Assembly (NCBI GenBank): GCA_001724265.1
Contig: MEDY01000204.1
Coordinates: 1 to 52,366, forward strand
Direction of reading: 5' to 3'
DNA length: 52,366 bases
DNA from: Rhizaria sp. SCN 62-66
Taxonomy: Eukaryota
Part shown: piece by piece, positions 1 to 52,366 of the stretch
Numbering within the stretch: position 1 is the stretch's first letter
Layout: every line of letters starts with the position of its first letter
Notes under the pieces: generated by a model
The model's database searches: none
What the model was told of the DNA's origin: nothing
Seen by the model: only the letters and a program-made list of their open reading frames with translations
Program-made: the position numbers and the translations under genes

Positions 1-1
1 C

Positions 2-220
2 CAGCTCTGGACCCTCGTCTCCAAGCAGACCTTCGAGAACGCTCAGACCCGCAAGGACGGCAAGGTCCCTGTGATTGACTGCGTCGCTGCTGGCTTCTAT
101 AAGGTCCTCGGCAACGGCAACTTCCCCCAGGTCCCCGTCATCGTCAAGGCCAAGATCTTCTCTTCCCTCGCTGAGAAGAAGATCACTGCTGCTGGTGGTG
201 TCTGCGTCCTTACCGCGTAA
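2..220 (+). CDS. RPL27A: 60S ribosomal protein L27a (uL15), 3' part only; truncated by the window start
   Basis: Frame 2 reads [10 protein letters not shown]...[51 protein letters not shown], the typical L27a C-terminus; TAA at 218-220. Confidence 0.95.
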
Positions 221-1057
221 ATTCGAATAAACCGAAAGTGTTCAATGAAAACTACACCCCTTCTATATTTTGTCCCAATTTGTTTCTCCTATTTGTAATT
301 GTTTTATTCCCTGAATTGCTCATTGTATGCTCTTGGCAAAGTTAAGCCGCGCGTCGAGCTTGGTCAAAATCTGCTTCACTCGTTCGGTCAAATGGTGGAT
401 ACACAGGGGGGCAGGAGGTGTTCAACTCGAGTCTCAGTGAGTGACGTGCGAGCTTCGTGGACACTTCTTATATGGATTGTATAGATTGGCATGAGAGTAT
501 TCTCTTTGGTAGTTCAATTGTGTGTAATGGTGATATGTTTGAAGTGTGCTAAACCAGTCGGAATTTCCGCCAGTTAGAGACGAACAGCCGTCTTAGCGCC
601 CCCTCGTCCGTGCTAGTAAGCGCAGTTCACTACGCTCTTTTCTGACTCAACTCGTCAAAACAGAGTATGACCAGTTTAAACGCTGAATCACGCACTCGCA
701 TGTTGTATCTATGACTCGAACCACTGCGGGTATATTGAACTAGCTCTACTCTTTCAAACCCACTAGCCCTGGCCCGATGCCGTTATCCCGCTTCTTCAGC
801 CTCCGTATACACCGCGCACACGGCTCCTTCTTGCGTCCGGACTTTTCTTAATAGCATCTCACATAACACTCTCTCTTTTCCTCGCATGAACGCCTCCCTC
901 GCCTTCAGCGCTCAGCTCTTAGCGCGCGCACTCTCCCTCACTCACTCCCTCACACCCCCAAAGGCCACCCGTCGCCTGTCCCGCCCGCGCCCCACTCTCG
1001 CGCTCCTTTCCTTCGCGCCTCGCCTCGCCCCGCCCCGCCCGGCCGCGCTCTCCCCGC

Positions 1058-4000
1058 ATGTGCCGCCGCGCGTACGTCGAGGATGGCGACCGCGTGGTCG
1101 ACGTCATCGGCGGTCTGCACGACTACGTGTCGCTGCCCGAAGGCACGACCTACGCCGACAACAACGTCATCACGTCGCAATACACCTGGTGGAACTTCCT
1201 CCCCAAGAACCTCTCGGAGCAGTTCTCCAACCTCGCCAACCTGTATTTCCTCCTCGTCGGTGTGTTCCAGATCATCCCGCAGATCTCCACCACCGGCGGC
1301 ATCCCCACCATGTACCAACCGCTGGCCTTCATCGTGCTCGTCTCGGCCGCGCGCGCCATCTCGGAAGACTACGGCAAGCACCGCGCAGACTCGAAGCGCA
1401 ACTCGTATCTCTACGACGCGCTCTCCCCCATGGGCAACGAGTGGACCAAAGTCAAGTCCGGCGAGCTCTCCGTCGGACACATCGTCCGCGTCCGCCAAGT
1501 CCGTCATTCATTCTACAGTCAAAATATGAGCCATTTTCATGCCTGTTCTTGCATCTTTTAAATTGTTACATGAATGATGACTCTAGATATCTAATGCTTT
1601 CTTTAGTTGCATGCATCTTGGTCGCTTACTCATCCTCTTATTTTACTCTAAACTTTTATGTTATTTTAGGATGAGATGATTCCGACTGACATGATTTTCC
1701 TGGGCTCCTCCCTGGCACAGGGTCACTGCTTCATCGACAAGGCGAACCTCAACGGCGAGACGAAGCTCGAGGTCTACTCGTCGGTCCGCGAGACCCGCGT
1801 GTTCTGCCCGCCGCTGCCCGACGACGTCGAGGGCGACAAGGACGCCAAGGAGAAGTACATCGCCGGCGCCCCGCCCTCGGCGCTGGGCGGGATGCGCTTT
1901 GAGCTGACGTACGAGCCGCCGAACAAGCGCTTTGACTCGTTCCGCGGCATCATGCGGCTGCACCACAGCGACGCGAACCCGTCGATGTCGGGCGAGGCGT
2001 CGACCGAGATCCGGCTCGACGGCAAGGCGCTGCTCATGCGCGAGACAAACCTCAAGAACACCGACTTCATCTACGGACTCGTCGTCTACACTGGCAATGA
2101 CACCAAGATCCAGCGCTCGAACCTCGAAGGCGAGAAGGCCCGCGTCAAGGTCTCACAGATCATGCGTCAGGTACGGTTATAATGCAATCCTAATAATACC
2201 GGTATATTCGTCATAATTCGGCGGTATACTTTTATTACCTCTTGATACTCACAATGCTCTTCGTTCATTTGCTTTGCTCCTCATTTTCACTCCTCCGTAG
2301 GTTAACTCGCTGCTCAAGTGGATGCTGCTTATCCAGGCGCTGCTGTGCTTGGCGGGCGGCATCGCGGCGGGCGCGTGGGCCTACCAGCACGGCGACGACT
2401 GGTACATGCGCTACTCTGGCGGCATCCCCATGTCCGAGGCCGTGCTCACCGCTGTGCTGGCCTTCTTCACCTGGTTCATCAACCTATCGCAGATGGTGCC
2501 CATCTCCCTCATTGTCTCCGGTGAAATGGTCAAGTTCATCATGTCACGCTTTATCAACTGGGACACTTCGCTCTACCACGCCCCCATCGCCAAGCCCGCG
2601 CACTGCAACAGCAGCACCATCCACGAGGACCTCGGTCTCATCGACTACGTCTTCAGCGACAAGACGGGCACGCTGACCCAGAACAAGATGGAGTTCCGCT
2701 TCGCGCTACTTAACAACCACGCCGAGTTCGGCTCGCGCGAGACTGAGATCGCCAAGGCCGTCACGCAGCGCAACACCGAGCTGCTGCAGCGCCAGCAGGG
2801 CACCTACAAGCCGACGCCGATGCCGCGCTGGACGGCGCTGATGGAGCCCCACATGCCGCCCCGCACGCCGTCGGTCGAGACTGGGTACGACATCGAGTGC
2901 TGCCGCCGGCGCTGCCCGCGCTGCTGCTGGTGGATGTGGGTCAACTCTAAGCACGACGACGACGCGTCGGTCAGCACCTACGACGGCGACAAGCACCTCT
3001 CCGGCAACAACGGCGGCAACGCGCGCGACGGCAGCGGCAGCAGCGTTGATAGAGCCGAGTCCTTCGGCGACTCGCGTCTTTCCAGCAACCTGGGCCAGCC
3101 CCCGGCCACGGCCGAGCTCATCAACACGGACCCGTCCTCGCGCATCGGCGGCCCCGGCGCCGTCGCCAAGCCTCCCGCGAACGCCGGTGCCGATGCCGTG
3201 ATGGGCGCGGCGCTGAGCGACGAGTACAACCCGGCCGAGGCCAACACGTTCAACTCGCGCGAGCGCGCGGCGCTGCTGCGCGCGCTCTACGCGCCGCCGC
3301 CCGCCGGCACGCCCACGGCGGAGCTGGTGGCGTGGGAAACGACGCGCGCGCGCCTGGAGCAGTACATGATGCACATGGCGCTCAGCAACACGGTCAAGCC
3401 CTTCATGAAGAATGGCAAGCTCGAGTTCCAGCCTGAGTCCGCCGAGGAGCTGGCGATGTGTCAGTTCGCGCACAGGTGCGGCTTCACCAAGCTGCCCGAG
3501 AAGGAGGACAAGGAGAAGACGCTCGAGGAGAAGAACAGCAACGCCAACACGCGCGTGCAGATCCAGCGCTACGACGCCAAGCTGCGGCCCGTGGGGCAGC
3601 CCGAGGAGCGGCGCTACGCCTTCCTCGCATGTCTCGGCTTCACCTCGCAGCGCGCGCGCGTGACGGTCATCTACCAGGACGCGCAGACGCAGGAGATCCT
3701 CATCATGATCAAGGGCCAGGACGGCATGGTGCTGCCGCTGCTGCACCTGCCGCAGGAAGCCAAGTTCGAGGAGAAGCTACTGGCCGAGCTCAAGAACCTG
3801 TCCAACAACGGTCTGCGCACGCTCATCGCGGGCCACTCGACGCGCCCGGCGTCGTGGTGGGCCGAGACGTGGGGGCCCAAGTACCGCGCGTGTAAGGACT
3901 TGGTCGAGGCCGATGATGAGGCGCGACGCAAGGTCGAGCACGAGCTCTTCGAGCAGATTGAGAAGGACTGCACGTTCGAGTACCTGGGCTGTCTCGGTAT

Positions 4001-6866
4001 GGAGGACCAGCTGCAGCCGCTGGTGCCCGACTGCATCCAGTCATGCCTGCGTGCCGGCGTCAAGGTGTGGATGATCACGGGCGACAAGCTCGAGACGGCG
4101 CGCAACATCGGTCTCGCGTGCAACCTCATCGACGCTGACATGCAGCCGCAGATCCACGCCGGAGACACGCTCGCCACGGCCATGTCCGCCTTCGCCGACT
4201 CGCGCCTGATTCAGGTCACTGGCGAGTGGCACTCGATGTTCGAGAACGCCGACGAGCTGGGCGCGCTCTTCGACTCGATCGACTACAACCGCGACGGTAT
4301 CGTGTCGATCGAGGAGCTCACGGTGCTGTTGCAGTCGCTGCACAGTGGTATCAGCGACGACATCATCCGCAACGCCACGCAGCTGCTCATCGATGCCGAG
4401 GCCGACGTCGCCTCGCCCGTCCCGTCCCCCGGCAACGAGCGCCGCCCGTCGATGCTCCGCCTCTCGGTTGGCGCGGAGGCCGGTGCCAGCGGCGCTGGAG
4501 CTAACACGGACACGCCCACGCACTCGCGCCGTATCCCCAAACATTCGGTGCCCGCCAAGCAGCGCCACAGCAAGCCCTACGACAGCGACGACGAGGAGGC
4601 CCCCACCGCGACCGCCGCGCGGGGCCCGCTCGCGCCGCCCCCGCCGCCGCCGCCGCCGCCGCCGCCGGCCCCCGGCGTGAACGGCGGCAAGAGCGGCGCC
4701 GAGATCGCGCTGCAATCGCTGCGCGTGCAGCCTACCCACCGCGAGACAGTGCGTCCGCACTCTGGCAGCGGCGTCGCCGACGCCAGCGCGAGCAACCAGC
4801 GTCCCGTGCGCCTGGCCAAGAAGAGCGGCATCACCAAGCAGGGTTTCATGCACGTGATGCGTCAGTTCAAGCGCACGCCCTACGAGGCCGTGTCGTACGA
4901 CGTCGACGAAGGCATCAAGCGCTACCTCCGCATCCAGGACCCCGCGGCGTTCCCCGTGTCGCTGCTCGTCAACCGCGACGCCTTCCTCGTCATGTTCCCC
5001 GGCAAGCAGGCGCGCAAGCGCTCCAACACCGTCGGCTCCAGCGGCAACAGCAACCCTTCGGCCTCGGGCGCCCGCTCGCGCAGCGATACCGCCAGTGGCC
5101 ACGGCGGCCACGGCGCTGAGGAGGAGCACGAGGTGTCGGAAGCGCAGCTGGAGAAGCTGCGACGCAAGTTTTTCTTCCTGGCCTCCGTCTCCAAGTCCGT
5201 CGTGTTCGCGCGCGCGCAGCCGGCGATGAAGAAGAAGATGGTGACTGAGATTCAGGCGCGCGTGCCCAAGGCCGTGACGCTAGCCATCGGCGACGGCGCC
5301 AACGACACCGACATGATTACCGCCGCGCACATCGGCGTCGGCATCTCCGGCGTCGAAGGCACGGCCGCGACCAACAGCGCCGACTACGCCATCGGCACGT
5401 TCCGCATGCTGCACACGCTTCTTTTCGTGCATGGCTACTGGTCCTACCAGCGCATCTCGAACCTCGTCTCGTTCATCTTCTACAAGGCCGCGCTCGTGGC
5501 CATCGTGCAGTTCCTCTTCGGCTTCCTCTCGGGCTTCTCGGGACAGCAGTTCTTCAACGACCCTATCTACCAGCTCTACAACGTTATGTTTACTGCGCTG
5601 CCCATCATCTCCGTGTCGGTGCTCGACAAGGCGCTGCCGCGCAACACCTGTGAGGACAACCCGGCCGTGTTCCGCGAGGAGAAGCGCAAGGCCTTCAACG
5701 GCTGCATCTTCTTCTCCTGGCTCATGCGCTCGCTCGTCCACGGCCTCATCGTCTTCTGGGTCCCCGTGCTGTCGCTCGGCGCCGGCGTCACCCAGCCCAG
5801 CGACGGCCGCGTCACGGGCCTCTGGTTCGTCTCGACCACGGTCTTCTTCGCCACCGTGCTGCTGCCGACGTTCTTCATCTTCTTCCTCATGCAGTCCATC
5901 AACATCTTCCACATCATCGCCGTGCTGTGCTCGCTCCTGGCGCTCTACGTCGTGCCCATCCTGCTCAACGTCGAGGCCTTCAACTCGCTCAACCCGGACT
6001 TGCAGGGCGAGATCTTCACGCAGTTCTCATCGGTCTCGTACTGGCTCACGGTCATCATCACGCTCGCCATCCCGATCCTCTTCGAGCTGGGAGTGCGCTT
6101 TGCCATGCGCCTCTTCCGACCCACGCTCACCCAGATCCTGCAGGAGAAGCTCTTCCTGGCGCGCAAGACGGAGAAGAAGCTGACCACGCTGCTGCGCGAG
6201 GCCGAGGAGCTCGGCACGGGCGAGACCATCACGTACACCAGCAGCCAGATGCCCGCCGACGGCTCCTCCAACCTCGGCGCCACGACCAGCGGCGTCGGCG
6301 CTGACAGCAGCCTCGGCGGCGGCTTCCTTCACGGCGCCGTTATCGCGCCCCCCGCGCCGACGCACCTCGACGACCTCCGTCCCTCGGCCTCGACGCTCCC
6401 GGGCGCGGGCGCGCTGCTCTCCCCCACGGAGTCAACGCTGACGGCCAACGTGAGCAAACGCCTCTCGCTGACGACGCAGCCCGACGTCGCCGTCTCCCGC
6501 ACTGCCGCGGGCGGCCGCCGCGCCGTGCTGGCGCGCCCCATGATCTCCCCCGAAGAGGAGGAGCGCTGGGCCCAGGTCACCGGCGGCTCCAGCAAGCTCT
6601 CTTCCAAGCAGAACGCGCTCGTGAAGCGGCTGCAGGACGAGGCCGTGCGCGCCGCCAAGCAGGCCTGTGGCAGCGACGGCGCGGGCGGCGAGTTCAGCGA
6701 CGGCGAGACCCACGAGGAGAAGCTCCGCTCCGCGCTCGTGCGTGCCATGCTGCGCTTCAGGAACCAGACAGGCGCGCAGTTCGACTCGGCGGCCCAGGCA
6801 AAGTACCAGAAGGTCGACAACATGATCACCGAGCCCGTCCCCGAGCGCCCCCACAGCGCGCGGTGA
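1058..6866 (+). CDS. P4-type ATPase (phospholipid flippase), about 1835 aa; exons 1058-1498, 1670-2170, 2301-6866
   Basis: Motifs: DNNVITSQYTWWNFLPKNL, LNGET (DGET variant), PISL, DKTGTLT, TGDK, GDGAND, and C-terminal TM helices. Two frame-preserving GT-AG introns. The start codon is less certain. Confidence 0.95.
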
Positions 6867-7888
6867 GCGCTGTGACACGCTGTGAAACGTGTTGAAACGT
6901 GAAACAAATAGGTTAACTAGTGGTTGATGAATTTGCGTGGTGGTGTTTTGTTTTGTGTGTGCCTTGTTCGATAAAGGCAAGTTTAAAATAAGAAAAGTAT
7001 GCTTTTGTTTCATACTTGGTTTATTTCGTGTCAGTTTCGTGTCTTTTGTATGTTAATTTGTTCGTATTCGTTTTGTATGTTGGATCTGTGTTTGTGCGCT
7101 TTTTTATGTTTTCACGGTTTGGGCTTGCGTGTTGCGTTCTTGGGTGTATTATTTTTGATGTATTATAGCTATAATACCTAAGGAAGAAACCTAAACGGCA
7201 ACAGCAAAGTAGTCATTCACAGCAAAGCAGCAGTGGCGTGCCTCAGCTCCGACAAACGAATATTTGGATGGATAGACGCGCACATCGTTGTCGTTTTCTT
7301 CATATATTTTTTAGGGAGGTGTATTGAATCCTTATTTGTTTGTTTGTCTGTAAACCTTGCTATCTCATGTCTAATCACATCTATTGTTTTGTCTCGTAGC
7401 GTTTCTGCTACATCAATCGCTTGTGTGGTAAGTGCTACGCACTACCGAGCGTGTCTCTGTAATGGCTCTGTTGAATTTCACCACGCCTACTATACACATA
7501 TTAATGTAAAAACTATATCAATATCCCCGGTGCCAACTTCTTTCACGTTCTACTGACTTGATGGAGGTCCATTTACTCGCGTTTATGCCGAACTCATATT
7601 GTGACCAGACGTCCTTTTTTCGGTCCCGGTGAGTCGGCAGCGATCGAACTCGTCAGCGAGCAGCGACGTATCCAATCGGGCAATTTTGAGTCGTGAAACG
7701 TGCATCGCCTCCGTCATGTAATGACATTGTATATGCACCGCCGAAGAAACCCGTTTATGATATGCTGTCCATGTTTTGTTTTGTCTTTACTTGTCGGTCT
7801 TTGTAGAGATATCCTCTCCCTAAGTAACCCTTCTTGCCAGCCACCAACAACCTTAGTCCTCGCCGACAAGCACACATACTCGCCCGCG

Positions 7889-9392
7889 ATGATTCGCAAC
7901 CTCTTTATCCTTAGCTCTAGCGGGTACGTCACTTAATAATATACCCTCCCGCTGTAGCCGCCTTCTTTTAAGGCGTGTTTGTCTTTGCCAATCATCTCTC
8001 GATGGCAATGCACGCACACACCCATCTCTATCCAGTAACCCGACTTTCTTTCTCGACTTGTCTCATTCCAATAAGCGCATACAGCGACAGAACTATGTTT
8101 ATCTTAAGCTTAACGATATGCATCACCTCACACAATTGCTCAATTCTTTTACGCGACCCTTTTCACCTTTTCACAGTGAGGTCTTGATCGAGAAGCAGTG
8201 GATGGGCAAGGTCAAGCGCACCGTGTGCGACTTGCTGTGGGAGCACATTTCCCGCGAGACCTCCAAGGCCGACGTGCCCCCGTGCATCGCCACGGCCAAG
8301 TACTTCCTTATCCACATGCAGAAGGGTGATTTGACGTTCCTGACCGCGGTGGAGAAGGACGTGCCGCCGGCGATGGTGCTCGAGGTGCAGACGCTCATCG
8401 CCGACACGCTGGTCGAGTACTTCGGCAAGGTGACTGAGCCCGTGGTGCGCGACAACTTCTCCCTCATCTACCAGCTGCTCGACGAGGTCATCGACGGTGG
8501 TTTCCCCTTCACCACCGAGATCAACCAACTCAAGGAAATGATCGTGCCCCCGTCGATCGCGAACAAGGTCATGGGCGCTCTTTCTTCTTCTTCTTCCTCG
8601 CAGGTCAAGGACGTGCTGGCGAGCGCAGCCATGAGCAAGATCCCGTGGCGCCGCAACGACGTGCGCTACGTCTCGAACGAGATCTTCTTTGATATCATTG
8701 AGGCGCTGGACGTGACTATCGCGGCGGACCAGAGCCTGGTCTCGGCGCAGGTCTACGGCGAGATCCGCTCGCGCTGCCACCTGTCGCACATGCCCGACGT
8801 GATGCTAACGTTCGAGCAGTCGCACCTGCTCGAGGACTGCACGCTGCACCGCTGCATCCGCATCGCACGCTTCAAGCAGGACCGCGCAGTGTCGTTCGTG
8901 CCGCCCGACGGCGACTTCACGCTCATGACGTACCGCGTCAACGGCATCCAGCGCATCCCCATCTACGTGCGGCCCGAGTTCGTGTGGAACAAGGAGTCGT
9001 GCAAGTTCACTGTGGCCATTGGACAGCAGGGCCACCTCAACACACCGCTGCAGGACGTCGTCATCATCGTCCCGCTCCCCGCCGCCACGCAGAACAGCCA
9101 GATCACCGCCACCGCGGGCACTGTGCGCGTGGACCAAGTCAGCAAGACGTGCCGCTGGGAGCTCAAGACGCTGCCCAAGGAGGGCGTGCCGCTGCTCGAG
9201 GGCACCTTCTACTTCGCCGCCAACGCGCAGGCCGAGGAGCGGCCCACGATCCGTGTCATGTTCGAGATGCCCAAGTTCTCCGCCACGGGCATCAAGGTCG
9301 AGAACATGTCGATCAAGAACGTCAAGTACACGCCCGAGAGGGGCGTGCGTACGGTCACTAAGGGCGGCAAGTTTCACGTCCGCACCGCGTGA
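7889..9392 (+). CDS. AP3M: AP-3 adaptor complex mu subunit, 416 aa; exons 7889-7923, 8177-9392
   Basis: Spliced N-terminus MIRNLFILSSSG|EVLIEKQW; DNFSLIYQLLDEVIDGGFPFTTEINQLKEMIVPP; IPWRR..VRYVSNEIFFD; SFVPPDGDFTLM; C-terminus TKGGKFHVRT. Confidence 0.9.
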
Positions 9393-9888
9393 AATGACTA
9401 CTTGCAAAACATGTACAACTGAGAGAGGACGTGTCTGATACGCCAAACTCAGTTCATGTTACCAGGTACCAAGACGAAACCATGATTCATTTAAAAGGGT
9501 CAGGATATACAGTATGTGATAGAATGAGTAACAGGAAAGCACGTCTCTTGTTTTGATATCTAATATTTGTTATAATCCAAAGTAATAAAACCCTAAGCTG
9601 TTTAATACCAAGCCAAGAACAACATAACCGGTCAATGTAGCCGGTCATTGTAGAAAGTCTGTATCGTTGTATTAATTACAAGTCATTCACTATTACATGC
9701 ACGCATACGTCGTACAAGTGTGAAACATCATCACCATCATCAAAAACACAAAGACCATAGCAATAGAACTCCAAAATCTCTGTCTCTCACATCTCACCTC
9801 ACTCACATTCTCAGTCTCAGTCAGTCAAAGCGGGGCGTCTCTGACCGCGCGCCCCACTGAGACCGCATCCAGTCTCCTGCTCGTGCGC

Positions 9889-11325
9889 TTACTGGTCGTC
9901 GATCTTGAGCGAGGCGTCGAGCGGGCCGAACGCGGGGAAGAGCGCGGCGAGCAGCCTGAAGGCGCTGTCGACGTCCTCGGTGCCGCAAGTCTCGCGGATC
10001 GAGTGCATCGCCCACTGGGGCACGCCGACATCCACGGTGCGCAGGCCGCACGACGAGGACAGGATCGGGCCGATGGTGGAGCCGCAGGCGGAGTCGTTGC
10101 GGACGGCGAACTGCTGCGTGGGGATGTTGAGCTGCTTGGCGAGGCGCGTGACGTGGAACGTGCTGGTAGGGTTGGTAGCGTAACGCTGGTTGGCGTTCTC
10201 CTTGATGACGAGGCCGCCGTGCAGCAGCGGGCGGTGGTTGCATTCGTGCTTGGAGGCGTAGTTGGGGTGCAGCGCGTGCGCCATGTCGGCCGACACGAGG
10301 ATCGAGCGCGACACGGCGGCGTCGTAGCCGATCTCGCCGTTAAGGCGCATCAACGTGCGCTGCAGCATGTTGGACCCGGCGCCCATGGCGGAGCTGGAGC
10401 CGACCTCCTCGTTGTCGAAGAGCGCGGTGATGAAGATCTGCTCGCTCTCGGCCAGCACGGCATCGGCCGACGCGTCGACGAGCGCCGACGCAGTGATGAA
10501 GCACATGAGCTGGTTGTCGAGGCCGCGAGCGGAGACGAACTCCTTGCAGAGGCCCGTGATGGCGGCGGGCTGCGTGTCGTAGAGGCAGAGCTCGAAGTCG
10601 ACGATGGTCTTGGCCGACACGCCCAGCTCGGCGGCGACGCGGTCGATCAGCACCGAGTGATGCGAGTCCTCGAAGTGCACGCCGACCTTGGGGGCGGCGG
10701 CGGCCTTGGCGCAGGGCTCTGCGGTGGCGCCCGCGACGCCGTTCTCGATGAGCGTGGCGGCGACCTTGAGCTGCGAGGCCAGCACAGGCAGCAGCTCCGT
10801 CTCCTTGTTCCACGTGAAGGTCTCGCCCGCGTTGCGGTTGAGGTGGATCGCCAGGTTGGGGATGCGCACGATGGGGTCCTTGACGTGGACGAGCTCCGAC
10901 ACAACGGTGCCGTCGGCCTTCTCGACCAGCACGCGGCCCGCCAGCGAGAGATCGCGGTCAAACCACGTCGCCCAGAGACCACCGCCGTAGCACTCAACGC
11001 CGACCTGGAGGTAGCCGCTCGAGGTGATCTTGGAGATGGGCTTGAGCTTGAGCACGGGCGAGTCGGTGTGGGCGCCCTGGATCACGAAGCCGTTTCCGGG
11101 CTTCCACTTGCCGCCGACGGCGTACGCGATCACCGAGCTCTGGTTGCGGGTGAAGTACGCGCGGGTAAGGGGCTTGACGGGGAACTCGTTGGTGCGCTCG
11201 GAGATCTTGGAGAAGCCGGCGGCATTGAAGATGGAGGCGATCTGCGCCGTCGAGTGGAACTGCGACGGGCACTTATTGATGTACGAGATGAACGCCTCAG
11301 CAGCGGTCAGACCAGCGAAAGACAT
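9889..11325 (-). CDS. DNPEP: Aspartyl aminopeptidase (peptidase family M18), 478 aa, no intron in the CDS
   Basis: GAHTDSP, YGGGLWATWFDRDL, GLDNQ, LFDNEEVGS, SADMAHALHPNY, CGSTIGP and AMHSIRE motifs. Confidence 0.95.
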   Translation of the reverse strand: MSFAGLTAAEAFISYINKCPSQFHSTAQIASIFNAAGFSKISERTNEFPVKPLTRAYFTRNQSSVIAYAVGGKWKPGNGFVIQGAHTDSPVLKLKPISKITSSGYLQVGVECYGGGLWATWFDRDLSLAGRVLVEKADGTVVSELVHVKDPIVRIPNLAIHLNRNAGETFTWNKETELLPVLASQLKVAATLIENGVAGATAEPCAKAAAAPKVGVHFEDSHHSVLIDRVAAELGVSAKTIVDFELCLYDTQPAAITGLCKEFVSARGLDNQLMCFITASALVDASADAVLAESEQIFITALFDNEEVGSSSAMGAGSNMLQRTLMRLNGEIGYDAAVSRSILVSADMAHALHPNYASKHECNHRPLLHGGLVIKENANQRYATNPTSTFHVTRLAKQLNIPTQQFAVRNDSACGSTIGPILSSSCGLRTVDVGVPQWAMHSIRETCGTEDVDSAFRLLAALFPAFGPLDASLKIDDQ

Positions 11326-12411
11326 CGCGAAACAGACTGCGTGGTAGAGTGGTGTGAGATAACGCGCAGATAAGCGTCGAAGTGCAGAGCAGCATGAGAG
11401 AGAGCACGAGAGAAGTTAGATGGAGTTCGAGATGAGTTAAGGCGAGAGGGCGAGAGTCGAGGACGCTTTAGAGGAGAATATATGCCAGTATCGGAGATGC
11501 TGTAATTGAAAAAGAAGAGCGAGTGTCGCCTTCAAAAGCTTTCTCGGAGAAGATGCGCAGTTGACGACGGGAAGTGTGTCATTGAACCGTCCTATCATAG
11601 GATTCGACGTCATCACCCGGTCTGAGCTCTCCTCGCCCATGCCGGTCAGCACTGTGCTCACAGTCACTACCATATCGATATCTCGGTTCGCCTGGCGTTT
11701 CAAGCTAAAGATAATGACAACTGCGACATGAAATATTGAGAAATAGCATAAGAGATCGTGTATTGAGTTCTGATTAAGTATTATTATTAGTGTAAGTGGC
11801 GATATGTCGCGACTAAATGGTAATGATTTGTTGTGCGTGACTTGTGCGTCCTGGCATGAGATAAGCTTTAACTTCGTGTGATCAAAACATAAATCAACAA
11901 ATCAACCATATAACCATATATAATAGAGGGTTTACATTCAGAGTTATGCTTCCAACCATTTACCAATTGGCCGATCACCTATGGGTTATCAGTGCTGAAA
12001 AGTCAATTCTCCAACTCAAGATAAAATGAACGTCTTGGTTATAAAACGAGTTTGTTGTATTTCTGATTTTAAAAGAGATACGATAAACATAACAGAGGCA
12101 ATCATATACGTAGGTCCACCCAACATATATATGCTTCCTATATCTCGACACTCAGCATGTCCGTTGGCATGTGAGTTCTTGTTATAAAACTACTTTTTTC
12201 ACACACATAAAGAAGATGCTCGTTGTCCGCAAACAAAAGGCAAAACAAATCAAAGCATCATTCGAACTGACCACAATAGAGGATGTGCGCAATGCTTCTG
12301 TAATAGGATAGCAGTGCACTTTTCCTTTCATAAACGCAGCTTAGAGAATCACTCTTCTTCCATGACAACATACACCGCTGTACGCTTTATCATGCAACGT
12401 TGCTTAGTCGC

Positions 12412-15400
12412 TTACTTAAAGTTGGAGAAGTCCATGGTGTCGTCCGAGGTGTCCCTGCGGTAGGCAACGACCTTGGGCTTCTTCATAATAGGCATTGGGG
12501 GAGCCGGGACTGCGCCCATAGTGGAGAGGCGGGGAGACGCTGACTCAGCGACGGAGTACAGGCCACCGCGCGGGTACGCACTGCTGCTCGCGACGTTGGT
12601 GACCGAGTCGCGGAGAGGACGCGCAGCCAGAGGAGATGCGGGCACGTTGCCGCCAACGCTGTAGCCAGCACTATTGCTGCTACTGCTCATGACGTGACGG
12701 CTGTGGGCGACCGGCATCGGCGGCAGCTGCGACTGCGAAGAGCTGGAGCTGGAGCTGCCGGTGGTCTGGAGCTCAAGCAGCTTGGCGCAGAGCTTCTTGT
12801 TGTCAGTGCGCGCCTTGGCGACCTTCTCCTCGAGGTCCACAATCTTGTCCTATAAGCGCAAAATATGACGCATTAAGAATAAAGGTGAGTTGGGCATGAG
12901 TTGGGGGTGCGTATGGAATACAAGTAAACTTGCTTCAAACTGGCTTGATGAGATATATCTTGCATGAATTGAGGAATGTGAATATGTGTCGTACCTGGGC
13001 GGCAGCGGCGTCTTCGCGGCTGTGGCGGTAGTTCTGATCGAGCGCACGGATACGGGATGAGAGCTCCGCAATCATCTCGCGGTTAGCGCGCGAGTCGTTC
13101 TCAAGCAGCTCGTTGCGGTGCTTCAACGTTGTCACGGCGGACTGCAGAGTGCGCGCAGTGTTGCGCTCCTCCTCGAGCTGCTGCGACGCCTCGTTGTAGC
13201 GGCTGAGGCCATCACGGTTGCTCCGTCTATAAAATGCAACGCAAAGAAACAAAGTGTCATTAAAAATGTGAGGTGTTAGAAAAATGGAGGACAAATTTTG
13301 TGTCCAAATTGTTTGTGGGAGTATGAAGCAAAGATAAACGTACGAAAGCTCCCTGACTTGCTCCGCGAGCCCGGTGTTGTCGGCGCGGAGCTTCGCGACG
13401 TCTCCCTCGCGGTCCTGACGCGACATCGCCATCATGCTCTTCATGCGCTCCTTCTCAGCCACGATCGAGGACTGGGCAAACGCCAGCTCCTTGCGCATCT
13501 TGTCCGCCATCGCGTTTGCCGCGGCGGCGTCGGCCTCGGCGTCACGCAGCCTGAGAGAGAAATGCAAAACGACAATAAGGAAAGTAGTATAAGGTAGAAG
13601 AATAAGTCAAGTTTTCAAGAGATAAGAGTTAAATTAACATCCATAATGAAATAGCAGACATGATAAATATAAGGAAAACACGTCTTTTGTTTCTCGTACC
13701 TCTGCTCGAGCACGCGCTCCGTCTCGCTGCGGGAGCTATTGGCGGCCTCACGCTTGGCGCGCTCCTCCTGGCGCGCCGCGTACAGCGCCTCATTGCGCGC
13801 CTCGCGCCGCGCGGCCTCGAGATTCGCCTGTGCGTTGTCCTCGGCGTCCTTAAGCGCTTCACGGATGACCTTGGCCTGTTGCACGCGCAGCGTCTCGGCG
13901 CGCGCGACGGCGACGTCGCGGGCCTTCTCGGCCTCAAGCTTGCCGTCGCGCGCAGAGTCCAGCGCCGTCTGCATCTCGCGCAGCTGGCGCCGGATGCTGT
14001 CGCTGCGCAGCTCGTCCTCGAGCGACGCCACGCGCGCCTGGTACATCGTCACCGTGGCGTCTTTGTCCGCGGACAGCTTCTTGACCATGGCCAGAGCCTA
14101 TGAAAGGAAAGCAAGATTGGAATGCGAAAACAGAGTGATATGAGTGACAGGTCATAGAAAGTGATATAAATGGATGTTAACGCAGTCAATAAACATGCTA
14201 GTTGCGAATGTCTGAGATAGAATCATGATCATTCATGAGATAGCATTTAATTTCAAGTCGGCATGTGGGTCATCGTGCGTACCTGAGTCTCATTGCGCTG
14301 CTTAACCTCCTGGAGCGCCGCGAGCGCAGCCCGCGCCGCATCGGCCTCCTCCTCAGCCGCGGCGGCCGCGGACTGCGCCTCGGCCTCGGACGCCGCGAGC
14401 GCGGCCTCCCGGTTTGCCGCCTCGCGGATCGACTTTAAGAGGGCCTCCCGCTCTTGTGCCCAGGCGCCGCGGTGGCGCTCGACGGCCTGCGCGGCCTCCT
14501 CCAGCTCGGCGGTGAGCTCGTTAACGCGCTGAGACAGCACGGCGCGCGCGACCTCCTCCTCCTGCTGCATAGCCTCGAAAGCCGACTTCTGCGCGCGCAG
14601 CTTCTGCTCCAGAGCGGTCGCATTGGCAGAGTCTTGCGCAGCCCTAGAGAAAACGGATGAAAGAAAACAAAATTGAAAGCAAAATACCGGTAAGACTCTT
14701 TCAGTTCAGAAAACAAACATAGGACAACCATAACACATATTATCTATGTCTGAATCTATAGCATTAGAGATTCGTTATAAGTCCGTGTGCCATTTACGTA
14801 CCTAGCCTCCTCAAGCTCGCGAACGAGCCCCGCAACGCGCCTCTCCGCGCGTGCGCGCTCGTCCTGCGTGTCCTGCGCGGCCCGCTCGGCGCGCGCACGC
14901 AAGGCCGCCACGGTCTCGGCGTTGGCGGCGAGGTCGCGGTGCAGCGACGCGACCGCCGCCTCGGCCTCAGACAGCCGCTCCTGCAGCCCCGTGGCGCGGC
15001 CCGAGGCCTCCGCGGCCGCCAGCCGGCCCTCGCGCGCGCTCGCGCTCGCGTCCTCGGCCTGCTTGGCGAGGCGCGCGCACTCAGCCTCGGCGTCGCCCGC
15101 GCGCTGCTGCGCCTGCGCAAGCGTGAACTCGATGTCGATGAGCTTCATCTCGCTCTCCTCCAGCCGCGCGCGCTCCGCCGACGCGGCAGCGTTGCGCATC
15201 GTAGCAGTGTCGCGCGCCGCGCGCGCAGCCTCCTCGGCGCTCGCCTTGGCGTCCGCCAGCATCTGCATCTTGAGCCGCATTGACTCGAGCTCGCTCTCGG
15301 CGGCGCGACGGGCCGACTCGGCCGCGCGCAACTCCTCACTCGAGACAGTCGCGGTCGCGCCGTCGCCGCCGGCGTTCTCCTCATCGGCCGTGGCACCGGC

Positions 15401-18310
15401 GCCGGTGGCTAGAAGCCGGTCGCGCTCAAGCCAGGCGTCGTCGCGCTCGAGCACGGCCTCGCCCAGCTGTGCGGTGAGCTCAGCGACCTTCTCCTGCAGC
15501 ACTTCGATCTGATCCACGCTGTCGGTCAGCCGGGCCAGCTGCTCGCTGTAGGCCTCGCGCGCGTCGGCCGCCTCTCTGGCCGCGCCGGACAGCTGCGCCG
15601 CCAGCGCACGCGCTTCGGCCACGGCGGCGTCGCGCGCGGCCGCGGCGGTGCGGTACGAAACCGACAAGTTCGCCTGCACCGATGAGTACACGGCGACGGT
15701 GCTCTCGAGGCGGGACTCAAGCAGGGCGATCGCGCGCTCGGCGTTAGCCTGAATGCTCACGTCGACGGTGCACACGTCATCATCTACGTCCTCCTCCTCG
15801 TCATTGTTGTCATTCGGATCAGCCGCATCGGCGCCGTCGTCCGACATCTTTCTCGGGCGGCTGAGCTTTTTGTTAAGCTTTGCCATGACGATGCGCTGGC
15901 GCGCAAGCTGGCGCGACGCGAGCTCGAACTCCTGCTGCAGCGCGCCGAGCCGCGCCTCGGCCTCGGCCTCGCGCGCCACGCGCAGCTCGCGGGCTTCTTG
16001 CGACTCCGCCGCGACGAGCTTCGCGCTGCCCACGACGCCGAACGCGAGCCCGCTGGCGTTGGAGAAGCCTGCGGCCGCGGCGGCCAGGGAGATGCGGCGG
16101 CGACGGTCGTTGGGACCGTTGGCGCGCGCATTGTCGTTGTTGTTGTGGCTCGCAGTGCTGGACAGGGCGGATTCGGCATCGAAGAACTCGTCCTCCTCGT
16201 CGTTGTCATCGTTGATAGCGCTAATGTCGTTCAGGTTGTCCGCGCCATCGACGGAAAACAGCGCGGCCGAGTCGGCGCTGCGCTTGGCGCCGCGGCCCGA
16301 CTTGAGCTCGCGGCTTAACTTCAGGTGCTGCTGGATGGCGGGGTCGCCCGACAGAGCGAACGAGTCATCCGCGCTGATGCCACTGGCGTTGTGCGCGGCG
16401 CTCTGCTGCAACGCCTGCATCATGCGTGCACTGATGGCGGCGTCGGTGGCCTGCGCAACGGCCTGCTCATAGCCGTCGTCGTCGTCATCATTGGCACCGC
16501 TGCCGCCGACGCGGAGACGGTTGGCGACGGCAGAGTCCAGACTCACGTCCAGCTCCTCCTCGTCGTCGTTGCCCGCGGTGCCGCCGGCAGCAGCCGTGGC
16601 AGATGCGGCGGCAGCGGCGGGGTGCTGTGAAGAGAGGCGGCGGCGTTTCGCGGTGGCCAACTCCTCCTCCAGCTGCGCCACGCGCGCGCGCAACCGCTGC
16701 ACCTCGCTCGCCTCGTCGGTCACGTTCTGAGACACCTTGTTCTGGATCTGCTTCGCGTTGGCCGCAAAACGCAGCGTGTTGCACGTCTCCGCCAGCTGCG
16801 GCGCCGCCGCGGTCGCGCAGCACAGGAACACGGTGCGGCAGTTGCCGCCGAGGGAGCCCTAGAATTTAGATCGGGAACAAAAGCATAAAAGGTCAAGGAT
16901 GTTAGTAATAGATCTTGAGATTTTGACAACATAAACTTACACCAAAATAACTTGTGGAAGCCATGTGTAACAAATATTGCAATGTCAGTTAAGTGATTCG
17001 GTTTCGTGATGTTCAGTTTCGTGATGTATCGCCGTACCTGCAGGATCTTCGTGAGAACCGAGTTGCGGTAGGAGCACGCCTCGCCGCGCGCGACGGAGCG
17101 GACAACCTTGCCCAGCTCCATGAGCGACGTGTTGATGCTGTTGGCCTCGCGCAGGCGCGCGCCCTGCGCGCCCGTCTTGGCCTGACGCTCCGAGCCGGCC
17201 AGGTCGACGAAGTTGAGGTGCGCAGAGAAGCGTTGTCCATAGCACTGCAGCGCCTCGTCAGTGACCTTGGAGGTAACAGAGAGGCGGAAAACAGCGTGCG
17301 AACGCGAGGAGTGCTCGTTCATGTTGGTTGCGGCAACCTTGCGGGACTCCTGGCCGAGTGCGAGCAGCTGGAACAGCTCCGCAACGGTGTTCGCTGTTGG
17401 TGGAATGGGTCGAATATGAACGAGAGAAAGAACAGAAGCGGAGAATTAAGCGTGCAAACGCGTGGTAACAAGTGACAAATATAGTGGTATGGTTACTAAA
17501 AGCAAGAAATACATTGGGGTAGCTGAAAAATCCAAATTGCAATTGAGCATCAAATCGTGGAACATTCTTGCATATCACAATGAAGACGGATTGTTCTGTA
17601 CTCGTAGTTCCAGAAGTATTGTCACTGCAAACGTTACGTACCTGGGCTGTTAGTGAGGTTAGCAGACTTGTTGCTAGGGTTCAACAGGTCGATGAGAGTC
17701 TCATTGTAAATCTCAAGGTAGCTGGCCTAAAAAGAGAGTGGAAGAGCGAGAAAGAAGCATTTTTGAAGCCTTGTGGGTAAGACGACAGGTGTTAGCAGTG
17801 AATATGACTCTGATCAAAGGTAAACTTTAGTGGGATGGATTCTAATTTATCTAAAGAAATATGTGATAACCCAAAATGTTGTTACATTGGTTCAGAAGAG
17901 CTGAGCTCTGATGGAGCCTGTAGAGTGAGCAACAAACGTACAGAGACGGTGTATGTGCGCGAGCGGTCCTCGGCGATGGTGTTGAAGATAACGTCGAACG
18001 CCTGCTGCATGATGCTGCGCATAGAAAACGTCTTGCCGGACGAGGTCTGTCCGTACGCGAAGATAGTGCCGTTGATGCCGCCCAGGGAGGAAGTGACGAC
18101 GTCCTTGGCAACGCTCGCGTAGACTTCCTCGTTAGTCGTCGCCGAGTCTAGGATACTGTCGAACTGCCAGGAGCCGTTCGCGGAGCTGTTGCCAGGGTCG
18201 CGCACCTGCACAGAGTGCGCATGGCGGTCGATTGTGACGTGACCGAGCTGCTCCGCCTCCTTCAAGGGGCGGAAACGGATCACGACGCGGACGCGGTCGT
18301 GACTGGCCAT
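12412..18310 (-). CDS. N-terminal-motor kinesin with long coiled-coil stalk, kinesin-7/CENP-E-like, about 1500 aa; exons 18310-17942, 17726-17642, 17393-17038, 16858-14802, 14643-14283, 14097-13700, 13550-13344, 13226-12995, 12849-12412
   Basis: RVVIRFRP, P-loop AYGQTSSGKT, YLEIYNE, switch I NEHSSRSH, switch II DLAGSE, LQGSLGGN, TLRFA. Eight introns with GTACG donors all keep frame. The subfamily call is inference. Confidence 0.92.
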
Positions 18311-18456
18311 CTGTGTCAAAAGAAAAATGAACGGTTTGGAGTAGATACGAAAAGAAACAAGGTATTATTAAAGGGAAATATTTTCTCGTGTATATTAATT
18401 CTATATTTACTGCTAGCACTCTAAAATTACGGGGATTGATGGAGATATTGTGAGCG

Positions 18457-18525
18457 CCAATCATGCTTCAAGGCACGGCACCCGCCAATCCACTGGCCAA
18501 CGGCTATATCCCGCCAACCGTTAGA
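18457..18525 (-). promoter_or_regulatory. Putative G2/M-type promoter of the kinesin: two CCAAT boxes, two MSA/Myb-like sites and one CHR-like hexamer
   Basis: CCAAT at 18457-18461 and 18485-18489; GCCAACGGCTA at 18496-18506; TCTAACGGTTG on the minus strand at 18515-18525; CTTGAA on the minus strand at 18467-18472. Confidence 0.5.
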
Positions 18526-18674
18526 GTGCGGGTGCAACCACTAGTTAGAAGGATATATCCAGCAATCTCAACCTCAATCAAAGAAATACACGGAATTCGA
18601 AACAAATTCAATCTAATGTATTCTTTATCAAATTTAAAACTGTGCAGATATCTGAGAGGACTCTCAAAGGCCTC

Positions 18675-20470
18675 TTACAGGGCCTTGCTCTCGGTGGCAG
18701 CCTCACTCTGGATCTCGCCCTTCTTCTTCTGGTTGGCCTCGAGCGCGAGGTGGAGCGCGCCGACAGCGCCGGCCGTGGTGTTGGAGCCCTCTCCGTTCAT
18801 GATTGAGGGCACGATGTACGTCTCCACGCCCTCAATCACGCGCTTGAGCTGGATGTACCCGTTGAGGATCTCGAGCGTCTGCGCGCGGATCTTGGGGAAT
18901 AGGGACAGCCGCGTGAGAAGCCCGCCGCCAAGGACGATGACGTGCGGGGACACGAAGAGCGTGAGCTGCGCGCAGAGCTGCGCCAGGTAGTAAGCCTCCC
19001 AGTCCCACGCCGGGTGCGCGTCGGGCACCGCGGCGAGCTGCGCTGGGGGCACGCCCGCCTTGGCCGCCACGGCCGCGGCGTTGGCCAGGCCTGGGAGAAC
19101 GCGAAAAAGGAGGGGATATATCGGTGGTATGAGAATTGTGTTGAATTAAAAGTGTGTGACATATATATATATATATATATATTATAATAATAATTTAGCT
19201 ACATTTCGAAATATACATTCGAGAAATCATTATTGTGTCTCCCAGGCTTCGATGAAGTGGAGTGCATTCGACGGACCTTCGAGGCAGTCAGCGTGGAAGG
19301 GGCAGTCGCCCTTGTAGTCGGTGTCGTCCCTGTGGCGGCGCGGGTAAAAGTGCCCGCCCTCAGGGTGCAGCGCTCCCGTCACGGGGGCGCCGTTGACGAC
19401 GAGTCCGACGCCGATGCCCGTGCCCACGGTCACGTAAGCCAGAGTGCTCACGTCGCTGTGTGCATGTTTGTGTGTGTGTGCGCGTTGATGGGTGTGCAAG
19501 GTGATGATGTAAAACAAGACAAGGCAAGAAGTAGGGTGAGTGATGAATTAGTGATGATATCGAGATAAAGCGGGTTCGGACAAGTAGGTTAGACCACGGA
19601 CTAGAATGTACTCGCAGTGAACACTACTGTGGCGAGCATCTATCAAAAATGAAACTTGTGTGTACACACACCTTGCATGGCCACCGTAGTGAACCTCAGC
19701 AATGGCAGCAGCGTTGACATCCGTGGTGAAGCCAAAGGGAATGTCGACGAGGCCAGCCTCAGCCTGTGAGCGGTGACAGAGCGAAGCAAAGTCAAGCAAA
19801 GCAAGAGTCGCGAATGAGCGTATGAGATGAGAAACTATACTTTTAAAGAGTCTTGATAACGTGATAACCGTATTTGGTCGATAAATGGTGCGCGCAGAGT
19901 CAATTGGCATAGTATACTAAGAGACTGACACTACAACAATCAATATATTTTCAGTAATCTGTTACAATAAAAACGTACGAGCTTGGCCTTGAGGGTGCCC
20001 AGCACGTTCGTGTCGCGCCAGCCGTGCTTGGGCGTCGAGGTGATGTACCCGTAGGTCGCGCTGCTGGCGTCCAGGTCCACGGGTCCAAATGACGCGACGC
20101 CGACGGCCGTGACGCGCCAGGCGGCGAGCTGCGCAGCCACCGCGGCGAGGGTTTCGCTGGGGGTAGTGGTCGGGATGGCCACCTGCTGCGCCACGTCGCG
20201 CGGGTTCCCGCTCACAGAGAGCGACACCGCAAACGACGTGCCACTAACAAGGGGCGCGTGGTAACATAATTTTCAGTGAAGAGTCGTTGAGTGAAGATTC
20301 AGTGAGGTGACAGGCTGTGTTTGATGCGGGTGTGAAGGGGCTTGTGTCAAAGTGGACAAGAAGGAAAGACGATGTCTCTTGCGATAGAAGCAGGGTCATG
20401 GGAAGTGTGGCAAAGAAAGAAAGCTTGCGTACCCAGCTTCAACACCACCAAGACGAATCTCGGTCGCCAT
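18675..20470 (-). CDS. ROK-family fructokinase (bacterial ScrK/YdhR type), 329 aa; exons 20470-20433, 20243-19979, 19763-19672, 19455-19277, 19090-18675
   Basis: LGGVEAGGTSF, GVASFGPVDL...YGYITSTPKHGW, TDVNAAA, YVTVGTGIG, zinc motif HPEGGH...CPFHADCLEGLA, IVLGGG. Four frame-preserving introns. Confidence 0.93.
19161..19182. repeat. (AT)n microsatellite in fructokinase intron 4
   Basis: A run of about 10 AT units. Confidence 0.9.
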
Positions 20471-20885
20471 ACTCTTAGAAAACGAAACGCAGAAGGAGAT
20501 AGCAACGTGGACAGGGAGACAAGGTGGCGACTAGGCGATAAGAGATATTTCTGAATCTACTGACTACCAATAGTATACTCATATCCTGATCATAATTCAT
20601 GGATATGACTGAGAGACATGTTTTACGGTTGAATTGTTTCTGTAGTGCCGCTGACCGTGTCTGTAATGCAGGGTATATGAGTGGATTTTCCAGCCTGGTT
20701 GTGCCGTTGTTGTTGTGGGTGGTACTTGGACGTATAAGGTTCATATTGCTATATATACATCCATTCCGTGGTCGTAATTTAAGAATATTACGTATTCTCA
20801 TATTTTATGATCTTAATCGTTTCCATAGCGCTCTTGTCGGTCCTCACATCACAGGGCTCGCTGTTCAATATCTGCGCCTGACGCT
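20471..20885. promoter_or_regulatory. Divergent (bidirectional) promoter region between the fructokinase and DHHC genes
   Basis: A 415-nt AT-rich spacer between head-to-head ATGs. Confidence 0.5.
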
Positions 20886-23800
20886 ATGTCAGCTCAGGAC
20901 CTCGCCGGCAGCGACAAACACGGCCCTGCACCGCCACCACTATTTTCTGGTTCGATAGCTGGCTTTGTAAACCCGTTTGCACCGACGCAATTTAGCGGCG
21001 CGCCGGGTGCGAATGTTTATGAGCCTAACGGCGGCTCGTCGGCGCATGTTTTGAGGTCTTTCCCTGTGACGCCCGTTGCATCTGCCGCAGGTGTGCTAGG
21101 AGCAGCGCTACCGCCGTATAACCCGTTCGCACCACACAGCAGCATGGTGGGCGCGACAAAACTTTCCGTTAGCAACCCCTTCGTGTCAGGATCCCCCTTG
21201 CCAGGCCAGTTCCCTGCTCCTCACACAGTGCCTGTTGCGGCGTCCACAACCACCACCGCTGTAAACGCGAGTGCGGGCGCGGGCGCTAACGTCAGGACCG
21301 ATGCTAGTGCTGGTAGCCGGGCGGTGATAGAGCCGCAAACGCTTGCGTTCAGCCGTGCGCCGGGTCCCCGCCCCTCTACTACGATAGGTGGGCCGAGAGA
21401 GGCACAGCAATGGCAACAGCTCGAGCAGGACCATGAACGAACCCAGAGGCGTGGCCACGGTCACGGCCACGGCCACAGCTGTCACGGGAACGGGCACGGC
21501 CACGTGCCTGCGGCGGCTTTGTTGCAGGCCCATGGGCAAGACCACGATCCCAGTCTGGGGCTGGAGCAAGGTCCGGGTCCCCTTGCCGCAAACAATGCGA
21601 ATAAAAACGGGTTAAGCATGCCTAACGCTAACGCCCGCAGCCACAGCCACCATTACAACCCTTCTGCCCACAGCCTCTCTGCCACCCCTGCGGCGGCGAC
21701 GTCGAGCGTGACGGCGCTGGCGGCGGAGCTGCTCCCGGCACAGCTCTCCGCGCTGCTGCGCGCGATGCCGCATGCGGCCTCGGCGCTCGCGCGGCTGGCG
21801 GGCTACTTCTTCATCCTCGCCGCGTGGGTCATCCTCGCCGCGTTCATCGTGGCTTACTTCACCGCAATCATCCCCGCGCTCGGCGCGACGCCCTTCAAGG
21901 GCACGCTCATCCTCGCCCCTCTCGCCCCTGTGGCAGCAGCATCAACAGCAGCAGCATCAGCAGTGGCGCAAACTTCAGGCACGGACAGCGTGTTGGCGAC
22001 TGCGGTTACGCTCACCGCGGCGGCGCGCGCGCTGCTGTCTGCGCTCAGCGCTCTGGGGGTGCTGCCACGGTCGCTCGCCGACGTGCCCGACCACCCGGCC
22101 CGGGGGCGGCTTGACTTCGAACGCCTGCCGAGGCGGCTTATTCTCGAACCCGCGCCTAACCAACACGCAACAGCAAACGACAGCGATGACAGCGTCAATG
22201 ATGCGAGCACGCGCGCTCTCATGAATCCAGCGAGCCCTTCTGCTGACGGTCTCAGGAGTGTTGTGTGGTTCGACTTGAATCTCGTGTCAGTGTCGATGCC
22301 ACCCGACTCCGACACTGAGAGCGGCGCTGACTCGCATGCTGGCAGTGGCATGGGCGCGGAGACGAGCGCGAACGCCGGCGCTGGCACAGCCTCGTCGTCA
22401 CCGTCAACGTCACCGTCGTCGTCGTCGTCGCTTCACGTGGAGGTTAACCCCAGCTGGGTGATGCTCGCCATATACGGCCTCTACCTCTGGGTGACTGTCG
22501 TCTCGAGCCACGCCGCCGCCGTCTTCGTCCGCCCCGGCTCCGCGCCGCGCGACGCAGACGCCAGCGCCGGCCGCTTCCTCGCCACGCTCCTCCGCCGGCT
22601 GCGGCACGGGGGCGCATCGCCCGCATCCTTAGACGACGGGGTAAGTAGCGCGGTGGCCGCTGATGCGAGGGGTGCGAACGCGCGGTCGCACCGGCTAAAT
22701 ACCCCCTTAGACGGCTCCGGCGCGACGACGGCAGCGAGGCCGCCGCTGCCCGCGCCCGTGTGCTTTAAGTGCCCGCTGCCGGTGCAGGCCGCGCGCGTAG
22801 CTCTGCCCGCCACCGGCGTGGCCGCCAGCTCCGCGAGTGCGAGCGCGAATGCGAGCGCGGGTGCTGAGGAAACTGATGCTGCGGCTGCTGCTGTTGCCAA
22901 GGCTGCGGCAGTGGTTACCGCGAAGGCCGTGCAGCACCACCAAGCGGTGCTCAAACAGCAGCAGCACCGCCTCTTCTCGCTGCCCTGCAGCAACAGCAAC
23001 GGCGACTGCCACGGCGTCAGCGGCAGGGATAGTACGGTGAGCGACACGGGCGCGATCGTGAGCGCGAGTGGACACGGGCTGTGGTCGCATCAGTTCGCCG
23101 CGGCGCTGCTGCAGGACAGCGGAACTCACATGATGTCGCGGGAGGTGCTTACGCGGGACTTCTCGGCGCTGCTCGACGCGGCGGCGGGCTCATCGCAGTA
23201 TAAGAGCCTACTGCAGCCCACGGTCGTCGCCGCCACCGCCACGGCTGCACCTGCCCAGAGTGGCGGCGAAAGCGCGCCTGCGGCTACTGTGAACGGCGTC
23301 GTGCTGCCGCCCTCAGTCACGTCAATGACGCTCAGGTCGCTTTTGCTGACGCAGCGCGACAGCGGCACCACCGCGAACATGAACAGCAACAACTCCAACA
23401 CTGCAAGCCACGCCCAGCTCGCTCACTCTAATGTTACCTCTGCGCACGGCGTCGCGGTGTCGCCGCACGCGATGGCTCTGCTGGCGTCGTTCGCGCCCAA
23501 GCCGCCGCGTGCACACCACTGCTCCGTGTGCAACGCGTGTGTGGCGCGCATGGACCACCACTGCCCCTGGCTGGGCACCTGCGTCGGCCGGCGCAACCAC
23601 CGCTTCTTCGTGCTGCTGCTGCTTTGGGTGACCGTGGGCGCGGGCTACATTATCGCGCTCGCCACGGGCGTCATGATGGCGCAGGAGCCCCGCGCGGTGC
23701 AGTGGGGCGGCGTTGCCACGGTCGCCGTGCGGCTAAGTGTCGCGCAGAATCTAAGTACCGACGCGGATCGAAGTACCCCGCATGGCGTCGACACGGTTGG

Positions 23801-25457
23801 CTTCAGCAAAGACGGAAGTCTGAGTGAATCGAATAAGCTTGTTACTCATGAGGATCGCGGAAGTATTTACAATAGTTTTGGAGTTGGTTTGTTGGCAATG
23901 CCTACCGACTTCATCACTGCACCTGCCAGCTTGACTGTAACTGTGCCTGCTAGCGTAGAGGCGGCGTCTGCGGCGACAATGGGCACGGCAGACACTGGAG
24001 AACCCGTGGCAACTCCATCCGCCCCCAACACTAACCAGCAGCTGGGCGGCATGGGCGTCTTTTTTCGATCCAGCAGCGCGATCGTGTTCTGCGGCGTGAT
24101 GGCGGCGTCGTTCGGGCTCGGCGTTAGCTGCTTGCTGCTGCTGCACGTCTTCCTTGTCTGCACTGCGCGCACCACGTTGGAGCTCTTCTCGGGCATCGGC
24201 GTCAAGCTCAGCCGCCGCCGAGGGGACGACGCGGACGGTGAGCACCACCACAACAACAGCGGCGGCAGCAGCAGCGACAGCGGCATCAGCGGCGGCGGTG
24301 CGCACGGGCGCTCTTTGGCGCTCGACAGCGACTCGGAGAGCGACGCCGGCAGCGACGACTTCGACGGCAGCGCCAGCGACGACGACTATGATTATGCCGA
24401 TGACAACGACAACGGTGACGCTGAGTCTGGCGAGAGCATTCGTCTTGCGAACGGCAACGGCGTTGCGCTAGTCGGTGACGGTGGTAACGAGGAAGACGAA
24501 GAGGACGGCGTCGCCGTCACTGACAAGACTCGCTTCCTCTCCTCTTCAGTCGCTGCCGCCCCCCGAGACAGCAGTCAGCTTTGTCGCCCACGCTCTCGGT
24601 CTTGGTCTCAACGGCGCTCTCACCGTGACAGCGATCTCTGTCGCCGACTATGCCCGGTCTGGCTGCCGCGGCTCCTGCGCCGCTGCGCGCGCCGACTGCC
24701 GCTCTTGCGCCGCTTCGCCCCGCAGCCGTCGCCCTACGACCGCGGCGGCGTCGTGCGCAACCTCGAGATCGTCTTCGGCGCCCCCTACGCGCTCCCGCCG
24801 AAGTTAAGTCGCGTGCTGGGCATGGACAAGAGCGGCGGCGAGGACAGCCGCGTTCGGAGTAGCTACGGCTACAACAAGCGCGACGCCAGTGCGAGTGCGA
24901 TGCGCGGCGACGCAGAGAGTGTCATCAGTCGCCCTCGTCGTCGTCATGATCGTCATCCCTCCTCTCACGGCAACGCTCTGCTCGCGTCCCCGACTCAGGG
25001 TCCGTACCGGCGCCGCCAGTCCGCGCGCCCCTCAGACGCTTCCGCGCCGCCCGCGCAGCAGCTGGCGGCGCAGCGGCTGCGGCGCTGGTCTCTCGCGGCC
25101 GGCCGCTGGCTGCGCGCGCTGTGCGCTGTGGCGCTGATCGCACTGGGCACGCTGGCGAAGTGGGGCGTGCTGGGCGGGCCCGCAGTGCTCTGGGCCGCGG
25201 AGCTGCCGCTGCCCTTCGAGGGCGAGGACGCGGACGCGGACGGGGACGGCGACGGGGACTGGGAGCGCGACGGCAGTGACGGCACAGCTGCTGCTAGCAC
25301 GAGCGCGGGTGCGAGCGCGAGCGCGAGTCCGAGTGCAAGTGCTGTTGCGGCTGCCGGTGTGGGCGCGGAATCCTGGGTGGGGCTCGTACATGCGCACTTG
25401 CTGCAAGGGACGCTGCCGACCGAGGCGCCGCGCAATGCCGTTAGGCTCCGCAGCTGA
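20886..25457 (+). CDS. DHHC-type protein S-acyltransferase with large low-complexity expansions, 1523 aa, single exon
   Basis: [37 protein letters not shown]; four flanking TM segments; TTxE motif (RTTLE); PaCCT-like [17 protein letters not shown]. Confidence 0.92.
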
Positions 25458-26020
25458 AACACTGGACAGAGCTCTTGAATATCCACTGAGCGTTCGTTGC
25501 GCGCTTGCTTGTTGCTGTGTGACACTTAAATTGGGACAAACTGAAATCAAACAGCGCAAACATGAACGACTATTTAAATGACAACTTAAGATTATATAGT
25601 ATACTGCGTAACCAATACATTAGTCAACGTTTTCAAGTTGCTCCCTTTTTATCCTGGGGCCATGAACGGTGTTTTGTGGCGATGCCTAGTGCGTGCGACC
25701 GTGGCCACAATGCAAAGCGGCCAGGCAAGGAGCAAAAGCTGCAACGTGACGTTAAGAAAATCCGGCACATTAGGCGTCTCGATTACGCGTCTGCGGCGCC
25801 GCTGGTTGCAACTTTGCGACTACAGCTGGGATTTTAACGAGCTTACTATTGACATATTTATATAACGTATCCGCTCGATGATGACTTGGTGCTAGATCCA
25901 CCGCTGTATCCGCCGGCTTCGGCGCCCGGTTTGAGCAGCAGTGCGCCCATGCTCCCAGTCTCCGCCTCACTCCCGCATATCACCTCCTGCCTTGACCGCA
26001 CCACGCGTGCACTCGCATAG

Positions 26021-28777
26021 ATGCCGTACTTCTCGGCGAACATCTCCGACGGCCTTCTGTTCTCGCAGAAGCTCCTGTGCGATCGCTTCGGTCCGTCCCC
26101 TCCCCTCCCTTCTTAGTTATCATTGTTCCTTGGAATCTATCATCCTTCTCCGAATTCCCCAGCGTGTGCCTCTCACTGCCGCTCACCAAGGTTACGTTGC
26201 CTCTTCTGCTTCTCCTTTTTCCTGTATTCTTGCGTCTTTTCACGCTGACACACTCTCACATACACTCCTAACGCACTACACTCATGATACAGAGGCGGCT
26301 GCTTCCAACGCGTTCGAGGCCGTCGAGGTGAGCCAGCCCTACGACCTGCCGATCTCGGAGCTGGTCGCGCTGCTGACCAACGAAGAGACCGTGGGCACGG
26401 ACGCGCTCGACTGCGCCATGATCGAGACGCACCTCATGCACTCGTCGTCTTCGCGCCCCGGCTACATGGGCTACGCTGCCGTGCCGGGCGCCGAGGAGGC
26501 CTTCGACCGCTCCCTCACCAACACCTTCGCCTACGCGCGCGCGCTCAACTGCAAGACCATCTCGGTCCTCGTCGGCGTGCCCACCCTTGCGGGCCCCATC
26601 GCGCTTCCCCAGGACAAGCCCCTCGCGGCCGCCAACAGCAACGGCAACGGCAGCGGCAGCGGCAGCAACAGCGGCGTGCCCTCGCTCTCGAGCATCTCGC
26701 TCACCTCCCCGGTCCCCGTGACGTCCGCCTCTAGCAGCGGCGGACACCCACATGGTGTCAACAGCAACAGCAACTCGAACGACCTGGGTTCCCCGGCCGA
26801 CTCCCCGCTCGACTGCCTCATGTCGCCCTCGGCGCCCGCCGCCTCCGCGGCCACCTACGCCGCCACCGGCTCGGCCGCGCTCGGTGTCGCCGCCCTGCTC
26901 TCCCCGGTCAACGCCGCTGCTGACGGCAGCAACACCTGCGCCGCCGAGGCCCCCGCAGCCGCGCTGGCGTCGCCGTTCGTCGGCCCCGAGGCCGCGGCCG
27001 CCGCGCTGGCCGCCGCATCGGCCCCCGCCGCGCTGGCCGCCGGCGACGGCAAGACGCGCGACCTGTGCGCGCGCCTGCTGCCGCCGCACCTGGTATCTTT
27101 CCTCGCCAACGCGGGCGTGCACTCGACGCACAGCACGGGGCTTACGCAGGACCAGTCGGCGCTGTGCCCGTCCTCGGTCGCCGGCGCCGCGGCCTTCACC
27201 ACGCTCGTCGCCAACCTCAAGCGCGCCTCGGCCCGCGCCAAGGCGGAGCTGCCGCCTGACGTGTCGCTCGTGCTCGAGGTCGTGTCCGACGTGCCCGGCT
27301 ACTGGCTCGACTCTATTTACAAGGCGCTCCGCGTCATCGCGCACGTCGACGCGGACAACGTTGGGCTCCTCTTCGACTGCTTCCACATCCAGCGGTACGC
27401 AAACAGTAAAGAAAAGATAAATATCACAGTAGTTTGATCATGTGATGTTATTTTTATGTGTATTGTATCTATGTATGTTCATCAATGTGTTTTATTCTCA
27501 CTATGAGCTCTTTGCTTTGTGCTCTCCATGTTGTTCTGTCGTTCCCAGCCTGCACGGCAACGTGACTGAGCTGCTGCTGGGGCTGCTGCCGCTGGTGCGC
27601 CACGTGCAGGTTGCCTCGGTGCCGCACAAGCGCGAGATCGACCGCGGCGAGCTCAACTACATGTACGTGCTCAAGCAGCTCGACCGCAGCGGCTATCAGG
27701 GTTGGTGTGGGCTCGAGTACGTGCCCACCGACGGCAAGACGAAGCAGAACCTGAACCCCTGGTTCGCGTCCTTCCAGCGCAAGCGCCACGGGTCTGCGGG
27801 CGTGCTGGTGGCGTGCCTGGGCAAGCAGGGCAAGCCGTACCTGCTGCTGGGCGAGGACCACAAGAAGGGCCACCTGTGGGGCCCATTCTGGGGCCGCCCA
27901 GACAAGACGGATAAGGGCGTCGAGCACACGGCGGTGCGCGAGACGGTTGAGGAGAGCCTGGGCGTGCTCGCGCACCCCAGCGTGCTGTATAACGCGCTCA
28001 AGCACGTTGACTTCCACGTCAAGCTGCCATCGGGCGCGCTCTTCCTGGTCACGCTGGGCGTCATGTCCGAGTCGGAGCGCGAGGCCGTCGTTGATAAGTA
28101 CCGCGCCGCGCGCGACCAACAGGCCGCGCTGTCCAAGTACCAGCGCGAGATGACCGATGTGCGCTGGGTCGACGCCACAGAGCTGCTCCGCACGCTCGTC
28201 CTCAAGAAGAAGCCTCAGGTACGCATGATAGTAAAGTCACGGTCAAGTCAATGTCAACATAAGCAATGCCATAATCACGCAATTTGCAATATTTCGCTCA
28301 GATCGCTCTGGATGGTACTTAATGTGTGATGTTTTGCGTGTTTTTGTCTTTAATATCTTTTATGAGTCATGATTGATGCAAAGTGCTTTCCACTCACTTT
28401 CGTTGTTTTTGGTCACTTTTTGCGCAGGAGGATGCCCCCATCAAGCTCCGCACTTTCTTCAAGTACGTGTATCTTCTTTTGGAATTCAAGACGGGCACAA
28501 CCAACATACTCATACGTATTTGTCTTTTTATCGCTCCAATTCAATATGTAAATCGTCCTGCCTCACTCTTTTCCTTCTGTCACCCTTTGTTTCACTCTGC
28601 TCGCTTCCCTCACCGCCCCGCTTGCAGGCGCGACCTGAGCAACGCGATGGAGAACATGGCGATCGTGCGCAACTTCTGCGAGCGCAAGGGGCTGCCGATC
28701 CGCCCGCTGGCCGAGATGACGGCCGTGGGGCCCGTGCAGGGCGCGCCCTCCCCGCTCACCGCCGTCATCACCGCAGC

Positions 28778-28828
<51 letters not shown>

Positions 28829-28856
28829 GGCGGCGGCGGGCGCCAAGCGCGCGTAA
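26021..28856 (+). CDS. Hydroxypyruvate isomerase (Hyi/xylose-isomerase-like TIM barrel) fused to a NUDIX hydrolase domain, about 701 aa; exons 26021-26090, 26293-27394, 27549-28218, 28428-28462, 28628-28856
   Basis: Hyi part: MPYFSANIS...DRFEAAA...FEAVE, LVLE, LLFDCFHIQRLHGN, HVQVASVP...GELNY, GYQGWCGLEY. NUDIX part follows in the same exon: SAGVLV...LLLGED...WGPFWG...TAVRETVEESLG. Total spliced length is 2106 nt, divisible by 3. Confidence 0.88.
28779..28829 (+). repeat. (CAG)n tract encoding Q17 at the C-terminus of the Hyi-NUDIX protein
   Basis: Direct reading; one CAA interruption. Confidence 0.95.
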
Positions 28857-29371
28857 AGCAGCCGGCCGCGCGCGCGCGATGGCGCTGACGGGGGCGTGGT
28901 TGAGTTAAAAAGTCCTTGGATCTTAGGAGTTTGTATAGCTCAAGCAGCTCAAGGTAATATTGTGGATGTTTATGGCGAGGCGTTTGGCAGAGCCGTATGT
29001 GGGCGGTGTTAATGTGTGTGATGATTGCGGTGAAATAGGTGACTGATGCTATTCGTGTTTGTGTTTGTGTGTGCTTTTTTTGTTTGTGTGTTGAATTTGC
29101 TGTGTGCATGCTCGTCACTTGAACGCGTCTCACTGGTTACATTATTAACGCTTGTCATGAGGACGATAAGCATTTGATTTGGCTATGGATTTGTGGTCTG
29201 TGCAGTTGTGCTGTGCTATAACTGGCATTTGCAGTCGTTAGTTGTTCATACGGATATTAGTGTATGTAGGGGAATATGAAGTTTCTCGGTCTTGTAGAAA
29301 TGCGTTCTTGTAGGAATGAGAACGCAATGATAATTTATTTTAGAGTGTACAAAATAGTATATAACCTCTCT

Positions 29372-29565
29372 GTTGTGAGAGGAAATTACGACCCCCGCTG
29401 GGCTCAGCACGGAGGAAGTGCCACTGTGCTGGTTCCTCCGCTGTGGTTGCTAACAGTTGGTGAGGCTGCGTTGCGATGCGAACTGTCACACGGAACACAA
29501 GGGCCTGGCTCGATATATGCGATTGTCTCGGGCCCTGACACCTTGCCTCGGACAAAGCTCACAAC
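29372..29565. ncRNA. Candidate structured element with three hairpins inside a terminal helix; identity unknown
   Basis: GTTGTGAG/CTCACAAC closes CGGAGGAA/TTCCTCCG, ACAGTT/AACTGT and AGGGCCTGG/TCGGGCCCT. It is a GC-richer island in an AT-rich intergenic region. Confidence 0.2.
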
Positions 29566-30103
29566 CGTCGAAATAAAGACGAATTAAGTTAAACTCAGCA
29601 GCCATTGATCGTAGGTACCTCCCGGTAGACATGAAAATCACATGTTCCTTCAAATTATTGTTGAAAATATCGCTCAACATGTTGTTTCGGAACGTGCTAC
29701 AACGAGAAAAGCGCTCTGAGAGAACTGTAGTATTTTGCTCTCCACCATATGCAGCTCTTGTTTGTTGCCCAGTGGTGGCTCACGTTACTGGTCACACGTT
29801 TGTGGTGCTGACCGACCCGAAGGTTCTAGCTTGCGCAATTGACAAAGTCGGAGTCAAAGAGACCGGTAACACGAAATACTTACAAGTAGATATCAAATAC
29901 GCATGTGAATGTTCGTTTCATACTATTCTCAATCGAATCCATCTTAGCGCTCTAGGCTCTCTTGGCTTCACAGCGAGCGCATAAGTGCGACAGGCCGACC
30001 TTCGCTTCACTAGTTAACATCAACATCTCACTAGAACGCTATGATATTGCTCTCTCGGCTAACTTGCTGACTCTAATTGTTTCTTTTGTTTTTAGCTACC
30101 GAG

Positions 30104-30977
30104 ATGTCTGGAGCTGATGAGCTTGCCACTCTTCATGATTTGCTGAAGGATGTCGAATGGGGGCTCGCTGGTCTTCAGTCCCAAGAGTTGAGGCTCAAGA
30201 ACGGCGATGACCTCAGGAATAAGTACGAGCACAACTTCAACGCCAAGATTGTCGAATTTTATCAGGAAGAGAGGGCGTTTCTCCGCTCTAAAATCCAGAC
30301 TGTCATAAAAAGTTTGAGCTGGGAGCACTACCAGAACATGCTTTGCCTTGAGGACGCATTTCGCCTCCTCGGCCACCTCACCGCCGTCTTCGTCAGGGAC
30401 CGCGAGGGCGGCCCCTGGTACACACACTACGAAGTGCGTTTTGACCCCGCAACCGGGCTTACGGGCGAGCAGCGCGTGCCTGCGGACGAGGTGACGTTCA
30501 GCAACGGCGCTGCGCCACCACCCGAGCGAGGCCGTGCGCGCCTCCCTGCGGCAGCGCCTCGGTTCGCAGGACGAGTGGGACGCGCTGATCCGGCTCTACG
30601 AGACCACCAAGCGGGCGTTCAACCCGCACGCGCTGCGCCACGCGAGCGGCAAGGTGCACATCGCGCGGCCCGCTGCACATGTCCCCGACGCGGGTCTGTA
30701 CCAGCGGGCGCTGCTCGCGGCGGGTGTGATCAGGCGCGCGCGGGACGTGAGTATCACCGATATGGCGCTGGGGGTGCTGGCGCCCGTCCTTGACTGCGAG
30801 AATGATGTAGATGAGGCCAAGCGCAAGGGCAAGAGGACGCGGACTCCGAGAAAGAACGACCGGAAGCGCGTGTCTGTTGGTGGCGCAGTGGCGGCTCCGC
30901 CATCGAAGAAAGGCAGCTCGGGTGAGTCACAAACAGGCAAGAGCGGTGACGATGGCGATAACGGCAAGCAGAAATGA
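30104..30977 (+). pseudogene. Uncharacterised gene of about 290 aa interrupted by a +1 frameshift near 30495-30530 (pseudogene, sequence error or recoding)
   Basis: Protein-like frame MSGADELA...DEVTFSN continues as ALRHHPSEAVRASLRQRL...GKQK* only if one base is skipped. The span is 874 nt (3n+1), and no intron fits. Confidence 0.6.
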
Positions 30978-31398
30978 AGCCTCGTTAGGGCGTGGTGTCA
31001 GAATTTGTTCCATTCCAGTGTGTGGCGATGTGCAACTTTTTAGATAAGCTTATAGTACATGTATTGCTAAAGAAAACGAATACAAAAATCTTTGTATTGA
31101 TCACTGGAAAAACGAAAATGAACGCGTCCAGAACGCACCCCAGTCCAAGTCCGCATAAGCTTATGTGACACTGATGTTTGAGACAAATCTCGTTTGTTCT
31201 CGAACGCCACGGTGTAAGTATCTTGTTGACATTGTACTTACAATCTGTGCTAAGATATAAAGAAGAATAAAGAAGAATAAGTAAAAACAGCAAGCAGACA
31301 AAACGGCGGATGAAAATAAAGTTCGCGAGATAAATTAGTCGTATAATCAAAGAAAAAAAAAAGAATATGTGTACAATGCTGCACGCTACAAAGCGTGT

Positions 31399-34300
31399 TT
31401 AAAAGAGCCACGTGATCATCTGCCCGGCGGCGTCAGTCGACCACGCGCGCACCCGTACAGAGCGCCTCTTCGACTCGCCAGCAACTGGGTGGCTAGATGC
31501 ATGTGAGTCTGCGCTCTCTTTGGATGGTGGGGCGAACGAGGCCCACGTCTGAGGCGGAATAAACGCTCTTAATAACGCGCTGAGACGGTCGCTCTCATTC
31601 TTCTCACCGCTATTCGAGTTGCTACACGTGAAAGTCTGGCCACTGGAAGAGTTCGAGATTATTGTGTTGTTGGTAAGATCACCGCTGGTAAGCGCTAAGC
31701 AGAGGGACACCGGCTTTAGCACCAACGCGGTAGGCTCCTGGGACCGAGAGTGGCTCTCAGGCTTGGCGCTACACGCAGCAGCAGGGGCTTGCTCGAGGCG
31801 CAGCGTAGCTACAGCGCCGCGAGTGAGCGAGTAGATGACGCTGACGCAGCAAGGATCCTTGGACAGGTTGCAAGTGGTAGAGCTGTTCGTACGAGTCGGG
31901 CAGTCGTGCTTGTGCACAGTGATAGCGGCCTTGTAACCCACAGCAACAATGCAATCAGCACCACTCTCGTGATCGCTGCAACGGTCGCTAGCGCCACTGA
32001 TGGAGAGAGGTAGTGCACAGACAGCAACCTCAACGCGCTTGTTGACGCCGCAGTCCGCGGTTTGAGCGCCTCCACGCAGGTGCTTCGAGACCAGAACAGC
32101 GATCTCGTGGGATAACCAGTGTGACAAGTCTAACCTTGAGTTCTCAGCAAGAGCCACGGTCTCAGCACCAGCAATAGCTACAGCAGAGTTGTCGTGCTGT
32201 CGACATAGAGCGCGCCTAACGTCATGAGCAGAGAAAACGCGTAAGCAGCCGTCTAATGACGTTGTCACTAATGAACAAGCATCGGTTGCGCTGTTCAAGT
32301 TAGTCGCAGTTGACGTCTTAGCAGGAAGTGTGAGAGCGGAAATCACTGTCGTCTTGTGCCCCTTGAGTACAACACGGCGCAGGACTGTCAGACTCTCGTC
32401 TGATGGGGTATTTTTACCAGGCTTCGGGGCGTACAAAATGCTCGCGTAACACGGTGAATGGGCGACCCTGCAAGCGGTGACTCCACTTTGGCGGCTCGTG
32501 TTGTGAACATTTTTGATCCTAATGAAAGGCGAAAGAATATCACTAGCTTTATCGTCATTGGGGGAATGGGCAATCGGTTGGGGTGACGAGTCGGAAAGAA
32601 TGCTGAGCAGCATATTGGCGCCAGTGCCAACACCTAGTTCGCCGATACCACTGCCATTTCCGTCATCACAGTCACTATCATTGTCACTCTCGTTGTCAAC
32701 GTGACCACTGTTCGCGCTGCTCACATCATCATCGCCTTCGTCAGTGGCGAGCGCGTTGCCGCCGCCCCACACCAGCAGCGCAACACTACTGCTGTCAGCA
32801 GCAGTATCGTGTTCGCGATTCGGCGTAAACGGCGAAGTCAGTGTCAGCATGCCGCGAATAACTGCAGGTGTCCCTAAGAAATCCCCTGCAGCCGGCTCCG
32901 GTGACAAAGATTTGATTTTGTCGGCGCTGTCACGACTCCCATTATTATGACTGTTGTTGACACGGTAGTCGTTATTGACGGTGAACGGGGCACATGTGAG
33001 TACTTGCGAGTTGAGCACATACTCATGGCCACTCTCGTACTTGGACACAGACGATGAACCTGCGCTCGACTGCTCTTTGGTCGCGCTGGAGCTGAGTCGC
33101 GAGTGCTTTGGAAGGGCGCCCCACAGCGCCTGGACGCAACCAGCAGAGAGCTTGTTCACTGTCGCCTTTTTTGCAGTCACCATGTCGCCCACAGTCACTT
33201 GTTTGCTGTTGTTGGCAGCAATCATGTTGTTCGGAGAGTTATCACGGCTCTCAGCCGTGTATTGGGTTAGCTGCATTGGCCTCAGTGTTAGGGGACAAAT
33301 AAGATGAATGAATCCCAGAGCATCACCGGCAAATGTGACACTCTTGGGAACAACCTGACGCACAACACTATCAGAGGCAGACACAGTGGGAATGTCATGA
33401 GCGGAAGCAACAGAAAAGCGGTTACCTGCCAAAGCAAGCGGTGTGGATACTGACGCTGAAGATGAGAACGACAGAGGCTTGAAGTTGCATGTAAGTCCTT
33501 CGACATCGCCGTCTTGTTCAATACCGTCGTCGTAAAACGAGTTGCTTGCAGGCAGCAGGGGAAGAGATGGCTTGTACAGCTGCATACGAGGGTACTTGAA
33601 CGCCATATCGCGCATAACCAACGTGTAAAGCCAGCCACGAGTCACGATCTCACGCGTTTTAACCCCAGAACAAAGATCCGTGACAGGATTAGCAACACAA
33701 GCACTATTAGCAAGATTGCAATCGATATGGGCGCCCTTGTTTTGGTAGTATGAAGGCATAGGATTTGTCACAAGGTCCCAATAAGAAGGCTGTTGTTGAG
33801 CGAGCAAAGTCGTTACTGGCACAGGCATGCCTTCCATAAACTCGCTCTCTGCACCCTCGCCATCCTTACCGTCGTTTTCGCCATCGCTTTTGGTTTCGCC
33901 ACCGGCGTCGTCAGCTGTCAATGCCATCGTAACCGTGAGCGGCACCGCCACAGCCGCGCTGCCGCCGCGGTCGCCCCGCCACACACGCACAGTGCCGTCC
34001 AAGCCTGCGGAAAACAGCAGCAAATCTAAGGGCCCATTGTGAGCCTCAATCTCTGAATTCGTTTCATCCTTCATGGCATCGCTGCTAGGATAGGCGCAAA
34101 GCGCAGTCACGGGCCCGCGGTGGCCGCGGAAGGTGGCCATGTGGCGGCCCAACCTCAAACCGGAATCTGAAGACGTGATAACACCACTAACTGCGCTGTC
34201 GGTCGATGTCGGACGATGACAGATTGAGGTCGAGACCGTGCAGCTAGCCTTTAGGTCGAGTTTGGGGCCAGAATGGGGCGACAAATCCCAGATCTTGATC

Positions 34301-37300
34301 GAATGATCGGATGAGCCAGTCGCAAACAGCACCGGTGATGCCAAGGACGAAGACAACTGTGGCAATCGAGGAAGTGCTGCAGTTGCAGTGATGTCGTGTG
34401 AGTGGGCAAGGTTAGGCCGCCTAGCAACGTAGCGGGAGAGAATCTCTGCGCGTTCTGAAAAAGTCGGCGCCGCTGGTTGGGAGCCATCTTTCTCATCAGA
34501 GTCAACCGCTGCAACATCCTCTTTGATACCAGTGTCAGTGGTGCTGATGTTAGTCGTGTCGCTGGTATTACCGGCGTTGCTAGTACGCCTGGTTGCAGTA
34601 TTATTGCGTGACACAGCCCCCGGCTTCGCGCTGGCGCTGTTGCTGTTGTTTGTGGGAATGCGAATGACGCTGCCACTACGCCGCACAGCGCTGGTGCTTC
34701 GAGGGGCAGTCTTGGTGCTCGCAGAAGCTGCATTCGAATCGATGCCGCTGTTGCCAGGGGCCGCAGCGGCACCAACCGAGGGAGAGCGTCCCCTTTGCTG
34801 AGTGAGTCCTTGTTGCCGACCTTCACTCCCATCACCAGCGCCAGCGCCAACGCTGCGCCTTCCCATTCGCAGTTGCTGCTTCTCGTCCTGCTGCTGTTGC
34901 TGCTGTTTGGCGTCGAGCTCCTGTTGCTGCTGCAGGTGCACAAGCAGGGCCTCGAGCTGCTTCTGCTGCTGCTGGCCCTGCGAGCCGCGCCACAACCCCG
35001 CGCATGCGTAGTGGTGCTCAGCGGCGTCGCGGCACACCAGCAGCGACGACGCCTGCTGCGACAAGACGGACTGCGACTGCAGGCAAGCGGGTGGCTGTGA
35101 GGGCGTCGGGGCGTTCTCCTCGGGTGTCGTGATGACTGTGCGCACGAGAGAGCCGTCAAGACCGGCCGAAACAACTACGACGCCTGTGTCACGCTGTTGT
35201 TGCGGGAATGTCATCAATTCCGTTGAGCAGAGCGGCGACTGAGAGAGCGCCACCGCAACGCCGCGCCACGCTGCGGAGCCCTCAGAGAGGCTAACTGCGC
35301 CGGAGTGGGCAGAACGAACGCCGGCCGGCGACGCTTCACTCCGGGGCGCAACAGTGACGAGCACGTTCGCCAGCGCAGACGGCAGCACCCTCACAGCCCC
35401 GCCAAGGCCCACGCCCTGGGACGCCCTCAGCGCGCGGTGGTTGAACGCGTTGTAGGGCCCGAGCGTGTCCGTGAGCGAGGCCGCCACCGTGCGCAGCGCG
35501 TGCCGGATGAGCGCGGCCGTTACCGCGGGCACCGACGCGGGCGCCGCGCCCGGGCCGCCAGCGCTGGTAGAGGGACACAGCGGCGCAAACAGCGATGACA
35601 ACGCATGCTGCTGCGCGGCGCGAATGTGGTCGTCGAGTGGAAAGCGCGGGGGCCGCGACCGCGGGAGGGTGATGAGCGACGACGAGGCCGCTTCCGATGG
35701 GCCGCCGGGGGCTGGACGGTTTTGAGCAGCAGAAGAACTGTGGGCACAAACCAGTGCGGCCGAGTCAGCTGACAGCGTTTCCGCTGCGCTTGCGTTGCTG
35801 CTTCCATTGGTGTTAGCGACGAGGGTCGCGATCGTGACTGTGAGCAAGACGGTCTGGTCGTTTTCATCCTCGTCCTCGCTATCACTCTCGCTGCAAAGAG
35901 AATCGCGTGACTGCGGGTCAGTACTCGTAAGACTAGAAGGCACTCGCGACGGCGTGTCGGGATACTTGGACGGCGGTTTGATATAATCAGGAGTTGATCC
36001 CAATTCTTTCCAACGAATGTCATCGTCGTACCCCTCAGCCGCAACGGAAGTTAAGCCTCCGACCCTCACACCGGGTAACGCACTCTGATTGACCACGGTG
36101 GCCGTGCGCGCGCTCACGCTGCCGCCGGAAGTTGCGGTCCAGACGCGCCGGCCCCGCGCAATGCCGCCGAAGCCACGGAAATCCACGTTCGAGCAGTTTG
36201 CAACGACAAAACTATGACTGTCTTTCGAAGCTGCGTTCTTGCCGTCGCTCGATAACTGAGAGTTCGTTTTGACTGCGGCCGCAACCGGTGGCATCGTCGC
36301 GGGCGTGAGCGCCGCCGCTGGCGGTCGCAGCATCGACTCACTGAAGTACCGGTGGTTGCTCGCCAGCAGCGCGATGCGTGCCGCGCTGGGCGACTGCGCG
36401 CAGCCGGGCGGCAGCGACGCCGCAGCCGAGGGGGACGCAGCAACGCTGCGTTGTCGGGTGCGGAAGTTAAGCCGCGCAGCAAGCGCGGCAGTCGTCGCCG
36501 CGGGACCTAAAAGATGCGAATCAAACATATGGCAGCAAAAAAACACGAGCAAACATTATTAGAGATTTCATAGAATTCTTGTGAAGACAAAATAATTGTC
36601 CGAGACAGGATCTAAGAATATAGTATTGAATACGCACCTTGAAAGCACTCTTCGACGCCGTTTGCAACCATGTACGCGCGTTGCTGTCTGTAGGCAAACT
36701 CTGCGACGGAGGCCTGCTCCTGGTCGTATGCAGCCAAAGCAGCGGCGACGGTGGCATCGGTGGCGCGCTGATGCGCAAGTTGCTCAGGGGTAAACGCCGC
36801 AGCAGCCGACGCATTGGCAGTAGCCGTAGTTGCGACGACAGTCTCACTAGACTTTGTGATCGAATGAGTGCTCGAGATTGTTGTGTTACTGAGCAGGACC
36901 ACTTTCTCTGCTGAACCCGTTGTTGCCGCAGATACAAACGCAGCTGACGCCGCACTAGCAGCCACGGAGGCAGCAGCAGCAGCAGCTGCTGCAGTCGCTG
37001 CCGCAACAGGGGTGCCAGCGTTGGTGGCGCCGCCGGGGGTGCTGATGTCTGTGAGGGCCACTGGCGTGCTTACACCACCATCCGATGTGGCCCCCATCGA
37101 TAGAGACACGCTCAAAACGACCGGTGCAGTCACGCTAATACTCGGTGTGCATGAGCTCTCGCTGGTGGCGCTAAGACTAGCGTTCTTGACGCAGGGGTCG
37201 GACACCGAGCCGAGCGCAGCAGCGACGGCGTAGTTTCTCGGTCTCGTAGCGCCACTCAGAATGCCGGCAACAACAGTGGTAGAAGCGGTCGGATCCGAGG

Positions 37301-40300
37301 CCGCGCTGGCACTGAATCCGCTGCTAACTTGATTGGCGTTACTCGTCGGAGCAGGGGGTAACACTAAAGCCCGCCTGGCACTTGTCGGTTGTGGATGTCC
37401 CTGCGAAAGTGACTGTGAATGAGGCTGTGAACTGTCAAACGACGACAAATCAGAATATTCTTTCTGCTGGCTCTGCAAGTGCTGATCCTGCTGTTGAAGG
37501 CGCGCTGGCGTGAGTCGCAAGCGGCCCGGCGACCGCGGACTGGGCATGAACATCAGCCCTCCGCCACCCCCGGTCCCAGCGCCGCCGCTGTACGTGTCGC
37601 CGGCGCCACCGCTCGCGGCGCCGCTGTTGTTCTGGCTGTGGCTGCGCGGCCGGTGGCGGGCGTGGGCCTGCGCCTGGCCCTGTGACTGTGGCGTGATGAG
37701 AGACAGACGGCGTTGGTGTTGCTGCTGCTGATGCGGCGACGGCAAGGGGGACTTGTCGCCAACGCCAGAATCACCCACCGCCTCGGCGCCATCGGCGGTC
37801 GCCGAGACAAGAGCCCGCGTCTTAGGCGTCTTCACGGGCGTCTTCGGCGGGTGCAAGCACGACAGTGCAAAGGCGAGGTTCGAGCTGTGGACGCTGGCGG
37901 CGCCGTCGCTGTTGCTGTCGCCCGCCGAGTCGCCGCTCGCGCCCGCGGTGTCGACCGGGGCGTCGCCGTGGCTGTTCAAGTTGAAGTTGAAGCTGAGGCC
38001 TGCGACACTGGGGCTGTGGTTGCTGGCGCTGGCAGCGGAAGAGTGGTTAGCAGTGACGCTGTCAATCGCAGGGTGTGCGTCGGCGTGGCTGCTCGTGCTG
38101 AGGTTAGTTGCAGAGTTTGTTCGCGCCCGGGTGACCGAAAGCGGCGACGGCGGGGGAGACGGGAGCAGAAACTTTGGCATAGAGATATCCTCGTTGCCGT
38201 CAAGCTCTCCGTCCAGTTCCCCCTCTAGCGCACGCACCACGCGGACGTCCCCGCCGTCGACGCCGAAGTGGCCGTGGTCGGCCCCGGGGGCGCCGCCGCT
38301 GCTCGCCGTACTGCTGCTCGGCGTGTTGAGACTCTGGCTGCGGCTGCGGCTGCGGACGCGCCTCCCGCTGCTAGTGCTCGCGCTGCCCTTGCTGCCGAAC
38401 GGGCTGTTGGCGGAGCGCGGGGCGTTCAGAGCCAGCAGCGACGGGCTGCGAGTCACCGCGGCGAAGCGGGGCGACACGGGCACGCCGGCGCTTGAGCCGG
38501 GCCCGGAGCCCGCTCCAGGGTGACTGAACGCAGGGATGGGCACCGGCAACGGCAGTGTTGCAGTCGCTGTTGAGTTTGCTGCTGTCATCGCGATCGTGGT
38601 TGCCGCGGCGGTTGCAGCCGCGGTTGCTTGCAAAGTGGCTGGGGGCGGCACAGGAAGCGGAAGCGGCAGTGACGTTTTCTCCACGGCTTGACTGTGGACA
38701 GAGCCGCCGGCACTGACAGACACAGTCTGCGCCCGAGCCCTCGTTGTGACAGCAGCAGCTGCAGCGTTCTCTGTCGTGATTCCTGTGGGCGCGGTTGTAC
38801 CGGTAAAACCGTTACTAGTATGAGCATTGGCATCCGCAGCAGGCTTGGCACCAGTCGGAGGCGCAGCAGCAGTGGCAGCAGCAGCAGCAGCAGCGGCGGC
38901 GGCTGCAACGGCGGCGTTCACGCCCGCGTCTTGTGCCTGCGCAGCTGTCGTGAGCAAATAGAATGCACGTGCATGCCTCAACGCAGCCGCGAGTGCCGCG
39001 TCAGCCTCCGACTCTGCGCCGACGGAACTGGTCGCATTGGTTTGACTCTGCGCGGCGTCAGCGGCAGACTTCGCGTTGGCTTGCAAGCCCTCGACGCCTT
39101 TCACGCCACTGTCTCCGCTCTTTGCCGTAGCGGGTTTAGACTGTGTTTTCGCGGTCTTATTCCGCACAAGTCCTTGCTTACCGTCGGCTGGGGCGGACGC
39201 GTCGCCATATGACTGCTGGCTGCGCTGCTGCGCAAGCGACTGCGACGCGATGGACGGAGACTGAGGGCGAGACCGCGGCTGTGAGCGAGACAGTGGCCTC
39301 TGCAGCTGCTCGGTGTGGCCTTGACTAGCCTGACCCTGGCTCTGGCTCTGGCTCTGGCTCTGGTTCTGGCTGAGAGACTGAGACAGAGACTGCGAGCGCG
39401 AGCGTGACTGAGACCGCGACTGCGGCCGCGCCAACGGCCCCTGCCCCTGCCCCTGCCCTTGGCTGTGAAGCTGCGACTGAGAGCCTGGGTTCGGGTGATC
39501 GTGGGCGTCAGCGCCCGGGCGGCTGCGGCGGCCCACGCGGTTGCCCGCCAGCTGACTGTGCGCACTGCCGCCAGACGCGCTGTAAGCAGGACTAAGGGCG
39601 AGCGCCGAGTGGCTGGAGGCGCGACTGCTGGGAGTCGCAGCGTCGTGATTCGCTTCGTATTTGCTCTGGTCACAGTCGGTGTCGGTGACGCTTCGCTCCG
39701 ACTGGCGTTGCAAGGGCTCAGCGTCTGTGCTGGCGGTGTCGTTGTCGACAACAAACAGCGGCGGCGGGGTCAGCGCCATCTGCAGCAGCAAACGGCCGTT
39801 GCTGCTGTTGCTGTTGCTCTCATTGCCACCGCCACTGCCACTCTCTTCGCTGCTCGCGCCGCCGCTGCCACTGCTGTAGTTACCGTTAAGGTGGGAGCCG
39901 TCGGTATCGGTCGGCGGGGGTAGGAACACGCCGAGCTTGGCGCAGATGGACAGCATGCTGGGCATCTCGCCGTAGCCGTGCAGGGGACTGGTTAGGTACA
40001 CGCAGTTTACCCCGTCACCGTCAACATCGTCAACATCAAAAGCGCTCATGTCAGCGGTGGCATTAATATTGCTTACGTTAGAGGTCGTGCTGACGTCAGT
40101 GTTCGTGTCCTTGCACTGGCCAGAGGTGATGTTAGACTTAGACGCCGCAGCAATGTCCTTTACAGCACGCGTCAGCGCCGCAAAAGAAATCGCAACGGTT
40201 GCACAAGGGCGCTCGCGCGCTCGCGGAAGCCTCCGTCCGCCCTGCTCTGCCAGAGTCTCTGGCCGCGTCTGCAACTGCGCGTGTGGCTGAGCTTTCTGCT

Positions 40301-42524
40301 CGCCAGACTGCAGGCGCGTGTGCTGCACGTCGCTAGCTCCGCCGGTGCTGGAGGCGCTGGCGCTGGCACTCGCACCAGCAGCAGCAGGAGCAGCAGCAGC
40401 AGCAGCAGTAGTAGTAGCAGTAGCAGTGATATCGTTGCTGTTCGTGACAACGTGGTTCGCGCTGTTGCTGCTCGTTGTGCTACTAGATGGCGCTGACGCA
40501 AGCACCTTGTCGACAAAAGCGCCGATCTGGGCGTCGTTGGTTGTGTATGTGTTAGACCCGTTGGGCAGAGGTGCCGACGGAGGGCGCGCGACGAGGGGCC
40601 TCGTCAGGCTCGCGCCAGCAGTGCTCGGCCTGGCGTCGCCCGCAGCCGTGTTGCGCCCCTTGGAGCTGTTAGGATGTGGCTTTGCCGAATGTGTCTGTTG
40701 AGACTGCAACTGGGATTGCTGCTGCGGCTGGGACTGGGCCAACTGGGCCTCGACCCACAGGCGCGTCCTCGGACTCAGCGGCCGGCTGAATCCACTGCTT
40801 GCAACGCCGCCGCCGACAGCGCCGCCACTGATGCGGCCAGCGCCTGCATTTGCACCCGCAGCACCTGCACTATCACTGACATTGACAGTTGTACTATGCT
40901 TCTTGTGAACGCTAGCGTCGCTCGTGTTCGTTTTGGTGTCGGCTGCGCTCGTCGCGGGCGTCGCGGCCGTCGCGGGGGCCGGGCTCGCGCGGCCCTCCTG
41001 GAGCAGCGCGGCGGCTGTCGCAGCAGCGGCGCGCTGGTAGTACGAGAGCGAGGCAGACGCAGAGGCCGGGCGGGGCGGCACGGGAACCAAGAGCTTGCTC
41101 TGGCCCTCTCCTTGCCCCTGTATCGAATGCGACTGAGGTTGCGCGTGGGGCTGGGAGATGTGTGGCTTTGGCTGCTGCGGTAAAGCGTTACTCCCGGAAA
41201 CGCCGTTCGCACTCGCGCTCGCGCTGGCGATCGAGCTTGCGCCCGTGCTTTGCGCGCTCGCAGCGAGCGCGGACGACAGCGAAAGCGCTGGCACCACGAG
41301 CCGCCGCGACCGGTGCCGGCCGACCGTGCTGCTCACGGCCGCTTCGGGGGCCGGGCGGGCGCTCGCGGCCGTGTGAGCAGTCGCTTGGACAGACGCAGTG
41401 CTGGCCATCGCAACGTCTGTCGCGCCAGGGACGGCAGCAGCGGCAGCAGCTGTGTTGTGCACCGAGGCAGTGGTGTTGCTGATGCTGTTGGGGGGAGTAC
41501 TAGCAGTGCTGGTGCTCTGAAGAGAGTGTGCGGGGTTATTGCGCAGAGGCAGGTGGGTGTGCGAGACAACGCGGCGGGGCGGGTACGCTGCGACACCGAC
41601 ACCGCCCGCGCCCGCAGCGGCGCCCGCGCCCGCAGCGGCGCCCGCGCCCGCAGCGGCGCCAGCGCCCGCGGCAGCGGATGCGCCTGTCTTGTCATCCGTC
41701 ACCGAGGCTGGCGTGGAGACAGTCACGGCGCCAAGAGCAGCGTTGTTGGTGACATTGCCGCTTGCACCCGCGTGCGTGGCTGTGCTCTTTGTTGTTTCAG
41801 CTGCCGTTGTCACGGCTTGCTTCGTGGCAGCTGCCGCTGCCGCGGCTGCCGCAGTGGGCGACGTCGACAGCGTGAGCTGCCGGTGCTTGTGGTGCGGCCG
41901 TTGCGCGCCCCAGTCGCCACCAACGCTCTGTGCTGGCGCCTGCGTCTGTGCCTGCGTCAGCGCCGACCCTGGCTGTGCCTGTCCCTGCGCCAGCGAGTGA
42001 GACTGCGCCAACGACTACGGCGGCGAGTGAGTCTGCGACAGAGACGACTGGGGCGGCGCGGGCGGGGACGGAGGGTACGCGTAGAGCTGTGTTTGTGGCG
42101 GCGGCGGCGGTTGCGACTGCGACTGTGAGAGGGCCTTGGTGGTCGCCTGCTGTGGCGGCACTGCTGGTGAAGCTGCTGAGGCAGCTGCTGCTGCAGCTGC
42201 TGCTGCAGCGTCTGCGCCGCCGATCCGCTGCGGCGTGGGGACAGAACAAGTGTCGTTAGCGTCGGCGTTCAGCAGCAGTTCGGGCGGTTGGTGTGCCGAT
42301 GATGTCGTCGCGGCCATAGCAAGCGCAGGAGACGGCGGCGCCGGCGAGAGTGACGTGGGCGGGAGCGAAGGCCCGAACAGAGCTCGTGGCGAGGCGCTGA
42401 ATCCCGCCCGCACCCCTGCCTCAGAACTAGCTCCGCCAAGAGTAACCTGTGGTGGCGCAACAGGGCGCATCGTAGGAATAGAGTCCGACGGAAAATGAGA
42501 CCTACGGGATGAGGTCCCGCTCAT
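31399..42524 (-). CDS. Very large low-complexity protein with a C-terminal dispersed WD40 propeller, about 3660 aa; exons 42524-36638 (in-frame TAG at 42017-42015) and 36506-31399
   Basis: A GTGCGT..TAG intron at 36637-36507 joins the two long ORFs in frame. WD motifs: SAGLDGSL, AH...FATGSSDHSIKIWDL, RGHRGPVTAL...FSAGLDGTVRVW, LKGHKTTVIS...TTSLDGCLRVF. The start is uncertain. Confidence 0.75.
39336..39370 (-). repeat. Hexamer repeat (CTGGCT)n encoding a Gln-Ser dipeptide run
   Basis: ctggct units in tandem; protein reads SQNQSQSQSQSQ. Confidence 0.85.
41603..41677 (-). repeat. 18-bp coding tandem repeat, about 4 copies, encoding (AAAGAG)n
   Basis: gcccgcgcccgcagcggc is repeated. Confidence 0.85.
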
Positions 42525-43026
42525 TGTGGGCGGAAAATAAGTCTGAATCTGTGGTGATCGAACGGGTGGAGTGACTCTGGAGCGCGTTTAAAAATATATG
42601 GAGGTATACACATCTAAGTGAGACTATAATACAATATCAATAAAATATACATCTCAAATTTATATGTCAAATCACATATTCGTGGTTCTGACATTCACAT
42701 GACTATGCAAATGCAAAAATAGATCATGGGCAAAGACGAAGATAACAAACTGTATTGGCGAGACTGCCTCGACCAGCGAGCGAGACGACCCCGTTGGCGA
42801 TGGCGGTTTTCATATCATCGCCTTAATTCACTTTTGGTAATCGATTCTTAAACTGACATGGTGTAGTTGACATCTCACATACGTTATTTACCTTATTCTT
42901 TTTGTAATAGGCGCCAGCACCTTCTCCTACTCCTTAAACTAGCCTTGGAAATTTGTCTGCGAACCCAAACCTTGCCTGGCACGCGGTAACCCTTAGTCGA
43001 GCCTTTAGTGCGTTCCCCAGGTCCCG
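42525..43026. promoter_or_regulatory. Divergent promoter between the WD40 and RhoGEF genes, with a possible 5'-UTR intron at about 42837-42910
   Basis: AT-rich head-to-head spacer; ATTGG (reverse CCAAT) near 42754; GTAATC...CTGAC...TAG. Confidence 0.4.
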
Positions 43027-45582
43027 ATGAGCGCGGACGAGAAAGCGCAGAAGCGCGCAGTGAAGCGCTCGATGATCGCCAAGGAAATTCTGGCGACAGA
43101 AATGCGCTACTCCGAGTTCCTCGAGGTTATCGTCGATGTCTGGCTCAAGCCCTTGCAGGCCGCTGCCGACAAGGACTCTAATATCCTCTCCCGCGAGCAA
43201 ATCAACGGCATTTTCAGCAATGTTTCGCTCATTTGTGACTTCCACCGCCAGTTTGCGCGCGACATGGAGGAATGCGCGAAAGAGTGGACCGACCCCGACC
43301 TGGCGGCCGCGGCTGCCGGCGAGCAGACGGTCGCAGTTGATATGTCTAAGTCAAAGCAAGTCGCGTCTGGCAAGATCCCCCGTGGCTGTTTCGGCGCTCT
43401 CTTCAAGACGTTTGCCCCATTCCTTAAGATGTACACGCAGTACGTCGGAAACCACGAGTCCGCCTCGCGGCTCGTCGCCGAGCTCGAGAACAAGCGACCC
43501 AAGAAGTTCGTCCAGTACTCGACGGCCGCGGTGGCGGACCCGCGCAACAAGGGCAACACGCTCTTCTCGCTGCTCATCATGCCCGTTCAGCGCGTGCCGC
43601 GCTACAAGCTCCTGCTCTCTGAGCTGATCCGCAACACGGATGAGTCCCACCGCGACTACGCCGACCTGCTCAGTGCGCACTCGTCCATCGACAAGGTCGC
43701 CGTGCACATCAACGAAGAGCTGCGCCGTTCGCTCAACGTCACGCGCGTGCTAGCCCTGCAGGCGCGCTTCTCGCACGCCGTGGACCTGCTGCGTCCCGGC
43801 CGCACGCTGCTGCACGAGGGCTACGCCACCAAGCGCGGCCGCCGCGGCGACGACAAGTACTACTTCATCCTCTTCAACGACTCGCTGTGCTACGCCACCT
43901 CGGCCTCGGCGTCGGGCGGCAAGCTCAAGATGCACCGCGAGCTTGCCATCGACAAGTCCTTCGCGGTCACGCCGGTGCCCGAGACCGTGGCGCCCGACGC
44001 GCCCCTGGTGCCCGTGCCCGCGGCCGACGACGGCGCTGGCGCCGGGCTCGCCGCTTCGCCCTCAAGCCTCTCCAGCGGCGGCCACGGCGGCGACGGCGAC
44101 GGCGCGTCGGGTTCGCCCACGGCGGCGATGACGCGGCAGGGCGTGTTCCCGATCCAGATTGTCACGGCCGACAAGTCCTTCGTTTGCTTCTGGGAGCTCG
44201 AGTGCGAGCGCGACCGCTGGCTGACGCTACTTAATCAGTGCATCTCCGAGATCCACACCAAGCTCGAGTCGCGTGCCTCGGCCTCGGCCGCCAACGCCAA
44301 CGCCTCGGCCTCTGCGACGGCCACGGGCGCCGTGCGCGCGGTGCAGGAGCAGCACACACCCGCCACGGTGTGCAAGTCGTGCGGCTCCGCGGTGGGCGTG
44401 CTCGACCGCTTCTGGTGCAACCTCTGCGGCGGCATCTGCCATGCCAACTGCTGCACCACGAAGCTCTTCGTGCAGTGGGCCGGCGACGCGCGCCGCGTGT
44501 GCAACCCCTGTGACGAGGCGGCGCGCGCGCTGGCGAACCAGCGCATCACAAAGATGCGCGCCTCGCTCGGCGGCGGCGCGCAGGCCGACCTTGCCTCCAA
44601 CAGTACGTATCCCTCCTCTTCCTCTCCTCAAACCTTTAACACAACCAAGTCTCTCTCCTCTCCCTCTTCCGCCGCGACCGCGAGCGGGCCGATCTACGGC
44701 GCGGCGGCCTCTCCCACCAACGCCGCCTTCGCCACCGCGCCCGCCGCGCTCTCCACCCCCGCCCGCCCGCCGCCGCCACCCGCGCCCCCCGCGGGCACCA
44801 CCGGCGCTGGCGCTGCCGTGGCGGCGACAGTGGCCACGTCCCCCGTGCCCCAAAGCCCGCCCCCGCCCCCGCGCGGCGCCTCGGCAGCCTCAGCCTCAGC
44901 CTCGGCCGCATCCTCTCCTGCCCCCGCCTCCGCCTCAGCTTCCCCGTCCCCGTCCCCGGCCCCCGCTGGCGCCAGCCGGCCTCCGCCGCCGCCGATGGCC
45001 GCTCCGACGCTCGCGGCGGCGCGCGCGGCGCCCGCGGCTTCTGTCGCTGCCGCGGCTGCCGCCGTGGCCGCGAGCGCCGAGCTGGAGGACGCCGACGAGC
45101 CCTCGTGGCTGCCGTGGCTGGGCTCGGCCGCCGTGACCTTCGCGCAGGGCGCCGCACTGGGCGTTAAGGCGCTCGCCGTCGTTGCCGCCAAGGCCTGCCG
45201 CAACAGGAACAAGGGCGGCGATAATGCTGCGGCGACAGCGACGACAAGTGCTGCGTCTGCTGCTCCTGGTGGTGCTCTGCCGCCGCCGCTGCCGCCGCGG
45301 CGCCGCGCGCAAGGCCCCACGGCGTGCGACGCGCTGGAGCGGTGGACCACCGTCGCCGCGGGCTTTATCGGGCTCGCGCTGGGCGCCGCGGCGACCGCGC
45401 TCTCGGCCACTGGCAAGAAGATCAACGCCTCCATCAACAGCCCGCCCGCGGCCGCCGCGCCGGCGCTGCCACAGCAGCAGCGACCCGCGCCCGTCCACGG
45501 AGCTGCTGCTGGCGCTGGTGCAAGGCCGCCGCCGCCGGTGCTGCCCCCCGCGGGCGGGCCGCCGGGCAAGAAGAGCGCGTAA
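43027..45582 (+). CDS. Rho guanine-nucleotide exchange factor (DH-PH-FYVE-like, FGD/frabin-type) with a proline-rich tail, 851 aa if unspliced
   Basis: DH: EILATEMRY, IFSNV, FLKMYTQY, LIMPVQRVPRYKLLL. PH: LHEG...YFILFNDSL...ERDRWL. Eight-Cys zinc finger CKSC...CNLCGGICHANC...RRVCNPC. Confidence 0.92.
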   Translation: MSADEKAQKRAVKRSMIAKEILATEMRYSEFLEVIVDVWLKPLQAAADKDSNILSREQINGIFSNVSLICDFHRQFARDMEECAKEWTDPDLAAAAAGEQTVAVDMSKSKQVASGKIPRGCFGALFKTFAPFLKMYTQYVGNHESASRLVAELENKRPKKFVQYSTAAVADPRNKGNTLFSLLIMPVQRVPRYKLLLSELIRNTDESHRDYADLLSAHSSIDKVAVHINEELRRSLNVTRVLALQARFSHAVDLLRPGRTLLHEGYATKRGRRGDDKYYFILFNDSLCYATSASASGGKLKMHRELAIDKSFAVTPVPETVAPDAPLVPVPAADDGAGAGLAASPSSLSSGGHGGDGDGASGSPTAAMTRQGVFPIQIVTADKSFVCFWELECERDRWLTLLNQCISEIHTKLESRASASAANANASASATATGAVRAVQEQHTPATVCKSCGSAVGVLDRFWCNLCGGICHANCCTTKLFVQWAGDARRVCNPCDEAARALANQRITKMRASLGGGAQADLASNSTYPSSSSPQTFNTTKSLSSPSSAATASGPIYGAAASPTNAAFATAPAALSTPARPPPPPAPPAGTTGAGAAVAATVATSPVPQSPPPPPRGASAASASASAASSPAPASASASPSPSPAPAGASRPPPPPMAAPTLAAARAAPAASVAAAAAAVAASAELEDADEPSWLPWLGSAAVTFAQGAALGVKALAVVAAKACRNRNKGGDNAAATATTSAASAAPGGALPPPLPPRRRAQGPTACDALERWTTVAAGFIGLALGAAATALSATGKKINASINSPPAAAAPALPQQQRPAPVHGAAAGAGARPPPPVLPPAGGPPGKKSA

Positions 45583-45645
45583 GGCAAGGCAAGGCAGGGC
45601 AAGGCTAGGCTAGGCTAGGCTAGGCTAGGCTAGGCTAGGCTAGGC
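45581..45645. repeat. Pentanucleotide microsatellite (AAGGC)n-(TAGGC)n starting at the RhoGEF stop codon
   Basis: aaggc x3, agggc, aaggc, then taggc x8. Confidence 0.95.
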
Positions 45646-45785
45646 AGCCACACTGCGAACCACTCGCAATGGGTGTGTGGACCGCCGGAAAGAGAGAAGA
45701 GAGAACTTGTGCTAAAATTGATGATATGAAATAATTTTGAATTGATTTTTCTTGTCAATCAACAGTTAGTTGTTGTCAGTCGATA

Positions 45786-45836
45786 GTTGTTGCTACCGTT
45801 GTTGTCGTTGTTGTTGTTGCTGTTGTTGCTGCTGTT
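45786..45836. repeat. Degenerate (GTT/GCT)n tract
   Basis: gttgttgtcgttgttgttgttgctgttgttgctgctgtt. Confidence 0.8.
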
Positions 45837-46858
45837 TTTTATTATTACGACTCTGAGAAGCTCGTTTAAGTTATCCTGTTGAGCCAGTTCAGAGCAAGAA
45901 AGCACAAGGTGTGTTTGGATGTTGGTGTGATCATTAATGTAATTTGCGTACAATGTGCGTGTATGTGTCTCCATGTGCGTGCATGTGTGTGTTCGTGACG
46001 ATGCAGGTGAATGGCTGACCGAGACAGCAAGCAGTACAAAGCTAACGCGTGGCAAACAAAGCAAAGCATAACAAAACGACACGTCAGGCTCGACGGTGAC
46101 CGTCGTGTGTAACGCATAGCAAGGATCTTGGTCAACACGTGTATTTCACGACACATCTCTGTTGCTCATGGTCACATTTCTGTCGCTGTCGCCACCAGTT
46201 GCTTTCTTGTCGCAGTCACGTTTGCATGCACTCGCGGGTCCACTCTGTTGTATAGTCTGGTTTGCCGTGTTTTGTTCCGATCCTGTCCTGCTGCGCTGTG
46301 TTGTGTTTGTGTTGCATTGTGTCTGTGCCGTGCTGTATCCTGTTGCGCTGTGTGTGTCGCTCAGTGCCGTGCCGTGTGCCGCGTCGCTCCGCCTCGCACC
46401 GCTGCGCCCCGGCGCTGCGCCGCGCTGCACACCGCACGGCGTTGTCTTGTGTCGTGCTCTGCTGTGCTGTGCCGTGTGACGTACTACGGCCACGCGGGTA
46501 CGCACGGCGCTCACGGTCGCACGATTGCTCACAGTCACATGCTCGGCCGGTCACAATACACAACCGCCCATTGTATGGAAACACAACGCAACACGGCACG
46601 GTCTGCAGATGTGGACACAACACGAACAAAACATTGAGCGATACGCTTTACACCGACTTTCCTCCCACGCTTGCGCTCCTGTCACAGATCTCATAACAAA
46701 AGCAACAACAACAGCAGCATCCGACGACGTCTACAACACTAACTTTGTTTTTGACGTCTAATCGCAAACACCCGACCCGCTTTTGTCGATTGCTCACCGG
46801 ATATGTTTTTTTCACTCTTTTTGTGTCCGCTCTCCCCTCCCCAGTGTCCGCGGCCGCC

Positions 46859-49800
46859 ATGGACGACATCGTGGCGGCGGTCAACGCGCACGGCCACACG
46901 CACGCGCTCGCGCACCTCTACGCCGAGCACGGGCTCACGCCGCCCGCGCCCCTCGGTGGCTTCGCCAACAGCAGCAGCGGCGGCGGCGGTCCCGCCCGGG
47001 CTCTGTCTCCGCTGGCAACTGCGGGCGCCAGCGCCGTGTCGCCCCTCGCCACCCCCGTCGTCTCCCCTTCCCCGCAGACTCAGTCTCAATCTGCGGCGAC
47101 TGGTGCCGGTGCAGCGCCAGTGCTGCCGACGCGCAGACCGACGACACCGGCGCCCGCGCGCGCGCGCCCCGCGCCCGCCACGCCCTCCGCCAACTCTGCA
47201 CCAACACATCAGCAACAGCAGCAGCAGAACCAGCAGTTTGCGACCGCGCCGCCGGTGCCGCGCCGCGCGACGTCGCCGTCACCGTCGCCGACCGCGGCCG
47301 GCAGCGTCGCCGCGGCCCTCGGCGCGCTCAAGCTCGACACCAACGCCAACTCCGCCGCCGACGACAACACCGAGGGCCTCGGCAGCGGCGGCAGCAGGAG
47401 CGGGGGCCCGCCGCCGCCGCCCGCCGCCGCGCTTGCCGCGCGCCACAGCATCTCGCTGGGCCGCCCTGCGGGTCCCGGGGGCGTGGCCGCCGCCGCGCTG
47501 TCGCCGCCGCCGCCCGCGCGCCACAGCATCTCGCTCGGCCACGCTCTCGGCCACGGCGCCGCCGTCTCCGCTGCTGCTGGCACCAGGCCGCCGCCGCCGC
47601 CGCAGCTGCCCGCGGGCCACTCCGGCTCCGGCAGCGGCTCCGGCTCCGGCTCCGGCGCGGGCCCGGGCGCGTTCGCCACGGCCCCCATCAGCCACGTCAA
47701 AACCACCTCCGCTGCTAGCGCGGGCAACGCTGCTGCAACCGTTGCCGGACGCAAGGCGCCGCCGCCGTTCCTGCCGCGCAGCCTCAGCTCCGCCGACACT
47801 CCCGCTCCTGCAGAGAGTCCCAGTCCTAGTGTGGCATCGAACGAGCCGCGCCGGTCGGTGACGCAGCCGCCACCGTTCGTGCCCCCGCCGCTGCCTCTGC
47901 CCGTCGCCGCCGCCGCCGCCGCCTCGAGTGCTGAGAGTGGAGCCGCGGTCGTGTCGCCGTTCGGCGAGTACGTCGAGACGCCCACCCCCTCGCCGCCCAG
48001 CGCCAAGGCCTCCGCGAGTGCCAGCGCCAGCGCGGCGGCCAAGGGCGCCCTCCCGGGCGGCCTCCCGGCCATCAGCGAGGGCGCCGGTCCGGCCGCGGCC
48101 GCTGCAGCAGGCGACGACGCAGCCGCGGCGCGCGCCACGGGCGCCCGCGCGCGGCGGCTGTCGGACGCGGGAATCTCCGACCCCGTGGCCGTGTTCCGCA
48201 CGCCGCCGCTGGTGCCGCTCCCCACGCCCGACGACGCGCTCGGCGCGGGGCTGCTGGGCGCCCTGCGCGGCGCCAACAGCACCGCGGCGGCCGCAGCAGC
48301 AGCGGCCGCCAAAGCGAGCGCGGGCGTGAGCGTGAACGCTGGCAAGCCAACGGCTGCGGCGGCTGCTGCGGCGACGACGACGGATACTACTGTTGCCGCG
48401 CCTGCGACGGCGACCGCGACTGGCGCCAAAAAGTCCCGCCGCACGCGTCCTACGTGTTGCTGCCCGCGCGCCGAACCGCGCGACGCGGCGGGCCTGGTGA
48501 CGCTGCCGCCCTGGGCGCGGGACCCCGTGCTCTGGTTCGAAGCCGCGGCGGACTATCAGGGCGACGGACGCGCGGACGCGAGCTCTCAGCACCCGTGTCT
48601 CTGCGGCGCGCTCTCTGCGAACTCTGCGAACCCTGTGAAGACGACGGAGACCGCGCCGGAGGACGGTGAGAGCGGACTAGGGTGCGACTGCGCGCACCTC
48701 GGCTGGGAGACGGACTCGGACCCAGAGCTCTCGGACACCGAGACCGAGGCCGCGGCCGCCACCGCCGCCGCCGTGGCCGCCGCCGCAGCCGCCGCGACCG
48801 CCGCTGCTGCCTCTGCCGCCGCGGACGCCGTCGACAGTAAGCACGATCGCATCGTCAACGGCAACCACTTCAACGACGACGATGACGACGACGGCGACGA
48901 CGACGACGATGGCGGCTGGGGCGCCTCGGCCGACGCCGGCCTCTTCCCGGGCGCCTCCAAGGGCCGCCCGCGCACGCCGTCGCCCATCAACAGCTACGGC
49001 TCGCGTCCCGGCCACCGCCTCAGCCTCAGCGGCGGCGCCAACGGCGGCCCCCACAGCCGACGCCAGCAGACGCCCCAGGCCGCCGTGGCCGCAGCTGTCG
49101 CCGCCGCGGTGGCCGCCGCGCCCGTGTTCGCGCCCGCGCTGGTGTGCGCACACTGCGGCCGGCCGGGCAGCAGCGGCGGCGGCGTGCGCGCGCGCGCCCG
49201 GCTGCAGCGGCCGGCGCCGCCGCGCGTGCTGCTGGCGCGCCGGGGCGACCTCGTGCTGGCCTTGCCGCGCGCGCGCCAGCCGCTGCTGCCGTATTACCAG
49301 CCACCCGCGGCTGCTGCGCTGGTGTGGCTGCGCGTCGTCAACGTCACGCAGCAGACCGCGGGCTTCCTGCCCTCGACGCTGCTGCTGCCGCGCGCGCCCG
49401 GCACGCACGACGTCGTGCCCGTGTTTGCGCGCGCCTGGAGCCTGCGCGCGCGCCCGCACGCCGCCGCCGGCGAGCCGCGCGGCACGGTCGCCTTCGCCGC
49501 GCCCTCGCCCGTCTCGCCCGCGGCTTCCGCAGGCGGCGGCTCTCCGCTGCCGACGCCGCTGCCGACGGCGGCAGAGCTGCCCGCGCTCTTCCTGCCCTGG
49601 TGCCACGGCAATCCGCGCCCGGCAACGGCGGCGACCACGGCAAAAGCAGCGGCTCCAGCGAAGGCTGCGGCTCCTGCTGCCACGGTCTCTGCCGCCGCTG
49701 CGGTGAAGGCGCCGGCGGCGAAGCTCTCGAGTGCGAGTGAGGTCAAGGAGGCCGAGAGCGCTGCTGACAAGGCCAAGACGACTGTGGGCAAAAGCGCGCC

Positions 49801-51667
49801 CGCGACGGCGCGCGCCGGCCCTGCGAGCGCGGCGGTTGCCAAGCCCGCAGCCGCAGCTGCTGCTGCTGCTGCTACGACTGCGACTTGTGCCCATACTGTC
49901 TTGAAGCCTGCTGCGACCGCTGCAAAGCCGACCGCGACCGCGGCTGCGAGTCACTCTGCCACGGCTCACTCTCCTGCGAAGCCCCCTGCAACTCCGGCTG
50001 CTGCTGCTGCGAAGCCTGCTGCTGCAGGCGGTGCCCACGCGACTGCGGCCACTCCTCGCACAAGCGCGAGCGCAAGCGCAGGGGCTGCTGCGACGGCGAG
50101 CGCGGCGGGTGCGAAGCCCGCGGTGACGCGTCTGTCGCTGGGCGCGCTGGCGACGCGTTCGCTGGCCTCTTCCACAGTCACCGCGCCCGCCGCCAAGTCC
50201 GTCTCTGCCGCCGCCACAGCGACGGCGGCGCACAAGTCTGTCGTCTCCGCGCGCCCCCCGGCCGCCGCGTCCGCTGCAGCCCACGCCAAGCCCGCAGCCT
50301 CGAGCGCCGCCTCGAGCGCCGCCTCGAGCGCCGCGCCTCCGTCTCGCCGCGGCAGCGTCTCCGCCCCCGGCCACTCTGCCGGTCACAGCACAGCTATCGG
50401 TCGCACCGCTGCCCCGAGCCACACCAGCTCTGCACCGGGCTCGCGCCGCGGCAGCGCGACTGCGCACGGTCACTCCGCCTCAGCCGCAGCCGCCTCCGCA
50501 GCGCACGGCGGCAGCAGCAGCGGCAGCGGCGGCGGCTCGCTCTCGCGCCGCGGCAGCGTCACCGGCTCCAGCGCAAGTGCGAGTGTAGCCGCTGCGGGCT
50601 CGGCCTCGCGCCGCGGCAGTGTGAGCGCGGCGAACCCGCCGCAGTCGGCCCGTGGGGCGCGTCCTGCCACGGGATCTGCGACTGCCGCCAAGACCACTCC
50701 CACTACCACTGCGACTTCGACTGGGACGAAGACGACTGCGACGGCGCGTGTGCCTCTGTCTGCGCGCGGTGCGCCGGGCAGCACGACGCCCCGCCCGGCA
50801 TCCGCGGTATCCGCGGCCAGTGCGGCCAAACCTGCGGCGAAGCCCACGAGTTCCGCCACGGGTTCTTCGGCGGGCCCTAGCGCGAGTGCTGTCAAGACGT
50901 CTGTGAGCAGTGTTGCTGTGAAGCCGGTCACTCCGGCGACCAAGACTACGACTGCGAGCTCCACCGGCTCCAAGACTGCGACTGTAAGCTCCGCAGGTGC
51001 CAAGCCGGCGGGGGCCGTCAGTGCCCGCGTCCCCTCCGCCGCCCTGACCCCGCGCCCCACCTCTACCTCTACCGCGGCAACAGTGAAAGCTACGGCAACC
51101 ACGTCGGGCTCCGTCACGCCGCGCCCCACGGCGGCAGTTGCAGCAGCAAAGCCTGCTGCGACCTCGGCAGCTGCTGCGACAAGGCCTGTCGCGTCGTCCA
51201 CGTCAGTCAAGCCTGCCGCGGCGGCGAGTGCGACGCCCAGGCCTGTCAGCGCCGCCGCTGCGACTGCATCCTCTGCAAAGCCGACCGCGACTGCAGCTGC
51301 AGCTGCAACTGCAACTGCGGCCACAAGGCCCGCTAGCGCCGCTTCGCGCCCCGCAAGCTCCAGCACCACGAGCAGCTTAACTGCGACTGCTAAGCCTGTC
51401 AGCAAGACCGTCCCCAGTGCTGCGTCCTCGGCGACTGCGACGAGGACTGCTCCAGCGGCGGCGAGTGCGGCCGGTGCGAGGCCTGCTAACGCTGTCACGA
51501 CGGTGAAGCCCCCTAGCAGTGCTGTTAAGCACTCTGCTACGACTGCTGCTGCAGTGAAGCCTGCTGCCACAACTGCAACGAAGCTTGCCGCTTCCGTTGC
51601 TGTTGCTAAACCTTCTGCGGTCGCCACTACTGTCAAACCTGCGGCGCCTGCGGTGACTGCTCAGTAA
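46859..51667 (+). CDS. Pro/Ala/Ser/Thr-rich protein with an interrupted SH3-like domain and a long basic tail, about 1600 aa; may be the alternative last exon of the RhoGEF
   Basis: 4.8-kb open frame; GCCGCCATGG at 46859; polypyrimidine tract and CAG acceptor ending at 46844. SH3-like pieces: FEAAADYQG, LLARRGDLVLAL, VWLRV..TQQTAGFLPSTLL. Confidence 0.75.
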   Translation: MDDIVAAVNAHGHTHALAHLYAEHGLTPPAPLGGFANSSSGGGGPARALSPLATAGASAVSPLATPVVSPSPQTQSQSAATGAGAAPVLPTRRPTTPAPARARPAPATPSANSAPTHQQQQQQNQQFATAPPVPRRATSPSPSPTAAGSVAAALGALKLDTNANSAADDNTEGLGSGGSRSGGPPPPPAAALAARHSISLGRPAGPGGVAAAALSPPPPARHSISLGHALGHGAAVSAAAGTRPPPPPQLPAGHSGSGSGSGSGSGAGPGAFATAPISHVKTTSAASAGNAAATVAGRKAPPPFLPRSLSSADTPAPAESPSPSVASNEPRRSVTQPPPFVPPPLPLPVAAAAAASSAESGAAVVSPFGEYVETPTPSPPSAKASASASASAAAKGALPGGLPAISEGAGPAAAAAAGDDAAAARATGARARRLSDAGISDPVAVFRTPPLVPLPTPDDALGAGLLGALRGANSTAAAAAAAAAKASAGVSVNAGKPTAAAAAAATTTDTTVAAPATATATGAKKSRRTRPTCCCPRAEPRDAAGLVTLPPWARDPVLWFEAAADYQGDGRADASSQHPCLCGALSANSANPVKTTETAPEDGESGLGCDCAHLGWETDSDPELSDTETEAAAATAAAVAAAAAAATAAAASAAADAVDSKHDRIVNGNHFNDDDDDDGDDDDDGGWGASADAGLFPGASKGRPRTPSPINSYGSRPGHRLSLSGGANGGPHSRRQQTPQAAVAAAVAAAVAAAPVFAPALVCAHCGRPGSSGGGVRARARLQRPAPPRVLLARRGDLVLALPRARQPLLPYYQPPAAAALVWLRVVNVTQQTAGFLPSTLLLPRAPGTHDVVPVFARAWSLRARPHAAAGEPRGTVAFAAPSPVSPAASAGGGSPLPTPLPTAAELPALFLPWCHGNPRPATAATTAKAAAPAKAAAPAATVSAAAAVKAPAAKLSSASEVKEAESAADKAKTTVGKSAPATARAGPASAAVAKPAAAAAAAAATTATCAHTVLKPAATAAKPTATAAASHSATAHSPAKPPATPAAAAAKPAAAGGAHATAATPRTSASASAGAAATASAAGAKPAVTRLSLGALATRSLASSTVTAPAAKSVSAAATATAAHKSVVSARPPAAASAAAHAKPAASSAASSAASSAAPPSRRGSVSAPGHSAGHSTAIGRTAAPSHTSSAPGSRRGSATAHGHSASAAAASAAHGGSSSGSGGGSLSRRGSVTGSSASASVAAAGSASRRGSVSAANPPQSARGARPATGSATAAKTTPTTTATSTGTKTTATARVPLSARGAPGSTTPRPASAVSAASAAKPAAKPTSSATGSSAGPSASAVKTSVSSVAVKPVTPATKTTTASSTGSKTATVSSAGAKPAGAVSARVPSAALTPRPTSTSTAATVKATATTSGSVTPRPTAAVAAAKPAATSAAAATRPVASSTSVKPAAAASATPRPVSAAAATASSAKPTATAAAAATATAATRPASAASRPASSSTTSSLTATAKPVSKTVPSAASSATATRTAPAAASAAGARPANAVTTVKPPSSAVKHSATTAAAVKPAATTATKLAASVAVAKPSAVATTVKPAAPAVTAQ

Positions 51668-52231
51668 ACCACTTTGAGACAAATCCTTCAACGCAACGCA
51701 AGCTTGCTTTTCCATGAACTAGTTTCTACAAAACCTTGAGTGTTACACATGTATAGTCTTCAGTTTTCCTATTTAAACCCTTATTTTGGTATACTGTTAC
51801 TTAGATTACTCTTGTCTCTTTGTTTATTCAAACATTGCCGTGAATACACCTTTTGATATTTCCATAAAACAATGATTTTTAGTGCCTTCAGCCAAGTGCG
51901 CAAGTTAGCACTTCCACCCATCCAAAGGTTAAGACAAACGCAAACAGCAATAATAATAACGGACATGACAAATAAGTGCTTACAAATGCAATATATCGTA
52001 AATCGAAATTAAAATAAAATTGTTTGAGTGCGTTATATGCACAAAATATCGGAGCCTAGTCCTCGACTGGCTGTGAGCCCCTTAAACGAGAGATGGACCG
52101 AAAAAGTCGGTGTAAGTGCGGCGAGCCGTGGGCGGACTGGGACCGGCGGCTGGGACTGCGGGCGCGAAGCAAACGGGCCCGTGTTGATTAAGGGTTGGTG
52201 CGATAAGGAATTTGTTCTACAAGAGATCAAC

Positions 52232-52366
52232 ATGGGTATCACTCGTAACTCTCGCCACAAGCGCCGCTCCACCGGTGGCCGTCGCGCTGTCCACCAGATG
52301 AAGCGCAACTACGAGCTCGGCCGTCCTTCCGCCAACACCAAGCTTGTCGGCGACAAGAAGCAGGCT
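52232..52366 (+). CDS. RPS8: 40S ribosomal protein S8 (eS8), 5' part only; truncated by the window end
   Basis: [38 protein letters not shown]. Confidence 0.96.

What the first reader, a model, noticed from the sequence alone, without database searches (positions are those of the whole stretch)
26021..28856. Hydroxypyruvate isomerase-NUDIX hydrolase fusion
Seen: a complete Hyi-type barrel with both catalytic-position glutamates (LVLE, CGLEY) and DxFH runs without a stop or intron into a NUDIX domain within one exon. The NUDIX box at 27892-27963 is a variant, G-x5-D-x8-RETVEE-SL-G. Known: Hyi/OtnI proteins are normally stand-alone isomerases of about 260-280 aa acting on small keto-acids or sugars, and NUDIX enzymes cleave NDP-X substrates. 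I do not recall this architecture. Inference: a bifunctional salvage or metabolite-repair enzyme, for example releasing a sugar or acid from an NDP conjugate and isomerising it.
Basis: partly seen in the sequence, partly recalled or inferred. Interest (0 to 1): 0.75.

Follow-up and report, generated by a model that had tools for sequence, protein, structure and literature searches.

The report
Isomerase barrel fused to NUDIX hydrolase
A eukaryotic gene encodes one protein that joins a hydroxypyruvate-isomerase-like barrel to a NUDIX hydrolase of a type otherwise seen mostly in giant viruses; the fusion is real and conserved in a few relatives, but what it acts on is unknown.

Summary
A five-exon GT-AG gene on the + strand (26021-28856, 701 aa) encodes a complete Hyi/OtnI-type TIM barrel. 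The barrel is split by two introns and a 202-aa low-complexity insert. Inside exon 3 it runs through a five-residue basic linker into a NUDIX domain (Pfam above cut-off; AlphaFold pLDDT 92.7; Foldseek probability 1.0).

It is a clade signature, present in 15 of 16 relatives.

The fusion is not an artefact. Eight other database proteins span the junction, and the NUDIX halves of the fused proteins form one clade (98/95). Both halves have the same extreme GC3.

The coupled "release and isomerise" idea lacks support:
- The NUDIX module plus a conserved basic tail (exons 4-5) also occurs without a barrel, in other proteins and in amoeba-associated bacteria. Its best structural matches are giant-virus NUDIX proteins.
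- Four of seven fused relatives have lost barrel catalytic residues, while all keep RExxEE.

My reading: a two-domain enzyme in which the NUDIX half is the constrained activity and the barrel is still intact in this lineage. Substrates are unknown. I found no paper on it. A bacterial cluster with the same two Pfam domains exists, as a lead only. It is moderately interesting: a new variant of known kinds.

The parts
26021..26090 (+). Exon 1. Start codon and first barrel strand (MPYFSANIS...). No N-terminal extension or targeting peptide.
   Evidence: In-frame TAG sits directly upstream of the ATG and a GT donor follows. The product aligns to positions 1-22 of my Hyi profile without a gap across the splice junction.
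26091..26292 (+). Intron 1 (202 nt, GT-AG, phase 1, GC 0.495)
26293..27394 (+). Exon 2. Barrel positions ~23-184, including the insert.
   Evidence: Pfam AP_endonuc_2 38.6 bits against cut-off 31.1. NCBIfam OtnI 70.8 bits and Hyi 62.0 bits. PDB 1k77 and 3ngf match.
26583..27188 (+). 202-aa low-complexity insert (47 Ala, 33 Ser) between profile positions 108 and 110 of the barrel
   Evidence: Inserts of 86-424 aa lie at the same site in 5 fused relatives; P0009 has 10 aa there.
27267..27284 (+). LVLEVV, holding the first catalytic-position Glu (E352)
   Evidence: Aligned to the 'liEPln' of stand-alone Hyi-like proteins.
27372..27392 (+). FDCFHIQ, the DxxH motif (D385, H388)
27395..27548 (+). 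Intron 2 (154 nt, GT-AG, phase 2, GC 0.338)
   Evidence: If it were retained, the frame would stop at 27435-27437.
27549..28218 (+). Exon 3. Holds the last ~76 barrel residues, the linker and the whole NUDIX fold in one open frame.
   Evidence: Residues 2-76 match PDB 3ngf (E 2.6e-13) and 1k77 (E 2e-11).
27598..27618 (+). RHVQVAS (H409, Q411)
27709..27726 (+). GLEYVP, holding the second catalytic-position Glu (E447)
27778..27792 (+). Conserved basic linker R-K-R-H-G between the barrel end (..WFASFQ) and the first NUDIX strand (SAGVLV)
   Evidence: Alignment: R-[KR]-R-x-x-SAG in 6 of the 7 full-length fused relatives; P0009 differs.
27778..28218 (+). NUDIX domain (aa 468-614)
   Evidence: Pfam 25.0 bits against 21.1. 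AF2 pLDDT 92.7. Foldseek hits in PDB and BFVD. It is the only match in the window's six frames.
27892..27963 (+). Variant NUDIX box GRPDKTDKGVEHTAVRETVEESLG (G-x5-D-x8-RE-x2-EE-x2-G)
   Evidence: The variant is present in 15 of 16 family members and the canonical box in 0 of 16. NUDT7 has the same spacing.
28147..28167 (+). EMTDVRW. Its Glu (E591) and Trp (W597) are invariant in the NUDIX-only alignment.
   Evidence: E124 and W130 of the 147-aa segment are invariant in 10 sequences.
28219..28427 (+). Intron 3 (209 nt, GT-AG, phase 0, GC 0.383)
28428..28462 (+). Exon 4 (35 nt). Encodes EDAPIKLRTFF(K), the start of the conserved basic tail.
   Evidence: Matched by P0001 EDFQLKLRPFFR and by the KLRxFF motif in the relatives.
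28463..28627 (+). Intron 4 (165 nt, GT-AG, phase 2, GC 0.455)
28628..28856 (+). Exon 5. Holds the rest of the tail (RDLSNAMEN...FCERKGLPIRPLAEM, to 28718), then a low-complexity poly-Gln end and the TAA stop.
   Evidence: The tail is 64% identical to P0001 and 51% to P0002.
28773..28829 (+). GCA/CAG trinucleotide repeat (19 copies) encoding the poly-Gln run near the C-terminus

Best explanation
This is a genuine, conserved two-domain enzyme gene of a eukaryote with spliceosomal introns.

Shown:
- One 701-aa polypeptide with no targeting extension.
- Its first 467 residues are a complete Hyi/OtnI-type (beta/alpha)8 barrel, interrupted by a disordered-looking 202-aa insert. The barrel keeps E352, D385/H388, H409/Q411 and E447.
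- A five-residue basic linker then leads straight into a 147-aa NUDIX fold that keeps R521-E522-x2-E525-E526.
- A ~42-aa conserved basic tail (KLRxFF[KR]R...) follows. It belongs to the NUDIX module, not to the fusion.

Inferred:
- The NUDIX half is an active divalent-metal-dependent diphosphatase acting on a nucleoside-diphosphate-X compound. It belongs to an uncharacterised clade shared by protist-like eukaryotes, giant viruses and bacteria that live inside protists. It is the evolutionarily constrained core activity.
- In this lineage the barrel is still a working keto-enol (1,2-proton-shift) isomerase for a small alpha-hydroxy-carbonyl acid, such as hydroxypyruvate/tartronate semialdehyde or 2-/3-oxo-tetronate.
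- The barrel's link to the NUDIX half is physical, as a scaffold, an oligomerisation unit or a ligand-binding partner on a very short tether. It is not an obligatory second step of one pathway.

I rank a small NDP-X metabolite as the more likely substrate class and an RNA 5' end as second. Neither is shown.
For: Gene model and open frame.

Barrel completeness and residues:
- One search gives 218 bits over profile positions 1-260 of 262.
- Searches match PDB 3ngf and 1k77.
- One search gives OtnI and Hyi as the best NCBIfam families.
- One search shows the conserved residues in alignment.

NUDIX half:
- Pfam is above cut-off.
- The AF2 model has pLDDT 92.7.
- Foldseek finds 67 PDB matches with E<=1e-3, topped by NrtR, Dcp2 and NUDT16 at TMq 0.44-0.53.
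- Foldseek finds 75 BFVD matches with E<=1e-3, topped by Pithovirus, Pandoravirus, chlorovirus NY2A B457L and Marseillevirus NUDIX proteins at E 2.5e-10 and TMq 0.67-0.74.
- The ESM Atlas top three clusters for the NUDIX part are all Nucleocytoviricota, score 0.96.

Fusion conserved and of single origin:
- 8 non-self junction-spanning proteins.
- Their NUDIX halves form one clade, 98/95.
- GC3 is 0.905-0.956 in every part of the gene and 0.75-0.93 in neighbouring ORFs, so neither half looks recently acquired.

NUDIX is the constrained half:
- RExxEE is kept in 7 of 7 fused relatives, while 4 of 7 (P0003, P0004, P0007, P0009) lack at least one barrel residue.
- Barrel profile scores fall from 218 to 84, 59, 45 and 26 bits.
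- In those four, NUDIX identity to the window (36-51%) exceeds barrel C-half identity (25-34%).

NUDIX module is autonomous:
- There are barrel-less relatives, including one tandem duplicate.
- 11 bacterial ORFs carry the module without a barrel.

Variant box is compatible with catalysis: the CoA diphosphatase NUDT7 has the same spacing.
Against: - No transcript or protein evidence was available, so splice sites rest on GT-AG, phase and homology only.
- The Pfam NUDIX score is only 2-4 bits above the cut-off.
- Activity of either half is inferred from residue conservation alone.
- The Glu of G-x5-E is Asp, and the box carries two extra residues.
- NCBIfam equivalog cut-offs for Hyi and OtnI are far from met. 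Orthologues score 162 and 151 bits against 325 and 353. The barrel's substrate may therefore be neither of the two named.
- In the two nearest relatives the barrel C-half is at least as conserved as the NUDIX half (83 against 80%, 60 against 51%). In this lineage the barrel is under strong constraint, which also fits a coupled pathway.
- The better TM-scores to viral models may partly reflect comparing a predicted structure with other predictions.
- No viral sequence could be put in the tree.
- Whether the two domains touch could not be tested.
Confidence: 0.55

Rival explanations
1. Coupled salvage or metabolite-repair enzyme. The NUDIX half frees a small sugar or keto-acid from a nucleotide conjugate, and the barrel on the same chain then isomerises it.
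For: - Both catalytic motif sets are intact here and in P0001, P0002 and P0006.
- The linker is only five residues long and is conserved.
- The barrel C-half is as conserved as the NUDIX half among the nearest relatives.
- The fusion is ancient and of single origin.
Against: - 4 of 7 fused relatives keep the fusion and the NUDIX residues but have lost barrel residues.
- The NUDIX module works in contexts without any barrel.
- No NDP-linked form of a Hyi or OtnI substrate is known to me (recalled, not searched).
Confidence: 0.2
2. RNA 5'-end hydrolase acting on an m7G cap or a NAD/metabolite cap, of the Dcp2, NUDT16/X29 or viral-decapper kind. The barrel would be an accessory or regulatory domain.
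For: - Dcp2, NUDT16 and X29 are among the best PDB fold matches.
- The closest structural relatives are giant-virus NUDIX proteins, and some NCLDV NUDIX enzymes decap mRNA (PMC8478210: abstract and passages read).
- Conserved basic patches flank the fold: RKRH, KKK and KLRxFFKR.
Against: - TMq to Dcp2 and NUDT16 is only 0.44-0.53.
- The BFVD entry named M7GpppN-mRNA hydrolase ranks 49th with TMq 0.45, while the top viral hits are uncharacterised.
- PMC8478210 itself separates the decapper L375 from a second mimivirus NUDIX (L534). It describes L534 as resembling uncharacterised NUDIX proteins of giant viruses, bacteria and protists, which matches the distribution seen here.
Confidence: 0.15
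3. The NUDIX domain is a non-catalytic ligand sensor, as in NrtR, the TRPM2 NUDT9-H domain or TIRR. It would control the isomerase barrel.
For: NrtR with bound ADP-ribose is the top PDB fold hit. TRPM2 and TIRR also appear in the list.
Against: - R-E-x2-E-E, and a downstream Glu that is invariant in the 10-sequence NUDIX-only alignment, are kept across the family.
- It is the barrel that decays, not the NUDIX half.
Confidence: 0.06
4. Annotation or assembly artefact: two neighbouring genes read as one, or a chance open frame in GC-rich DNA.
For: GC-rich DNA here does give long spurious ORFs on both strands, for example 26268-27386 (-) at 372 aa with no Pfam family.
Against: - The junction lies inside one exon, with no stop and a five-residue linker.
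- Eight other database proteins have the same junction.
- Both halves hit curated families.
- GC3 is uniform at 0.90-0.96.
Confidence: 0.02

Closest known systems
Hydroxypyruvate isomerase Hyi (TIGR03234) and 2-oxo-tetronate isomerase OtnI/YgbM (NF043033; PDB 1k77; Brucella homologue 3ngf)
   Same: - The same barrel, covered end to end.
- The same E / DxxH / HxQ / E positions.
- OtnI and Hyi are the two best NCBIfam families for the window pieces and the orthologues.
- OtnI's role in L-threonate catabolism is as summarised in bioRxiv 10.1101/2025.05.18.654769 (passages read).
   Different: - The known enzymes are stand-alone proteins of ~260 aa.
- This one has a 202-aa insert after profile position 108 and a C-terminal NUDIX module.
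- Its scores are less than half of the equivalog cut-offs, so its substrate cannot be transferred from them.
Uncharacterised NUDIX proteins of giant viruses (BFVD: Pithovirus LCPAC101 A0A481Z2P7, Pandoravirus neocaledonia A0A2U7UDQ7, chlorovirus NY2A B457L A7IWY2, Marseillevirus LCMAC202)
   Same: - They are the best structural matches: E 2.5e-10 to 6e-9, TMq 0.67-0.74, 18-24% identity.
- The three nearest ESM Atlas clusters are Nucleocytoviricota, score 0.96.
   Different: - The viral proteins are stand-alone or differently extended (157-370 aa) and none is reported with a barrel.
- None has a tested function.
- No viral sequences were available here for a tree.
Human NUDT7, peroxisomal CoA diphosphatase (PDB 5qgg, 5t3p)
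   Same: It is the best PDB hit of the family profile (E 1e-4). It has the same unusual box spacing G-x5-D-x8-RE-x2-EE.
   Different: - The upstream NuCoA motif is absent in 16 of 16 family members (the motif was recalled from PROSITE).
- The alignment covers only ~50 residues around the box.
Dcp2, NUDT16/X29 and NrtR NUDIX domains
   Same: Same fold. They are the top PDB Foldseek hits, with probability 1.00.
   Different: - TMq is only 0.41-0.53 and identity 13-20%.
- No Dcp2 regulatory domain or NrtR winged-helix domain is present.
Bacterial 'TIM barrel protein' cluster with PF01261 + PF00293 (ESM Atlas, 429 aa, 72 members, Bacillota)
   Same: The same pair of Pfam domains sits on one chain in all members.
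   Different: - The feature score of 0.82 is a lead only.
- No sequence was returned, so the barrel subfamily, the domain order and any kinship are unknown.
- No such protein appeared among the best 150 phmmer hits.
Other NUDIX fusions such as NadM-Nudix and the TRPM2 NUDT9-H domain (recalled, apart from the TRPM2 hits)
   Same: They are precedents for a NUDIX domain welded to another enzyme or to a channel.
   Different: The partner domains are different. None involves a Hyi/OtnI barrel.

Membership tests
Hyi/OtnI isomerases (TIGR03234, NF043033) | Full-length (beta/alpha)8 barrel matching the family profile end to end | tested here: met
   The spliced protein matches positions 1-108 and 110-260 of a 262-position profile built from 28 stand-alone hits, at 218 bits and E 5e-68.
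Hyi/OtnI isomerases (TIGR03234, NF043033) | Conserved acidic and His residues at the barrel's catalytic/metal site: E in LxxE, DxxH, HxQ, and E in GxEY. The roles of these residues are recalled from the xylose-isomerase-like fold. | tested here: met
   E352, D385/H388, H409/Q411 and E447 all align with the stand-alone proteins.
Hyi/OtnI isomerases (TIGR03234, NF043033) | Score at or above NCBIfam's equivalog cut-off | tested here: not met
   The window could only be scanned exon by exon (OtnI 70.8 and 62.7 bits). The full-length orthologues P0001 and P0002 score 162 and 161 bits (OtnI, cut-off 325) and 151 and 135 bits (Hyi, cut-off 353).
Hyi/OtnI isomerases (TIGR03234, NF043033) | Isomerase activity on hydroxypyruvate or 2-oxo-tetronate | not testable with these tools
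   Needs an enzyme assay.
Pfam AP_endonuc_2 (PF01261) | Gathering score | tested here: met
   38.6 bits against 31.1 on the exon-2 frame. The exon-3 piece alone scores 27.6.
NUDIX superfamily (PF00293) | Pfam gathering score | tested here: met
   22.9 and 25.0 bits against 21.1, a narrow margin.
NUDIX superfamily (PF00293) | NUDIX alpha/beta/alpha fold | tested here: met
   (pLDDT 92.7, pTM 0.85). (Foldseek probability 1.00 to solved and predicted NUDIX proteins).
NUDIX superfamily (PF00293) | Canonical box G-x5-E-x7-RE-U-x-EE-x-G-U | tested here: not met
   The canonical pattern is found in 0 of 16 family members. The variant G-x5-D-x8-RE-x2-EE-x2-[GN] is found in 15 of 16. The catalytic RE-x2-EE core is present.
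CoA diphosphatases (NUDT7/PCD1 type) | NuCoA motif directly upstream of the box (pattern recalled from PROSITE) | tested here: not met
   0 of 16. Only the box spacing is shared.
ADP-ribose pyrophosphatases | Pro about 15-16 residues after the box (rule recalled from the literature) | tested here: not met
   In the window, Pro lies at +5 and +22 only. A Pro at +15 or +16 occurs in 4 of 15 relatives with a box (P0002, P0004, P0010, P0012).
Dcp2 / NUDT16-type decapping enzymes | Close structural similarity, plus RNA-binding elements and regulatory domain | tested here: inconclusive
   these are top hits, but with TMq 0.44-0.53. Accessory elements were not examined. Decapping needs an assay.
Giant-virus-type NUDIX clade (uncharacterised) | Nearest relatives by structure and by sequence features are NCLDV proteins | tested here: inconclusive
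   Searches support it.

The most novel reading that the evidence does not exclude
The fusion is a metabolite-gated nucleotide or RNA-end hydrolase. A giant-virus-type NUDIX enzyme is permanently tethered to a Hyi/OtnI barrel that acts as a small-keto-acid binding or gating module. The barrel is still catalytic in this lineage and has become a pseudoenzyme in others. In this reading central carbon or ascorbate/glyoxylate-derived metabolites would control the turnover of a nucleotide-linked signal or of capped RNA in protists. Giant viruses and intracellular bacteria would deploy the free NUDIX module to tamper with the same host target.
Probability: 0.12. Interest if true: 0.75.

Novelty: new variant of a known kind. 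Interest (0 to 1): 0.45.

Why it matters
- It documents a conserved but unannotated domain architecture. Two of the four closest database entries are named only 'hydroxypyruvate isomerase'.
- It links an uncharacterised NUDIX clade, with its own box signature and basic tail, to eukaryotes, giant viruses and bacteria that live in protists.
- If the substrate were found, it would give a function to that whole clade, including viral and symbiont proteins that probably act on a host molecule.
- The family also offers a natural series running from an intact barrel to a pseudoenzyme barrel on the same scaffold.
- It gives no new insight into a long-standing question as it stands.

Tried and rejected
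Tools that were unavailable or gave nothing:
- The listing of cluster members, for names and sources of the homologues: database switched off. The organisms of P0001-P0151 stay unknown.
- The search for related loci with alignment A2: no conserved stretch. I repeated it with the closer set A3.
- Word-indexed searches with the NUDIX part alone (1 hit) and with the NUDIX alignment (4 hits, 3 of them already known) added almost nothing.
- Complex prediction for barrel against NUDIX-plus-tail was unavailable. Domain contact stays untested.
- PHROGs gave no family for 4 proteins.
- Rfam gave 0 matches and tRNA search 0 genes in the window.

Literature, which found nothing on the fusion:
- 'hydroxypyruvate isomerase' + nudix: 5 papers, none about a fusion (listing only).
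- 'hydroxypyruvate isomerase' + apicomplexa: 0.
- 'xylose isomerase-like TIM barrel' + nudix: 0.
- AP_endonuc_2 + nudix: 0.
- The 2-of-4-terms search was badly designed and gave nothing relevant.
- One search showed eukaryotic HYI only in proteomics lists (listing only).

Ideas considered and dropped:
- A WWE-like N-terminus in P0070: Pfam gave nothing at E<=0.1.
- CoA diphosphatase membership: NuCoA motif absent.
- ADP-ribose pyrophosphatase rule: not met.
- A C-terminal W-x-SAP exon downstream of 28700: none in three frames.
- Antisense ORFs 26268-27386, 27469-28119 and 27696-28205 (-): no Pfam family.
- Recent transfer of either half: uniform GC3.

Not checked:
- InterPro-style architecture counts could not be queried.
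- The lineage of the window's organism was not determined.


Full report
**1. What is in the sequence**

The region holds one gene on the + strand. ORF listing and reading of the DNA, followed by scripted splicing, give five exons: 26021-26090, 26293-27394, 27549-28218, 28428-28462 and 28628-28856.
- All four introns are GT-AG, and their phases (1, 2, 0, 2) fit.
- The product is 701 aa, ending at TAA 28854-28856.
- Exons are GC-rich (0.54-0.72) and introns poorer (0.34-0.50).
- The ATG at 26021 follows an in-frame TAG, and the protein starts directly with the first barrel strand.

**2. The barrel**

Family matches:
- Pfam AP_endonuc_2 hits both large exons: 38.6 bits on the exon-2 frame and 27.6 bits on exon 3.
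- NCBIfam ranks OtnI (2-oxo-tetronate isomerase) and Hyi first, but far below their equivalog cut-offs.
- The last 75 barrel residues match PDB 3ngf (E 2.6e-13) and E. coli YgbM 1k77 (E 2e-11). Exon 2 matches the same two chains weakly.

Completeness and residues:
- A profile I built from 28 stand-alone ~260-aa hits aligns to the spliced protein over positions 1-108 and 110-260 of 262, at 218 bits and E 5e-68. This also validates exon 1 and both barrel introns.
- E352 (LVLE), D385/H388 (DCFH), H409/Q411 (RHVQ) and E447 (GLEY) are all in place.
- That these are the catalytic or metal positions is recalled knowledge of the xylose-isomerase-like fold.

Interruptions:
- Between profile positions 108 and 110 lies a 202-aa Ala/Ser-rich insert (26583-27188).
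- The barrel is therefore complete, but it is not contained in one exon as the finding's wording might suggest.

**3. The junction and the NUDIX half**
- In exon 3 the barrel ends at ..PWFASFQ. After R-K-R-H-G the first NUDIX strand (SAGVLV) begins.
- The exon has no stop in this frame, against 7 and 3 in the other two frames.
- Pfam NUDIX scores 22.9 bits and 25.0 bits for 27778-28218 alone. The cut-off is 21.1, so the margin is thin.
- AlphaFold with a 17-row alignment gives pLDDT 92.7 and pTM 0.85, with the expected strand-helix order.
- Foldseek against the PDB returns 67 matches with E<=1e-3, and the matches shown are NUDIX-fold proteins. The top ones are the NrtR NUDIX domain with ADP-ribose, Dcp2, and NUDT16/X29, with TRPM2 NUDT9-H and NUDT9 further down. 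TMq is only 0.41-0.53.

**4. Relatives: the fusion is real, old and rare**

Searches:
- A word-indexed search for longer proteins found 4 hits among 2409 candidates. All cover 81-99% of exon 3. They are 681-1123 aa long and 43-83% identical, and JGI names two of them 'hydroxypyruvate isomerase'.
- The exhaustive phmmer run over 1.84 billion representatives gave 899 hits with E<=1e-3. Most of them match the barrel end only.
- Among the best 150, the proteins matching both sides of the junction are the window's own ORF (P0005) plus P0001, P0002, P0003, P0004, P0006, P0007, P0009 and P0011. P0006 and P0011 are fragments.

Properties of the fused relatives:
- My own Pfam scans show both domains in them, though not always above cut-off. 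NUDIX scores are 19.7, 29.9, 11.8, 23.5, 24.8 and 19.8 bits for P0001, P0002, P0003, P0004, P0007 and P0009.
- In a maximum-likelihood tree of 26 NUDIX modules, the 7 fused ones plus the 166-aa record P0010 form one clade with support 98/95. This indicates a single fusion event.
- Six rows in that tree have long branches. Their placement outside the clade is unsure.

Composition:
- GC3 is 0.905-0.956 in every part of the gene. The four large neighbouring ORFs range from 0.75 to 0.93. Neither half stands out from the other or from the high-GC3 background.

**5. Which half is constrained**

Alignment of the fused family with three stand-alone barrels gives the following.
- The window, P0001, P0002 and P0006 keep all barrel positions.
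- P0003 has lost the first Glu, the His of DxxH and the last Glu (now Asp).
- P0004 and P0007 have lost the last Glu (now Ala and Thr).
- P0009 has DxxH changed to NxxE and the last Glu changed to Asn.
- All 7 sequences that cover the NUDIX box keep R-E-x2-E-E.

Two further measures agree.
- Barrel profile scores fall from 218 bits (window) through 210 (P0001) and 201 (P0002) to 84 (P0004), 59 (P0007), 45 (P0003) and 26 (P0009).
- In those four distant relatives, identity to the window is higher in the NUDIX half (47, 51, 51 and 36%) than in the barrel C-half (34, 34, 32 and 25%). In the two near relatives the barrel C-half is slightly the better conserved: 83 against 80%, and 60 against 51%.

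So the fusion persists even where barrel catalysis has evidently been given up. In the window's own lineage the barrel is under strong constraint.

**6. The NUDIX module has a life of its own**

The conserved tail:
- Exons 4-5 encode a conserved tail, KLRTFFKRDLSNAMEN..FCERKGLPIRPLAEM.
- A similar basic/aromatic motif follows the NUDIX fold in barrel-less relatives P0012 (two tandem modules), P0015, P0019, P0028, P0031, P0039 and P0070.

Clade signature:
- The variant box is present in 15 of 16 family members. The canonical box is present in none.

Bacterial relatives:
- A scan of one genome per bacterial and archaeal species found 347 pattern matches, of which 11 were confirmed.
- The confirmed loci come from a Parachlamydiaceae MAG, Rhabdochlamydia, a Chlamydiae MAG, Candidatus Odyssella thessalonicensis, three Alphaproteobacteria/Pseudomonadota MAGs, a Verrucomicrobiales MAG and three Thalassotalea genomes.
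- Their ORFs are either ~190-260 aa or very large (967 to more than 1500 aa). Of the four ORFs scanned with Pfam, the two of about 1,500 aa (L002, L008) carry ankyrin repeats.
- None matches the Hyi profile (all E>=0.11).

Giant-virus link:
- Foldseek against BFVD gives much better matches than the PDB. There are 75 with E<=1e-3. The best are NUDIX proteins of Pithovirus, Pandoravirus neocaledonia, chlorovirus NY2A (B457L) and Marseillevirus, at E 2.5e-10 to 6e-9 and TMq 0.67-0.74.
- The ESM Atlas puts three Nucleocytoviricota clusters first for the NUDIX part, with score 0.96 and 175-179 shared features.
- Comparing a predicted structure with other predictions may flatter the viral scores. 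No viral sequence was available for a tree.
- The distribution matches a remark in PMC8478210 (abstract and passages read). [quoted passage not shown] Whether L534 belongs to this clade was not tested.

**7. Substrate leads, none decisive**
- The family profile's best PDB sequence hit is the CoA diphosphatase NUDT7 (E 1e-4). Its box has the same G-x5-D-x8-RE-x2-EE spacing, so the variant is compatible with catalysis.
- The NuCoA motif (recalled pattern) is absent in 16 of 16 members.
- The recalled ADP-ribose-pyrophosphatase rule, a Pro 15-16 residues after the box, is not met in the window.
- The fold neighbours include both ADP-ribose binders and RNA decappers.
- Conserved basic patches (RKRH, KKK, KLRxFFKR) would suit a polyanionic substrate. 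That is inference only.

**8. Mechanism I commit to (confidence 0.55)**
- It is a single cytosolic polypeptide.
- The NUDIX half, with its tail, is an active metal-dependent diphosphatase of the protist / giant-virus / symbiont clade, and it is the constrained activity.
- The barrel is, in this lineage, still a working Hyi/OtnI-like isomerase.
- The very short conserved tether suggests a fixed two-domain unit. In it the barrel serves the NUDIX half as scaffold, oligomerisation unit or ligand-binding partner.
- The barrel is not an obligatory second step of one pathway.
- The rivals are an RNA 5'-end hydrolase (0.15), a non-catalytic sensor (0.06) and an artefact (0.02).

**9. Comparison and novelty**
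- Both halves belong to known superfamilies.
- The barrel works like Hyi/OtnI but fails the equivalog thresholds.
- The NUDIX half meets the Pfam and fold criteria but not the canonical box.
- The pair of Pfam domains also occurs in a bacterial Atlas cluster (429 aa, 72 members, all with PF01261 and PF00293; feature score 0.82, a lead only). The architecture as such is therefore not unique.
- Four literature searches for the combination found nothing about it.
- I rate it a new variant of a known kind, of moderate interest.

**10. Surroundings and what stayed open**

Neighbouring ORFs are ordinary eukaryotic genes:
- a P4-ATPase (2322-6866)
- an AP-complex mu subunit (8058-9392)
- a DHHC palmitoyltransferase (20886-25457)
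- a WD40 protein (31399-36552, - strand)
- a RhoGEF (43027-45582)

They suggest no functional link. There are no tRNA genes or Rfam matches, and no second barrel or NUDIX copy in the window.

Still open:
- The organism was not identified.
- The sources of the homologues could not be looked up.
- A full-length fold and a domain-docking test could not be run.

Noticed in passing
L002 1750-6396, L003, L008 2116-6393, L004/L005 (bacterial loci): The same NUDIX type sits inside very large proteins (967 to more than 1500 aa) of protist-associated or uncultured bacteria: Candidatus Odyssella, Alphaproteobacteria MAGs and a Verrucomicrobiales MAG. L002 and L008 carry many ankyrin repeats at the C-terminus. 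They look like eukaryote-directed effector-type proteins. Small ~190-260 aa versions occur in Chlamydiae and Thalassotalea.
   Followed up: partly
P0003, P0004, P0007, P0009 (fused relatives): The barrel has lost one or more catalytic-position residues while the fused NUDIX keeps RExxEE. This is a natural series from an enzyme barrel to a probable pseudoenzyme barrel.
   Followed up: yes
P0012 (447 aa): Two tandem copies of the NUDIX-plus-tail module on one chain, with no barrel. The second copy is very divergent (branch length 2.96).
   Followed up: partly
window 26583-27188: A 202-aa Ala/Ser-rich insert in a barrel loop. Inserts of 86-424 aa lie at the same loop in five fused relatives. They share a weakly conserved L-P-x-H-L island near window aa 286.
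   Followed up: partly
C-termini of P0002, P0003, P0008, P0013: These relatives end in W-x-S-A-P-x, and P0004 and P0007 end in SVSSPM. The window and P0001 instead end in low-complexity sequence. No such motif is encoded downstream of 28700 in any + frame.
   Followed up: yes
window 26021-28856 and neighbouring ORFs: Third-codon-position GC is extreme (0.90-0.96 in this gene, 0.75-0.93 in four neighbouring ORFs), while introns are 0.34-0.50 GC. As a result long spurious ORFs appear on both strands, for example 26268-27386 (-) at 372 aa with no Pfam hit.
   Followed up: yes
window 20886-25457 (+): The upstream neighbour is a single 1523-aa ORF with a DHHC palmitoyltransferase domain at aa 870-934. 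That domain is embedded in very long low-complexity Ala/Ser/Gly-rich sequence.
   Followed up: no
window 43027-45582 (+): An ORF with a RhoGEF (Dbl-homology) domain at E 1.7e-42. Together with the P4-ATPase, AP mu and WD40 genes it marks an ordinary eukaryotic chromosome segment. The lineage of the organism was not determined.
   Followed up: no
window 28773-28829; also 40372-40426: GCA/CAG trinucleotide arrays of 18-19 copies. The first encodes the poly-Gln run at the end of the fusion protein.
   Followed up: no
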